Of a stretch of DNA of 64,000 nt, positions 1-64,000 are shown in pieces. A program made the translations under genes and the position numbers. The stretch spans positions 641,142,001 to 641,206,000 of the forward strand of contig NC_091285.1 in assembly GCF_032444005.1 (NCBI RefSeq), written 5' to 3'. Under the pieces are notes generated by a model. That model searched no databases. It was not told the origin of the DNA and was given only the letters and a program-made list of their open reading frames with translations. Position 1 is the stretch's first letter. Every line of letters starts with the position of its first letter. The stretch comes from Ranitomeya imitator. Its lineage: Eukaryota.

Positions 1-445
1 TTCTTTTTGAAGGTTTCTATGGTAGGCGCAAGTCTGATGTGTTGGGGTAGAGAGTTCCAGAGTATGGGGGAAGCACGGGAGAAGTCTTGGATGCGGTTAT
101 GGGAAGAAGAGATGAGAGGGGAGTAGAGTAGGAGATCTTGTGAGGATCGGAGGTTGCGTGTAGGTAGGTACCGGGAGACCATGTCACAGATGTATGGAGG
201 AGACAGGTTGTGGATGGCTTTGTATGTCAGTGTGAGGGTTTTGAACTGTAGTCTCTGGGCGATAGGAAGCCAGTGAAGGGCTTGACACAGGGGAGAGGCT
301 GGGGAATAGGTGGATTAGTCGGGCAGCAGAGTGTAGGATGGATTGGAGTGGTGCCAGAGTGCTAGAGGGGAGTCCAGAGAGTAGGAGGTTGCAGTAGTCG
401 AGGCGGGAGATGATAAGGGCATGCACTAGCGTTTTTGCAGTGTTG
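1..445 (-). mobile_element. L2/CR1-group LINE remnant (RT C-terminal region)
   Basis: Minus frame 184-426 reads (V)HALIISRLDYCNLLLSGLP...LQSILHSAARLI, the typical L2-clade post-RT motif. The sequence is cut at ~445 where the L1 begins. Confidence 0.8.
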
Positions 446-3002
446 CAATACTACTCTCATTTTCTCACTATCCTCTCTCCTTTTCTCATTCGTTTATTTA
501 ACTACTGGCGCTCTATGGGTACTATTGAGAGAGAGGGTCTGGAGGCTTGTATCTCGACACTTCCTAAACCTGGGAAACCTATGACCTCTCCTGGCAATTT
601 TCATCCCATCGCCCTTCTAAATTGTGATGTAAAGATATATGCTAAGGTCTGGGCCAATAGGTTATTGTCGGTGCTCCCATCCTTGGTTCACTCAGACCAG
701 GTTGGGTTTGTCCCGGGTAGGCAAACTAGAGATGGTACGAGACGCTTGATCGACCTGCTGGATGTGGTGGAGAGGCGGAGCCTCCCCAGTGTGTTCCTGT
801 CTCTCGACACGGAAAAGGCGTTCGATCGGGTGCACTGGGGCTATATAGCATCTACTTTGCACAAATTTGGTCTTACTGGCCAGATTTTTTCAGCTATTAT
901 GGCTTTGTATTCCAATCCTTGTGCCTCAGTTCGCTCAGCCGGCTTTAAATCCCGTATATTTTCTATTTCAAATGGGACCCGGCAGGGTTGCCCCCTCTCC
1001 CCCATCATCTTTGCTTTAGTCATGGAGCCCCTGGCGGCTGCGGTGAGGCAATGCCCTGACATTAGGGGGGGTAATGGTGGGAAGTCAGGAGCACAAAATT
1101 GGCCTCTACGCCGACGATGTGGTGTTGTCTTGCTCTGCTCCTCTACAGTCACTATCTGCAGTGTCTTCCATTCTTACCCAATTTGCTGAAGCCTCCTATT
1201 ATAAGCTAAATCTGTCCAAGTCCACAATTTTTCCCCTATTTATCTCTTCCTCTCTCCAACTTCAAATCCAAAATATTTACCCTTTTATATGGTCTCCGCT
1301 CGGATTCACTTATCTAGGTATTCAAATTACCCATATTAAAAACATTGTTCGACTTAACTGTGATTCAACCCTCCACGAAATTAAAAAAGAAATTGACCAG
1401 CTTGCCTGCTCTCATCTATCCTGGATGGCTAGGATACAAACGTCTAAGATGTTAATTCTCCCTAAACTTATATATCTTTTTAGATGCCTCCCCTTCGCTA
1501 TCCCCTCTAAGTACCTCTCTGCTTTTCAAGCAATTATTGACCGTTTTATTTGGAATAACAAGCCACATAGAATAAAACGCTCCCTAATGTCTCTCCCATA
1601 TGCCAGGGGAGGTCTTGGTGCCCCTAATATCCACCTTTACCACAAAGCTGCTCTCCTAGACCCCCTTAAGATTTGGTGGGAGGGGAACTCCTCCCTCCAG
1701 TGGCTCCATATTGAGTCGTGCTTTGCCCCTAGGGGTTCCCTCAAACTTTTGCTGGAGATCTGTTTGCTCCAGCCGCCCAGTTGGAGCTCCCCTCTTAAAA
1801 CAATTTGCTCCGCCACTAAGGTCTGGACAAGTCTCTGCCCTACTTACCTCCCTTTTATATTTGACTACGTCTCTATTCAAGCATTAGAATACGCAATAGA
1901 TGGTTTGTCTCTCTCTGCCTGGGGGGACTGCGGAATACACCGAGTGAATGATCTCTATAATGAGTCGGGCCTGAGATCATTTGCGGACCTCACTGCTCGC
2001 TATAACTTGCCTCCTAGGGCTTTTTTTCAGTGTTTCCAAATTCGTAGCCTCCTTAAACATTGCAACTCCTTCGGTGTGGCCGTGTCCCCCCTGGGTATGG
2101 AGACCCCAATCCACAGATTTTTCAGACCAAACACGTGGATTGATCATGGCATTTCCATCATTTATAAATCCCTCCTCTCCCATGATTTCTCTGAGAGACT
2201 CCCATTTATGTCCACTTGGGAGGGTGCCCTTGCATTCGAGGCTTCCCCGGAGGATTGGAGCATGGCTATGCTGCATCCTTCCAAATTCTCTTCGTGTCTT
2301 GGTCACCTCGACCAAAGCAAAAAAATTCAGCTCCTATGGTACTTCACTCCTGTTAAATTAGCTAAATTTTATCCCTCCTCTGCCCCATTATGCTGGAAAA
2401 ATTGTGGTGTTTCTGGTTTGCTGGCTCATGTATGGTGGAGTTGCCCTAGTGTGCAAATATTTTGGCGTCAGGTTGAAGCGATTCTTTCAGAGGTGACCCA
2501 TCTTCCTATCAACCTAACTGGCCCTCTAGCAGTATTGGGTATATCTCTCTTGGACTTCCCATCTTCCCTTCAACCCATTATTTCTAATATTCTTGTAGCG
2601 GCCCGACAATGTATTGCAAAGCACTGGAAATCTTCTAATATTCCCTCCAGACCTGAATTGATATCCAAAATTAATCTGCACTTTAGTTATGAGTCGATTA
2701 CTGCGGACTGTCTTGCAAAAAAGAACAAGGTCCTTACGTGGTGGGACCCTTGGGTCTCCTCACCCTTTATTTCCTCGCCTGACCACCATCCCCCTTCTTC
2801 TGCCAGCTGACTCAATTGTTTGATATCATAGCTATGTATGCACCCATGTATTGTAATTTTTTTTTGTTTCATTCTTGATCGTGGATATTTACATTTATGT
2901 CTGCCTCTTCCCCTCCCCCTTCCTCCCCCTTTTTCCTTTCCTTGTTGCATTTTAATTGTACTGTTTTCTCAATAAAAATTGAATGGTTAAAAAAAAAAAA
3001 AA
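446..3002 (+). mobile_element. 5'-truncated L1-clade LINE (ORF2 RT to C-terminus, 3'UTR, polyA)
   Basis: Motifs PKPGK, PIALLNCDVKI, SLDTEKAFDRV, GTRQGCPLSP, LYADD and C-terminal CWKNC..HVWWSC. One +1 frameshift in a G run at ~1064-1071 joins ORFs 410-1189 and 1074-2810. AATAAA at ~2971 and an A tail at ~2989-3002. Confidence 0.93.
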
Positions 3003-3388
3003 GCCAGCAGTTTGAAAAAGTTTCTTAAAAAGAAAGAAAAAAAAAAAAAAGGACTGAAGAAGAAAACACAATAAGGACAGTAATTAGGTCTACTGTAAGC
3101 AGGAAAAAAAAACGTATCCTATAATAGGACATTTTCATTTCAAATTTTGCAGGTTTTTACAGGATTTATCACCTATCCAAATGATATGATTGCTGGGAGG
3201 TCCTATCGTTGGGACCCTCACATATCTGGTGCATTTCCAAGTCCCCCCATGAAGGGAACACTAGTGCTCATATGTGACCATTCTCTTCTACAGGAATAAG
3301 GATATAAAAGAAGAAGACAGCACATAGAAGTGAATGGACCGATGGTCATGCATGCTCACCACCACTACATTCACAAAAGGAACTTGAA

Positions 3389-3745
3389 GAGGAGTATTCG
3401 CATCTCCAAGATCCTATCCCGATATGTACAAGATGTAATGATAATAATATTAGAAAATACCTCCATTTAGAAATGTACTAAGTTCTTCTGATTCGCTATC
3501 TCTCTCACTCCATGTGCAGGGCATTGCAGTAGCTTAAGCATCTATGGCTACAACCAGTCATATTAGTGCCAGTTAGTTAGTGCTCATAACCATGGATACC
3601 TAAGCTACTGCAATGCCCTGCACATGGGGCAAGTGACATAGCGAATCAGAAGAACTATACTACATTTCTAATTGGAGGTATCTGCTAATAATATTATTAC
3701 ACCTACTACATATTGGGATGGGATCTTGGAGATGGGAATACCCCT
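3389..3745. mobile_element. Palindromic MITE (TTAA-flanked, T2/Kolobok-like)
   Basis: Arms GAGGAGTATTCGCATCTCCAAGATCC... and ...GGATCTTGGAGATGGGAATACCCCT followed by TTAA. About 160 bp of imperfect inverted complementarity. Confidence 0.65.
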
Positions 3746-4161
3746 TTAAGGATACACATTTTCACGGTGGTCTGAGTATTCAGATCCTAGAAATATTTTA
3801 TATTTGAGCGTTGTAGAACTTTTCATTGCTAATCACTTAAGGGGGGGTCTGTTGATGCATAGACAGATACAGAAACACACTCAGGTTTCCGTCATACATA
3901 TATGTTTCCATGATGGAAACCCCTATAATTGCTGCATCAGTGGAAAAGTTGCACAACTTTATAATAAACCTTATGCTAAAATAAAAAAAGAAAAAGGGAC
4001 AATAGAGAGATAGAGAGCACAAGGTATGCTACAAAGCTGGAGAAAATGTTAGATTATTTTACATTGAAACCCCCCCAAACTCTACGCGACCTGTGTGAAC
4101 GATGTTTTTGGTAATCCTATAGGTGCACCCATACGGGAGGTCTTCTACAGGGCTTCCTTAC

Positions 4162-4363
4162 CAGAGCAGAACGCTGCCTCCAGTATGTCGGAGTCCTCCT
4201 TGCTGAAGGGGTTCCAGGAGCTTCTGCCATCATGTGTCCTGGCATAGAACCAGTGCGGGGCCACCACCTCGTAGTACATTGTTGTCTCCATCGTCTCAGT
4301 AGAGACCGGGTACAAGATCGGTGGAGGGGTCTCCAGTATATTGAATGTGTCCAGTGACGCCAT
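4162..4363 (-). CDS. DDHD2: First coding exon of DDHD2-like phospholipase/triacylglycerol lipase
   Basis: YEVVAPHWFYARTHDGRSSWNPFSKEDSDILEAAFCSG matches, from memory, human DDHD2 [38 protein letters not shown]. The short N-terminus fits DDHD2 better than SEC23IP. Polypyrimidine plus CTAG acceptor (exon starts 4366), ATG at 4363, phase-1 donor G|GTAAG at 4161. Later exons presumably lie left of the window. Confidence 0.85.
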
Positions 4364-5255
4364 GTGCTAGAATGACAAAGTAAACTAATGAAAGAGTCAG
4401 CGGAGGCGATGCTGCACTTACACAGGCCGGGGATCCTTCTTCTATCTGACTAATATCACAGAGAAGACTTTGTCCCCTCCTTCCACGGTGTTACGTAAGA
4501 TCAGCTCTGTAGGAAAAGCTGGGGGGGTTGGTATAAACACTTAGACTTCTATATTGACCATGGGAGGTTTTGACTATTGTGTTCAGAAACCAGTATGTAG
4601 AAATCAGCTAAAACTTTGCCAACTTCTTTACGGATCGTTGTTTGCACATAAAGGGCAACTACGTTTTCTGAGAACTTTTGGCACGTTAGAGACTTGGGTG
4701 CCAGATCCTGAGACTTCCACCAATCACTGAAATAAAGTTGGTGACACACTGCGCTCCTCCAAGAGTGAAGACCAGGTTTTAGCAACCTCTGAAGATCTCA
4801 GCTTCTGGACACCCACTGATAAAAACGTCTGACGCTTCTCTATGACATTTCAAAAGTTTAATTCTAGACATTCTACCCTCTAATGATTGTATGTCTCATC
4901 AGAAATCTTACTACAGTCAAACGCTGGAGTAAGGTACTCCACCGCTTGTCATGAATTAGCTGTGACGTCAGACCATTTTGACAAAGCTGGGCAAAACTGG
5001 CATAAAACCAACAAAAATGGCAAAATTATTCGACAACCTCATGGGGCGCAAAACTGTTGAGACTTATCAATCTTTCATGCTTTTTTCTTGTGACCATCAA
5101 CTAATAAAGCTGGAGAAGCAAAAAGCACAAATAGTGTCTTATCTCAGACAAATGAAATAAAATATTGTAGGTACGCTCACCTGATCGGGTTGGGACAGTC
5201 ACAACTCCCATAAAACCATGTAATGGCTGCTGCTGGACCACCAATAACATGCCGG

Positions 5256-5658
5256 GCAGAAAAAGAGGACTACGTGGTTCAGAGTCCGCGCTGCCCTAGG
5301 TTCAAAGGTGCAGTCACACACAAGGATAAAGCATGAATGCGGTTTGTGTCAACGCGTTTCAAGGTTTCTGTCAAAATTACATATTTTTGTATTTTGCGTT
5401 CACTCTGTATATGCTACAATGACGTGGTATCATGACTGCTAAGATTCGCTACTTAGAGCCTTTTTTCCGAATACATTGTCCATATATTTCTGCAGTTTTT
5501 GAGTTGTATGCTCATTGTGGTTTGGTCTTGATGAAGAGCTTTGGAAACCTTGAAACGCGTTGCCACAATAAACCCCATTCATGCTTTAACCTTGTGTGTG
5601 TCTGCACCTTTGAACCTTGGACAGCGTGGACTCAACCACCGTATTCCTCTTTTTCTGC
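5256..5658. repeat. Inverted pair of Penelope-like terminal fragments (5256-5368 and 5544-5658)
   Basis: ~115-bp arms are reverse complements, including an exact 19-mer CAACGCGTTTCAAGGTTTC / GAAACCTTGAAACGCGTTG. The GAAACGCGT motif is typical of PLE pseudo-LTR hammerheads. Confidence 0.65.
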
Positions 5659-5699
5659 ATGAAATTTCTGGTGAAGAGACTTTGATGAATCGGGGCCAC

Positions 5700-7202
5700 A
5701 ATGTTTTGACTGCAGTGGTGACATCACGTAGTCAGCGCACATCACCGCTGTAGCTAATCACTGAGCTCAGGATCACAGTTACCCGAACATGATTCGGGTC
5801 AGTTTTTACTGTCCCCAGTCTCATAATCGCTGTTATTGAGAAAAAAAAAAAAGGCTGATTTCCCCATTCATTTCTCTCTCCTCTGAAATGATCTAGAGGA
5901 GAAATGGGGTCCCCCAAGCCCCACGGTAGCTCCACCATCCCCAGCCCTCCACGTTTTCTTCCTGGAAGAAAATGGAGAGTGCATGCGTAGTGCGCCTGGC
6001 CCGCCGAGATCTGCCAGACGGTACCCGACAACAATACAAAATTTTTCCTATTGGTTTATTTTGATCATTGTGATAGACCCTATCACAGTCATCAAAATAA
6101 AAAAAAAATAGTAAATCAAATTCCCCTTTGTCACCCCCTTAGTTAGGTAAAAATAATAAAACTAAAAAAAAAAAATGCATTTTTCCCCATTCTTTACAGT
6201 TATGGTTGGGGCTAGGGTAAGGTTGGGGTTACGGTTGTGGTGTTGGGGCTATAGCTGTGGTTAGGGTTAGGATTGGAATTAGGGTTGGGATTAGGGGTGT
6301 GTCGGGGTTAGGACTGTGTTGGGGTTGGAGTTATACAGTGGAAACCCCCCAATTCTAAGTACATCAGGGGGTCTCCAAACCCAACATGGCACCCGCCATT
6401 GATTCCGCCAATTTTGCGTTGAAAAAGTCAAACGGTGCTCCCTCCCTTCTGAGCCCTGCCATGCTCTAAAACAGTGGCTTTCCCCCACATCGGCGATATC
6501 GGCGTACTCAGGAGAAATTGCATAACACATTTTGTGGTTCATTTGCTCGCGATACCCTTGTGAAAATAAAAAAGTTTGGGTCTAGTAAATTTTTTGTGAA
6601 AAAAAGTTAAATGTTAATATTTTCCTTCTATACCTCTTTAGTTCTCGTGAAGCACATGAAGGGTTAATAAACTTCTTGAATGTGGTTTTGCGCACCTTGT
6701 GGGGTGCAGATTTTTTAGAATGGTGTCACTTTTGGGTATTTTATGTCATACTGACCCCCCCAAAGTCACTTCAAATGTGAGGTGGTCGGAAAAATGAGAA
6801 ATTGCCGGTCAACTTTTAACCCTTATAACTTCCTAACAAAAAAAAAATTAAAAAACTGTTTCTAAGATTGTGCTGATGTAAAGTTGACATGTGGGAAATG
6901 TTATTTATTAACTATTTTGTCTGACACGACTCTTTACTTTAAGGACACAAAAATTAAAAAAAGTTTGAAAATTGTTAAATTTTTAAAATTTTTGCCTAAT
7001 TTCCATTTTTTCCATAAATAAATGCAAGTCACATCCAATAAATTTTACCACTAACAACTGTCACGAAAAAACAAATCTAAGAATCAGTGGGATACGTTGA
7101 AGCGTTCCAGAGCTATAACCTCATACAGTGACAGTGATCAGACTTGTAAAAAAAATGGCTTGGTCATTAAGGTCAAAATTGGCTCATTCACTAAAGGGTT
7201 AA
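5700..7202 (-). mobile_element. Non-autonomous TTAA-ended (piggyBac-like) element, partial, inverted relative to 7597-9606
   Basis: Ends ...AAAGGG-TTAA at 7202. Segment 6340-6560 is a diverged reverse complement of ~8400-8790. Contains degenerate GGGTTA repeats at ~6200-6330. The left boundary is uncertain. Confidence 0.55.
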
Positions 7203-7479
7203 AGTGGTTGCCCCCTTTCTGGGAGGGGGGGGGGGGGGAAGAGGGAAATAAAAAAACAAAAACAAAACAACCTTGGCTTTCCTCACCCTACCCTGGTCCA
7301 GCGTTGTGTCTCCATCACTTGCCCTTATTTGGCTGCAGCGGTGACGTCTTTCCTGCACATGACTAGGCAGTTGGTCACCAATCAGCCATCATGTGTGGAT
7401 CATCTGTACGTCATCACTAGTGGAGATCGACCAGCAAAACAACCAGCATGGCGCCACTGAAGACATGACGGATTTATTG

Positions 7480-9647
7480 GGCCTTATTGAGACATCAGTA
7501 TTTTTCGTCAGAAGTGGCACAAAAACTCAGAAGAGCTGCAAATCTTCTATTATACCTTCTCTCTCTCTGTAGGATCCACTACTGATTTTTGCTTAACCCC
7601 TTTACCCCCAAGGGTGGTTTGCACGTTAATGACCGGGCCAATTTTTACAATTCTGACCACTGTCCCTTTATGAGGTTATAACCCTGGAACGCTTCAACAG
7701 ATCCCGGTGATTCTGACTTTGTTTTTTCATGACATATTGTACTTCATGTTAGTGGTAACATTTCCTTGACATTACTTGAGTTTGTGAAAAAAAAAAAATG
7801 GAATTTTGGCAAAAATTTAAAAATTTTGCAATTTTCCAACTTTGAATTACAGAGATATGTCACACAAAATACTTACCATAATAAAGTAACATTTCCCACA
7901 TGTCTACTTTACATCAGCACAATTTTGGAACCAACATTTTTTTTTTGCTAGGGAGTTATAAGGGTTAAATTTGACCAGCGATTTCTCATTTTTACAACAC
8001 CATTTTATTTTTTAGGGACCACATCACATTTGAAGTCACTTTGAGGGGCCTATATGGCTGAAAATACCCAAAAGTGACACCATTCTAAAAACTGCACCCC
8101 TCAAGGTGCTCAAGACCACATTCAAGAAGTTTATTAACCCTTCCGGTGTTTCACAGGAATTTTTTGAATGTTTTTTAAAAAAAAAAAAAAGAACATTAAC
8201 TTTTTTTTTTTTTTCACAAAAATTTTTTACTTCTGATACAATTTCTTTTAGTTTCCCAAGGCTAACAAGAGAAATTGGACCCCAAATGTTGTTGTACAAT
8301 TTGTCCTGAGGAGACCGATACCCCATATTTGGGAGAAAACTACTGTTTGGGCGCATGGCAGAGCTCGGAAGGGAAGAAATGGTGTTTTGGAATGCAGACT
8401 GATGGAATGGTCTGTGGGCGTCACATTGCGTTTGCAGAGCCCCTGATGTACCTAAACAGTAGAAACCCCCCAACAAGTGACCCCATATTGGAAACTAGAC
8501 CCCCCAAGGAACTTGTCTAGATTGTGGTGATCACTTAGAACTCCCAAGTGTTTCACTAAAGTTTATAACGTAGAGCCGTAAAAATAAAAAACCTTTTTTT
8601 CCCCACAAAAATGATTTTTTAGCCCTCAGTTTTGTATTTTCCCATGGGTAACAGGAGAAATTGGACCCCAAAAGTTGTTGTACAATTTGTTCTGAGTACG
8701 CTGATATCCCATATGTGGGGGTAAACCACTGTTTGGGCGCACGGCAGAGCTCGGAAGGGAAGGAGCACCGTTTCACTTTTTCAACGCAGAATTGCATGGA
8801 TTGAGATCGGACGTCACAATTCTAACTCCAACCCTAACCCCAACACACCCTTAAGCCTAATTCCAACCCTAACCACACCCCTAACCCAAACACACCCCTA
8901 ACCCTAATCCCAACCCACCCCTAACCTCAACACACCCCTAACCCTAATCCCAACCCTAACCATACCCGACACACCCTTAACCCAACCGTAATCCAAACCC
9001 TAACCCCAACTCTAGCCCCAACCCTAACTTTAGCCCCAGCCCTAAGTTTAGCCCCAAATGGAAATAAATACATGTTTTTATTTTATTATTTTTCCCTACC
9101 TAAGGCGGTGATAAAGGGGGGGGGTTTGATTTACTATTTATTGCGGGTTTTTATGATTGGCAGCTGTCATACACTAAAAGACGCTTTTTATTGCAAAAAA
9201 TATTTTTTTGCGTTACCACATTTTGAGAGCTATAATTTTTCCATATTTTGGTCCACAGAGTCATGTGAGGTCTTGTTTTTTTCGGGAAGAGTTGTCGTTT
9301 TTATTAGTATCATTTTTGGGCACATGACTTTTTTTTGATCGCTTTTTATTCTGATTTTTGTGGTTAGGCAGAATAAACAATCACATCGCGTTGCTCCGAG
9401 GGTCTCAGGGAAGCACGCAGGGAGCCCCCCTATGCTTCCCTATGCAGCCGGAATGCTGCGATCATGTTTGATCGCAGTGTGCCGGGGGTTAATGTACCAG
9501 GAGCGGTCCGTGAGCGCGGCTGTTCGCGTTAGACGTACTATCCGGTTGGTGGTCATACGGGCCCATACCACCTCGACGGGATAGTACATCTAATGTCAAA
9601 AAGGGGTTAAAAATACTGAGGCAAAATACTGACATGTGAATAAGGCC
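7480..9647. mobile_element. Small MITE split by a piggyBac-like insertion
   Basis: Imperfect TIRs GGCCTTATTGAGACATCAGTATTTT / AAAATACTGACATGTGAATAAGGCC. The flanks of the TTAA site rejoin into the TTTTGGCTTA(C)AAATACTGA motif seen intact at ~39890. Confidence 0.55.
7597..9606 (+). mobile_element. Non-autonomous piggyBac-like DNA transposon
   Basis: TTAA (7593-7596) CCCCTTT ... AAAGGGG TTAA (9607-9610). No transposase ORF. Internal degenerate (CCCTAA)-like repeats at 8820-9060. Confidence 0.72.
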
Positions 9648-10690
9648 AAGTTAGTCATCTCCAGTTTCCTGCAGTGTGGCAATTTCTAAAGAATCCTGGA
9701 CAGTTCTTATAATTGAGTATCTACAGACAATATTTCCATTCCCAGTGATGCAATAGTTTTCACCTCTCAAAGAAAACCAGGTCAAAAGTGACCAGTTTTT
9801 GCTCTTATTTTATTCCCACTGTTCCCTTGAGTATTCAGTCTTTGTGGGTTTATATATAATTAATTTTACCATCCAGCTAGAGAAATGGATTTTTTTTTTT
9901 TTTTTATTTGCTGCTAATTTTTATGGTCTTTACAAGGGCACGTGGCTCTAGGGTGACAATGCAGAGCAGCCTAAAGACACGCCCCAGAGGATCCTGTGAG
10001 CCACACCCCCTAGGTAAAGACTACAAAACATTTGCACTATGTAAAAAGAGCTATAACAGAACCAAAGACAGACAAAAAATTCTTGGTGGGAGAAGATAAG
10101 TAAGAAGAGATCACGTGAAGCATGTGCAGGACATGATCTAAAGGCATCTATTTAACTGAGTAGATGAGGGTAACGTAAAGGCTATCAAAATTGCAGCATC
10201 AGTGGCTTTACATTAAACAGTGAGCAAATTACAAACATAAGAATAAAAAAGTTTAAAAAGTTATGTGCACGCTGAATATTTATTCTGAATTTTCAGAGCA
10301 AAAGCGCAATGTTTTTGAGATACAGAAAGTTTACTCTTAATTTCAGTTCCAAAAAAAAAAAAACCTTTGTGCACATAACCCAAGTTGGAATCCACCAATA
10401 ACATATTAGAGAATAGATTTTGTAACCCAGACAAGCATTTTGGGTAAGCACTGACATACAAAAGCAAATTTTAGGACATTGACGGCCAACTATGATGCCT
10501 AAAATGGACACGGTTCAAAATTGTGCCATTTAGATGTGTATTCAAACTGGCGTTTCAAGCTCAAATTTTCAGACAAGATGAAGATTACAAATTCATACTC
10601 AACTGGTTAGATGTTAAATGACAATCTGTCCCCCTGAGGGCAATATAATGTAGGGACAGAGATCCCGATTCCAGAGATGTGTCACTTAAT

Positions 10691-10924
10691 GGCTTTCTTG
10701 CTGTAGTTTTGGATAACAGATGTCTCAGCTGCAGCTCTGCTAGTCTTCTCAATGATGAGCTCTGTCTATCCGCCATCTGTATCACACACTATTGGTCAGA
10801 AGCTTTCTGTCTACACTGTGCATAATCAATCTTGCCAGTGGGGGTTAGACAGAGCTCATCAATGAGAAGACTAGCAGAGCTGCAGCAGAGAAAACGGAGT
10901 TTATCACAACTACAGAAACAAGCC
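10691..10924. repeat. Palindromic MITE-like inverted repeat
   Basis: CTGCAGCTCTGCTAGTCTTCTCAATGATGAGCTCTGTCTA is mirrored by TAGACAGAGCTCATCAATGAGAAGACTAGCAGAGCTGCAG. Confidence 0.6.
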
Positions 10925-11480
10925 AAGTAAATGACACTGCACTGGAATCAATAGCTCTCAAACTGAGAAGTATAACCTGATGACAGAATACATTAAAGAT
11001 GGCCAATGACTGTATTCCGGCTGACCACGCTGTTGTGGCTTTTCTTTAGCTTTTTTTATGAAGTCACAAAAGCATTTTCTTACTAAGCAGATACCGTATT
11101 TTATTTTTGATGCATGTATCAATTGATATGAAGGGGGACGACAATGAAATTTTATTTTTTTTTTCCACAATGCAAATTGGGATCAGCTGACTAATTTGTA
11201 TGGGAGCCTCCTGATAGGTGGTATTTTAATGAGATAAGCCACCATCAAATGGTGTCTGGCAGTGGCTTCCTACCCTTTTCCAACCAAGAACACATGCACA
11301 CTTTACAGTTCCAACAAGGTACTGAAGACACATCTTTTCCGTAATTTGGTAAATTATAAAATGTTGAATCCACACCCAAAAATAATGCAAAAAAAAACAA
11401 AGCAAAAAACATCATCAGGTGTAGCCGTGTATCCATATAGCCTACTCTTGTGGAGTCTAGGATATTTCCTGGACTAAATT

Positions 11481-11945
11481 CTATACATCAAATTCTATTG
11501 CCTTATCTTCAGAAGCAGGATTTCGAGAAACACAGATGTAGGATTCTAAAGCATTTTTGGGAAAAACAAAAAACAACCAAACACTCACACAAATTTGGCG
11601 TTTTTGTAAGGAACGACTTATTGTAGATGTGTGAACATTGACTCCCATCAAAGAAGCGGCATTCTGAAGGTCTTTCAGAGTCGTCAATGGCTGCAGCGAG
11701 AAATCCTCAACTAACCTCCTGAATACATGGCTGCACAGCTTAGGAGGGCGACCTGACCTTGGTAGAGTCTCTGTAGTGTGGTAGGTCTTCCATTTGACAA
11801 CGATACTGCGCACTGTGCTTACGTGGAGAGTCAGTGCCTTTGAAATTTTTTTATACCCTTCTCCAGCTTTGTAGAGCGCTACAACGCTGTCCCGCACGTC
11901 TTGAGAAAGCTGCTTGTTCTTCATGTTGCTTTTGATGACCACCAA
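11481..11945 (-). pseudogene. Tc1-like transposase N-terminal (paired-like HTH) remnant
   Basis: KQLSQDVRDSVVALYKAGEGYKKISKAL..HVSTVRSIVVKWK...LPRSGRPPKL. The DDE domain is absent. Confidence 0.85.
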
Positions 11946-14900
11946 GGAACAGTACCCGAGGCTGATCTACAAGTTAAACAAACTTTAATTACACAGCGAA
12001 GAATATGGGTTGATTTCTAGAAAAAAAAGAAAGAGAAAGTTCTCTTATTTAAGGTGCCTGTAGCTTCTACAATACTGAAGGCAATGTCCAATAACTGCCC
12101 CTATATCAGAGCTTGTGTTGGCTTAACGTGACCCACTTGCCCGAGAACACTTTCAGTCCTAAAAAAAAAGACTTCTAAAAGGTCGGCCATTTTTATCTGT
12201 CGTGAGCCAGCTATTTGCAGGTCGCAGTGCAGTGAGCACTTGTATGGCCAGATCAGAGGAGTACACAGCCATTTGTCATTATGCAAGCATTTCAGCTGGG
12301 TCAATATGGAGCTAAACCCATTCCATAACATCTCTGATGGATGTGTTGGCAACGCACAGCTGATTGATGAAAGTGAAAAAAAAATAAAAATGATAAGCTT
12401 AAACACGGCATTGGCACCCAACATAAACCTGTCATGAGTTAAGTCTACCTCTCCTGCAAGCCTGTAGAACAAAAGTGACAATACGTAAGCAGATGTTGGT
12501 GGGACAACACTCCAGCCTTGGACTTTACCAAAGTATCGGAAGCCTTTTCTAGGATCACGTAAGTGTTTGAAAGTCGAGCATAAACAAACAATGTCTGAAA
12601 CAAAGTTCAGCATCTACTCATCACCTTCATTTTTGGCACCAATCATCTAAAAAGGTATTGGAAAACCATTTACAGGATATATACAGCTTGTACCGATAGC
12701 CTGTATCTTCTGGTGGCCAAGCGACGAGGCTTGTGAACATGAGCAAGTCAAAAACGGTACGAGATGTATGGAAATGGACATCATGAATGCTTACGGTGCC
12801 ACAGAATCTACACAAAAAAAAAAAAAACAGTGCTGTAAATGAAAGCGATCCTGGTTATACAACCCACAAGTTGACCAGAAGTGCTCAATCTAAGTAGCTT
12901 TATACATGTATGGTACATGACAATCTTTGACCATGTCGTGCTGAAGTCGAGCTGTCCAGATGGTCATTGATTCTAATTGAAAAGTCTTCAAAAGGATATT
13001 GTAAATCCTAATGGAGAACTTGAACTTTGTAGAAATATTGAGTACTTAAAGATTTTTTTTTTAACAGTGTAAGTCTGCAATAGCTTCTCATCTAGACCTG
13101 ACCGGAAATTGGTGGCTTGACAAAGACCTATCTAATAAGGTTGAAACGTATCCGTCTCCCTTTATTATGTGACACATTAATAAAGACGAAGCTTTTTTTG
13201 CTACTGTGGATGCAGTTATCGCTCTCTCTGTAACTGATGGAAGAAACACAAAGCCGGAGAAGGGTACGAGAAAATTCCAAAGTGTTGGTCCACCACCAAG
13301 GTGCACTGTTGTCCTGGCTGCTTGCAGACAATCACAATCGTTAACTGTGGGACTGTTGGTTCTTCATCAGCTCAACAATAGACATTTGGATGTATTGTAG
13401 ACTTCGATACATCATGAGGTTTTCGTTTTAAGTCATCTTTAGTCTTGTATATCTTTTTGCACTGGTGGATTTTGCACCAAAATCAGTCAATATGGGGTAC
13501 AATGTTTGATGAATTGGCACAAATTCAAAAGATGATTATTCTTTTGGCTCTTTTGCATCTTTTTAGCGTAAATTAACAAAAAAAATGATTTGATCCTCTA
13601 AATAATCTTTAAAATGTTAGGTACAAAAAAAAAAAAAAAAAAGTTTGACAGATTTTTATTCTTCACTAAGGTTCTGGACTGTAAATGAGCATAAATATTA
13701 ATAAAGAGACCAAAATGTTGAACATCTGGATAACCAAAACCACACACAATGGCAAAATTAAATTAAAAAAAAAAAACAAAACAAAACAAAACAAAACACA
13801 GAAGACACCAAGTAAGGATAACTTTAAAAAGGGCCCAAAGAAAATAATATATATTTTTTTTTTTTTTAAAGTGTCTGTTAGAGAACCATTTTTATTGCAG
13901 AAAAAGTGTGCAAACACAATAAATCAGACCCTATGTTTCTTCTTCATGGTGCTCGGCATCCTAAAAATGGATTACGGTATTGGTTTGGGAAAATCAGATT
14001 CTAAAGACTTTATTGAGGAATTCTGAGTTATGAGAGTAGTCATCAATTTTATATACTCATCTCTTAAGGCCACCATGCACATTAGATAAAAGATGTCCAA
14101 ATCCAACAATTTCAGAAGGACTGGTCTGTCATTTGATGTGTATGGAGGCCCCCAGACTCTCACCAACAAATGAGATTGAGGAAAATCAGCATTGAACAGT
14201 TGAACTATAGCTTTCTTTTTGAGAAAATAAGCCTAGTTTTTGAATGAACATTCAACTGAGACAAGCATTCTTGTGTATGAGGGAGTATGGAAAGCGGTGG
14301 TGTGAACATCTCAGTGCTTTGTCAGAGTATTTCGTCCAGAAGCTGCTTGACCTTGTCTTCAAAATGTAGAAATCTTGGCCAAAAGTTAGGAGAGCAGAAA
14401 TGTTGAAATTGGTGCCGTAGGTTAGGAGCGAAAGGCTCCCTATAGGGAGGGAGTACAACATCAGTGTTAGAGAAGCTGTGCCGACGGGAACCTGTTCATA
14501 AACATAGGACATCGTAGATCAACCTTATGGACCAGCACAGCCGACAGACCCACCAACAGCGCAGCTAAGCTGGAGAGCGGTCACAGGAGCCGCTTGTGTG
14601 CTAGAATCAGTGGCCATAGTCCGGCACAAGTAATAGAGGAAGACGATCAAGCTTCGTTATAGAAGCGGGGAAAGCTTGTGGGTCTAGGGACACTTGGATG
14701 TTACATCTATTTGAGCCCTAATATAACCTGGAGTTGTGAATAAATCGGCACCATGGCCGACACAGAATAACTAAAGACCTATTCCCATTTCATAAAGTGA
14801 AGACCTATCGCTAGGATATGTCATGACTTTACGATCAGTGGGGGACCGACCAAAGATCTTTATTAATGGTGTAGATGGGAGTTTCCTTCACTGGGACATT

Positions 14901-16440
14901 TCCATCCACCCTCCACAGAACGGCCCTATATGGGTAAATGTGGCCACAGATCCCAGAGGTGGCCAGGAAACCTGCTGCGGAGAGAAAGAGAGGAGACAGA
15001 TCACTTCATCCCTTTACGAGATGGGAACACCCTTGAACACCAAAAAAGTTGTTGGTTATTCACATTGGGAAATGGTGGTCTGAAGCCACACCACCAATTA
15101 GCCTCATATGAAGGTCCCCTTATGTCTCACTCACGTTTTTTTTTTGTAGCATTTAAGAATGGAAACTGATGCGTGATATGGGGGACACACAAGGCGCAGC
15201 ACAGAAATGTCTGAGTGAGGAGTAATTCAAGCTGTAAAAAAAATAAAGAAAATGAAGAACTTCTCTGAAGACCTAAAAAACAGCCAAAAATGTAGAAGAA
15301 AAAAAAAAAACCAACTCATCCAAAACGTAGCTTTCAGGGGTTATTCCTCCCCCGAGATTGGGGCTTGGCATTCCTGAATGGAGTAGAGATATGCAAGCTC
15401 ATCCTCCACTCCATTCATGGTCAACGTGACTATAGAAGAAAGTCATATACAGTACTTAGCTATATCAGGCAGTCCCATAGACAATGAACGGAGCAGAAGA
15501 GGAGCATCACACCTCCGCTGCATGCAGGACGCTCTAGGGGTTCTAGAGTCCTAATCTTAAGATTGTCATCCCCTATCCTGCAGCCAGGCACATATGGAAG
15601 AGGGCCCCTGTGCAAAAATAGTATGGGCTCTTTGTAGTCAACTAGTGGGTTTGTAAGAGAAGCCGCTGTCGAACCTGAAGTGGACCCGCTACCTCTTGAG
15701 CCCTTTTGGCAACTGCACATGCTGCACCAATGGCAAGTCTTCCTGTCTGGATAACAATTGTTTTTTCTGGAGAAACTCTTTAAGATCATAACTTTAAAAG
15801 TCAAAAACGTATCTGCCCTCCAGGATCCCCCTGTGATTTCCCCTCACTTGTAACAAAAATTCTCTTTCCTATTAATACAACTATTAAAATCCACTAAAGA
15901 CAGTTGGTAGTTTCCCATCATATTAACTTTTAGATCCACAATCGCCCACAGAAGTTCCCATCACTAGACTGTAGAGCAACTCACTAAAATTATTCTAGTT
16001 CTTCTACATCAGGGGTGCACAGACATTTTTTTTTTTTTAAGGCATAAGGGTTGGATTTTCATCTTTTTCTAATTTAGGCTACAAAAACTTTTGCTGCCAA
16101 TTTTCTTTTCACACAGTATATGAGGGATTATGCTTGTTTGTTTAGGGCGGGAGACCGGTGCAGTCTGGTAATAGGCTGTACGGAAATCCGGGTAGCACGT
16201 CAAAGGAAAAAAAAAAAACGGACCATATTTCATTAGTGATTTTCATCAGAGTTTGCCCGAGCGTACGTGGGGAAAAAAAAAAAAAAAAAAGTCCTCCACC
16301 TTCTCCTAACAGTCCGTGAAAAATTGGAATTCACTCAGACGTCATCTGAATGCAGCCTGATTTTGTTCACAAATCAACAAAGAAATGTAAATACCCCTCT
16401 AAGGATGAAAATTCTTTACAACAAATTCAGTCCCAGCCAA

Positions 16441-16478
16441 CCCAACAAGTTTCGCCTTGGCAGGCTTCCTCAAAGGGC
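16441..16478 (-). ncRNA. Degenerate Penelope-type minimal hammerhead motif
   Basis: Minus strand CCCTTTGAGGA-A-GCC-TGCCAA-GGC-GAAAC-TTGTTGGG. TGAGGA and GAAAC cores flank a GCC/GGC stem II; the core is imperfect. Confidence 0.4.
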
Positions 16479-16498
16479 TGGGGTTATAATCGGATGCA

Positions 16499-16879
16499 CA
16501 GTACAGACCAAAAGTTTGGACACACCTTCTCATTTAAAGATTTTTCTGTATGTTTGTGACTATGAAAATTGTAAATTCACACTGAAGGCATCAAAACTAT
16601 GAATTAACACATGTGGAATTATATACTTAACAAAAAAGTGTGAAAGAACTGAAATTATATTCTAGGTTCTTCAAAGTAGCCACCTTTTGCTTTGATGACT
16701 GCTTTGCACACTCTTGGCATTCTCTTGATGAGCGTCACACTTTTTTGTTAAGTACATAATTCCACATGTGTTAATTCATAGTTTTGATGCCTTCAGTGTG
16801 AATGTACAATTTTCATAGTCATGAAAATACAGAAAAATCTTTAAATGAGAAGGTGTGTCCAAACTTTTGATCTGTACTG
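16499..16879. mobile_element. Tc1-derived MITE with ~145-bp near-perfect TIRs
   Basis: CAGTACAGACCAAAAGTTTGGACAC... and ...GTGTCCAAACTTTTGATCTGTACTG followed by TA. Arms 16499-16643 and 16735-16879. Confidence 0.88.
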
Positions 16880-17869
16880 TACATCAATAACATTGATACT
16901 TACCTTATGATTTATTGTGGAGCCACAGACTGCAGCCGTGAACAGTCAGTATTTCTAGTGACTGATTAGGATAGCTAATATAAAGTAGGAATCTCCAATT
17001 TAGGAGTCTGATTGCAAAAACAAAATAAACAATACAGGATCACTGTAGCAAATTTTAAGGTTATTGACTACTTTTTTAATTGAGATTGAATAAAAGTCAT
17101 GTTTTATCACATCTCTTAACATGGGGTCCATTTACCAGTTTGAGTAATTTGCTGTAAATTATTTTTTTCACAGACCTATATACTTGCATTTCCGATTTTG
17201 TTCGACCCTTGTATCAAAATCAGATACGTCTCTGTTATTTTTCACTTGGTCCATGAAATATCGCGGACATGTCAATGACCCTTTTCAATAATATAGCTAC
17301 GAGCGATATCTGTGAAAAATACAGATTGAACTTTTAAGGGAAAAAACGGGAGTCTGAATGAGACTGAAGTTGCAAGCTGCTAGCGGGAATGTCACAGACG
17401 TCGCGACAGTTCAGTCCGGCTGTACACGGAGCCTCAGTGACTGTAGGTATCTCGATGATGTCACCGCCAGTCACTGAGGCTGCACTCGCAGCAGTTCATT
17501 CCCCAGTGGTTCTCAGCCTGGACGGTCGCATCTTGGCACCGTCCAGGTTGAAAACGGTTTTTCTCCCATAGATTACGGCATGGGACATAACGACAGACAG
17601 ATATGGTATATTGTTGTTTTATTATTTTTGGTTTATTACAGGAGATCGAGGGCTTCGGTGGAATTAGGCGAGGTCGTAAGTATGGTTTAATTGAGATTAT
17701 TAAAGGAGTCTGTCATTTTTTCAAATAAAGGACTTTATTCTGGCTGTCTTTATTTATAATACAACTATAGGATTAGTAATGGATAGGTGTCTTATAAACG
17801 CCTCTCCATTACTAAGCCGTGGGTTTGATGTCACCTGGCAATACAAAGGTGACAACAACCCCACAAATA

Positions 17870-18400
17870 TGAACCCCACTTGCCACCGCTACAGGGCAAG
17901 TGGGAAGAGCCGGCAAAGCATCAGAATTGGCGCCGCTAATAGATTCGCCTTTTCTGGGCAGCTGAAGGCTGCTATTTTTAGGCTGGGGCGGACCCCATAT
18001 ATCCATGGCACCTTAACAGCCTGAGAATACCTGCCCCCAGCTGTCTGCTTTAGCAAGGATGGTTGTCAAAAATGGGGGGACCCAAGGCCATTTTTTAAAA
18101 TTATTTATTTAAATAAATAATATGGCGTGGGACCCTTCTTTTCTTGATAACTAGCCTTGCTAAAGCTGAGGGTTGCAGCCTCCAGCTGTGAGTTTTGCCT
18201 GGCTGGTTAACAAAAATACAGGGGAACCCACACAGTTTTTTTTTTTTTATTATTATTTACAGCGCAGAAATTATTTACAGCGCAGAAGCGGCTGATGAAG
18301 ACTCCCATCCGTCGCTCCTACTGTCACTGTTATTAGCAGCAGCAGGTGTTGGATGATGGAAGCAGTTGTCCCATCAGCTGATAACAGTGACCGGAGGTAA
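17870..18400. repeat. Interspersed non-autonomous repeat; diverged inverted homologue at ~20440-20965
   Basis: ACTTGCCACCGCTACAGGGCAAGTGG...CCCCCAGCTGTCTGCTTTAGC is reverse-complementary to 20780-20965. Confidence 0.5.
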
Positions 18401-18939
18401 AATGATTTCACCACCGATCAGAAGCGGTGTTTGCCGCGCTGCCATGCACAAAACAGCACGACAAACACTCGGTGTTCAGGCAGCCGAACCTGAACAGTAA
18501 CACAGACTCCCTGGTGAAGTCTGTGCGCAAACAGTAGGCGTTTGGTACGGTTGCCGAACTTTACTGTACGGGTTCGCCCATCTCTACTGTTTACATCCAA
18601 TCTTGAACATATATGCAAATGACACAGGCGCATGGCTCGTTGCACTGGGCCGCTCGTTGCAGGTGATGCAACCTGCCACCATTTCTTTTCATATGGACTT
18701 TACACCGTCTTCCAACTTATTATGCAAATGCTACTTTTCTTCCGATTTTCCTAAATGGTGGATGCAGATGTGTCTGTACAAATGTTCAATTCAACCGTTA
18801 AAATGTGATTTATCCTCTATTTGACAAACCTCCCAATAAGATTTTTATCAAAGTAAAAAAAACCTCAAACCGTATTGTTCCAAATTATTCTGCACAGCAG
18901 AGTTGTAAAGAGTTGAAAATGGTCATTTGTTGAATTTTC

Positions 18940-20120
18940 AGCGTTAAGCGGTCACATTTACTGAAATCAAAAACATCTTAACAGGTTTCAGGTTAACATA
19001 GGACCCCTTCCTTGATATCACCTTCACAATTCTTGCATCCATTGAACTTGTGAATTTTTGGAGAGTTTCTGCTTTTATTTTTTGTCTTAAAGTCAGAATA
19101 GCCTCCCAGAGCTGCTGTTTTGATGTGAACTGCCTCCCATCCTCCAAAGGTTCTCTATAGGGTTGAGGTCAGGGAAAGATGGTGGCCACACCATGAGTTT
19201 ATCTCTTTTTTGCCCATAGCAGCCAATGACTTGGAGGTTTCCTTGCAGAATGAGATGGGGCATTATCATGCATGAAGAGGATTTTGGATGGCATGGTTCT
19301 TTGTTTTGTACCATGGAAGAAAGTTGTCAGTCAGAACTGCTATATACATTGCCGAGGTCATTTTCACACCTTCAGGGATCCTAAAGGTGCCAACCAGCTG
19401 TTTCCCCATAGTTCTGGCCCTAAACATGACTCCAAGACATCACAGCATGGTTGGAACATGGTGACCATCCAACTATCCACTACTCCATCCATCTGGACCA
19501 TGCAGGGTTGAGAGGCACTCCTCCATAAACAAGGCTGTTCTTGGCTACATTCACACATTCAGTATTTTACCTCGGTATTTGTAAGCCAAAATCAGGAGTG
19601 GGTAAAAAATACAGAAGTGGTGACGTATTTCTACTATACATTTCCTCTGATTGTTCCAATCCTGATTTTCACTTAAAAATACTGATATAACATTCTGACC
19701 AAATATTCAAAGTGTGAACGTGGCTATTAAATTAGTAGTCATGTACATCTCGGCCTACAGCAACTGTTTCTGCTTGTGAGCACTGTTTAGGAGTAGCCGA
19801 ATAGTAGGTTTATGCACAACTGCAAGCCTCTCGGATCCTACACCTTGAGATTCCTGGAACTTCAAAGCCACCGGCAGCTTCAAATATCTTTTTGCTGGTT
19901 TGTAATGGTAATTTAGCAGCTGCTCTCTTAATCTGATAAATTTGTCTGCCAGAAACCTTCCTTATTATGCCTTTATCTGCACAAACCCATCTGTTCTCTG
20001 CATCAGTCACAAATCTTTTCACAGTACAATGATCTTGCCTAATTATAAATGAAATATTGAATGTTTTCATACCTTGCTTATGCTTTATGACAGCAGATAG
20101 ATCATTTTTCATTCCCATGT
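18940..20120 (-). pseudogene. Decayed Tc1-like transposase, interrupted by a MITE at ~19545-19725
   Basis: Fragments in several frames: LPLQTSKKIFEAAG..., WPPSFPDLNPIENLW, FTSKQQLWEAIL..TLQKFTSSMDARIVKVI..KG. Confidence 0.82.
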
Positions 20121-21347
20121 GGTCAGTTTTATAGTTTTGAACATCCTTCGTAGGGCTCTTTCAGACGTCAGTGTGTCCGGCACGTGTGGCAACAGTTTTC
20201 ACACGTACTGGAGGCACTTACACAAGTAGACCCATTCAAGTGAATGGGTCTGTGGACATGTCAGTGTGTTTCCATGGACCATGTCTCTGTGGGCAAAATA
20301 CGCTGACATGTCCTTTTTTTTTTTTTTTTAACAGCAGCACGGGCCCCAAAACGGCCTGCACATGCGCACACTCATGACACACAGACGACATCAGTGTGTC
20401 ATGTACCGGCGCCTGGGAATCAGCACTCTACCCCGGCGTCGGGTGCTGAAGACAGCTCCCATCATTCTCCCCAGCACTGCCGGCGATCAGCACTAGCAGA
20501 GGACAATGTTGAAAGTTGTATTCAACTGATAGCAGCAACAGCAGGTGGTGACTGATGGGAGTATTAATTAGCCGCCGCCTGTGCTATAAATTAAAAAGGA
20601 AAAAAAAAAAAAAAAAAAAAACACATGGTTTCCCTGCATTTTTGATAACCAGTCAAGCAAAACTGACAGCCATCAGCTTCAGCAAGGCTGGTTATCAAGT
20701 ATAGAAGGAACTACATACCGTATTTTTTAATTAAATAAATTATTTTTTTTAAAAACAGCGTGGGAACCCCCCACTTTGACAACCAGCCAAGCTAAAGCAG
20801 ACAGCTGGGGGCTGGTATTCTCAGGCTGGTAAGGGGCCATGGATATTGACCTCCCCCAGTCTAAAAATAAAAGCCTGCAGCCGCCCAGACAAGGCACATC
20901 TATCAGATGTACCAATTTTGGCGTTTTGCCCTGCTCTTTCCACTTGCCCTGTAGTGGTGGCAAGTATCAGGATGTGTGAAAGAGTCCTTAAGTAATTTTC
21001 CTATAATTGAGCTCACCTAATTATCTCAGGTGTTTGAGATAGATTTCAGTGATCCAAAGACTCTGATGCACCAACTAACCATGAGTTTATCGGAAAAATA
21101 AAATAAAAAATAGCCGGATTACTTACCGGTAATGCTATTTTAATGAGTCCACGACAGCACCCACTGGAGAAATAGGGATCCGCCCCAAGGAACAGGAAAC
21201 CTACAGAAGAATAAAAGGGGCAGTCCGCCTCTCCTCCTCAGGAGGAGGACCGCCAGTATTAGGCAAATATTTACAATATATCTTAAACTTATTTACTCTA
21301 TAAGAAGTAATTCAATTGATTTTTATTTTATTAGGGAGGGATGTGAC

Positions 21348-21436
21348 TGGGTGCTGTCGTGGACTCATTAAAAGAGCATTACCAGTAAGTAATCCGGCTA
21401 TTTACTCTTCGCCACGACAGCACCCACTGGAGAGAT
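21348..21436. repeat. DIRS internal complementary region (ICR)
   Basis: TGGGTGCTGTCGTGGACTCATTAAAAGAGCATTACCAGTAAGTAATCCGGCTAT joined via TT to ACTCTTCGCCACGACAGCACCCACTGGAGAGAT. This reproduces the joined 3' end and 5' start of the element. Confidence 0.92.
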
Positions 21437-22450
21437 TTCCAGAGACCAACACCTGGGGAGGACCACCATGCTGAGGATAGTCCTGCCAAAGTGTAGGCCA
21501 GAAGTTGATGAAAGATCTCGCCTAAAGTGGTTATAGAAGGTAGAGGGAGCCAACCACGTTGCCGCCTTACATATGTCCTCAATTGGAACGTTTCCCCTTT
21601 CGGCCCAGGAAGAAGCTATGGCTCTGGTGGAGTGTGCTTTAATGCCGTTCGGGGGTTTCTTATTTTTAATGGAGTAGGCCAACCGGATAGCATCTCTTAT
21701 CCACCAAGATAATGTGGCTCTTGTGACTCCATACCCCTTCCTTCTGCCCTGGAAGGATATGAGTAGAGCCCACACTGCCTCCAGCTACTAGTTCTTTCAA
21801 TATATTGTAAAACTACTCTCCTGACGTCTAGAGTGTGAAACTTTTGTTCTTCGGGAGTGGAGGAATCTTTAAAGAAAGTGGGAACATGTATCTCTTGTGA
21901 TCTATGGAATTTTCCCGCTACCTTAGGGAGGTATAAGGGGTCTGGTTTTAAAATTAGTCTGTCCTGAAATGTTAGAAGGAAAGGTGGATCTATTGATAGG
22001 GCCTGAATGTCGCTGACTCTTCTAGCCAATGTTAGTGCTACCAAGAAGGCCGTTTTTAACGATAGGTGTTTTAGAGACGCTGTATCTATAAGCTCAAAAG
22101 GAGGTTCTGGTAGAGTCTAGGACTAGGTTTAGATCCCAAGGAGATACTCTAGCGATGTGGACAGGAGTAACTCGTTCACAGGCCATGATGAAACGGGACA
22201 CCCATTTATTCTCTGCAACATTATGGCCATAGAGGGCGCCTAGAGCGGATACTTGGACTTTTAGCGTATTAACAGAAAGACCTAACTCTTTCCCTTTTTG
22301 TAGGAATTCTAATATAGGTCTTATTGGAATTTCTGAGGGGTTGGAACTTGTATGGAACTGAAGAAATTTTTTCCATATTTTGGTATAAATCTTTGTAGTA
22401 GATGGTTTCCTGCTAAGCAGGAGTGTATCGATTAGACCTTTTGAAAAACC
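21398..22450 (-). pseudogene. DIRS tyrosine recombinase (frameshifted)
   Basis: VSPWDLNLVL, LARRVSDIQALS, HTLDVRRVV, AHSTRAIASSW, ATW..STFYNHF. Split over ORFs 21697-22044 and 21398-21775. Confidence 0.85.
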
Positions 22451-24400
22451 TCTATAATTTAATATCTGCCTTTCAAATTCCAGGCCGTCAAGTGGAGGTT
22501 GTCCACTTGGGGGTGGAAGAAAGGTCCCTGAGAGAGTTGGTCTGGGATTGAGGGAAGGACCCATGGATCTGTCACTGACATTGATTGCAGGCACGAGAAC
22601 CACAGTCTCTTGGGCCAAAATGGTGCTATTAATATTATTCTGGCCTGTTCCTCTCTGATTTTCTGTATGATTTGTGGAAGTAGAATTATCGGAGGGAAAG
22701 CATATGCCAGATTGAATTGCCAAGGTATTTGAAGAGCATCTAGAATGTCCGGGTGGTCTGCACAGGACCGAGATGCAAATTTCTGTACTTGTCTGTTTTG
22801 TTTCGTAGCAAACAGGTCTATCTGGGGCCGGCCTCATAATAAATGTTATTTTGTGAAAAATGCGAGGATTCAGACACCATTCTCCTTGATGTAGAGTGTG
22901 TCGACTTAGAAAGTCTGCCTGTTGATTGCTCTCTCCTTTGATGTGGATGGCAAAGAGGGACAACAGATGCTTTTCGGCCAGGATCAAGATGTTCTCTGCG
23001 GAAGACATCAGAGCGTCTGACCGAGTACCCCCTTGTTTGTTTAAGTAAGCCACTGTCGCAGTGTTGTCCGAACAGACTCGGACGTGGTTTCCTTGAAGCT
23101 GTGGAAGAAATTGACGTAGTGCATAGTTTACCGCATTTAGCTCTTTTAAATTAGATGAATATAGGATCTCTTGTTCATTCCATATTCCCTGGCAGAAACA
23201 CATATATGCGCCCCACCCGTGGGGACTAGCATCAGTAGTCAAAGTGTGGGATGGTGTTATCAACCAAGGGTCACCCCCCGCTAAATGCTTACTATCTAAC
23301 CACCATTATAAGGATGCTAGGACCCCCTCTGATCAGGTTATTTTTGATTCGAGGTGGCCAAGGAGTTATTTCTGTTCCCGAAGAATTTGATGTTGCAATG
23401 TTCGGGTATGGAATTGTGCCCACTGGACGGCTGTAGTACAGGTTGAAAGGGATCCTAATAAGGACATTCCTTTCCTCAGAGACATTCGGGGTTTGTGAAT
23501 GGCAGCAGATACTTTTTCCTCTATTAGAGATATTTTTACCTGAGGGAGTAGACATCTTTGTTTTGTAGAATCTAGATTGAACCCTAGAAATGTCTGGAGG
23601 GAAAGTGGGATAAGTCTGGATTTTGGATGATGATGATGAAGTTGATGATCCAGCCCAGGTCCTGTAAAGATGAGACAGTGTCAGCCAAGCGTTTAGCACA
23701 CTAAGGGACGAATTTCCGACAACTAAAAAGTCATCCAAATAGGGGATGATTAAAGTGTCCTTTTGACGAAGGTAGGCCATCACCTCTAACATTACTTTGG
23801 TGAAGATCCTTGGTGCCGTGGAGAGACCAAAGGGCATGGCCGTGTACTGGAAATGATGAATCTCCCCTTCGAGTTTTACTGCGACTCTGAAGTATCTTTG
23901 ATATCTGTTATGGATAGGGAGATGGTAGTAAGCATCTTTCAAATCAATGCCGCCCATTTTACAGTTTGGATAGAGGAGCTTAAATGGTGGATCTAATGGA
24001 TTCCATTTTAAATTTATAATTTTTAATAAATGTATTGAGTTTTCTAAGATTTATAATTGTTCTGAACGACCCATCGGGCTTAGGGATTAGAAATAATGGA
24101 GAGTAGAACCCACTACTCTCTTGTCCTCTTGGTAGTTTCACTAAGACATTTATATCAATGAGACTTTGAATCTCAAGTTCAAGGGCCCTTTGTTGTATCG
24201 GTGAGCCAAGGTTTGTTATTATGAATGAATCGTGGGGAATTCGGAGGAATTCTATCTTAATTCCTTCTCTAATAATATTTAAAATCCACAAATTTGATGT
24301 TATCTTTTGCCATTGAGGCAGGAATAGTTTTAGCCTACCACCTACAGGGGTGACCGGTGTTTTAATATTTATTGTCTCTACGGAAGGGGGGCCTTTAAAC
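22094..24400 (-). pseudogene. DIRS RT-RNase H-methyltransferase-like ORF (frameshifted)
   Basis: FYSPLFLIPKPDGSFRTIINL, IDLKDAYYHLPI, AMPFGLSTAPRIFTK, IPYLDDFL, TTDASPHGWG, SDNTATVAYLNKQGGTRS, ADFLSR. +1 frameshift at ~23980 plus further breaks. Confidence 0.9.
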
Positions 24401-25800
24401 ATAGTACCCCTTTGTTTTTCTTCCTTTGTGGCCCACCGCGATGGTCTTTCATTTGGTCTTCTTTTACCAAACGGTCTTCTCCTGAAAGTCTTCCTATAAA
24501 ATGGAATTGAGAGGTCAGGGAAGGCTTTTTTCCTTTCTTTTGCTTTTTTAAAGGATGTCATCCTGAGCTTTCCCGAAAAGAAACTCACCCTCGCATGGGA
24601 TAGGGATAGCACAGATTTTTGTCTTTGACTGCGTATCTCCCTTCCAACTCTTCATCCATAAGGCTCGTCGGGCATTATTCACTAGACCTGCTGATCTTGC
24701 TACAAGACATAGAGTGTCAGGTGATGCGTCAGCCATGAAGGCTGCAGCCCCTCTAATCAATGGTATAGTGTCTTGCACTTTCTGTCTAGAAACTCTTTGC
24801 TCTACCTGTTGATCCAATTGATCAATCCAGAGAAGCATGGACCTAGCAGTACATGCACTGGCAATAGCCGGCTTAAATATATCTGTGGAAGCTTCCCATG
24901 TTCTTTTTAATGCCGATTCTGCTTTCCGGTCTAAAGGATCAGAAAGTAGGCCTGCGTCTTCTACTGGTAAGGTGGATTGTTTTGAAGTGGAGGCGACTGC
25001 TGCGTCCACTTTTGGAAATTAGTCCATGATATAAGCTCATCATCGCTAAACGGGTACTTCCTTTTGGAGGCTGACGGGAGAAAACCTCTGGTCTTGTTTT
25101 TCCCATTCTCTCCTTATCAATGCTTTCACGGCAGGGATAAACGGAAACGCTCTCCTTTTCCTCTCCAACATGATATTTTGCGTCGTTTGGTCATCCTTTG
25201 TATCTTCACAACCTATTGTATTTCTGATTGATTTTACTAGGTTGTCAACCCCATCAAGGGGAAAACAAGACCGACCTTCAATTTCAGATGGTACTGAAGA
25301 GGAGGATGATGCATGTGAAGAGTCTGAGTTGATTACGCCATCATCATCGGACTCAGAGCTGGACACTATTTTTTCTACTAGTTTTTTTAGGAGGTGCATT
25401 TGATTGGGTGATGGCCTGTAACTCTTCCCTGAATATGACCCGTATATCCGTAACGGACACGGATGGTCCCTGCATGGTTTCACTAATGCATTGCTTCCAG
25501 AGTTTTTTAGGATAGGAATCTGGGAGGGGTTGATCACACAACGCACACTGTTTAAGTTTGGATTTCTGTTTCTTTTTGGCCTCGGGGGGAAAATGTTGTG
25601 GAAAAGAGCTTCAGCTTAATAGGTAGAGGGTTTTTACACTTACCCAGTGAAGCTATATGGTACCGGATCAGGTGGCCAAAGCGCCGTTCTGGACTTTGAA
25701 TCTGCTGCATCACTCTTACGGCTGACGTCCGAGGACCTCCTGCTGGCTGAATCACTCGCTGGATCCACTGTCTTGCCTGGGGATGACAAGTTGCATCGCC
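24400..25800 (-). pseudogene. DIRS gag-like ORF (frameshifted)
   Basis: CALCDQPLPDSYPKKLWKQC zinc-finger-like motif with one Cys replaced by Trp. DAAVASTSKQSTLPVEDAGLLSDPLDRK... and ARRALWMKSW resemble DIRS ORF1. Confidence 0.7.
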
Positions 25801-28454
25801 TGTGCGCCCGCAACCATCCCCCTTATTAAGCAGAATATCAGCGGTTTTTTTTTTTTTTTTTTTTTACTACTAGCGCGAAACCACGCTTTCCCCAACCGCT
25901 GTGCTGTATGTCCCGAAAGTGCTAAGATCACGTCCGGTTAGGCAATGGAGTTTTCCGCCGGTCTGCGCATGCGCGGCCGCATCTCACCTCGGCCCACGCT
26001 ATGGAGCGGCGTTCCCAGCTGCTGCTGCTTCTGGCGACTGTACGGTGAACCCCCCTATGTTGTCCGACGTCCCGGAGCTCTCCCTAGCCCGCACCTCACC
26101 GCAGTGCTCGTCAGTGAGACCGGGTGGCCTCTCCCGGATCCAGCCCTCACTGTGCCGGTCAGACGAGGGGGGAGCCGTCAAACGGAAACTACCCCGACGC
26201 TGCATCTGGACCGCATCCCCTGCCGTTCCCGCAGAGACCGCACAGGCGGATCCCCCTGGCCCAGGTATGGTCTTCTGAGAATCCGGAGAATCCAGAGATC
26301 CTGTCCCCTGGGAACAGGAAAACTAAACTGAGGAGGAGAGGCGGACCGCCCCTTTTATTCTTCTGTAGGTTTCCTGTTCCTTGGGGCGGATCCCTATCTC
26401 TCCAGTGGGTGCTGTCGTGGCGAAGGGTAAAAAAAAAAAAAAAAAAAAAAATCACATTTTATGATACTTAAATACAATTTGCATAATAATTTAGAACGCG
26501 AGGTAGGTGGCCGCATGAATACACCAGTTACATGTGAGCCAGGCCTGGTGCCCAGTTTCAGACGCAATGTGTGAATGAATGAATGAATTTGTTCCTGAGA
26601 GTTCTAATTCCCTAATGAACAAACAGTGACCGTAAGACATCAATATCCATTTTTTGGCAAAGTTGGGTAACAACAACATGACTGCCGTTAAAGGGAATAC
26701 CTGTCTCTGATCACTCCTGCATCCGAAGGTGAGCTGGGTCGGTGACATCACCTCCATAGAGATCTGCCGACTTGTGCGTGTGAGCGACAGGTATCGGGCA
26801 TCTGCTTTATTCTAATGAAAAGAACATGTGCGTGTTACCTGCCACCTACGCACACGAGCCAGCAGATATATGTGGATGTGATGGCACAAGCCCAGCTGTA
26901 CCCCTGATGTGAAAGTAGACCAAACCAGAATACCCCTTTAAAGGACGTGTACTGACGGACACTGGATCTGTGATCCCTCTGCATGAGCCACAGTTGGGAT
27001 TGGGGGTGACCATGTGTTCCCTCTACCAATCAGGGCAGGTAGTAGCGTGCATGTATTCATAGCGTGCATGTACATGACCGAACACCCCTGATTTTGCTAT
27101 GTGGCAATATAGAGAGGTATTATAACTTGGTGCATCTGTCACTAATGCTAAGTTCACAAGAAACTTTCCAAAGTTGTAAGTTTTTCAAAAAAGATCATAT
27201 TCAGGAAGTGTTTTTTCCCCCTTGCTGCGTTTTTGGAGTTTTTCTTTTCTTAAAGAACTTTGGAAAAGTTTTTCCTTTATGTATTTTTGCTGTGCAGCCC
27301 TCCATTTGGCCAGTGCCTAGTTAGGAATGGATTCCATCAGGATCCGCTTTATACAACTAACGCGCACCTTTTTTTTTTTTACCCCACCGGGAGTTTTTCC
27401 AAAAAATAAAAGTTGACAAAAAAACCAAACTCGAGCAAATGACAAACCCTTCCAAAGAAGGAGCGTTTCATGAAGATGAGTTTTTGGAGCAGAAAGGGTA
27501 GGTATAGGTATCCGATGCAGAAGATACTTCAGGAATACGCCAGAGGTGTTTTTCCTGCCTTTGTGGCTTATTATATGTCGGGAGAGCTGCGGACAGTAGC
27601 TAAAAGCTTAAAAAGGAGGACGGTGTACGCAGTTCTAACATTGCTGTGTATATGCTCACTCTTTTTTGCATTATTGGCCAATTCATGAGCCCACCGGCCA
27701 CGACAAGGTGACCTTTCTTCAACGGGAGCCTAAATCTAACATTTATCAGACATGCCACTCCTGAACTAAAATCCTACAAATATAAGATTCAGCCCTAAGA
27801 TGAAGTAATGTGCGCAAATTTGGTCCGATCTCAGACTGCAATGCACGGACTGGCAGCGGCTCTCGCAACCCGAGAGCGACAGCTGCATAGAAATACATGA
27901 AACGGTCACTCTCAGGTCAGGAGAGCCGCTGACAGCCCGTGCATTACAAGTTTCCCCCCCACCAGACATTTGTTTTTTTCTCTAAAACTCTTCAAGTAAA
28001 GCTATTAAAAAAAATACTCATTAACAGCAAGGATATGTGCACACAGTGTCTTTGTCAGGAGGATTCTGCCCGGAATGTTACAAATAGAGAACATATGCAC
28101 CGTAACGTCAGAACGACTTGCTGTGCACATATTCCGTCTTTTCTCACTTTTTACCAGATGCCATGAATCTCAAGAAGTGAGCTGACCATTCATCTGCTGG
28201 TTCCTCAGATGAGCGGTGAGACCACCCTGCTGAGTGACGGTGAGAGAAGCCATTATACATGTCACTTAGCCAACACATAGAATGAGAAAACAGCTGAGTG
28301 ACCCTGCGGACAGACGAGGACGAGTCAAGGACTTTATACAACACTGTATCATTTACAAGAAAGTGGCTACATTTTTATTATATGTTTTGCCCTTATTCTT
28401 ACTGGAAATTACCATGTAGATTTTATTTGCAAAAGTAGTTACCCCTCCTTTAAA

Positions 28455-29020
28455 GGCTATTCATAAAATAATAGGTTATCCCCTATCCCTAATACTTTGA
28501 TCATTGGTGAGGAGAAAGGTCCGTCTGCTGGAACTCCACCCCTCCACCCCCGATCCGGAGATCATGGCTTTGGAACGCAGGTATCACGCTCCACAATAAA
28601 AAGAGTGGAGGCAGACCGCTGCTTCGTTTGGTTTCCAGAGCTCCGATTCCTAAAGACTATTCACAAAAGTTACCCCCTATCCATAATATTCTGATCACTG
28701 GCGAAGAGAGGGGTCAATCTGCTGCAACACCAATTCCCAATTCCTGAGATCATGGCTTAGGAAGGCATCAGGCTCCAAGACTATTCACAAAAGTTATCCC
28801 CCATCACCAATATTCTGATCACTGGTGAAGAGAGGGGGTCGGTCTGCTGGAGCCTCCCCCAATCCTGAGATCATGGTTTAGGAAGGCATCAGGCTCCAAG
28901 ACTATTCACAAAAGTCATCCCCCATCACCAATATTCTGATCACTGGTGAAGAGAGGGGGTCGGTCTGCTGGAGCCTCCCCCAATCCTGAGATCATGGCTT
29001 AGGAAGGCATCAGGCTCCAC
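28455..29020 (+). repeat. Tandem repeat, ~121-124-bp unit, ~4 copies (MITE-derived)
   Basis: AAGACTATTCACAAAAGT recurs at 28653, 28777 and 28898, with a diverged copy at ~28455. Confidence 0.8.
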
Positions 29021-29116
29021 AATAAAAAGAGTGGAGGCAGATCGCTGATTTGATTGGCTTCCGGATCTCCGCAAAAAAAGAAAACCCCTATGGAGTTTTC
29101 TATATCTATCTATCTA

Positions 29117-30099
29117 CTAGATGGTGGTCCGATTCTAACGCATCGGGTATTACAGAATATGCATGTCCACGTAGTATATTGCCCGGCCACGTACTATACT
29201 GCCCGGCCACGTACTATACTGCCCGGCCACGTACTATATTGCCCGGCCACGTACTATACTGCCCAGCCAGGTACTATACTGCCCGGCCACGTACTATATT
29301 GCCCGGCCACGTACTATATTGCCCGGCCACGTACTATATTGCCCGGCCACGTACTATACTGCCCAGCCAGGTACTATACTGCCCAGCCACGTAGTATATT
29401 GCCCAGCCACGTAGTATATTGCCCAGCCACGTAGTATATTGCCCAGCCACGTAGTATATTGCCCAGCCACGTAGTATATTGCCCAGCCACGTAGTATATT
29501 GCCCAGCCACGTAGTATACAGCACAGAGCATATTGCCCAGCTACGTATGTCACAGGTTAAAAAATAAACACATACTCACCTTCCGATCCGAGGGCCCCTT
29601 GTAGTTCTGTCGCAAGCTTCCGGTCCCAGGGTGTGATGACGTCGCGGCCACATGACCGTGACGTCATGGCAGGTCCTTCTCGTGTATGCGCGCAGGACCT
29701 GTGATGACGTCGTGGTCACATGACCGTGATGTCATGGAAGGTCCTTGTCGCATACCATCCTTAGCACCGGAACGTCGCGAAGAGCGGGAAAGGCGCCGGA
29801 GGGTGAGTATATGATGATTTTTTATTTTTTTTAATTATTTTTAACATTAGATCTTTTTACTATTGAGGCTGCATAGGCAGCATCAATAGTAAAAACTTGG
29901 TCACACAGGGTTAATAACGGCGGTAACGGAGTGAGTTACCCGCGGCATAACGCGGTCCGTTACCGCCGGCATTAACCCTGTGCGAGCGGTGACTGCGGGG
30001 AGTTTGGAGCGGGCGCTGGGCACTGACTGCAGGGGAGGGACTAATCGGACTGTGGCCGTCGCTGATTGGTCGCTGCAGCCATGACATGATATATTTATA
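29117..30099 (-). mobile_element. Non-autonomous Helitron, degenerate 5' end, with 20-bp minisatellite
   Basis: The minus-strand 3' end has a CCCGAT-loop-ATCGG hairpin ~11 nt before the terminal CTAG, followed by T. Internal CACGTAGTATATTGCCCAGC array at 29168-29520. Confidence 0.72.
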
Positions 30100-30100
30100 A

Positions 30101-31960
30101 CTAGATGGTGGTCCGATTCTAACAATCGGGTATTCTAGAATATACATGTCCACGTAGTATATTGCACAGCCACGTAGTATATTGCCCAGCCACGTAGTAT
30201 ATTGCACAGCCACATAGTATATTGCCCAGCCACATAGTATACAGCACAGAGCCACATAGTATATTGCCCAGCCACGTAGTATACAGCACAGAGCCACGTA
30301 GTATATTGCCCAGCCACGTAGTATATTGCCCAGCCACGTAGTATATTGCCCAGCCACGTAGTATATTGCCCAGCCACGTAGTATATTGCCCAGCCACGTA
30401 GTATATTGCACAGCCACATAGTATATTGCCCAGCCACATAGTATACAGCACAGAGCCACATAGTATATTGCCCAGCCACGTAGTATATTGCCCAGCCACG
30501 TAGTATATTGCCCAGCCACGTAGTATATTGCCCAGCCACGTAGTATATTGCCCAGCCACGTAGTATATTGCCCAGCCACGTAGTATATTGCCCAGCCACG
30601 TAGTATATTGCCCAGCCACGTAGTATACAGCACAGAGCCACGTAGTATATTGCCCAGCCACGTAGTATATTGCCCAGCCACGTAGTATATTGCCCAGCCA
30701 CGTAGTATATTGCACAGCCACATAGTATATTGCCCAGCCACATAGTATACAGCACAGAGCCACATAGTATATTGCCCAGCCACGTAGTATATTGCACAGC
30801 CACATAGTATATTGCCCAGCCACATAGTATACAGCACAGAGCCACGTAGTATATTGCCCAGCCACGTAGTATATTGCACAGCCACATAGTATATTGCCCA
30901 GCCACATAGTATACAGCACAGAGCCACGTAGTATATTGCCCAGCCACATAGTATATTGCACAGCCACATAGTATATTGCCCAGCCACGTAGTATACAGCA
31001 CAGAGCCACGTAGTATATTGCCCAGTCACGTAGTATATTGCCGAGCCACGTAGTATATTGCCCAGCCACGTAGTATATTGCCCAGCCACGTAGTATACAG
31101 CACAGAGCCACGTAGTATATTGCACAGCCACGTAGTATATTGCCCAGCCACGTAGTATATTGCACAGCCACGTAGTATACAGCACAGAGCCATGTAGTAT
31201 ATTGCCCAGTCACGTAGTATATTGCCGAGCCACGTAGTATATTGCCCAGCCACGTAGTATATAGCAGAGCCACGTAGTATATTGCCCAGCCACGTAGTAT
31301 ATTGTCCAGCACAGAGCCACGTAGTATAGACTTAAAAAAAAAAAATAAACATATACTCACCTATAGCCCGTTGAAAGTCCCGCTATACTTACCCTCCACC
31401 GCCTTTGCCGCTCCTCGCCACGCTCCTGGGATCGCTCCATTGCAAGCGGCAGCTTCCGGTCCCAGGGCTGGTGTGAACAGGACCTATGATGACGTTGCGG
31501 TCACATGACCGTGACGTTACGGCAGGTCCTTGTCGCACACCAGCCCTGGGACGGGAGCGGAAGCTGCCACGTGCAATGGAGCGGTCCCGGGAGCGGCAAA
31601 GGGTAAGTATAGCAGGTTTTTTGTTTTTTTTATTATTTTTAACATGACATTTTTACTATTGATGCTGCATAGGCAGCATCAATAGCAAATAGTTGGGGAC
31701 ACACAGGGTTAATAGCGGCGGTAACGGAGTGCGTTACACCGCGGGCCGTTACCGCTGCCATTAACCCTGTGTGAGCGGTGAGTGGAGGGGATTATGGAGC
31801 GGGCGCCGGGCAGTGAGTGCAGGGGAGGGACTAATCGGACTGTGCCCGTCGCTGATTGGTCGCGGCAACCGTGACAGGCAGCTGCCGAGACCAATCAGCG
31901 AACGAATAACCGTGACAGAAGGACAGACAGACGTGACCCTTAGACAATTATGTATATAGA
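30101..31960 (-). mobile_element. Full-length non-autonomous Helitron with ~1.2-kb 20/22-bp minisatellite
   Basis: 5' A|TCTATATACATAATTGTCTAAGGG at 31960 and 3' hairpin plus CTAG|T at 30101. No TSD, inserted in an AT dinucleotide. Confidence 0.85.
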
Positions 31961-32810
31961 TGTACTCTCCTTCCCTGGGTCCAGCTCTGAGTCTCTGCCC
32001 ACGTCACGTCGTTAGCGATGCAGCCAATCAGTGAGCTCAGTAACATTTAGCAGGGCGCTGCGTCTACACGGGGCAGAGTCACTAATTGGCTGTGGACATG
32101 ACGAAAGCGCTGCAGACAATACCAGGGACCAGTAGCGGCGGCAAACACTCAAAGCTGGACCTGAGGAGAGTGACTCCAGCACGGTTTGTTATTTTTATTT
32201 AAACTGCACCCAGGAACTGGGACTTTCTGAAAAGGGGACAACTCCCTTTAATGATTTGGGAATAACCCTTTAAAAAAAAAAAAAAAGAGTAACGAAATAA
32301 TAAATAACCCTTTTCTATTTCCAACAAAAGCCAAGAATTTTCAGGGATTTTTTTTTTTATTAATATTTTACATTTGCAAGACGTGTATCATGTTATAAAA
32401 TATATATATTTAATTTTTTACTAATATTTTTAATTTTATTTATTTAGCTATGTAATCAAAGCATAATAAATACTAATTTACTAATTAAAAAAAACTAATT
32501 TTAGTAAGGTTTTTCTGCAATTTTAATAAACGACAAATATGATGATTTTTGCTAGGGGGTTGAATACTTTTGCACTGCACATGACACGCAGGACTGTGTG
32601 CACTGCTGCCTCCTGAGGCTTGTAGTCCTACATCACGTGATGATACAATATATCGCACTGCACACGTACACACACGACATGCTGCGGCTTATGGTCACTC
32701 CAGTCAGCGCCGTCTGTAAATCTGCGCAGGCATACAATCCTCCCCCCGGCCCATAGAGGGCGCCCTCTGGCACTGAGGCCCGGGTATAACAGTACAGTCT
32801 ATGCACTTAC

Positions 32811-32880
32811 CACTAACAGGCCGCCATGTTGAATCCGAGCGCCGCCCACTGTCCAATTATCACGTGACCATGTCCTCCTG
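32811..32880 (-). other. Putative non-coding exon 1 (5'UTR) of the DDHD2-like gene
   Basis: Consensus donor GTG|GTAAGT at 32811/32810 inside a CpG-rich promoter-like block, same strand as exon 2. The TSS and the link to DDHD2 are inferred, not shown. Confidence 0.55.
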
Positions 32881-33040
32881 GCTGTTTTACTTTGTAGTGA
32901 ACGGGTCACGTGATTTATTTATTTTTTTTCCTTTTGTCTGGGGAGAAAGGAGATGAGCTAGCTCTCGCGAGACTTGAGCTTTCTGAGGCGAAAACGCCAT
33001 TACTAGTCAGGGAAAATTTGCCAGCACTACGACTCCCACT
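32820..33040 (-). promoter_or_regulatory. Housekeeping-type CpG promoter motif cluster
   Basis: AACATGGCGGC (YY1-like, 32820-32830, minus), CCAAT 32853-32857, E-box/CLEAR-like TCACGTGAC 32860-32868 and GTCACGTGA 32905-32913, TCTCGCGAGA palindrome 32963-32972, and ACTACGACTCCCA (ZNF143-associated type) 33026-33038. Confidence 0.78.
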
Positions 33041-33210
33041 CTCCTCGTCGTCCAGTATAACATGTTGAACATGTTATACAGAGATATGGGCAATGGGGGA
33101 TTTATTTATTTTTTTTGTGGAAAAGTAGTTGTTTTTTTTTTCAAAAATAAGAATATACAAATAGTGGTGCAAGTGTGAAGGATTCTGCTGTGAATACGAC
33201 AGTAACCAAA

Positions 33211-33359
33211 CTGATAAATCCTTATTTTTAGTATAGAAATGCTCAATAAGTAACCAATGGTGATATAGTATAATGGTAATAGCAGGTAAGGGATTGAAAA
33301 GCACCATAAATATTACACCAAATCTGCGTATACAGTTTTGCACACTAAAATACCTAAAG
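33211..33359 (-). mobile_element. Inverted copy of Penelope-like 3' terminal region (homologous to 44322-44475)
   Basis: The reverse complement aligns with 44322-44475, including a shared ATGGTGCTTTTCAATCCCTTACCTGCTATTACCATTA run. Confidence 0.75.
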
Positions 33360-35520
33360 TGTGTGTACGAGGTGTACGGAGCGGAGCCGCGTGTGTACGA
33401 GGTGTACGGAGCGGAGCCGCGTGTGTACGAGGTGTACGGAGCGGAGCCGCGTGTGTACGAGGTGTACGGAGCGGAGCCACGTGTGTACGAGGTGTACGGA
33501 GCGGAGCCGCGTGTGTACGAGGTGTACGGAGCGGAGCCGCGTGTGTACGAGGTGTACGGAGCACAGCCGCATGTGTACGAGGTGCACGGAGCGGAGCCGC
33601 GTGTGTACGAGGTGTACGGAGCGGAGCCACGTGTGTACGAGGTGTACGGAGCGGAGCCGCGTGTGTACGAGGTGTACGGAGCACAGCCGCATGTGTACGA
33701 GGTGCACGGAGCGGAGCCGCGTGTGTACGAGGTGTACGGAGCGGAGCCACGTGTGTACGAGGTGTACGGAGCGGAGCCGCGTGTGTACGAGGTGTACGGA
33801 GCACAGCCGCATGTGTACGAGGTGCACGGAGCGGAGCCGCGTGTGTACGAGGTGTACGGAGCGGAGCCACGTGTGTACGAGGTGTACGGAGCGGAGCCGC
33901 GTGTGTACGAGGTGTACGGAGCACAGCCGCGTGTGTACGAGGTGCACGGAGCGGAGCCGCGTGTGTACGAGGTGTACGGAGCGGAGCCGCGTGTGTACGA
34001 GGTGTACGGAGCGGAGCCGCGTGTGTACGAGGTGTACGGAGCACAGCCGCATGTGTACAAGGTGCACGGAGCGGAGCCGCGTGTGTACGAGGTGTACGGA
34101 GCGGAGCCACGTGTGTACGAGGTGTACGGAGCGGAGCCGCGTGTGTACGAGGTGTACGGAGCACAGCCGCGTGTGTACGAGGTGCACGGAGCGGAGCCGC
34201 GTGTGTACGAGGTGTACGGAGCGGAGCCGCGTGTGTACGAGGTGTACGGAGCACAGCCGCATGTGTACGAGGTGCACGGAGCGGAGCCGCGTGTGTACGA
34301 GGTGTACGGAGCGGAGCCACGTGTGTACGAGGTGTACGGAGCGGAGCCGCGTGTGTACGAGGTGTACGGAGCACAGCCGCGTGTGTACGAGGTGCACGGA
34401 GCGGAGCCGCGTGTGTACGAGGTGTACGGAGCGGAGCCGCGTGTGTACGAGGTGTACGGAGCACAGCCGCATGTGTACGAGGTGCACGGAGCGGAGCCGC
34501 GTGTGTACGAGGTGTACGGAGCGGAGCCACGTGTGTACGAGGTGTACGGAGCGGAGCCGCGTGTGTACGAGGTGTACGGAGCACAGCCGCATGTGTACGA
34601 GGTGCACGGAGCGGAGCCGCGTGTGTACGAGGTGTACGGAGCGGAGCCACGTGTGTACGAGGTGTACGGAGCGGAGCCGCGTGTGTACGAGGTGTACGGA
34701 GCACAGCCGCGTGTGTACGAGGTGCACGGAGCGGAGCCGCGTGTGTACGAGGTGTACGGAGCGGAGCCGCGTGTGTACGAGGTGTACGGAGCGGAGCCGG
34801 GGGTGTACGAGGTGTACGGAGCGGAGCCGGGGGTGTATGAGGTGTACGGAGCGGAGCCGTGTGTGTATGAGGTGTATGGAGCGGAGCCGCGTGTGTACGA
34901 GGTGTGCAGAGTGGAGCCGCGTGTGTACGAGGTGTATGGAGCGGAGCAGCGGGTGTACGAGGTGTTCGGAGCGGAGCAGCATGTGTACGAGGTGTACGGT
35001 GTGGAGCCGTGTGTATACGAGGGGTACGGAGCGGAGCCGCATGCGTACGGAGCGGAGCCGCGTGTGTATGATGTGTGCGGAGCCACGTGTGTATGAGGTG
35101 CACGGAGCGGAGCCGCTTGTGTACGAAGCAGAGCCGTGTGTACAAGGTGTCATGCGTGTGTACGAGGTGCGGAGCCGCATGTGTACGAGATGTACGGAGC
35201 GGAGCCGTGTGTACAAGGTGTCATGCGTGTGTACGAGGTGCGGAGCCGCATGTGTACGAGATGTACGGAGCTGAGCCGTGTGTACAAGGTGTCATGCGTG
35301 TGTAAGAGGTGCGGAGCCGCAGGTGTACGAGGTGTACAGAGCGGAGCCATGTGTACAAAGTGTCATGCGTGTGTACGAGGTGCGGAGCCGCATGTGTACG
35401 AGGTGTACGGAGCAGAGCCGTGTGTGTACGAGGTGTTTGGAGCGCAGTCGCGTGCGTACGAAGCGCAGTTGCGTGTATACGGAGCAGAGCCGCTTGTGTA
35501 CGAGGTGTACGGAGCAGAGG
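33360..35520 (+). repeat. CpG-rich 30-bp minisatellite (GTGTGTACGAGGTGTACGGAGCGGAGCCGC) with 120-bp higher-order structure
   Basis: Units are in register with the 60-nt lines to ~34800. The GCACAGCC...GGTGCACGG variant recurs every 120 bp (sometimes 90). The distal part is degenerate. Confidence 0.97.
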
Positions 35521-36769
35521 CGCATCTGTATGTGGCGCCCCAGGGTCCTGGTCGTCACAGTAATGTCGCTTTCCTCACGGGAAGAGTGATGCTACGTTTG
35601 GAGGCAAGAAAGGATAACTGTAACCAGGTACCACAAACATGCAACACATTCACACTCCAGGCCACCAGGGGGAGCTTTTGATCCTATTTACTAGGTGACT
35701 CACCATCTACTATATAATTGTCTAAGGGTCACTTCCGTCTGTCTGTCTGTCACGGATATTCATTGGTCGCGGCCTCTGTCTGTCATGGAAATCCAAGTCG
35801 CTGATTGGTCGTGGCAAAACGCCCATGACCATTGCCACGACCAATCAGCGACGGCTATAGTCCGGCAGCGAAATGGCCGCTGCTTTACTATCCTGCAGTC
35901 AGCGCTGAGCACTCACACAGGGTTAATTCCAGAGTTAACGGACCGCGGTGTAACGCACTCCATTAACGCAGCTATTAACCCTGTGTGACCAACTTACACA
36001 GCATCAATAGTAAAACGATCTAATGTTACAAATAATAATTAAAAAAAAGGTTATTCTCACCCTCCGACGTCACCTGCTGTCCTCGGCAGGGCAAGCGGCA
36101 GGTTCCAGTGCCCAGGATGCTATGCGAGAAGGACCTGCCATGACATCACGATCATGTGACCGCGACGTCATCACAGGTCCTGCGCTCATACCAACCCTGG
36201 GACCGGAAGCTGCCGCGTGCACCGCACACAAGCGCCAGGACTTCAAGGGGTCTTCGGAAGGTGAGTATATATTTATTTTTTGTTTTAAGTCTTTTTTAAC
36301 CACGCATACAGGGCCGTATTTGCCACTAGGCACTTGAGGGCACGTGCCTAGGGCGGCGGGATGCGGGGGGGCGCCCTTGAGCTAGGTTTTTTCTTTTTTT
36401 TTCTTTTTTTTTTTTTATAAAACTCCGGGGTCAAGTTTCCGCCCCCCCTCCTCCCTCCCTCCTTCCCGCCCCCCCCTCCTCCCTCCTTCCCGCCCCCCTC
36501 CCTCCCTCCCTGAAGACGTAATACTCACCTTCCTCCAGCGGTGGCTGCAACTGCGTCTCAGCGCCTGCAGCGCGTCCTGTCTTCAGCGGTCACATGGTAC
36601 CGATCATTAAGGGTGATGAATATGCGCATATTCATCACCCTTAATTAGCGCTACCATGTGACCGCTGAAGACAGGAAGGAAGACGCTGAGATGCCAGGAA
36701 GTTCTGTGCTGCGCGCCGGTGAGAGGTAAGTATGACAGGGAAAAAAAGTGGGGTGCCGTGCACACAGGG

Positions 36770-38210
36770 GGGGAAGGATGGGGAGCCGTGCATACAGGGG
36801 AGAAGGATGGGGAGCCGTGCATACAGGGGAGAAGGATGGGGAGCCGTGCATACAGGGGAGAAGGATGGGGAGCCGTGCATACAGGGGAGAAGGAAGGGGA
36901 GCCGTGCATACAGGGGAGAAGGATGGGGAGCCGTGCACACAGGGGAGAAGGATGGGGAGCCGTGCACACAGGGGAGAAGGATGGGGAGCCGTGCACACAG
37001 GGGAGAAGGATGGGGAGCCGTGCACACAGGGGAGAAGGATGGGGAGCCGTGCATACAGGGGAGAAGGATGGGGAGCCGTGCATACAGGGGAGAAGGATGG
37101 GGAGCCGTGCACACAGGGGAGAAGGATGGGGAGCCGTGCATACAAGGGAGAAGGATGGGAACCGTGCACACAGGGGAGAAGGATGGGGAGCCGTGCACAC
37201 AGGGGAGAAGGATGGGGAGCCGTGCACACAGGGGAGAAGGATGGGGAGCCGTGCATACAGGGGAGAAGGATGGGGAGCCGTGCATACAGGGGAGAAGGAT
37301 GGGGAGCCGTGCATACAGGGGAGAAGGATGGGGAGCCGTGCATACAGGGGAGAAGGATGGGGAGCCGTGCACACAGGGGAGAAGGATGGGGAGCCGTGCA
37401 CACAGGGGAGAAGGATGGGGAGCCGTGCACACAGGGGAGAAGGATGGGGAGCCGTGCACGCAGGGGAGAAGGATGGGGAGCCGTGCACGCAGGGGAGAAG
37501 GATGGGGAGCCGTGCACGCAGGGGAGAAGGATGGGGAGCAGTGAACGCAGGGGAGAAGGATGGGGAGCCGTGCATACAGGGGAGAAGGATGGGGAGCCGT
37601 GCACGCAGGGGAGAAGGATGGGGAGCCATGAACGCAGGGGAGAAGGATGGGGGAGCCGTGAACGCAGGGGAGAAGGATGGGGGAGCCATGAACGCAGGGT
37701 GGGAGGATGGGGGAGCCATGAACGCAGGGGAGAAGGATGGGGGAGCCATGAACGCAGGGGAGGATGGGGAGCCATGAACGCAGAGTGGGAGGATGGGGGA
37801 GCCATGAACGCAGAGTGGGAGGATGGGGGAGCCATGAACGCAGGGGAGAAGGATGGGGGAGCCATGAACGCAGGGGAGAAGGATGGGGAGCCATGAACGC
37901 AGGGTGGGAGGATGGGGGAGCCATGAACGCAGGGTGGGAGGATGGGGGAGCCATGAACGCAGGGGAGAAGGATGGGGGAGCCATGAACGCAGGGGAGAAG
38001 GATGGGGAGCCATGAACGCAGAGTGGGAGGATGGGGGAGCCATGAACGCATGGGAGAAGGATGGGGGAGCCATGAACGCAGGGGAGAAGGATGGGGAGCC
38101 ATGAACGCAGAGTGGGAGGATGGGGGAGCCATGCTTGCAGGGGAGAAGGATGGGGGAGCCATGAACGCAGGGTGGGAGGATGGGGGAGGCATGAACGCAG
38201 TGTGGGAGGA
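36770..38210 (+). repeat. G-rich 29-30-bp minisatellite (GGGGAGAAGGATGGGGAGCCGTGCAYACA) inside the hAT element
   Basis: Direct tandem units that drift to GGGGGAGCCATGAACGCA variants in the distal part. Confidence 0.95.
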
Positions 38211-38630
38211 TGGAGTATAAATATGGAGTATAAATACTGGGCCCTATAAGGGGGACACAGTGTGAGAGGACAGTGTGAAGAGGGGACCGGTATAGAAAGG
38301 AGAGGTCAGTGTGAAGAGCATGTACCATAAGAGGGACAGTGTGGGGGTCATACTTTGTGCAGACAATATAGTGAGGGGCAATTTTTTATTTGGGAGCATT
38401 ATAATGACACTTGTATCTTTAAGGGCGTCATGTGGAGACTTTCTGCAAAAGAGCGGCGAAGATGGAAGTCTGCAGAGACGGCTGTGGATGAGAAAAAACT
38501 CATCATGGGATCTGGACAAGATGAAGAAAAGGAGAACGGCTCCAGAGGCGACGTCATCTATCAGGTACCTGGATGTAAATGTTATTTGTGATGCTAACTC
38601 TCATGTTTTTATATATGCTAGGAGATTTAA

Positions 38631-38965
38631 AGGGACACTGTCACCTGAATTTGGAGGGAAAAATTTTCAGCCATAGGGGTGGGGTTTTCGGGTGTTTGAT
38701 TCACCCTTTCCATACCCGCTGGCTGCATGCTGGCTGCAATATTGGATTGAAGCTCATTCTCTGTCCTCCGTAGTACATACTGTACCTGCACAATCTGCAA
38801 TCTTGCCTTGTGCAGGCGTGTACTATGGAGGACAGAGAATGAGCTTCAATCCAATATTGCAGCCAGCATGCAGCCAGCGGGTAAGGAAAGGGTGAATCAA
38901 ACACCCGAAAACCCCGCCCCTATGGCTGAAAATTGTTCCCTCCAAATTCAGGTGACAGAGTCCCT
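38631..38965. mobile_element. Palindromic TTAA-flanked MITE (T2/Kolobok-like)
   Basis: TTAA-AGGGACACTGTCACCTGAATTTGGAGGGAA ... TTCCCTCCAAATTCAGGTGACAGAGTCCCT-TTTAA, with ~145-bp near-perfect arms. Confidence 0.82.
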
Positions 38966-39351
38966 TTTAAAGGGGATGTCCAGGCTTGTGATGAGTCTGC
39001 AGTCATTCTTTGTGACTGCAGACTTCTGAATTCTCACAGTGCACACTGCACGCTGTCAGGATTCTCTCATGCTGGGGATTTACATTAATGCGATCATGTG
39101 CTGACTAGACATGCGTGACCTCCGTCAATGAAAATGAACTGAGCGAGGCCGGGCACATCTAGTCGGAATGTGGTCAGAAGTATACAAATCACATACTTGT
39201 GCTGACATGACTGTCCACCGGCAAGGGAGAATCCTAAAAGTGTGCAGTGCATGCGTTGTGAGAATTCAGAAGCTGCGATGTCAGGATTCAGCTCTGCAAG
39301 TTCCAGTAGTCGTCACATGGACACGTCACTCATATGCGATTTTCAGACTTA

Positions 39352-39958
39352 GAGTATGTGTCCACGTTCAGGATTGCATCAGGATTTGGTCAGTATTTTA
39401 CATCAGTATTTGTAGCCAAAACCAGGAGTGGGTGATAAATACAGAAGTGGTGCATATGTTTCTATTATAGTTTTCCTCTAAGGCTATGTGTCCACTTTCA
39501 GGATGGCCGGCGGTATCGCCGGAGCGGCTTAGCCGCTCTGCGGTAAGCCCCGCCCCCTTTCTGGGACGCGATGATGCCGGATGTGTTCACAGCACACATC
39601 CGGCATCATCGCACCCCACCATAGCGCCCTGTGCTATATCTTGCGGCGACGCAGCGTCGCCGCAAGATATACGGACATGCTGCGATCTGAAAAGACGCGC
39701 AGCATGTCCGGAGTCGCAGGGCCACCGCGTGCGTGTTACCACGCATAGTGGAGACGGGATTTCATTAAATCCCCTCCACTATGCTGTAACATCTGGACGC
39801 TGCGTGTTTGACGTTGCGGCTCTATGCAGCGTCAGACACGCAGCGTTTCCTGCACGTGGAAACAGACCCTAATTGTTCCACTCCTGGTTTTGGCTTACAA
39901 ATACTGATGAAAAATCCTGACCAAATCCTGATGCAATCCTGAACGTGGACACATACTC
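39352..39958. mobile_element. PIF/Harbinger-type MITE (TTA TSD) containing a second Harbinger-type MITE at 39482-39869 (TAA TSD)
   Basis: Outer TIR GAGTATGTGTCCACGTTCAGGATTGCATCAGGATTTGGTCAG and its reverse complement, flanked by TTA. The inner element GGCTATGTGTCCAC...GTGGAAACAGACCC is flanked by TAA. Confidence 0.75.
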
Positions 39959-41543
39959 TTATGGTCCTGTGACAACGAGCTTCTCTTCTGCTTCTCTTAG
40001 TTTTTCACTGAACATTGAGAGCATTAGGGAGAGGAGCTCGTGGGCACATGACTGAGTGTGCAAATCACATATGTCCTTGGCGGAGGGGGGGCACCAAAAT
40101 GAATTCTTTCCCCGGGTGCCAGAAACCCTAGATACACCTCTGCCGGTATCCTACTGCGAGCGGCGATTACCGGGTCCGGTGGAGGGAGGTCTGTGCACAG
40201 GCAGTGAGGCAGGGACTGAGGGTGTGCACAGAGAGGATGGAGACCCGGACACTGCCCGTCCCAGTCTACGCCGTAGCCTAGAGCCCTCATTATCATAGGA
40301 ATATGTCAGTTAATAAATTGCTTTTCTGAAGCTTTATAGTGTAGTTATAGGTCAGGGAGGGTTGGATAGGGATGAGCTAGCAAGGTGCAGGGACAGGTAG
40401 TGATGGCTACTTGCGAACATGTGCGGCAATTGCGGTTTTGCACTTACGATGATACATAAAACACTGCTAGTAGTGTTTTTTCTCATTGCTGCAAGTACCG
40501 CATTTGCCGGATGGCGGCAAAACCGCAAGTGCCGCACATGTCTGTAAGTCCCATAGGGAATGAATGAGGCCGAATGCAGTGTTGCCCTAAGTGATCCATT
40601 ACGCGGCAGATGCGGAAAAACTGCCGGATCTGCTGCAAAAGGCGACTTTCACATCAGCGATTTTTGCCAAAGTCACTGCCGATAGTGTTATACTCACCAA
40701 AGGGGGAGGCAGCACTAAAAGTGCCTAGGGCAGCAGAAACTCTAAATACGGCCCTGCACGCATATAGTGCCCACATTGCTATATACTACGTGGGCTGTGT
40801 TACATACTGCGTGGGCTCTGTTATATACTACATCTATGTGCTATATACGATGTAGCTGGGCAATATACAACGTGACTGTCCAATATACTACGTAGCTGTG
40901 CAATATACTATGTGGCTGTGTCGGTTCTGTTATATACTACATCGACTGTGCAATATACTACGTGGCTCTGTTATATACTACGTGGCAGTGCAATATACTA
41001 TGATATACGACGTGGCTATGTTATATACTACATGGCTCTGCTACATACTATGTGGCTGACCAATATACTACGTACCTGTGCAAAACACTACGTGGCTATG
41101 TTATATACTACGTGGCTGTGTTATATACTACGTAGCTCTGCTATATACTATGTACGCTGTGTTACATTCTACGTCGGTTGTGTTCTATACTACTGTGCAA
41201 TATAGCATGTAGCCTGTGCTATATACTACCTACATATTCTAGAATACCAGATACGTTAGAATCGGGCCACGTTCTAGTATATACAGTATATAACTGGTAG
41301 TCTGTAGGGAAAGTTAGAAAGTTCCAGACATCCGTCTGAGGAGGACAGAGGGTTTACAGAGCTGTGCATGCCCTCAGAGCTGCAGCTCCCAGAAAGACAT
41401 TTTAGAAAGCAGAATTGATTGCAGCGAGCGTGCGAGAGATTAAGCACAGGAGAGGATACCAGCAGGGGACCAGCCCCAAGCAGGCTGCCTCCTTCTGAGG
41501 CGCAGAACACCGGTAGCCGGTATACCGAGGTTGTAAGGACCTC

Positions 41544-41589
<46 letters not shown>

Positions 41590-41949
41590 CTGTGAGGACC
41601 TTATGTGAAGCTTAGCAGTAAGGGACTACACCACTACAGCGCAAAGGAAAGCTTTTACTTTCCACCTGGATAAGGGGACTGTGGACTTGCCTCCGAACCG
41701 GCCGGACCCTGCCTGCCCTGTGATCTGGTGCCCTGGACTGTGGCTGCTGAAGTCTTCAGTAAACGAGGTAAAGAGACTGCAACCTTGTGTCCTCGTTCCT
41801 TACTGCACCTCTCACTATACCACCATTTACACACTGGGAGGCCCTGGGGATATATTTCACCTGTGGGAAGGTATACCATGTAGATGCCATAACATCACCC
41901 CAGCGGACCCCTTAAAGCAGCGTCAGTCACCCTGACCGAATACCACAGG

Positions 41950-41963
41950 TGGCATCACGAACA
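41950..41963 (+). promoter_or_regulatory. Primer-binding-site-like motif after the LTR (copies at 51610-51623 and 60784-60797)
   Basis: TGGC(A/G)TCACGAACA lies 2 nt after the LTR-terminal CA. It is recalled as complementary to a vertebrate tRNA-Ser(CGA) 3' end; not verified. Confidence 0.6.
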
Positions 41964-42104
41964 TAAACTTTATTCCCTTTAAAGACCGTTCCCTTTTACA
42001 TGGGCACCCAGGGCCACGGACCGGGTTGCAGCCACCGTGACATCCCCCTGTGAACACCGGTACCGAGTACCCCCAACCTGCGGGGAGACTCATCTTTTAG
42101 TTGT

Positions 42105-42430
42105 ACGGAGTGCAGCCGCGTGTGTATGAGGTGTATGGAGCGGAGCCGTGTGTGCAAGGTGTATGGAGCAGAGTCATGTGTGTGTATGAAGTGTACGAAG
42201 TGGAGCCGCATGTGTACGAGGTGTACGGAGCGTACGCTAGCTGTGTCGGATCAGAGCAGATATTGCTCCTCGCTCTGACACTGACTGGCAGAGGAAACAT
42301 GGAGAGGTCTTTATCAGTGGCATACCGGAGCTGCAGCGACGTGAGCAGTCAGCGGTGCGGCGCAGCTGGATGACATCATTCAGCGCCACGGGAGTGGAAG
42401 CTGCCGGCTGCTGTAAGGGAGTGCATTGCA

Positions 42431-42508
<78 letters not shown>

Positions 42509-43636
42509 AGTGATGGAGCAGACAATAATGGGGGTGTGAAGGCAATGATGCGGTGGGGTAACCATTTATGACCATTATACTGTACGCAGTATCATGTGGG
42601 GCCATAATATTGTACCCAGCATCATATGGCACCATTATACTGTACAAAGCATCATGTGAGGCAATTATACAGTATGCAGCATCATGTGGGCCCATTATAC
42701 TGCACGGAGCATCACATGGGGCCAGTATACTGCACGCAACATCATGTGGGCCATTATACTGTACGCAGCATTATGTGTGGCCATTATACAGTATGGTGCA
42801 TCATTTGTGGCCATTATACAGTATGGAGCACTGTGTGGCCATTATACAGTATGGAGCACTGTGTGGCCATTATACAGTATGGAGCACTGTGTGGCCATTA
42901 TACAGTATGGAGCATAATGTGTGGCCATTATACAATGGAGCATAATGTGTGGCCATTTTACAGTATGGAGCATCATGTGTGGCCATTATACAGTATGGAG
43001 CACTGTGTGGCCATTATACGGTATGGAGCACCATGTGGCCATTATACAGTATTGAGCATCATGTGTGGCCATTATACAGTATAGAGCATAATGTGTGGCC
43101 ATTATACAATGGAGCATCATGTGTGGCCATTATACAGTATGGAGCATCATGTGGGGCCATTATACAGAATAGAGCATAATGTGTGACCATTATACAATGG
43201 AGCATCATGTGTGGCCACCCATTATACAGTATGGAGCATCATGTGGGGCCATTATACAGTATGGAGCATCATGTGGGGCCATTATACAGTATGGAGCATC
43301 ATGTGTGGCCATTATACAGTATGGAGCATCATGTGTGGCCATTATACAGTATTGAGCATCATGTGTGGCCATTATACAGTATTGAGCATCATGTGTGGCC
43401 ATTATACAGTATGGAGCATCATGTGTAGCCACTATACAGTATTGAGCACTGTGTGGCCATTTTTTTTGTTTATAATTATTATTTATGAAACAGTGTGATC
43501 AGCAGTGCTAAATGGGTGTGGTAGGGGCTTGGAAATGGGTGTGACTAGTTGTAAAATGGGTGTGGTCAGAGGCGTGGCCTATAATTTGCCGCTGTGCGCG
43601 CCGCAAACTTCAATCCTTCAAAAGTTGGGAGATATG
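42105..43636 (+). repeat. Remainder of the minisatellite-bearing element: 30-mer remnant, (TG)n, 30-bp CCATTATACAGTATGGAGCATCATGTGTGG array (42570-43460), and an AAAGTTGGGAGATATG TIR-like end
   Basis: The tandem units are visible directly. The terminal motif resembles the end of CATACCTCCCAAC-type non-autonomous DNA elements; no matching left TIR was found. Confidence 0.7.
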
Positions 43637-43641
43637 CCATG

Positions 43642-44475
43642 CCTAAAGGTGTTCAGTCTTAGAGATATTCAGTCTTAAAAATATTACCGGCAAGAAACCA
43701 TAACTAAACTGTCTATTACCGTATGAGGCAGCGCATAGTGCCAGCACTAGAGGACCTGGTGTCTGTCTCGGTATTATGCCAACATAGGCAGTCGGATGGT
43801 GCGATGTCGGAGAGCTGTCCCGGGTGGTTACCTCAGTAAAAAAAAAAAAGTTCAACCTCGCTGTTAAGTATGGGGGGTCATATATACCATCAGATGCCCA
43901 TGCCACAAATTCTATGTGGGACGTACCAAACGTCCACTTAATGTGAGGACAAATGAACACATTAGAAATATAAAGAAAAAGTTCACAGGCCACCCCTTAT
44001 CCAAACATTTTGTAGAAAACCATGGGGGGTGGTACCAAACATGGTGGTTACTGGTCTTGAAATTGTACATCCAGATTGGAGAAAAGGCAATTTTATTAAA
44101 TCCATGTCTCGACACTAATTCCTAGAGGACTTAACAGTGAGGTTTTTTGTTTTTTACTGAATTAACATCACCTGACCTTCGGGTTAGATATTTAAGGGCT
44201 TTCATCCAGCAGGGGGACAATCCCTGAGGAAGGAAACCGTGTTTCTGAAATGCGTTGGTTTAATGGTCCTTCCTACGATACGGTAATATTTTTAAGACTA
44301 AATGTCTCTAAGACTGAACGCCTTTAGGTAATTTATTGTGCAAAATTGCATATGCAGATGTGGTGTAATATACATGGTGCTTTTCAATCCCTTACCTGCT
44401 ATTACCATTACACTATATCACCATTGGTTACCATACTTACTGGGCATTTATTTACTAAAAATAAGGATTTATCAG
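43642..44475 (+). mobile_element. Penelope-like element remnant: inverted terminal piece, GIY-YIG endonuclease fragment, terminal repeat with hammerhead motif
   Basis: 43874-44026 encodes GVIYTIRCPCHKFYVGRTKRPLNVRTNEHIRNIKK..HPLSKHF. Segment 43642-43689 is an inverted copy of 44281-44328. Confidence 0.85.
44219..44260 (+). ncRNA. Minimal type-I hammerhead-like motif of the Penelope terminal repeat
   Basis: AATCC-CTGAGGA-A-GGAAAC-CGT-GTTTCT-GAAA-TGCG-TT-GGTTT. It has a CUGANGA core, a 6-bp stem II, GAAA and a weak stem I. The canonical GAAAC is GAAAT here. Confidence 0.55.
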
Positions 44476-44727
44476 TGCGAATACACTCTTTTATGATTTT
44501 TTTTCCACTTATCACATGATGCTAAACACGATTGATTAAAATCACATGTATTTGCAATAAGGAAAAAGTAAAACGAAAAGAAGACCAAAAAAAAAAAGCA
44601 ATAATATAACCAAATCCGGGGAAACTACAATTAGCACAATCACAGCAGACAGCGATCAAAACAAAAAAAAATAAAAACTTTTCTTGGGAAACAAAAAACA
44701 AACAAACAAATAATGTACATATTATGT

Positions 44728-45495
44728 ACATCACTGAGGTATATACATCACATGAGGCAGACACTGGGGTATATACGTCACATGAGGCAGACACTGGGGT
44801 ATATACGTCACATGAGACAGACACTGGGGTATATACATCACATGAGACAGACACTGGGGTATATACATCACATGAGACAGACACTGGGGTATATACATCA
44901 CATGAGACAGACACTGGGGTATATACATCACATGAGACAGACACTGGGGTATATACATCACATGAGACAGACACTGGGGTATATACATCACATGAGACAG
45001 ACACTGGGGTATATACATCACATGAGACAGACACTGGGGTATATACATCACATGAGGCAGACACTGGGGTATATACATCACATGAGGCAGACACTGGGGT
45101 ATATACATCACATGAGACAGACACTGGGGTATATACATCACATGAGACAGACACTGGGGTATATACATCACATGAGACAGACGCTGGGGTATATACATCA
45201 CATGAGACAGACACTGGGGTATATACATCACATGAGGCAGACACTGGGGTATATACATCACATGAGACAGACACTGGGGTATATACATCACATGAGACAG
45301 ACACTGGGGTATATACATCACATGAGACAGACACTGGGGTATATACATCACATGAGACAGACGCTGGGGTATATACATCACATGAGACAGACACTGGGGT
45401 ATATACATCACATGAGACAGACGCTGGGGTATATACATCACATGAGACAGACGCTGGGGTATATACATCACATGAGACAGACGCTGGGGTATATA
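44728..45495 (+). repeat. 30-bp minisatellite ATATACATCACATGAGACAGACACTGGGGT (further arrays at 49160-50135 and 57415-59309)
   Basis: Homogeneous tandem units; the source of the MRQTLGYIHH / VYTSHETDTG ORFs. Confidence 0.97.
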
Positions 45496-47147
45496 CAGTT
45501 AGGGCCAGAAATATTTGGACAGTGACACAAGTTTTGTTATTTTAGCTGTTTACAAAAACATGTTCAGAAATACAATTATATATATAATATGGGCTGAAAG
45601 TGCACACTCCCAGCTGCAATATGATAGTTTCCACATCCAAATCGGAGAAAGGGTTTAGGAATCATAGCTCTGTAATGCATAGCGTCCTCTTTTTCAAGGG
45701 ACCAAAAGTAATTGGACAATGGACTCTAAGGGCTGCAATTAACTCTGAAGGCGTCTCCCTCGTTAACCTGTAATCAATGAAGTAGTTAAAAGGTCAGGGG
45801 TGGATTCCAGGTGTGTGGTTTTGCATTTGGAAGCTGTTGCTGTGAGCAGACAACATGCGGTCAAAGGAACTCTCAATTGAGGTGAAGCAGAACATCCTGA
45901 GGCTGAAAAAAAAGAAAAAATCCATCAGAGAGATAGCAGACATGCTTGGAGTAGCAGAATCAACAGTTGGGTACATTCTGAGAAAAAAGGAATTGACTGG
46001 TGAGCTTGGGAACTCAAAAAGGCCTGGGCGTCCACGGATGACAACACTGGTGGATGATCGCCGCATACTTAATTTGGTGAAGAAGAACCCGTTCACAACA
46101 TCAACTGAAGTCCAGAACACTCTCAGTGAAGTAGGTGTATCTGTCTCTAAGTCAACAGTAAAGAGAAGACTCCATGACAGTAAATACAAAGGGTTCACAT
46201 CTAGATGCAAACCATTCATCAATACCAAAAATAGACAGGCCAGAGTTAAATTTGCAGAAAAACACCTCAAGAAGCCAGCTCAGTTCTGGAAAAGTATTCT
46301 ATGGACAGATGAGACAAAGATCAACCTGTACCAGAATGATGGGAAGAAAAAAGTTTGGAGAAGAAAGGGAACGGCACATGATCCAAGGCACACCACATCC
46401 TCTGTAAAACATGGTGGAGGCAACGTGATGGCATGGGCATGCATGGCTTTCAATGGCACTGGGTCACTTGTGTTTATTGATGACATAAGAGCAGACAAGA
46501 GTAGCCGGATGAATTCTGAAGTGTACCGGGATATACTTTCAGCCCAGATTCAGCCAAATGCTGCAAAGTTGATTGGACGGCGCTTCATAGTACAGATGGA
46601 CAATGACCCCAAGCATACAGCCAAAGCTACCCAGGAGTTCATGAGAGCCAAAAAGTGGAACATTCTGCAATGGCCAAGTCAATCTCCAGATCTAAACCCA
46701 ATTGAGCATGCATTTCACTTGCTCAAATCCAGACTTAAGACGGAAAGACCCACAAACAAGCAAGACCTGAAGGCTGCGGCTGTAAAGGTCTGGCAAAGCA
46801 TTAAGAAGGAGGAAACCCAGCGTTTGGTGATGTCCATGGGTTCCAGACTTAAGGCAGTGATTGCCTCCAAAGGATTTGCAACAAAATATTGAAAATAAAA
46901 ATATTTTGTTTGGGTTATGTTTATTTGTCCAATTACTTTTGACCTCCTAAAATGTGGAGTGTTTGTAAAGAAATGTGTACAATTCCTACATTTTCTATCA
47001 GATATTTTTGTTCAACCCTTCAAATTAAACGTTACAATCTGCACTTGAATTCTGTTGTAGAGGTTTCATTTCAAATCCAATGTGGTGGCATGCAGAGCCC
47101 AACTCGTGAAAATTGTGTCACTGTCCAAATATTTCTGGCCCTAACTG
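45496..47147 (+). mobile_element. Full-length Tc1 (DD34E, IR/DR-like) transposon, copy A
   Basis: TA-CAGTTAGGGCCAGAAATATTTGGACAGTGACACAA ... TTGTGTCACTGTCCAAATATTTCTGGCCCTAACTG-TA. A second inner 17-bp inverted pair lies at 45703-45719 / 46925-46941. Confidence 0.97.
45855..46892 (+). CDS. Tc1 transposase, intact 345 aa
   Basis: HTH and GRPR linker, WTDETK, MDNDPKH, WPSQSPDLNPIE. D-to-E spacing counted as 34. Confidence 0.95.
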   Translation: MRSKELSIEVKQNILRLKKKKKSIREIADMLGVAESTVGYILRKKELTGELGNSKRPGRPRMTTLVDDRRILNLVKKNPFTTSTEVQNTLSEVGVSVSKSTVKRRLHDSKYKGFTSRCKPFINTKNRQARVKFAEKHLKKPAQFWKSILWTDETKINLYQNDGKKKVWRRKGTAHDPRHTTSSVKHGGGNVMAWACMAFNGTGSLVFIDDIRADKSSRMNSEVYRDILSAQIQPNAAKLIGRRFIVQMDNDPKHTAKATQEFMRAKKWNILQWPSQSPDLNPIEHAFHLLKSRLKTERPTNKQDLKAAAVKVWQSIKKEETQRLVMSMGSRLKAVIASKGFATKY

Positions 47148-48636
47148 TACATCACAGGAGACAGACACTGGGGTATATACATCACATGAGACAGACACTG
47201 GGGTATATACATCACTGGGGCTGACACTGGGGTATATAAATCACTGGGGCAGATACTGGGGTATATACATCACTGGGGCAGACACTGGGGTATATACATC
47301 ACATGAGGCAGACACTGGGGTATATAAATCACTGGGGCAGACACTGGGGTATATACATCACTGGGGCAGACACTGGGGTATATACATCACTGGGGCAGAC
47401 ACTGGGGTATATACATCACTGGGGCAGACACTGGGGTATATACATCACTGACACTGGGGTATATACATCACATGAGACAGACACTGAGGTATATAAATCA
47501 CTGGGGCAGACACTGGGCTTTATATACATCACTGGGGCAGACACTGGGGTATATACATCACTGCGGCTGACACTGGGGTATATACATCACTGGGGCTGAC
47601 ACTGGGGTATATACATCACTGGGGCTGACACTGGAGTATATACATCACTGGGGCTGACACTGGGGTATATACATCACTGGGGCTGACACTGGGGTATATA
47701 CATCACTGGGGCTGACACTGGGGTATATACATCACTGGGGCTGACACTGGAGTATATACATCACTGGGGCTGACACTGGGGTATATACATCACTGGGGCT
47801 GACACTGGAGTATATACATCACTGGGGCTGACACTGGGGTATATACATCACTGGGGCTGACACTGGAGTATATACATCACTGGGGCTGACACTGGAGTAT
47901 ATACATCACTGGGGCTGACACTGGAGTATATACATCACTGGGGCTGACACTGGAGTATATACATCACTGGGGCTGACACTGGAGTATATACATCACTGGG
48001 GCTGACACTGGAGTATATACATCACTGGGGCTGACACTGGAGTATATACATCACTGGGGCTGACACTGGGGTATATACATCACTGGGGCTGACACTGGAG
48101 TATATACATCACTGGGGCTGACACTGGGGTATATACATCACTGGGGCTGACACTGGGGTATATACATCACTGGGGCTGACACTGGAGTATATACATCACT
48201 GGGGCTGACACTGGAGTATATACATCACTGGGGCTGACACTGGGGTATATACATCACTGGGGCTGACACTGGGGTATATACATCACTGGGGCTGACACTG
48301 GGGTATATACATCACTGACACTGGGGTATATACATCACTGGGGCTGACACTGGGGTATATACATCACTGGGGCTGACACTGGGGTATATACATCACTGAC
48401 ACTGGGGTATATACATCACTGACACTGGGGTATATACATCACTGGGGCTGACACTGGGGTATATACATCACTGGGGCTGACACTGGGGTATATACATCAC
48501 TGGGGCTGACACTGGGGTATATACATCACTGGGGCTGACACTGGGGTATATACATCACTGGGGCTGACACTGGGGTATATACTTCACTGGGGCTGACACT
48601 GGGGTATATACAACACTGGGGCTGACACTGGGGTAT
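47148..48636 (+). repeat. 29-bp minisatellite ATATACATCACTGGGGCTGACACTGGRGT with 23-bp variants (second array at 55053-56885)
   Basis: Tandem units sharing both ends with the 30-mer family. Confidence 0.95.
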
Positions 48637-48669
48637 GTATTGTATACAGTACAAAAAGGAAAAAAAATA

Positions 48670-48865
48670 ACCAGCTCACCTGCGGCGTGTACAAGTGCGG
48701 AACCCGTGTAGTCTCACATGTGGTGATCAAAAAATAGGTTAATCCAGCTTCTTATAAAATTAAATTTTATTTATCAAAAATTAAAAAGGAAGATGATGAC
48801 AGACAAGATGTAACATAACAAGTGGCTACGAGTTTCGAATACAAAGTGTCCTTTCCCAAGCTACA
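48670..48865 (-). mobile_element. Probable Penelope-type terminal fragment with degenerate hammerhead-like motif (copy at ~56920-57115)
   Basis: Minus strand CTTGGGAAAGG...TTCGAAACTCGTAG and a terminal CAG|GTGAG, similar in layout to the fragment at 5176-5370. Confidence 0.4.
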
Positions 48866-50135
48866 CATACTAAAACCTTCATGGAATTTATACCATGATT
48901 AACCAATTAGAAGGTATTCACTCATCACATGATGCTAAACACGATTGATTAAAATCACATGCATTTATAATAAGGAAAAAGAAAAAAGAAACCCAAAATC
49001 CCAGCAATAATATAACCAAATCCCAGAAAACTACAATTGGCATAATTACAGCAGACAGCATTCAAAACCCCCAAAAAGTAAAAAAAAAATTTGAGAAACA
49101 AACAATTTTTTTTTACATATTTATGTACATCACTGGGGCTGACACTGTGGTATATATATATATCACATGAGACAGACACTGGGGTATATACATCACATGA
49201 GGCAGACACTGGGGTATATACATCACATGAGACAGACACTGGGGTATATACATCACATGAGACAGACACTGGGGTATATACATCACATGAGACAGACACT
49301 GGGGTATATACATCACATGAGGCAGACACTGGGGTATATACATCACATGAGACAGACACTGGGGTATATACATCACATGAGACAGACACTGGGGTACATA
49401 CATCACATGAGACAGACACTGGGGTATATACATCACATGAGACAGACACTGGGGTATATACATCACATGAGGCAGACACTGGGGTATATACATCACATGA
49501 GACAGACACTGGGGTATATACATCACATGAGACAGACACTGGGGTATATACATCACATGAGACAGACACTGGGGTATATACATCACATGAGGCAGACACT
49601 GGGGTATATACATCACATGAGGCAGACACTGGGGTATATACATCACATGAGACAGACACTGGGGTATATACATCACATGAGACAGACACTGGGGTATATA
49701 CATCACATGAGACAGACACTGGGGTATATACATCACATGAGACAGACACTGGAGTATATACATCACATGAGACAGACACTGGAGTATATACATCACATGA
49801 GACAGACACTGGGGTATATACATCACATGAGACAGATACTGGGGTATATACATCACATGAGGCAGACACTGGGGTATATACATCACATGAGACAGACACT
49901 GGGGTATATACATCACATAAGAGACACTGGGGTATATACATCACATAAGACAGACACTGGGGTATATACATCACATGAGACAGACACTGGGGTATATACA
50001 TCATATGAGACAGACACTGGAGTATATACATCACATGAGACAGACACTGGGGTATATACATCACATGAGACAGATACTGGGGTATATACATCACATGAGA
50101 CAGACACTGGGGTACATACATCACATGAGACAGAC

Positions 50136-52090
50136 AAACTTACACAGCATCAATAGTAAAACGATCTAATGTTACAAATAATAATTAAAAAAAAGGTTAT
50201 TCTCACCCTCCGACGTCACCTGTTGTCCTCGGCAGTGCAAGCGGCAGGTTCCAGTGCCCAGGATGCTATGCGAGAAGGACCTGCCATGACATCACGATCA
50301 TGTGACCGCGACGTCATCACAGGTCCTGCGCTCATACCAACCCTGGGACCGGAAGCTGCCGCGTGCACCGCACACAAGCGCCAGGACTTCAAGGGGTCTT
50401 CGGAAGGTGAGTATATATTTATTTTTTGTTTTAAGTCTTTTTTAACCACGCATATAGTGCCCACATTGCTATATACTACGTGGGCTGTGTTACATACTGC
50501 GTGGGCTCTGTTATATACTACATCTATGTGCTATATACGATGTAGCTGGGCAATATACAACGTGACTGTCCAATATACTACGTAGCTGTGCAATATACTA
50601 TGTGGCTGTGTCGGTTCTGTTATATACTACATCGACTGTGCAATATACTACGTGGCTGTGCAATATACTATGATATACGACGTGGCTATGTTATATACTA
50701 CATGGCTCTGCTACATACTATGTGGCTGACCAATATACTACGTACCTGTGCAAAACACTACGTGGCTATGTTATATACTACGTGGCTGTGTTATATACTA
50801 CGTAGCTCTGCTATATACTATGTACGCTGTGTTACATTCTACGTCGGTTGTGTTCTATACTACTGTGCAATATAGCATGTAGCCTGTGCTATATACTACC
50901 TACATATTCTAGAATACCAGATACGTTAGAATCGGGCCACGTTCTAGTATATACAGTATATAACTGGTAGTCTGTAGGGAAAGTTAGAAAGTTCCAGACA
51001 TCCGTCTGAGGAGGACAGAGGGTTTACAGAGCTGTGCATGCCCTCAGAGCTGCAGCTCCCAGAAAGACATTTTAGAAAGCAGAATTGATTGCAGCGAGCG
51101 TGCGAGAGATTAAGCACAGGAGAGGATACCAGCAGGGGACCAGCCCCAAGCAGGCTGCCTCCTTCTGAGGCGCAGAACACCGGTAGCCGGTATACCGAGG
51201 TTGTAAGGACCTCCACAGAGAGAGAGAGAGAGAGAGAATCTGTGAGGACCTCTGAGGACCTTATGTGAAGCTTAGCAGTAAGGGACTACACCACTACAGC
51301 GCAAAGGAAAGCTTTTACTTTCCACCTGGATAAGGGGACTGTGGACTTGCCTCCGAACCGGCCAGACCCTGCCTGCCCTGTGATCTGGTGCCCTGGACTG
51401 TGGCTGCTGAAGTCTTCAGTAAACGAGGTAAAGAGACTGCAACCTTGTGTCCTCGTTCCTTACTGCACCTCTCACTATACCACCATTTACACACTGGGAG
51501 GCCCTGGGGATATATTTCACCTGTGGGAAGGTATACCATGTAGATGCCATAACATCACCCCAGCGGACCCCTTAAAGCAGCGTCAGTCACCCTGACCGAA
51601 TACCACAGGTGGCGTCACGAACATAAACTTTATTCCCTTTAAAGACCGTTCCCTTTTACATGGGCACCCAGGGCCACGGACCGGGTTGCAGCCACCGTGA
51701 CATCCCCCTGTGAACACCGGTACCGAGTACCCCCAACCTGCGGGGAGACTCATCTTTGAGTTGTACGGAGTGCAGCCGCGTGTGTATGAGGTGTATGGAG
51801 CGGAGCCGTGTGTGCAAGGTGTATGGAGCAGAGTCATGTGTGTGTATGAAGTGTACGAAGCGGAGCCGCATGTGTACGAGGTGTACGGAGCGTACGCTAG
51901 CTGTGTCGGATCAGAGCAGATATTGCTCCTCGCTCTGACACTGACTGGCAGAGGAAACATGGAGAGGTCTTTATCAGTGGCATACCGGAGCTGCAGCGAC
52001 GTGAGCAGTCAGCGGTGCGGCGCAGCTGGATGACATCATTCAGCGCCACGGGAGTGGAAGCTGCCGGCTGCTGTAAGGGAGTGCATTGCA

Positions 52091-52178
<88 letters not shown>

Positions 52179-53370
52179 ATAGTGATGGAGCAGACAATAA
52201 TGGGGGTGTGAAGGCAATGATGGGGTGGGGTAACCATGTATGACCATTATACTGTACGCAGTATCATGTGGGGCCATAATATTGTACCCAGCATCATATG
52301 GCACCATTATACTATACAAAGCATCATGTGAGGCAATTATACAGTATGCAGCATCATGTGGGCCCATTATACTGCACGGAGCATCACATGGGGCCAGTAT
52401 ACTGCACGCAACATCATGTGGGCCATTATACTGTACGCAGCATTATGTGTGGCCATTATACAGTATGGTGCATCATTTGTGGCCATTATACAGTATGGAG
52501 CACTGTGTGGCCATTATACAGTATGGAGCACTGTGTGGCCATTATACAGTATGGAGCACTGTGTGGCCATTATACAGTATGGAGCATAATGTGTGGCCAT
52601 TATACAATGGAGCATAATGTGTGGCCATTTTACAGTATGGAGCATCATGTGTGGCCATTATACAGTATGGAGCACTGTGTGGCCATTATACGGTATGGAG
52701 CACCATGTGGCCATTATACAGTATTGAGCATCATGTGTGGCCATTATACAGTATAGAGCATAATGTGTGGCCATTATACAATGGAGCATCATGTGTGGCC
52801 ATTATACAGTATGGAGCATCATGTGGGGCCATTATACAGAATAGAGCATAATGTGTGGCCATTATACAATGGAGCATCATGTGTGGCCACCCATTATACA
52901 GTATGGAGCATCATGTGGGGCCATTATACAGTATGGAGCATCATGTGGGGCCATTATACAGTATGGAGCATCATGTGTAGCCATTATACAGTATGGAGCA
53001 TCATGAGTGGCCATTATACAGTATGGAGCATCATGTGTGGCCATTATACAGTATGGAGCATCATGTGTGGCCATTATACAGTATGGAGCATCATGTGTGG
53101 CCATTATACAGTATGGAGCATCATGTGTGGCCATTATACAGTATGGAGCATCATGTGTGGCCATTATACAGTATGGAGCATCATGTGGGGCCATTATACA
53201 GTATGGAGCATCATGTGGGGCCATTATACAGTATGGAGCATCATGTGTAGCCATTATACAGTATGGAGCATCATGTGTGGCCATTATACAGTATGGAGCA
53301 TAATGTGTGGCCATTATACAGTATTGAGCATCATGTGTGGCCATTATACAGTATGGAGCATGCTCCATAC
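50136..53370 (+). repeat. Duplicated block B: Helitron 3' part (no hAT), LTR 3' part with PBS, minisatellites
   Basis: Near-identical to 35990-36308 plus 40765-43400. Helitron CTAG at 50944-50947 and LTR end at 51607. Confidence 0.95.
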
Positions 53371-53399
53371 ATCACATGAGACAGACGCTGGGGTATATA

Positions 53400-55052
53400 C
53401 AGTTAGGGCCAGAAATATTTGGACAGTGACACAAGTTTTGTTATTTTAGCTGTTTACAAAAACATGTTCAGAAATACAATTATATATATAATATGGGCTG
53501 AAAGTGCACACTCCCAGCTGCAATATGATAGTTTCCACATCCAAATCGGAGAAAGGGTTTAGGAATCATAGCTTTGTAATGCATAGCGTCCTCTTTTTCA
53601 AGGGACCAAAAGTAATTGGACAATGGACTCTAAGGGCTGCAATTAACTCTGAAGGCGTCTCCCTCGTTAACCTGTAATCAATGAAGTAGTTAAAAGGTCA
53701 GGGGTGGATTCCAGGTGTGTGGTTTTGCATTTGGAAGCTGTTGCTGTGAGCAGACAACATGCGGTCAAAGGAACTCTCAATTGAGGTGAAGCAGAACATC
53801 CTGAGGCTGAAAAAAAAGAAAAAATCCATCAGAGAGATAGCAGACATGCTTGGAGTAGCAAAATCAACAGTTGGGTACATTCTGAGAAAAAAGGAATTGA
53901 CTGGTGAGCTTGGGAACTCAAAAAGGCCTGGGCGTCCACGGATGACAACAGTGGTGGATGATCGCCGCATACTTAATTTGGTGAAGAAGAACCCGTTCAC
54001 AACATCAACTGAAGTCCAGAACACTCTCAGTGAAGTAGGTGTATCTGTCTCTAAGTCAACAGTAAAGAGAAGACTCCATGACAGTAAATACAAAGGGTTC
54101 ACATCTAGATGCAAACCATTCATCAATACCAAAAATAGACAGGCCAGAGTTAAATTTGCAGAAAAACACCTCAAGAAGCCAGCTCAGTTCTGGAAAAGTA
54201 TTCTATGGACAGATGAGACAAAGATCAACCTGTACCAGAATGATGGGAAGAAAAAAAGTTTGGAGAAGAAAGGGAACCGCACATGATCCAAGGCACACCA
54301 CATCCTCTGTAAAACATGGTGGAGGCAACGTGATGGCATGGGCATGCATGGCTTTCAATGGCACTGGGTCACTTGTGTTTATTGATGACATAAGAGCAGA
54401 CAAGAGTAGCCGGATGAATTCTGAAGTGTACCGGGATATACTTTCAGCCCAGATTCAGCCAAATGCTGCAAAGTTGATTGGACGGCGCTTCATAGTACAG
54501 ATGGACAATGACCCCAAGCATACAGCCAAAGCTACCCAGGAGTTCATGAGTGCCAAAAAGTGGAACATTCTGCAATGGCCAAGTCAATCTCCAGATCTAA
54601 ACCCAATTGAGCATGCATTTCACTTGCTCAAATCCAGACTTAAGATGGAAAGACCCACAAACAAGCAAGACCTGAAGGCTGCGGCTGTAAAGGCCTGGCA
54701 AAGCATTAAGAAGGAGGAAACCCAGCGTTTGGTGATGTCCATGGGTTCCAGACTTAAGGCAGTGATTGCCTCCAAAGGATTTGCAACAAAATATTGAAAA
54801 TAAAAATATTTTGTTTGGGTTATGTTTATTTGTCCAATTACTTTTGACCTCCTAAAATGTGGAGTGTTTGTAAAGAAATGTGTACAATTCCTACATTTTC
54901 TATCAGATATTTTTGTTCAACCCTTCAAATTAAACGTTACAATCTGCACTTGAATTCTGTTGTAGAGGTTTCATTTCAAATCCAATGTGGTGGCATGCAG
55001 AGCCCAACTCGCGAAAATTGTGTCACTGTCCAAATATTTCTGGCCCTAACTG
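53400..55052 (+). mobile_element. Tc1 copy B, full length, transposase frameshifted by one extra A at ~54250
   Basis: Same TIRs and TA flanks as copy A. ORF split into 53759-54286 and 54078-54797 at GGGAAGAAAAAAAG. Confidence 0.95.
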
Positions 55053-58000
55053 TACATCACATGAGACAGACACTGGGGTATATACATCACATGAGACAGA
55101 CACTGGGGTATATACATCACATGAGACAGACACTGGGGTATATACATCACTGGGGCTGACACTGGGGTATATAAATCACTGGGGCAGATACTGGGGTATA
55201 TACATCACTGGGGCAGACACTGGGGTATATACATCACATGAGGCAGACACTGGGGTATATAAATCACTGGGGCAGACACTGGGGTATATAAATCACTGGG
55301 GCAGACACTGGGGTATATACATCACTGGGGCAGACACTGGGGTATATACATCACTGGGGCTGACACTGGGGTATATACATCACTGACACTGGGGTATATA
55401 CATCACATGAGACAGACACTGAGGTATATAAATCACTGGGGCAGACACTGGGCTTTATATACATCACTGGGGCAGACACTGGGGTATATACATCACTGGG
55501 GCTGATACTGGGGTATATACATCACTGGGGCTGACACTGGGGTATATACATCACTGGGGCTGACACTGGGGTATATACATCACTGGGGCTGACACTGGGG
55601 TTTATATACATCACTGGGGCAGACACTGGGGTATATACATCACTGGGGCTGACACTGGGGTATATACATCACTGGGGCTGACACTGGGGTATATACATCA
55701 CTGGGGCTGACACTGGAGTATATACATCACTGGGGCTGACACTGGAGTATATACATCACTGGGGCTGACACTGGGGTATATACATCACTGGGGCTGACAC
55801 TGGGGTATATACATCACTGGGGCTGACACTGGGGTATATACATCACTGGGGCTGACACTGGAGTATATACATCACTGGGGCTGACACTGGGGTATATACA
55901 TCACTGGGGCTGACACTGGGGTATATACATCACTGGGGCTGACACTGGAATATATACATCACTGGGGCTGACACTGGAGTATATACATCACTGGGGCTGA
56001 CACTGGAGTATATACATCACTGGGGCTGACACTGGAGTATATACATCACTGGGGCTGACACTGGAGTATATACATCACTGGGGCTGACACTGGAGTATAT
56101 ACATCACTGGGGCTGACACTGGAGTATATACATCACTGGGGCTGACACTGGAGTATATACATCACTGGGGCTGACACTGGAGTATATACATCACTGGGGC
56201 TGACACTGGGGTATATACATCACTGGGGCTGACACTGGAGTATATACATCACTGGGGCTGACACTGGGGTATATACATCACTGGGGCTGACACTGGAGTA
56301 TATACATCACTGACACTGGGGTATATACATCACTGGGGCTGACACTGGGGTATATACATCACTGGGGCTGACACTGGGGTATATACATCACTGACACTGG
56401 GGTATATACATCACTGGGGCTGACACTGGGGTATATACATCACTGGGGCAGACACTGGGGTATATACATCACTGGGGCTGACACTGGGGTATATACATCA
56501 CTGGGGCTGACACTGGGGTATATACATCACTGACACTGGGGTATATACATCACTGACACTGGGGTATATACATCACTGACACTGGGGTATATACATCACT
56601 GACACTGGGGTATATACATCACTGACACTGGGGTATATACATCACTGGGGCTGACACTGGGGTATATACATCACTGGGGCTGACACTGGGGTATATACAT
56701 CACTGGGGCTGACACTGGGGTATATACATCACTGGGGCTGACACTGGGGTATATACTTCACTGGGGCTGACACTGGGGTATATACATCACTGGGGCTGAC
56801 ACTGGGGTATATACATCACTGGGGCTGACACTGGGGTATATACATCACTGGGGCTGACACTGGGGTATATACATCACTGGGGTATGTATTGTATACAGTA
56901 CAAAAAGGAAAAAAAATAACCAGCTCACCTGCGGCGTGTACAAGTGCGGAACCCGTGTAGTCTCACATGTGGTGATCAAAAAATAGGTGTTAATCCAGCT
57001 TCTTATAAAATTAAATTTTATTTATCAAAAATTAAAAAGGAAGATGATGACAGACAAGATGTAACATAACAAGTGGCTACGAGTTTCGAATACAAAGTGT
57101 CCTTTCCCAAGCTACACATACTAAAACCTTAATGGAATTTATACCATGATTAACCAATTAGAAGGTATTCACTCATCACATGATGCTAAACACGATTGAT
57201 TAAAATCACATGCATTTATAATAAGGAAAAAGAAAAAAGAAACCCAAAATCCCAGCAATAATATAACCAAATCCCAGAAAACTACAATTGGCATAATTAC
57301 AGCAGACAGCATTCAAAACCCCCAAAAAGTAAAAAAAAAATTTGAGAAACAAACAATTTTTTTTTACATATTTATGTACATCACTGGGGCTGACACTGTG
57401 GTATATATATATATCACATGAGACAGACACTGGGGTATATACATCACATGAGGCAGACACTGGGGTATATACATCACATGAGACAGACACTGGGGTACAT
57501 ACATCACATGAGACAGACACTGGGGTACATACATCACATGAGAGAGACAATGGGGTATATACATCACATGAGACAGACACTGGGGTATATACATCACATG
57601 AGGCAGACACTGGGGTATATACATCACATGAGACAGACACTGGGGTATATACATCACATAAGAGACACTGGGGTATATACATCACATAAGACAGACACTG
57701 GGGTATATACATCACATGAGAGAGACAATGGGGTACATACATCACATGAGAGAGACAATGGGGTATATACATCACATGAGACAGACAATGGGGTATATAC
57801 ATCACATGAGACAGACACTGGGGTATATACATCACATGAGGCAGACACTGAGGTACATACATCACATGAGACAGACACTGGGGTATATACATCACATGAG
57901 ACAGACACTGGGGTATATACATCACATGAGACAGACACTGGGGTATATACATCACATGAGACAGACACTGGGGTATATACATCACATGAGGCAGACACTG

Positions 58001-59309
58001 GGGTATATACATCACATGAGACAGACACTGGGGTATATACATCACATGAGACAGACACTGGGGTATATACATCACATGAGACAGACACTGGGGTATATAC
58101 ATCACATAAGAGACACTGGGGTATATACATCACATAAGACAGACACTGGGGTATATACATCACATGAGACAGACACTGGGGTATATACATCACATGAGAC
58201 AGACACTGGGGTATATACATCACATGAGACAGACACTGGGGTACATACATCACATGAGACAGACACTGGGGTATATACATCACATGAGACAGACACTGGG
58301 GTATATACATCACATAAGAGACACTGGGGTATATACATCACATAAGACAGACACTGGGGTATATACATCACATGAGACAGACACTGGGGTATATACATCA
58401 CATGAGACAGACACTGGGGTATATACATCACATGAGGCAGACACTGGGGTATATACATCACATGAGGCAGACACTGGGGTATATACATCACATGAGGCAG
58501 ACACTGGGGTATATACATCACATGAGACAGACACTGAGGTATATACATCACATGAGACAGACACTGGGGTATATACATCACATGAGGCAGACACTGGGGT
58601 ATATACATCACATGAGACAGACACTGAGGTATATACATCACATGAGACAGACACTGGGGTATATACATCACATGAGGCAGACACTGGAGTATATACATCA
58701 CATGAGGCAGACACTGGGGTATATACATCACATGAGGCAGACACTGGGGTATATACATCACATGAGGCAGACACTGGGGTATATACATCACATGAGGCAG
58801 ACACTGGGGTATATACATCACATGAGGCAGACACTGGGGTATATACATCACATGAGGCAGACACTGAGGTATATACATCACATGAGACAGACATTGGGAT
58901 ATATACATCACATGAGACAGACACTGGGGTATATACATCACTGGGGCAGACACTGAGGTATATACATCACATGAGACAGACACTGGGGTATATACATCAC
59001 ATGAGACAGACACTGGGGTATATACATCACATGAAGCAGACACTGAGGTATATACATCACATGAGACAGACACTGGGGTATATACATCACATAAGAGACA
59101 CTGGGGTATATACATCACATAAGACAGACACTGGGGTATATACATCACATGAGACAGACACTGGGGTATATACATCACATGAGACAGACACTGGAGTATA
59201 TACATCACATGAGACAGACACTGGGGTATATACATCACATGAGACAGATACTGGGGTATATACATCACATGAGACAGACACTGGGGTACATACATCACAT
59301 GAGACAGAC

Positions 59310-61264
59310 AAACTTACACAGCATCAATAGTAAAACGATCTAATGTTACAAATAATAATTAAAAAAAAGGTTATTCTCACCCTCCGACGTCACCTGTTGT
59401 CCTCGGCAGTGCAAGCGGCAGGTTCCAGTGCCCAGGATGCTATGCGAGAAGGACCTGCCATGACATCACGATCATGTGACCGCGACGTCATCACAGGTCC
59501 TGCGCTCATACCAACCCTGGGACCGGAAGCTGCCGCGTGCACCGCACACAAGCGCCAGGACTTCAAGGGGTCTTCGGAAGGTGAGTATATATTTATTTTT
59601 TGTTTTAAGTCTTTTTTAACCACGCATATAGTGCCCACATTGCTATATACTACGTGGGCTGTGTTACATACTGCGTGGGCTCTGTTATATACTACATCTA
59701 TGTGCTATATACGATGTAGCTGGGCAATATACAACGTGACTGTCCAATATACTACGTAGCTGTGCAATATACTATGTGGCTGTGTCGGTTCTGTTATATA
59801 CTACATCGACTGTGCAATATACTACGTGGCTGTGCAATATACTATGATATACGACGTGGCTATGTTATATACTACATGGCTCTGCTACATACTATGTGGC
59901 TGACCAATATACTACGTACCTGTGCAAAACACTACGTGGCTATGTTATATACTACGTGGCTGTGTTATATACTACGTAGCTCTGCTATATACTATGTACG
60001 CTGTGTTACATTCTACGTCGGTTGTGTTCTATACTACTGTGCAATATAGCATGTAGCCTGTGCTATATACTACCTACATATTCTAGAATACCAGATACGT
60101 TAGAATCGGGCCACGTTCTAGTATATACAGTATATAACTGGTAGTCTGTAGGGAAAGTTAGAAAGTTCCAGACATCCGTCTGAGGAGGACAGAGGGTTTA
60201 CAGAGCTGTGCATGCCCTCAGAGCTGCAGCTCCCAGAAAGACATTTTAGAAAGCAGAATTGATTGCAGCGAGCGTGCGAGAGATTAAGCACAGGAGAGGA
60301 TACCAGCAGGGGACCAGCCCCAAGCAGGCTGCCTCCTTCTGAGGCGCAGAACACCGGTAGCCGGTATACCGAGGTTGTAAGGACCTCCACAGAGAGAGAG
60401 AGAGAGAGAGAATCTGTGAGGACCTCTGAGGACCTTATGTGAAGCTTAGCAGTAAGGGACTACACCACTACAGCGCAAAGGAAAGCTTTTACTTTCCACC
60501 TGGATAAGGGGACTGTGGACTTGCCTCCGAACCGGCCAGACCCTGCCTGCCCTGTGATCTGGTGCCCTGGACTGTGGCTGCTGAAGTCTTCAGTAAACGA
60601 GGTAAAGAGACTGCAACCTTGTGTCCTCGTTCCTTACTGCACCTCTCACTATACCACCATTTACACACTGGGAGGCCCTGGGGATATATTTCACCTGTGG
60701 GAAGGTATACCATGTAGATGCCATAACATCACCCCAGCGGACCCCTTAAAGCAGCGTCAGTCACCCTGACCGAATACCACAGGTGGCGTCACGAACATAA
60801 ACTTTATTCCCTTTAAAGACCGTTCCCTTTTACATGGGCACCCAGGGCCACGGACCGGGTTGCAGCCACCGTGACATCCCCCTGTGAACACCGGTACCGA
60901 GTACCCCCAACCTGCGGGGAGACTCATCTTTGAGTTGTACGGAGTGCAGCCGCGTGTGTATGAGGTGTATGGAGCGGAGCCGTGTGTGCAAGGTGTATGG
61001 AGCAGAGTCATGTGTGTGTATGAAGTGTACGAAGCGGAGCCGCATGTGTACGAGGTGTACGGAGCGTACGCTAGCTGTGTCGGATCAGAGCAGATATTGC
61101 TCCTCGCTCTGACACTGACTGGCAGAGGAAACATGGAGAGGTCTTTATCAGTGGCATACCGGAGCTGCAGCGACGTGAGCAGTCAGCGGTGCGGCGCAGC
61201 TGGATGACATCATTCAGCGCCACGGGAGTGGAAGCTGCCGGCTGCTGTAAGGGAGTGCATTGCA

Positions 61265-61354
<90 letters not shown>

Positions 61355-62546
61355 ATAGTGATGGAGCAGACAATAATGGGGGTGTGAAGGCAATGATGGG
61401 GTGGGGTAACCATGTATGACCATTATACTGTACGCAGTATCATGTGGGGCCATAATATTGTACCCAGCATCATATGGCACCATTATACTATACAAAGCAT
61501 CATGTGAGGCAATTATACAGTATGCAGCATCATGTGGGCCCATTATACTGCACGGAGCATCACATGGGGCCAGTATACTGCACGCAACATCATGTGGGCC
61601 ATTATACTGTACGCAGCATTATGTGTGGCCATTATACAGTATGGTGCATCATTTGTGGCCATTATACAGTATGGAGCACTGTGTGGCCATTATACAGTAT
61701 GGAGCACTGTGTGGCCATTATACAGTATGGAGCACTGTGTGGCCATTATACAGTATGGAGCATAATGTGTGGCCATTATACAATGGAGCATAATGTGTGG
61801 CCATTTTACAGTATGGAGCATCATGTGTGGCCATTATACAGTATGGAGCACTGTGTGGCCATTATACGGTATGGAGCACCATGTGGCCATTATACAGTAT
61901 TGAGCATCATGTGTGGCCATTATACAGTATAGAGCATAATGTGTGGCCATTATACAATGGAGCATCATGTGTGGCCATTATACAGTATGGAGCATCATGT
62001 GGGGCCATTATACAGAATAGAGCATAATGTGTGGCCATTATACAATGGAGCATCATGTGTGGCCACCCATTATACAGTATGGAGCATCATGTGGGGCCAT
62101 TATACAGTATGGAGCATCATGTGGGGCCATTATACAGTATGGAGCATCATGTGTAGCCATTATACAGTATGGAGCATCATGAGTGGCCATTATACAGTAT
62201 GGAGCATCATGTGTGGCCATTATACAGTATGGAGCATCATGTGTGGCCATTATACAGTATGGAGCATCATGTGTGGCCATTATACAGTATGGAGCATCAT
62301 GTGTGGCCATTATACAGTATGGAGCATCATGTGTGGCCATTATACAGTATGGAGCATCATGTGGGGCCATTATACAGTATGGAGCATCATGTGGGGCCAT
62401 TATACAGTATGGAGCATCATGTGTAGCCATTATACAGTATGGAGCATCATGTGTGGCCATTATACAGTATGGAGCATAATGTGTGGCCATTATACAGTAT
62501 TGAGCATCATGTGTGGCCATTATACAGTATGGAGCATGCTCCATAC
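59310..62546 (+). repeat. Duplicated block C (near-identical to block B, offset ~9175 bp)
   Basis: Identical ORF translations offset by 9174-9176 bp; only microsatellite details differ. Confidence 0.95.
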
Positions 62547-62575
62547 ATCACATGAGACAGACGCTGGGGTATATA

Positions 62576-64000
62576 CAGTTAGGGCCAGAAATATTTGGAC
62601 AGTGACACAAGTTTTGTTATTTTAGCTGTTTACAAAAACATGTTCAGAAATACAATCATATATATAATATGGGCTGAAAGTGCACACTCCCAGCTGCAAT
62701 ATGATAGTTTCCACATCCAAATCGGAGAAAGGGTTTAGGAATCATAGCTTTGTAATGCATAGCGTCCTCTTTTTCAAGGGACCAAAAGTAATTGGACAAT
62801 GGACTCTAAGGGCTGCAATTAACTCTGAAGGCGTCTCCCTCGTTAACCTGTAATCAATGAAGTAGTTAAAAGGTCAGGGGTGGATTCCAGGTGTGTGGTT
62901 TTGCATTTGGAAGCTGTTGCTGTGAGCAGACAACATGCGGTCAAAGGAACTCTCAATTGAGGTGAAGCAGAACATCCTGAGGCTGAAAAAAAAGAAAAAA
63001 TCCATCAGAGAGATAGCAGACATGCTTGGAGTAGCAAAATCAACAGTTGGGTACATTCTGAGAAAAAAGGAATTGACTGGTGAGCTTGGGAACTCAAAAA
63101 GGCCTGGGCGTCCACGGATGACAACAGTGGTGGATGATCGCCGCATACTTAATTTGGTGAAGAAGAACCCGTTCACAACATCAACTGAAGTCCAGAACAC
63201 TCTCAGTGAAGTAGGTGTATCTGTCTCTAAGTCAACAGTAAAGAGAAGACTCCATGACAGTAAATACAAAGGGTTCACATCTAGATGCAAACCATTCATC
63301 AATACCAAAAATAGACAGGCCAGAGTTAAATTTGCAGAAAAACACCTCAAGAAGCCAGCTCAGTTCTGGAAAAGTATTCTATGGACAGATGAGACAAAGA
63401 TCAACCTGTACCAGAATGATGGGAAGAAAAAAGTTTGGAGAAGAAAGGGAACCGCACATGATCCAAGGCACACCACATCCTCTGTAAAACATGGTGGAGG
63501 CAACGTGATGGCATGGGCATGCATGGCTTTCAATGGCACTGGGTCACTTGTGTTTATTGATGACATAAGAGCAGACAAGAGTAGCCGGATGAATTCTGAA
63601 GTGTACCGGGATATACTTTCAGCCCAGATTCAGCCAAATGCTGCAAAGTTGATTGGACGGCGCTTCATAGTACAGATGGACAATGACCCCAAGCATACAG
63701 CCAAAGCTACCCAGGAGTTCATGAGTGCCAAAAAGTGGAACATTCTGCAATGGCCAAGTCAATCTCCAGATCTAAACCCAATTGAGCATGCATTTCACTT
63801 GCTCAAATCCAGACTTAAGATGGAAAGACCCACAAACAAGCAAGACCTGAAGGCTGCGGCTGTAAAGGCCTGGCAAAGCATTAAGAAGGAGGAAACCCAG
63901 CGTTTGGTGATGTCCATGGGTTCCAGACTTAAGGCAGTGATTGCCTCCAAAGGATTTGCAACAAAATATTGAAAATAAAAATATTTTGTTTGGGTTATGT
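62576..64000 (+). mobile_element. Tc1 copy C (right end beyond the window)
   Basis: TA-CAGTTAGGGCC left TIR at 62576. Confidence 0.95.
62935..63972 (+). CDS. Tc1 transposase, intact 345 aa (B/C allele)
   Basis: Complete ORF with DD34E triad. Differs from copy A at five residues (E>K, L>V, R>S, T>M, V>A). Confidence 0.95.
   Translation: MRSKELSIEVKQNILRLKKKKKSIREIADMLGVAKSTVGYILRKKELTGELGNSKRPGRPRMTTVVDDRRILNLVKKNPFTTSTEVQNTLSEVGVSVSKSTVKRRLHDSKYKGFTSRCKPFINTKNRQARVKFAEKHLKKPAQFWKSILWTDETKINLYQNDGKKKVWRRKGTAHDPRHTTSSVKHGGGNVMAWACMAFNGTGSLVFIDDIRADKSSRMNSEVYRDILSAQIQPNAAKLIGRRFIVQMDNDPKHTAKATQEFMSAKKWNILQWPSQSPDLNPIEHAFHLLKSRLKMERPTNKQDLKAAAVKAWQSIKKEETQRLVMSMGSRLKAVIASKGFATKY

Follow-up and report, generated by a model that had tools for sequence, protein, structure and literature searches.

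The 64,000-nt window of the Ranitomeya imitator genome analyzed here probably holds three head-to-tail copies of a locally duplicated, repeat-rich segment about 9 kb long, with a Tc1 transposon carried along as a passenger. The locus is likely an ordinary copy-number variant rather than a transposase-boosting system, and the triplication is most likely neutral and functionless. The copy number is read from one assembly (GCF_032444005.1). In particular, the three Tc1 copies (A, B and C) follow each other with periods of 7904 and 9176 nt, and two junctions, J1 and J2, each recur identically, twice (Table 1). An earlier sequence-only reading had reported the same start positions, the same order of modules within the unit, and common left and right flanks with two recurring junctions, all of which are confirmed. 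The second and third units share exact matches of 2130 and 1337 bp, far above chance; one unit is complete from junction to junction, with a length of 9174 bp. Genome-wide matches of the unit's parts show that the copies adjoin their source and are not dispersed.

Table 1. Positions of the features that make up the locus, numbered from the first nucleotide of the window.
Feature	Position	Strand	Remarks
Source block H0 (nested: Helitron-like 3′ part, LTR-like 3′ part, 30-mer arrays)	35991..43461	+	Sequence comparison
Helitron-like non-autonomous element	35706..41277	+	5′ TC, 3′ CTAG after short stem, between A and T
LTR-like repeat hosting the Helitron-like insertion	~35531-42093		Relatives compared
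hAT-like non-autonomous insertion, young, 4448 bp	36309..40756	+	13-bp TIR, 8-bp TSD
Segment Y, single copy	43462..44724	+	One match in 162 kb
Minisatellite array S1, 30-mer, 25 units	44725..45495	+	
Tc1 copy A, 1652 bp	45496..47147	+	Transposase ORF of 345 aa at 45855-46892; 35-bp TIRs, TA target duplication, DD34E
Array S2A, 29-mer, 51 units	47148..48636	+	
E piece copy A, old low-copy repeat	48637..49125	+	
Array S3A, 30-mer, 33 units	49126..50136	+	Ends at J1
Junction J1, first copy	50136..50137	+	Minisatellite joined to Helitron-like interior
H1, duplicate of H0	50137..53361	+	Without hAT-like insertion
Junction J2, first copy	53351..53370	n/a	Join at 53361; perfect 20-bp palindrome
Tc1 copy B, 1653 bp	53400..55052	+	Frameshift near 54251, 175 aa
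Array S2B, 29-mer, 64 units	55053..56885	+	
E piece copy B	56886..57376	+	Identical to copy C
Array S3B, 30-mer, 64 units	57377..59310	+	Chimeric array
Junction J1, second copy	59310..59311	+	
H2	59311..62537	+	Equal to H1 save one TG unit
Junction J2, second copy	62527..62546	n/a	Join at 62537
Tc1 copy C, last of the array	62576..64000, on to 64227 past the window	+	Intact 345-aa ORF

The earlier reading allowed that the array may continue beyond the window; the adjacent 98 kb show it ending after the third copy. This sequence holds the end of Tc1 copy C, a single 29-mer array, a single E piece and an 11-kb 30-mer array that ends at about position 77860 and gives way to non-repeated DNA, with no further units anywhere in the 98 kb. 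No N occurs in the 162 kb covered, and thus no assembly gap separates the copies. Altogether, about 20 kb of minisatellite can let the locus expand or collapse. Among 24 public sequencing runs listed, the best share of words was 0.55 and none was an RNA run; in the short contigs of four of these runs, from at most two samples, none of the pieces listed extended 31 nt to both sides of J1, J2 or the satellite-Tc1 join, a gap that proves nothing. One 42-nt contig overlaps positions 53334-53370 and is not assignable to this locus. No description of the locus was met in the literature, in searches that were not aimed at it.

The block between the Tc1 copies derives from H0, which lies upstream of the coordinates covered by the earlier reading; that reading correctly placed a Helitron/LTR block within the unit, and missed this third, source copy. 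H0, H1 and H2 share a private deletion that is absent from all nine relatives listed (12 loci examined). The hAT-like element occupies H0 only, and H1 and H2 carry the empty site; seven of seven relatives are 99.92-99.96% identical over 2557 bp. The surrounding element, which we take to be a Helitron, has high-copy relatives at 93-96% identity, and four of five relatives of the LTR-like repeat join its two halves directly, without the Helitron-like element. Comparing positions 32300-33400 with 43460-44800 yielded no TIR pair for the outer repeat, only a 155-bp inverted match. When 34 of 34 candidate matches to the E piece were scored, exactly three proved near-identical, each of them within this locus; the nearest relatives of the piece are 73-85% identical, as for an old, low-copy repeat. 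Rfam returned nothing at family threshold for positions 43400-53500, where two chance-level matches fell below the gathering score, and it offers no ribozyme support within that interval for the 'PLE' label that the E piece had been given.

The TIR of the Tc1 element consists of a 35-bp perfect outer match and a 17-bp inner match, and a TA target duplication flanks copies A and B as well as 53 of 55 dispersed copies. The transposase exceeds the curated cut-offs for PF01498, PF13358 and PF13565, combining HTH and DDE catalytic domains; its triad of D152, D249 and E284, with 34 residues between the second D and the E, is of the DD34E type, and the nearest solved structure is the Sleeping Beauty SB100X catalytic domain (5cr4, E 3e-54). 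The claim that a coding-competent Tc1 was amplified holds for copies A and C and fails for copy B as it stands in the assembly, where one extra base in an A run truncates the ORF; this frameshift is possibly a homopolymer sequencing error.

Copies A and B of Tc1 differ at 8 of 1652 positions (0.48%) and their non-array flanks at 9 of 2004 (0.45%), and both sit at the same point of a single array unit, which bears out the proposal that Tc1 was copied with its surroundings and not by transposition. Copies B and C are closer still: Tc1 shows one substitution, and none occurs across the 3225 positions of H or the 491 of E. Relative to the majority state of 34 other family copies, A has five private substitutions, B and C share three, and A and B/C have none in common; this absence counts against a single insertion, which would require the copies to have split soon after it. 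Best-match samples (55 copies) had suggested that A and B/C belong to different Tc1 sub-lineages. This was rejected as selection bias: in a sample not picked by similarity (the first 30 matches and nine chosen; 34 of 39 full length), the supposed sub-lineage alleles occur in 0-1 of 34 copies, and a gene-conversion account was dropped because the signal behind it was that same bias.

The two junctions are of different character. J1 has no exact microhomology at the join, and it cuts the Helitron-like element about 285 bp inside its 5′ end, leaving the 3′ CTAG internal to the unit. Inspection of S3C by eye did not reveal the variant pattern that flanks J1, which leaves the parent position of this junction imprecise. 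At J2, about 2 kb are deleted relative to the source, segment Y is lost from the second and third units, and the perfect palindrome constitutes an inverted templated insertion with a 4-bp microhomology to the minisatellite. The palindrome and microhomology fit templated-insertion end joining as outlined in PMC4183433, and J2 may thus have been formed by polymerase-theta-type end joining; hairpin opening may be an alternative origin of the palindrome. Direct transposase cleavage is an unlikely cause of J2, since 38 bp of satellite remain between the join and the TIR.

The 29/30-bp minisatellite is specific to this locus, where all 121 of the 121 exact genome-wide matches to a 41-nt satellite probe are found, and its variants carry a record of exchange. 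In particular, positions 58538-59060 of S3B match S3C exactly over 523 bp, and positions 59047-59310 match the end of S3A over 264 bp with one mismatch; the array changes from S3C-type to S3A-type within the 14 bp from 59047 to 59060, to which the exact homology at the crossover is limited. S3B would accordingly appear to be a recombinant array, created by crossover between paralogous units. The S2 arrays of B and C differ in their VNTR pattern.

These observations suggest an order of events. A single Tc1 insertion at a TA within the minisatellite, of which the TIRs and TA are seen, would have come first. The minisatellite would then have been joined, without homology, to a point within the upstream Helitron-like element, producing J1 and duplicating about 10 kb, with the J2 deletion and its insertion arising in the same event or later. 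The two units would next have diverged by about 0.45%, with the young hAT-like element probably entering the source block only at this stage; two diverged alleles would give the same picture. Finally, a recent out-of-register exchange between the long S3 of the second unit and the S3 of the first probably generated the middle unit. In the standard two-stage model, an initial amplification is likewise succeeded by unequal exchange (PMC5932611).

The Tc1 family has 6,938 exact matches genome-wide. An intact-length ORF was present in 13 of 30 sampled copies, which extrapolates to an estimated 3,000 intact ORFs, and the single intact ORF added here amounts to about 0.03% of that estimate. Among the 27 full-length copies in this sample of 30, pairs differ by 13.7 substitutions on average, a low divergence from which recent activity of the family may be inferred. 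Moreover, duplications resembling this one and carrying the same Tc1 occur elsewhere in the genome, which removes the case for an undescribed system. Two comparable 9-12 kb repeats with this family lie in the first 93 Mb of contig C1. The first 30 matches include one flank-sharing pair (L126/L127), and two of four close Tc1 clusters examined are flank-sharing duplicates with offsets of about 12 kb and 9.3 kb. Another pair (L150 and L151), spaced 1950 bp within a different minisatellite, represents separate insertions.

The same assembled sequence could arise from a true locus of two units if the middle unit were a false duplicate, created when a misjoin in S3 placed two haplotypes of the second unit end to end; such a misjoin and an unequal exchange give identical topology. 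Copies B and C are allele-like, with one substitution, one homopolymer indel and one TG indel in about 5.4 kb of non-array DNA, and their S2 differences suit this explanation. However, the switch in S3B has an overlap of just 14 bp exact, where assemblers use overlaps far above that length, and J1 and J2 are non-homologous joins, the latter with a templated insertion, so that at least two units are likely real. Heterotype false duplication is named as the chief source of such errors in PMC9516828, which also describes false duplicates as mostly gap-separated, whereas the present sequence is gap-free; a false middle unit is, on balance, unlikely. Amplification of the unit as a circle, either as eccDNA or by Helitron rolling circle, and reintegration of a concatemer is very unlikely. 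It would agree with head-to-tail units, identical junctions and a start inside the Helitron-like element, and rolling-circle replication is listed among three routes to tandem TEs in PMC5932611; in contrast, the unit's ends do not coincide with the termini of the Helitron-like element, genome-wide matches revealed no dispersed copy, the copies remain where their source lies, and the chimeric S3B suggests that the first unit took part in the exchange.

It is highly improbable that Tc1 A and Tc1 B/C were inserted independently, at corresponding TA sites in two arrays that are paralogs or alleles, with only B and C co-duplicated. Such insertions would equally leave A and B/C with no common private substitution, L150 and L151 offer a precedent, and every satellite unit has the same TATATA target, which makes identical short flanks uninformative; but A and B/C lie in the same orientation at one and the same variant boundary, inside one of 668 units, their Tc1 and flank divergences are equal, and zero common changes are expected with probability 0.35-0.62 if the split fell in the earliest 10-20% of the age of the copy. 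The proposal of a nascent, selected composite macrosatellite, expanding as a transposase reservoir or piRNA source and raising transposase dosage, is scarcely credible. The unit is multi-kilobase, its TIRs are intact and two of three copies keep the ORF, and Bari1 arrays, where homogeneous, have been proposed to give rise to piRNAs (PMC5932611); yet there are only three copies, the array ends, one extra copy is frameshifted and the other contributes a single intact ORF beside some 7,000 copies of the family, comparable duplications occur elsewhere, and all copies have the same orientation, so that no inverted template for transcripts arises from the repeat itself. A bolder extension of the local duplication is also quite unlikely: Tc1 may have set off the duplication at or just after its insertion, in keeping with the lack of a private change common to A and B/C, with an ongoing burst seeding many 9-12 kb tandem units genome-wide and transposase breaks driving their expansion. 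If so, the genome would present, as a natural series, macrosatellites that have so far reached two to three copies, each unit keeping intact TIRs and a minisatellite recording its crossovers, and an enrichment of duplications at Tc1 sites would link cut-and-paste bursts to tandem duplication and genome growth.

As a system, the locus carries little weight, and it is probably one of many small tandem duplications that this transposon-rich genome of 5.96 Gb contains. It has modest worth as an example, where the order of events can be followed from the variant code of the minisatellite together with a dated insertion and the scars left at two junctions, and where minisatellite variants can place an unequal crossover to 14 bp.

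Macrosatellites of the D4Z4/DXZ4 type have a multi-kilobase unit in many tandem copies, with a copy number that is polymorphic among individuals; the present locus matches their unit size and has one complete unit in place of many. TE-derived satellites of the Bari1/hobo/R1 type have direct TE-to-TE junctions with TSD or TIR deletion, absent here, and tens to hundreds of units, where three are assembled, which may represent a collapsed longer array. The Bari1 arrays of Drosophila melanogaster likewise contain head-to-tail Tc1-family copies with recurring junctions; in each of the 85 strains examined, 32-130 of their copies abut directly and the TIRs are incomplete (PMC5932611), whereas the three copies here have complete TIRs and are set apart by 6-7.5 kb of other DNA. 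The Mboumar mariner in Messor ant satellite DNA (PMC2581405) similarly places ORF-intact Tc1/mariner copies in a tandem-repeat array; there, several copies occupy a heterochromatic satellite and activity was found in vitro, whereas here the copies are co-duplicated within a single-locus minisatellite. The element itself resembles other vertebrate Tc1/DD34E transposons in its triad, HTH and DDE_3 domains, TA duplication, TIRs and length of about 1.65 kb, and differs in the composition of its TIR. J2 resembles POLQ templated-insertion end joining (PMC4183433) in its short insertion copied from the flank and its 4-bp microhomology, from which the enzyme is deduced. Overall, the locus is a further case of a known kind, tandem duplication, and no undescribed system. 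Like the two-stage duplications covered in PMC5932611, it combines a one-off tandem pair with later unequal exchange and an identical junction for each new unit; it differs from them in that its exchange point is readable to within 14 bp and its unit is a nest of unrelated TE pieces.

The three-copy Tc1 repeat is classified as a small tandem segmental duplication that was probably expanded once by unequal exchange, with the Tc1 transposon as a passenger; its anatomy and junctions, the divergences and the chimeric array, the size of the Tc1 family and the parallel cases were observed directly. The sequence-only reading had described a macro-repeat that might continue past the window. In the one assembly from which copy number was taken (5.96 Gb, 1672 contigs), the repeat is present with the positions and periods it gave. 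However, when 98 kb of downstream sequence was added, yielding 162 kb free of N bases, none of the unit's modules recurred between the end of array S3C and 162000, and the repeat therefore ends at three copies. The modules run in the order source block H0, single-copy segment Y, minisatellite array S1, Tc1 A, array S2A, low-copy piece E, array S3A, junction J1, H0 duplicate H1 and junction J2, followed by Tc1 B, S2B, E, S3B, J1, H2, J2, Tc1 C, S2C, E and S3C.

Coordinates of the repeat and related features (positions above 64000 continue the window numbering)
Feature	Position	Observation
Broken reverse-transcriptase-like ORF	398-2810 (+)	presumably LINE-like, by motif
Broken reverse-transcriptase-like ORF	22094-25615 (-)	presumably DIRS-like, by motif
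Inverted match, 155 bp	33210-33359 and 44322-44476	88%; flanks nested repeat cluster
H0	35991-43461	
hAT-like composite, 4.45 kb	36309-40756; also loci L099-L105	non-autonomous, very recent burst
Y end	44506-44725	79% identical to E end; same satellite after each
E end	48920-49125	
Tc1 A, B, C	starts 45496, 53400, 62576	periods 7904 and 9176
J1	50136/7, 59310/1	
J2	53361, 62537	
S3C	to about 77860	11 kb; beyond the window (L031-L032) two short non-satellite inserts, one ending in a retroposon-tail-like ATT run
Degenerate Tc1-family element	L032:5861 onward (C4 about 641219861)	second element, different family; starts exactly at satellite end; interrupted about 1.2 kb from its start by another sequence; TIR possibly of ZB/Tc1-8B type
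Tandem repeat, same Tc1 family	C1:77713818-77758972 (L165-L171)	multi-kb; also a 4-kb inverted segment, 99.2%
Tandem repeat, same Tc1 family	C1:90849476-90866818 (L172-L175)	multi-kb

Each Tc1 copy is 1652-1653 bp long with a 35-bp TIR, and its ORF contains the PF01498 and PF13358 domains and a DD34E triad, the nearest solved structure being the Sleeping Beauty catalytic domain. The proposed coding competence holds for A and C (345 aa each) but is lost in B, where a frameshift leaves 175 aa. Tc1 A differs from B at 8/1652 bases (0.48%), and outside the arrays the flanks of units one and two show 9/2004 differences (0.45%); in contrast, a single substitution and one base in a homopolymer separate Tc1 B from C, their E copies show 0/491 differences, and H1 and H2 differ by a single TG unit in 3225 bp. 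These divergences point to two splits, an older one between A and B/C and a very recent one between B and C. Further, when each of the 668 satellite units is assigned to a variant, S3B proves chimeric, beginning S3C-like and ending S3A-like: it matches S3C exactly across 523 bp and then S3A across 264 bp with one mismatch, the two matches overlapping by 14 bp. Unequal exchange pairing the long array of the last unit with the array of the first would give exactly this product.

The middle unit could instead be a false haplotype duplication, a known assembly error that, according to an excerpt of PMC9516828, usually leaves a gap between copies. Here there is no gap, the S3B switch has an exact overlap of only 14 bp, and J1 and J2 are non-homologous; a false middle unit is therefore improbable. 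As to the origin of the Tc1 copies, A and B/C have no private substitution in common (judged against the majority state in 34 other full-length copies), which counts against the simplest reading, and A and B/C may be independent insertions. Two such events, however, would have had to hit one and the same variant boundary, to within one unit of 668, and in matching orientation; an early split also explains the absence of common changes, which it would produce with a probability of 0.35-0.62. We infer a single Tc1 insertion before the duplication. Best-hit samples had at first suggested that A and B/C come from different sub-lineages; the alleles concerned occur in 0-1/34 copies, and the signal is therefore selection bias.

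J1 joins a 30-mer satellite to the interior of the Helitron-like element, about 285 bp from its end, and shows no exact microhomology where the two meet. At J2, a different 30-mer array abuts the single satellite unit preceding Tc1; about 2 kb including Y is deleted, and the junction carries a perfect 20-bp palindrome whose final four bases match the satellite. The palindrome and satellite match fit the templated extension and microhomology-mediated re-annealing attributed to POLQ in the part of PMC4183433 consulted, and J2 may have formed by such a pathway.

The duplicated unit is local to its locus. In particular, all 121 exact genome-wide matches of a 41-nt satellite probe lie there, as do the three near-identical E copies (34/34 candidates scored); beyond these, the closest relatives of E show 73-85% identity. 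Although the H pieces come from high-copy families, H0, H1 and H2 are 97-100% identical to each other versus 96% and 91% for the best other matches (two comparisons, 40 candidates scored each); they have in common a private deletion that none of the 9 relatives printed carries (12 loci examined). H0 is a nest in which a Helitron-like element interrupts an LTR-like repeat that is contiguous in 4/5 relatives, and this element in turn contains a hAT-like insertion of 4448 bp flanked by an 8-bp TSD; the class labels are presumed from terminal motifs. The insertion is very young, its relatives (7/7) being 99.92-99.96% identical, and H1 and H2 carry an empty site at its position. Of 40 candidates scored for the right part of the hAT-like composite (2.56 kb), 39 are other near-identical copies, spread over many contigs. 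Separately, the likeness of the Y and E ends suggests an older duplication of a satellite-bearing segment.

Genome-wide, a 37-nt internal Tc1 probe has 6,938 exact matches. The first 30, all on contig C1, include 27 full-length copies and 13 whose ORF reaches 340 aa or more, roughly extrapolating to about 3,000 intact ORFs. Against these numbers the triplication adds one intact ORF, and the suggested increase in transposase dosage is not supported; the triplication is probably neutral. Summed contig depth over the Tc1 left end (53400-53436) is about 1,000,000 in sequencing runs X1 and X2 versus 3,000-4,000 in X3 and X6, a hint, from depth and not copy number, of a lineage-specific burst. Copies of this Tc1 often lie within TA-rich minisatellite-like flanks (L150, L151, L132, L135, L146, L148 and L164; 40-bp flanks, by eye), L150 and L151 being distinct insertions into a single array, 1950 bp from each other. 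Moreover, the window locus is not alone in having this Tc1 duplicated together with its flanks: shared flanks also occur at L126 and L127, 234 kb apart, and in 2/4 close clusters fetched (chosen, not random), of which one is a three-copy repeat of roughly 12 kb (C1:77.71-77.76 Mb, 96-98%) and the other a 9.3-kb pair (C1:90.85-90.87 Mb, 98%). The remaining two clusters each have one member that is not full length, and the flank comparison covers the other two.

Overall, two-stage tandem duplication, satellite-embedded mariners and Tc1-family arrays are known already, and the locus is a further tandem segmental duplication. Tc1/mariner families of tens of thousands of copies are described for a poison frog in an excerpt of PMC6278860, and ORF-intact mariners within satellite DNA in passages of PMC2581405 (tabulated in the review PMC9659126). 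The locus lacks the defining features of true Tc1-family arrays of the Bari1 type, which reach 32-130 copies in the portion of PMC5932611 consulted, and matches the two-stage model outlined in that portion, amplification followed by unequal exchange.
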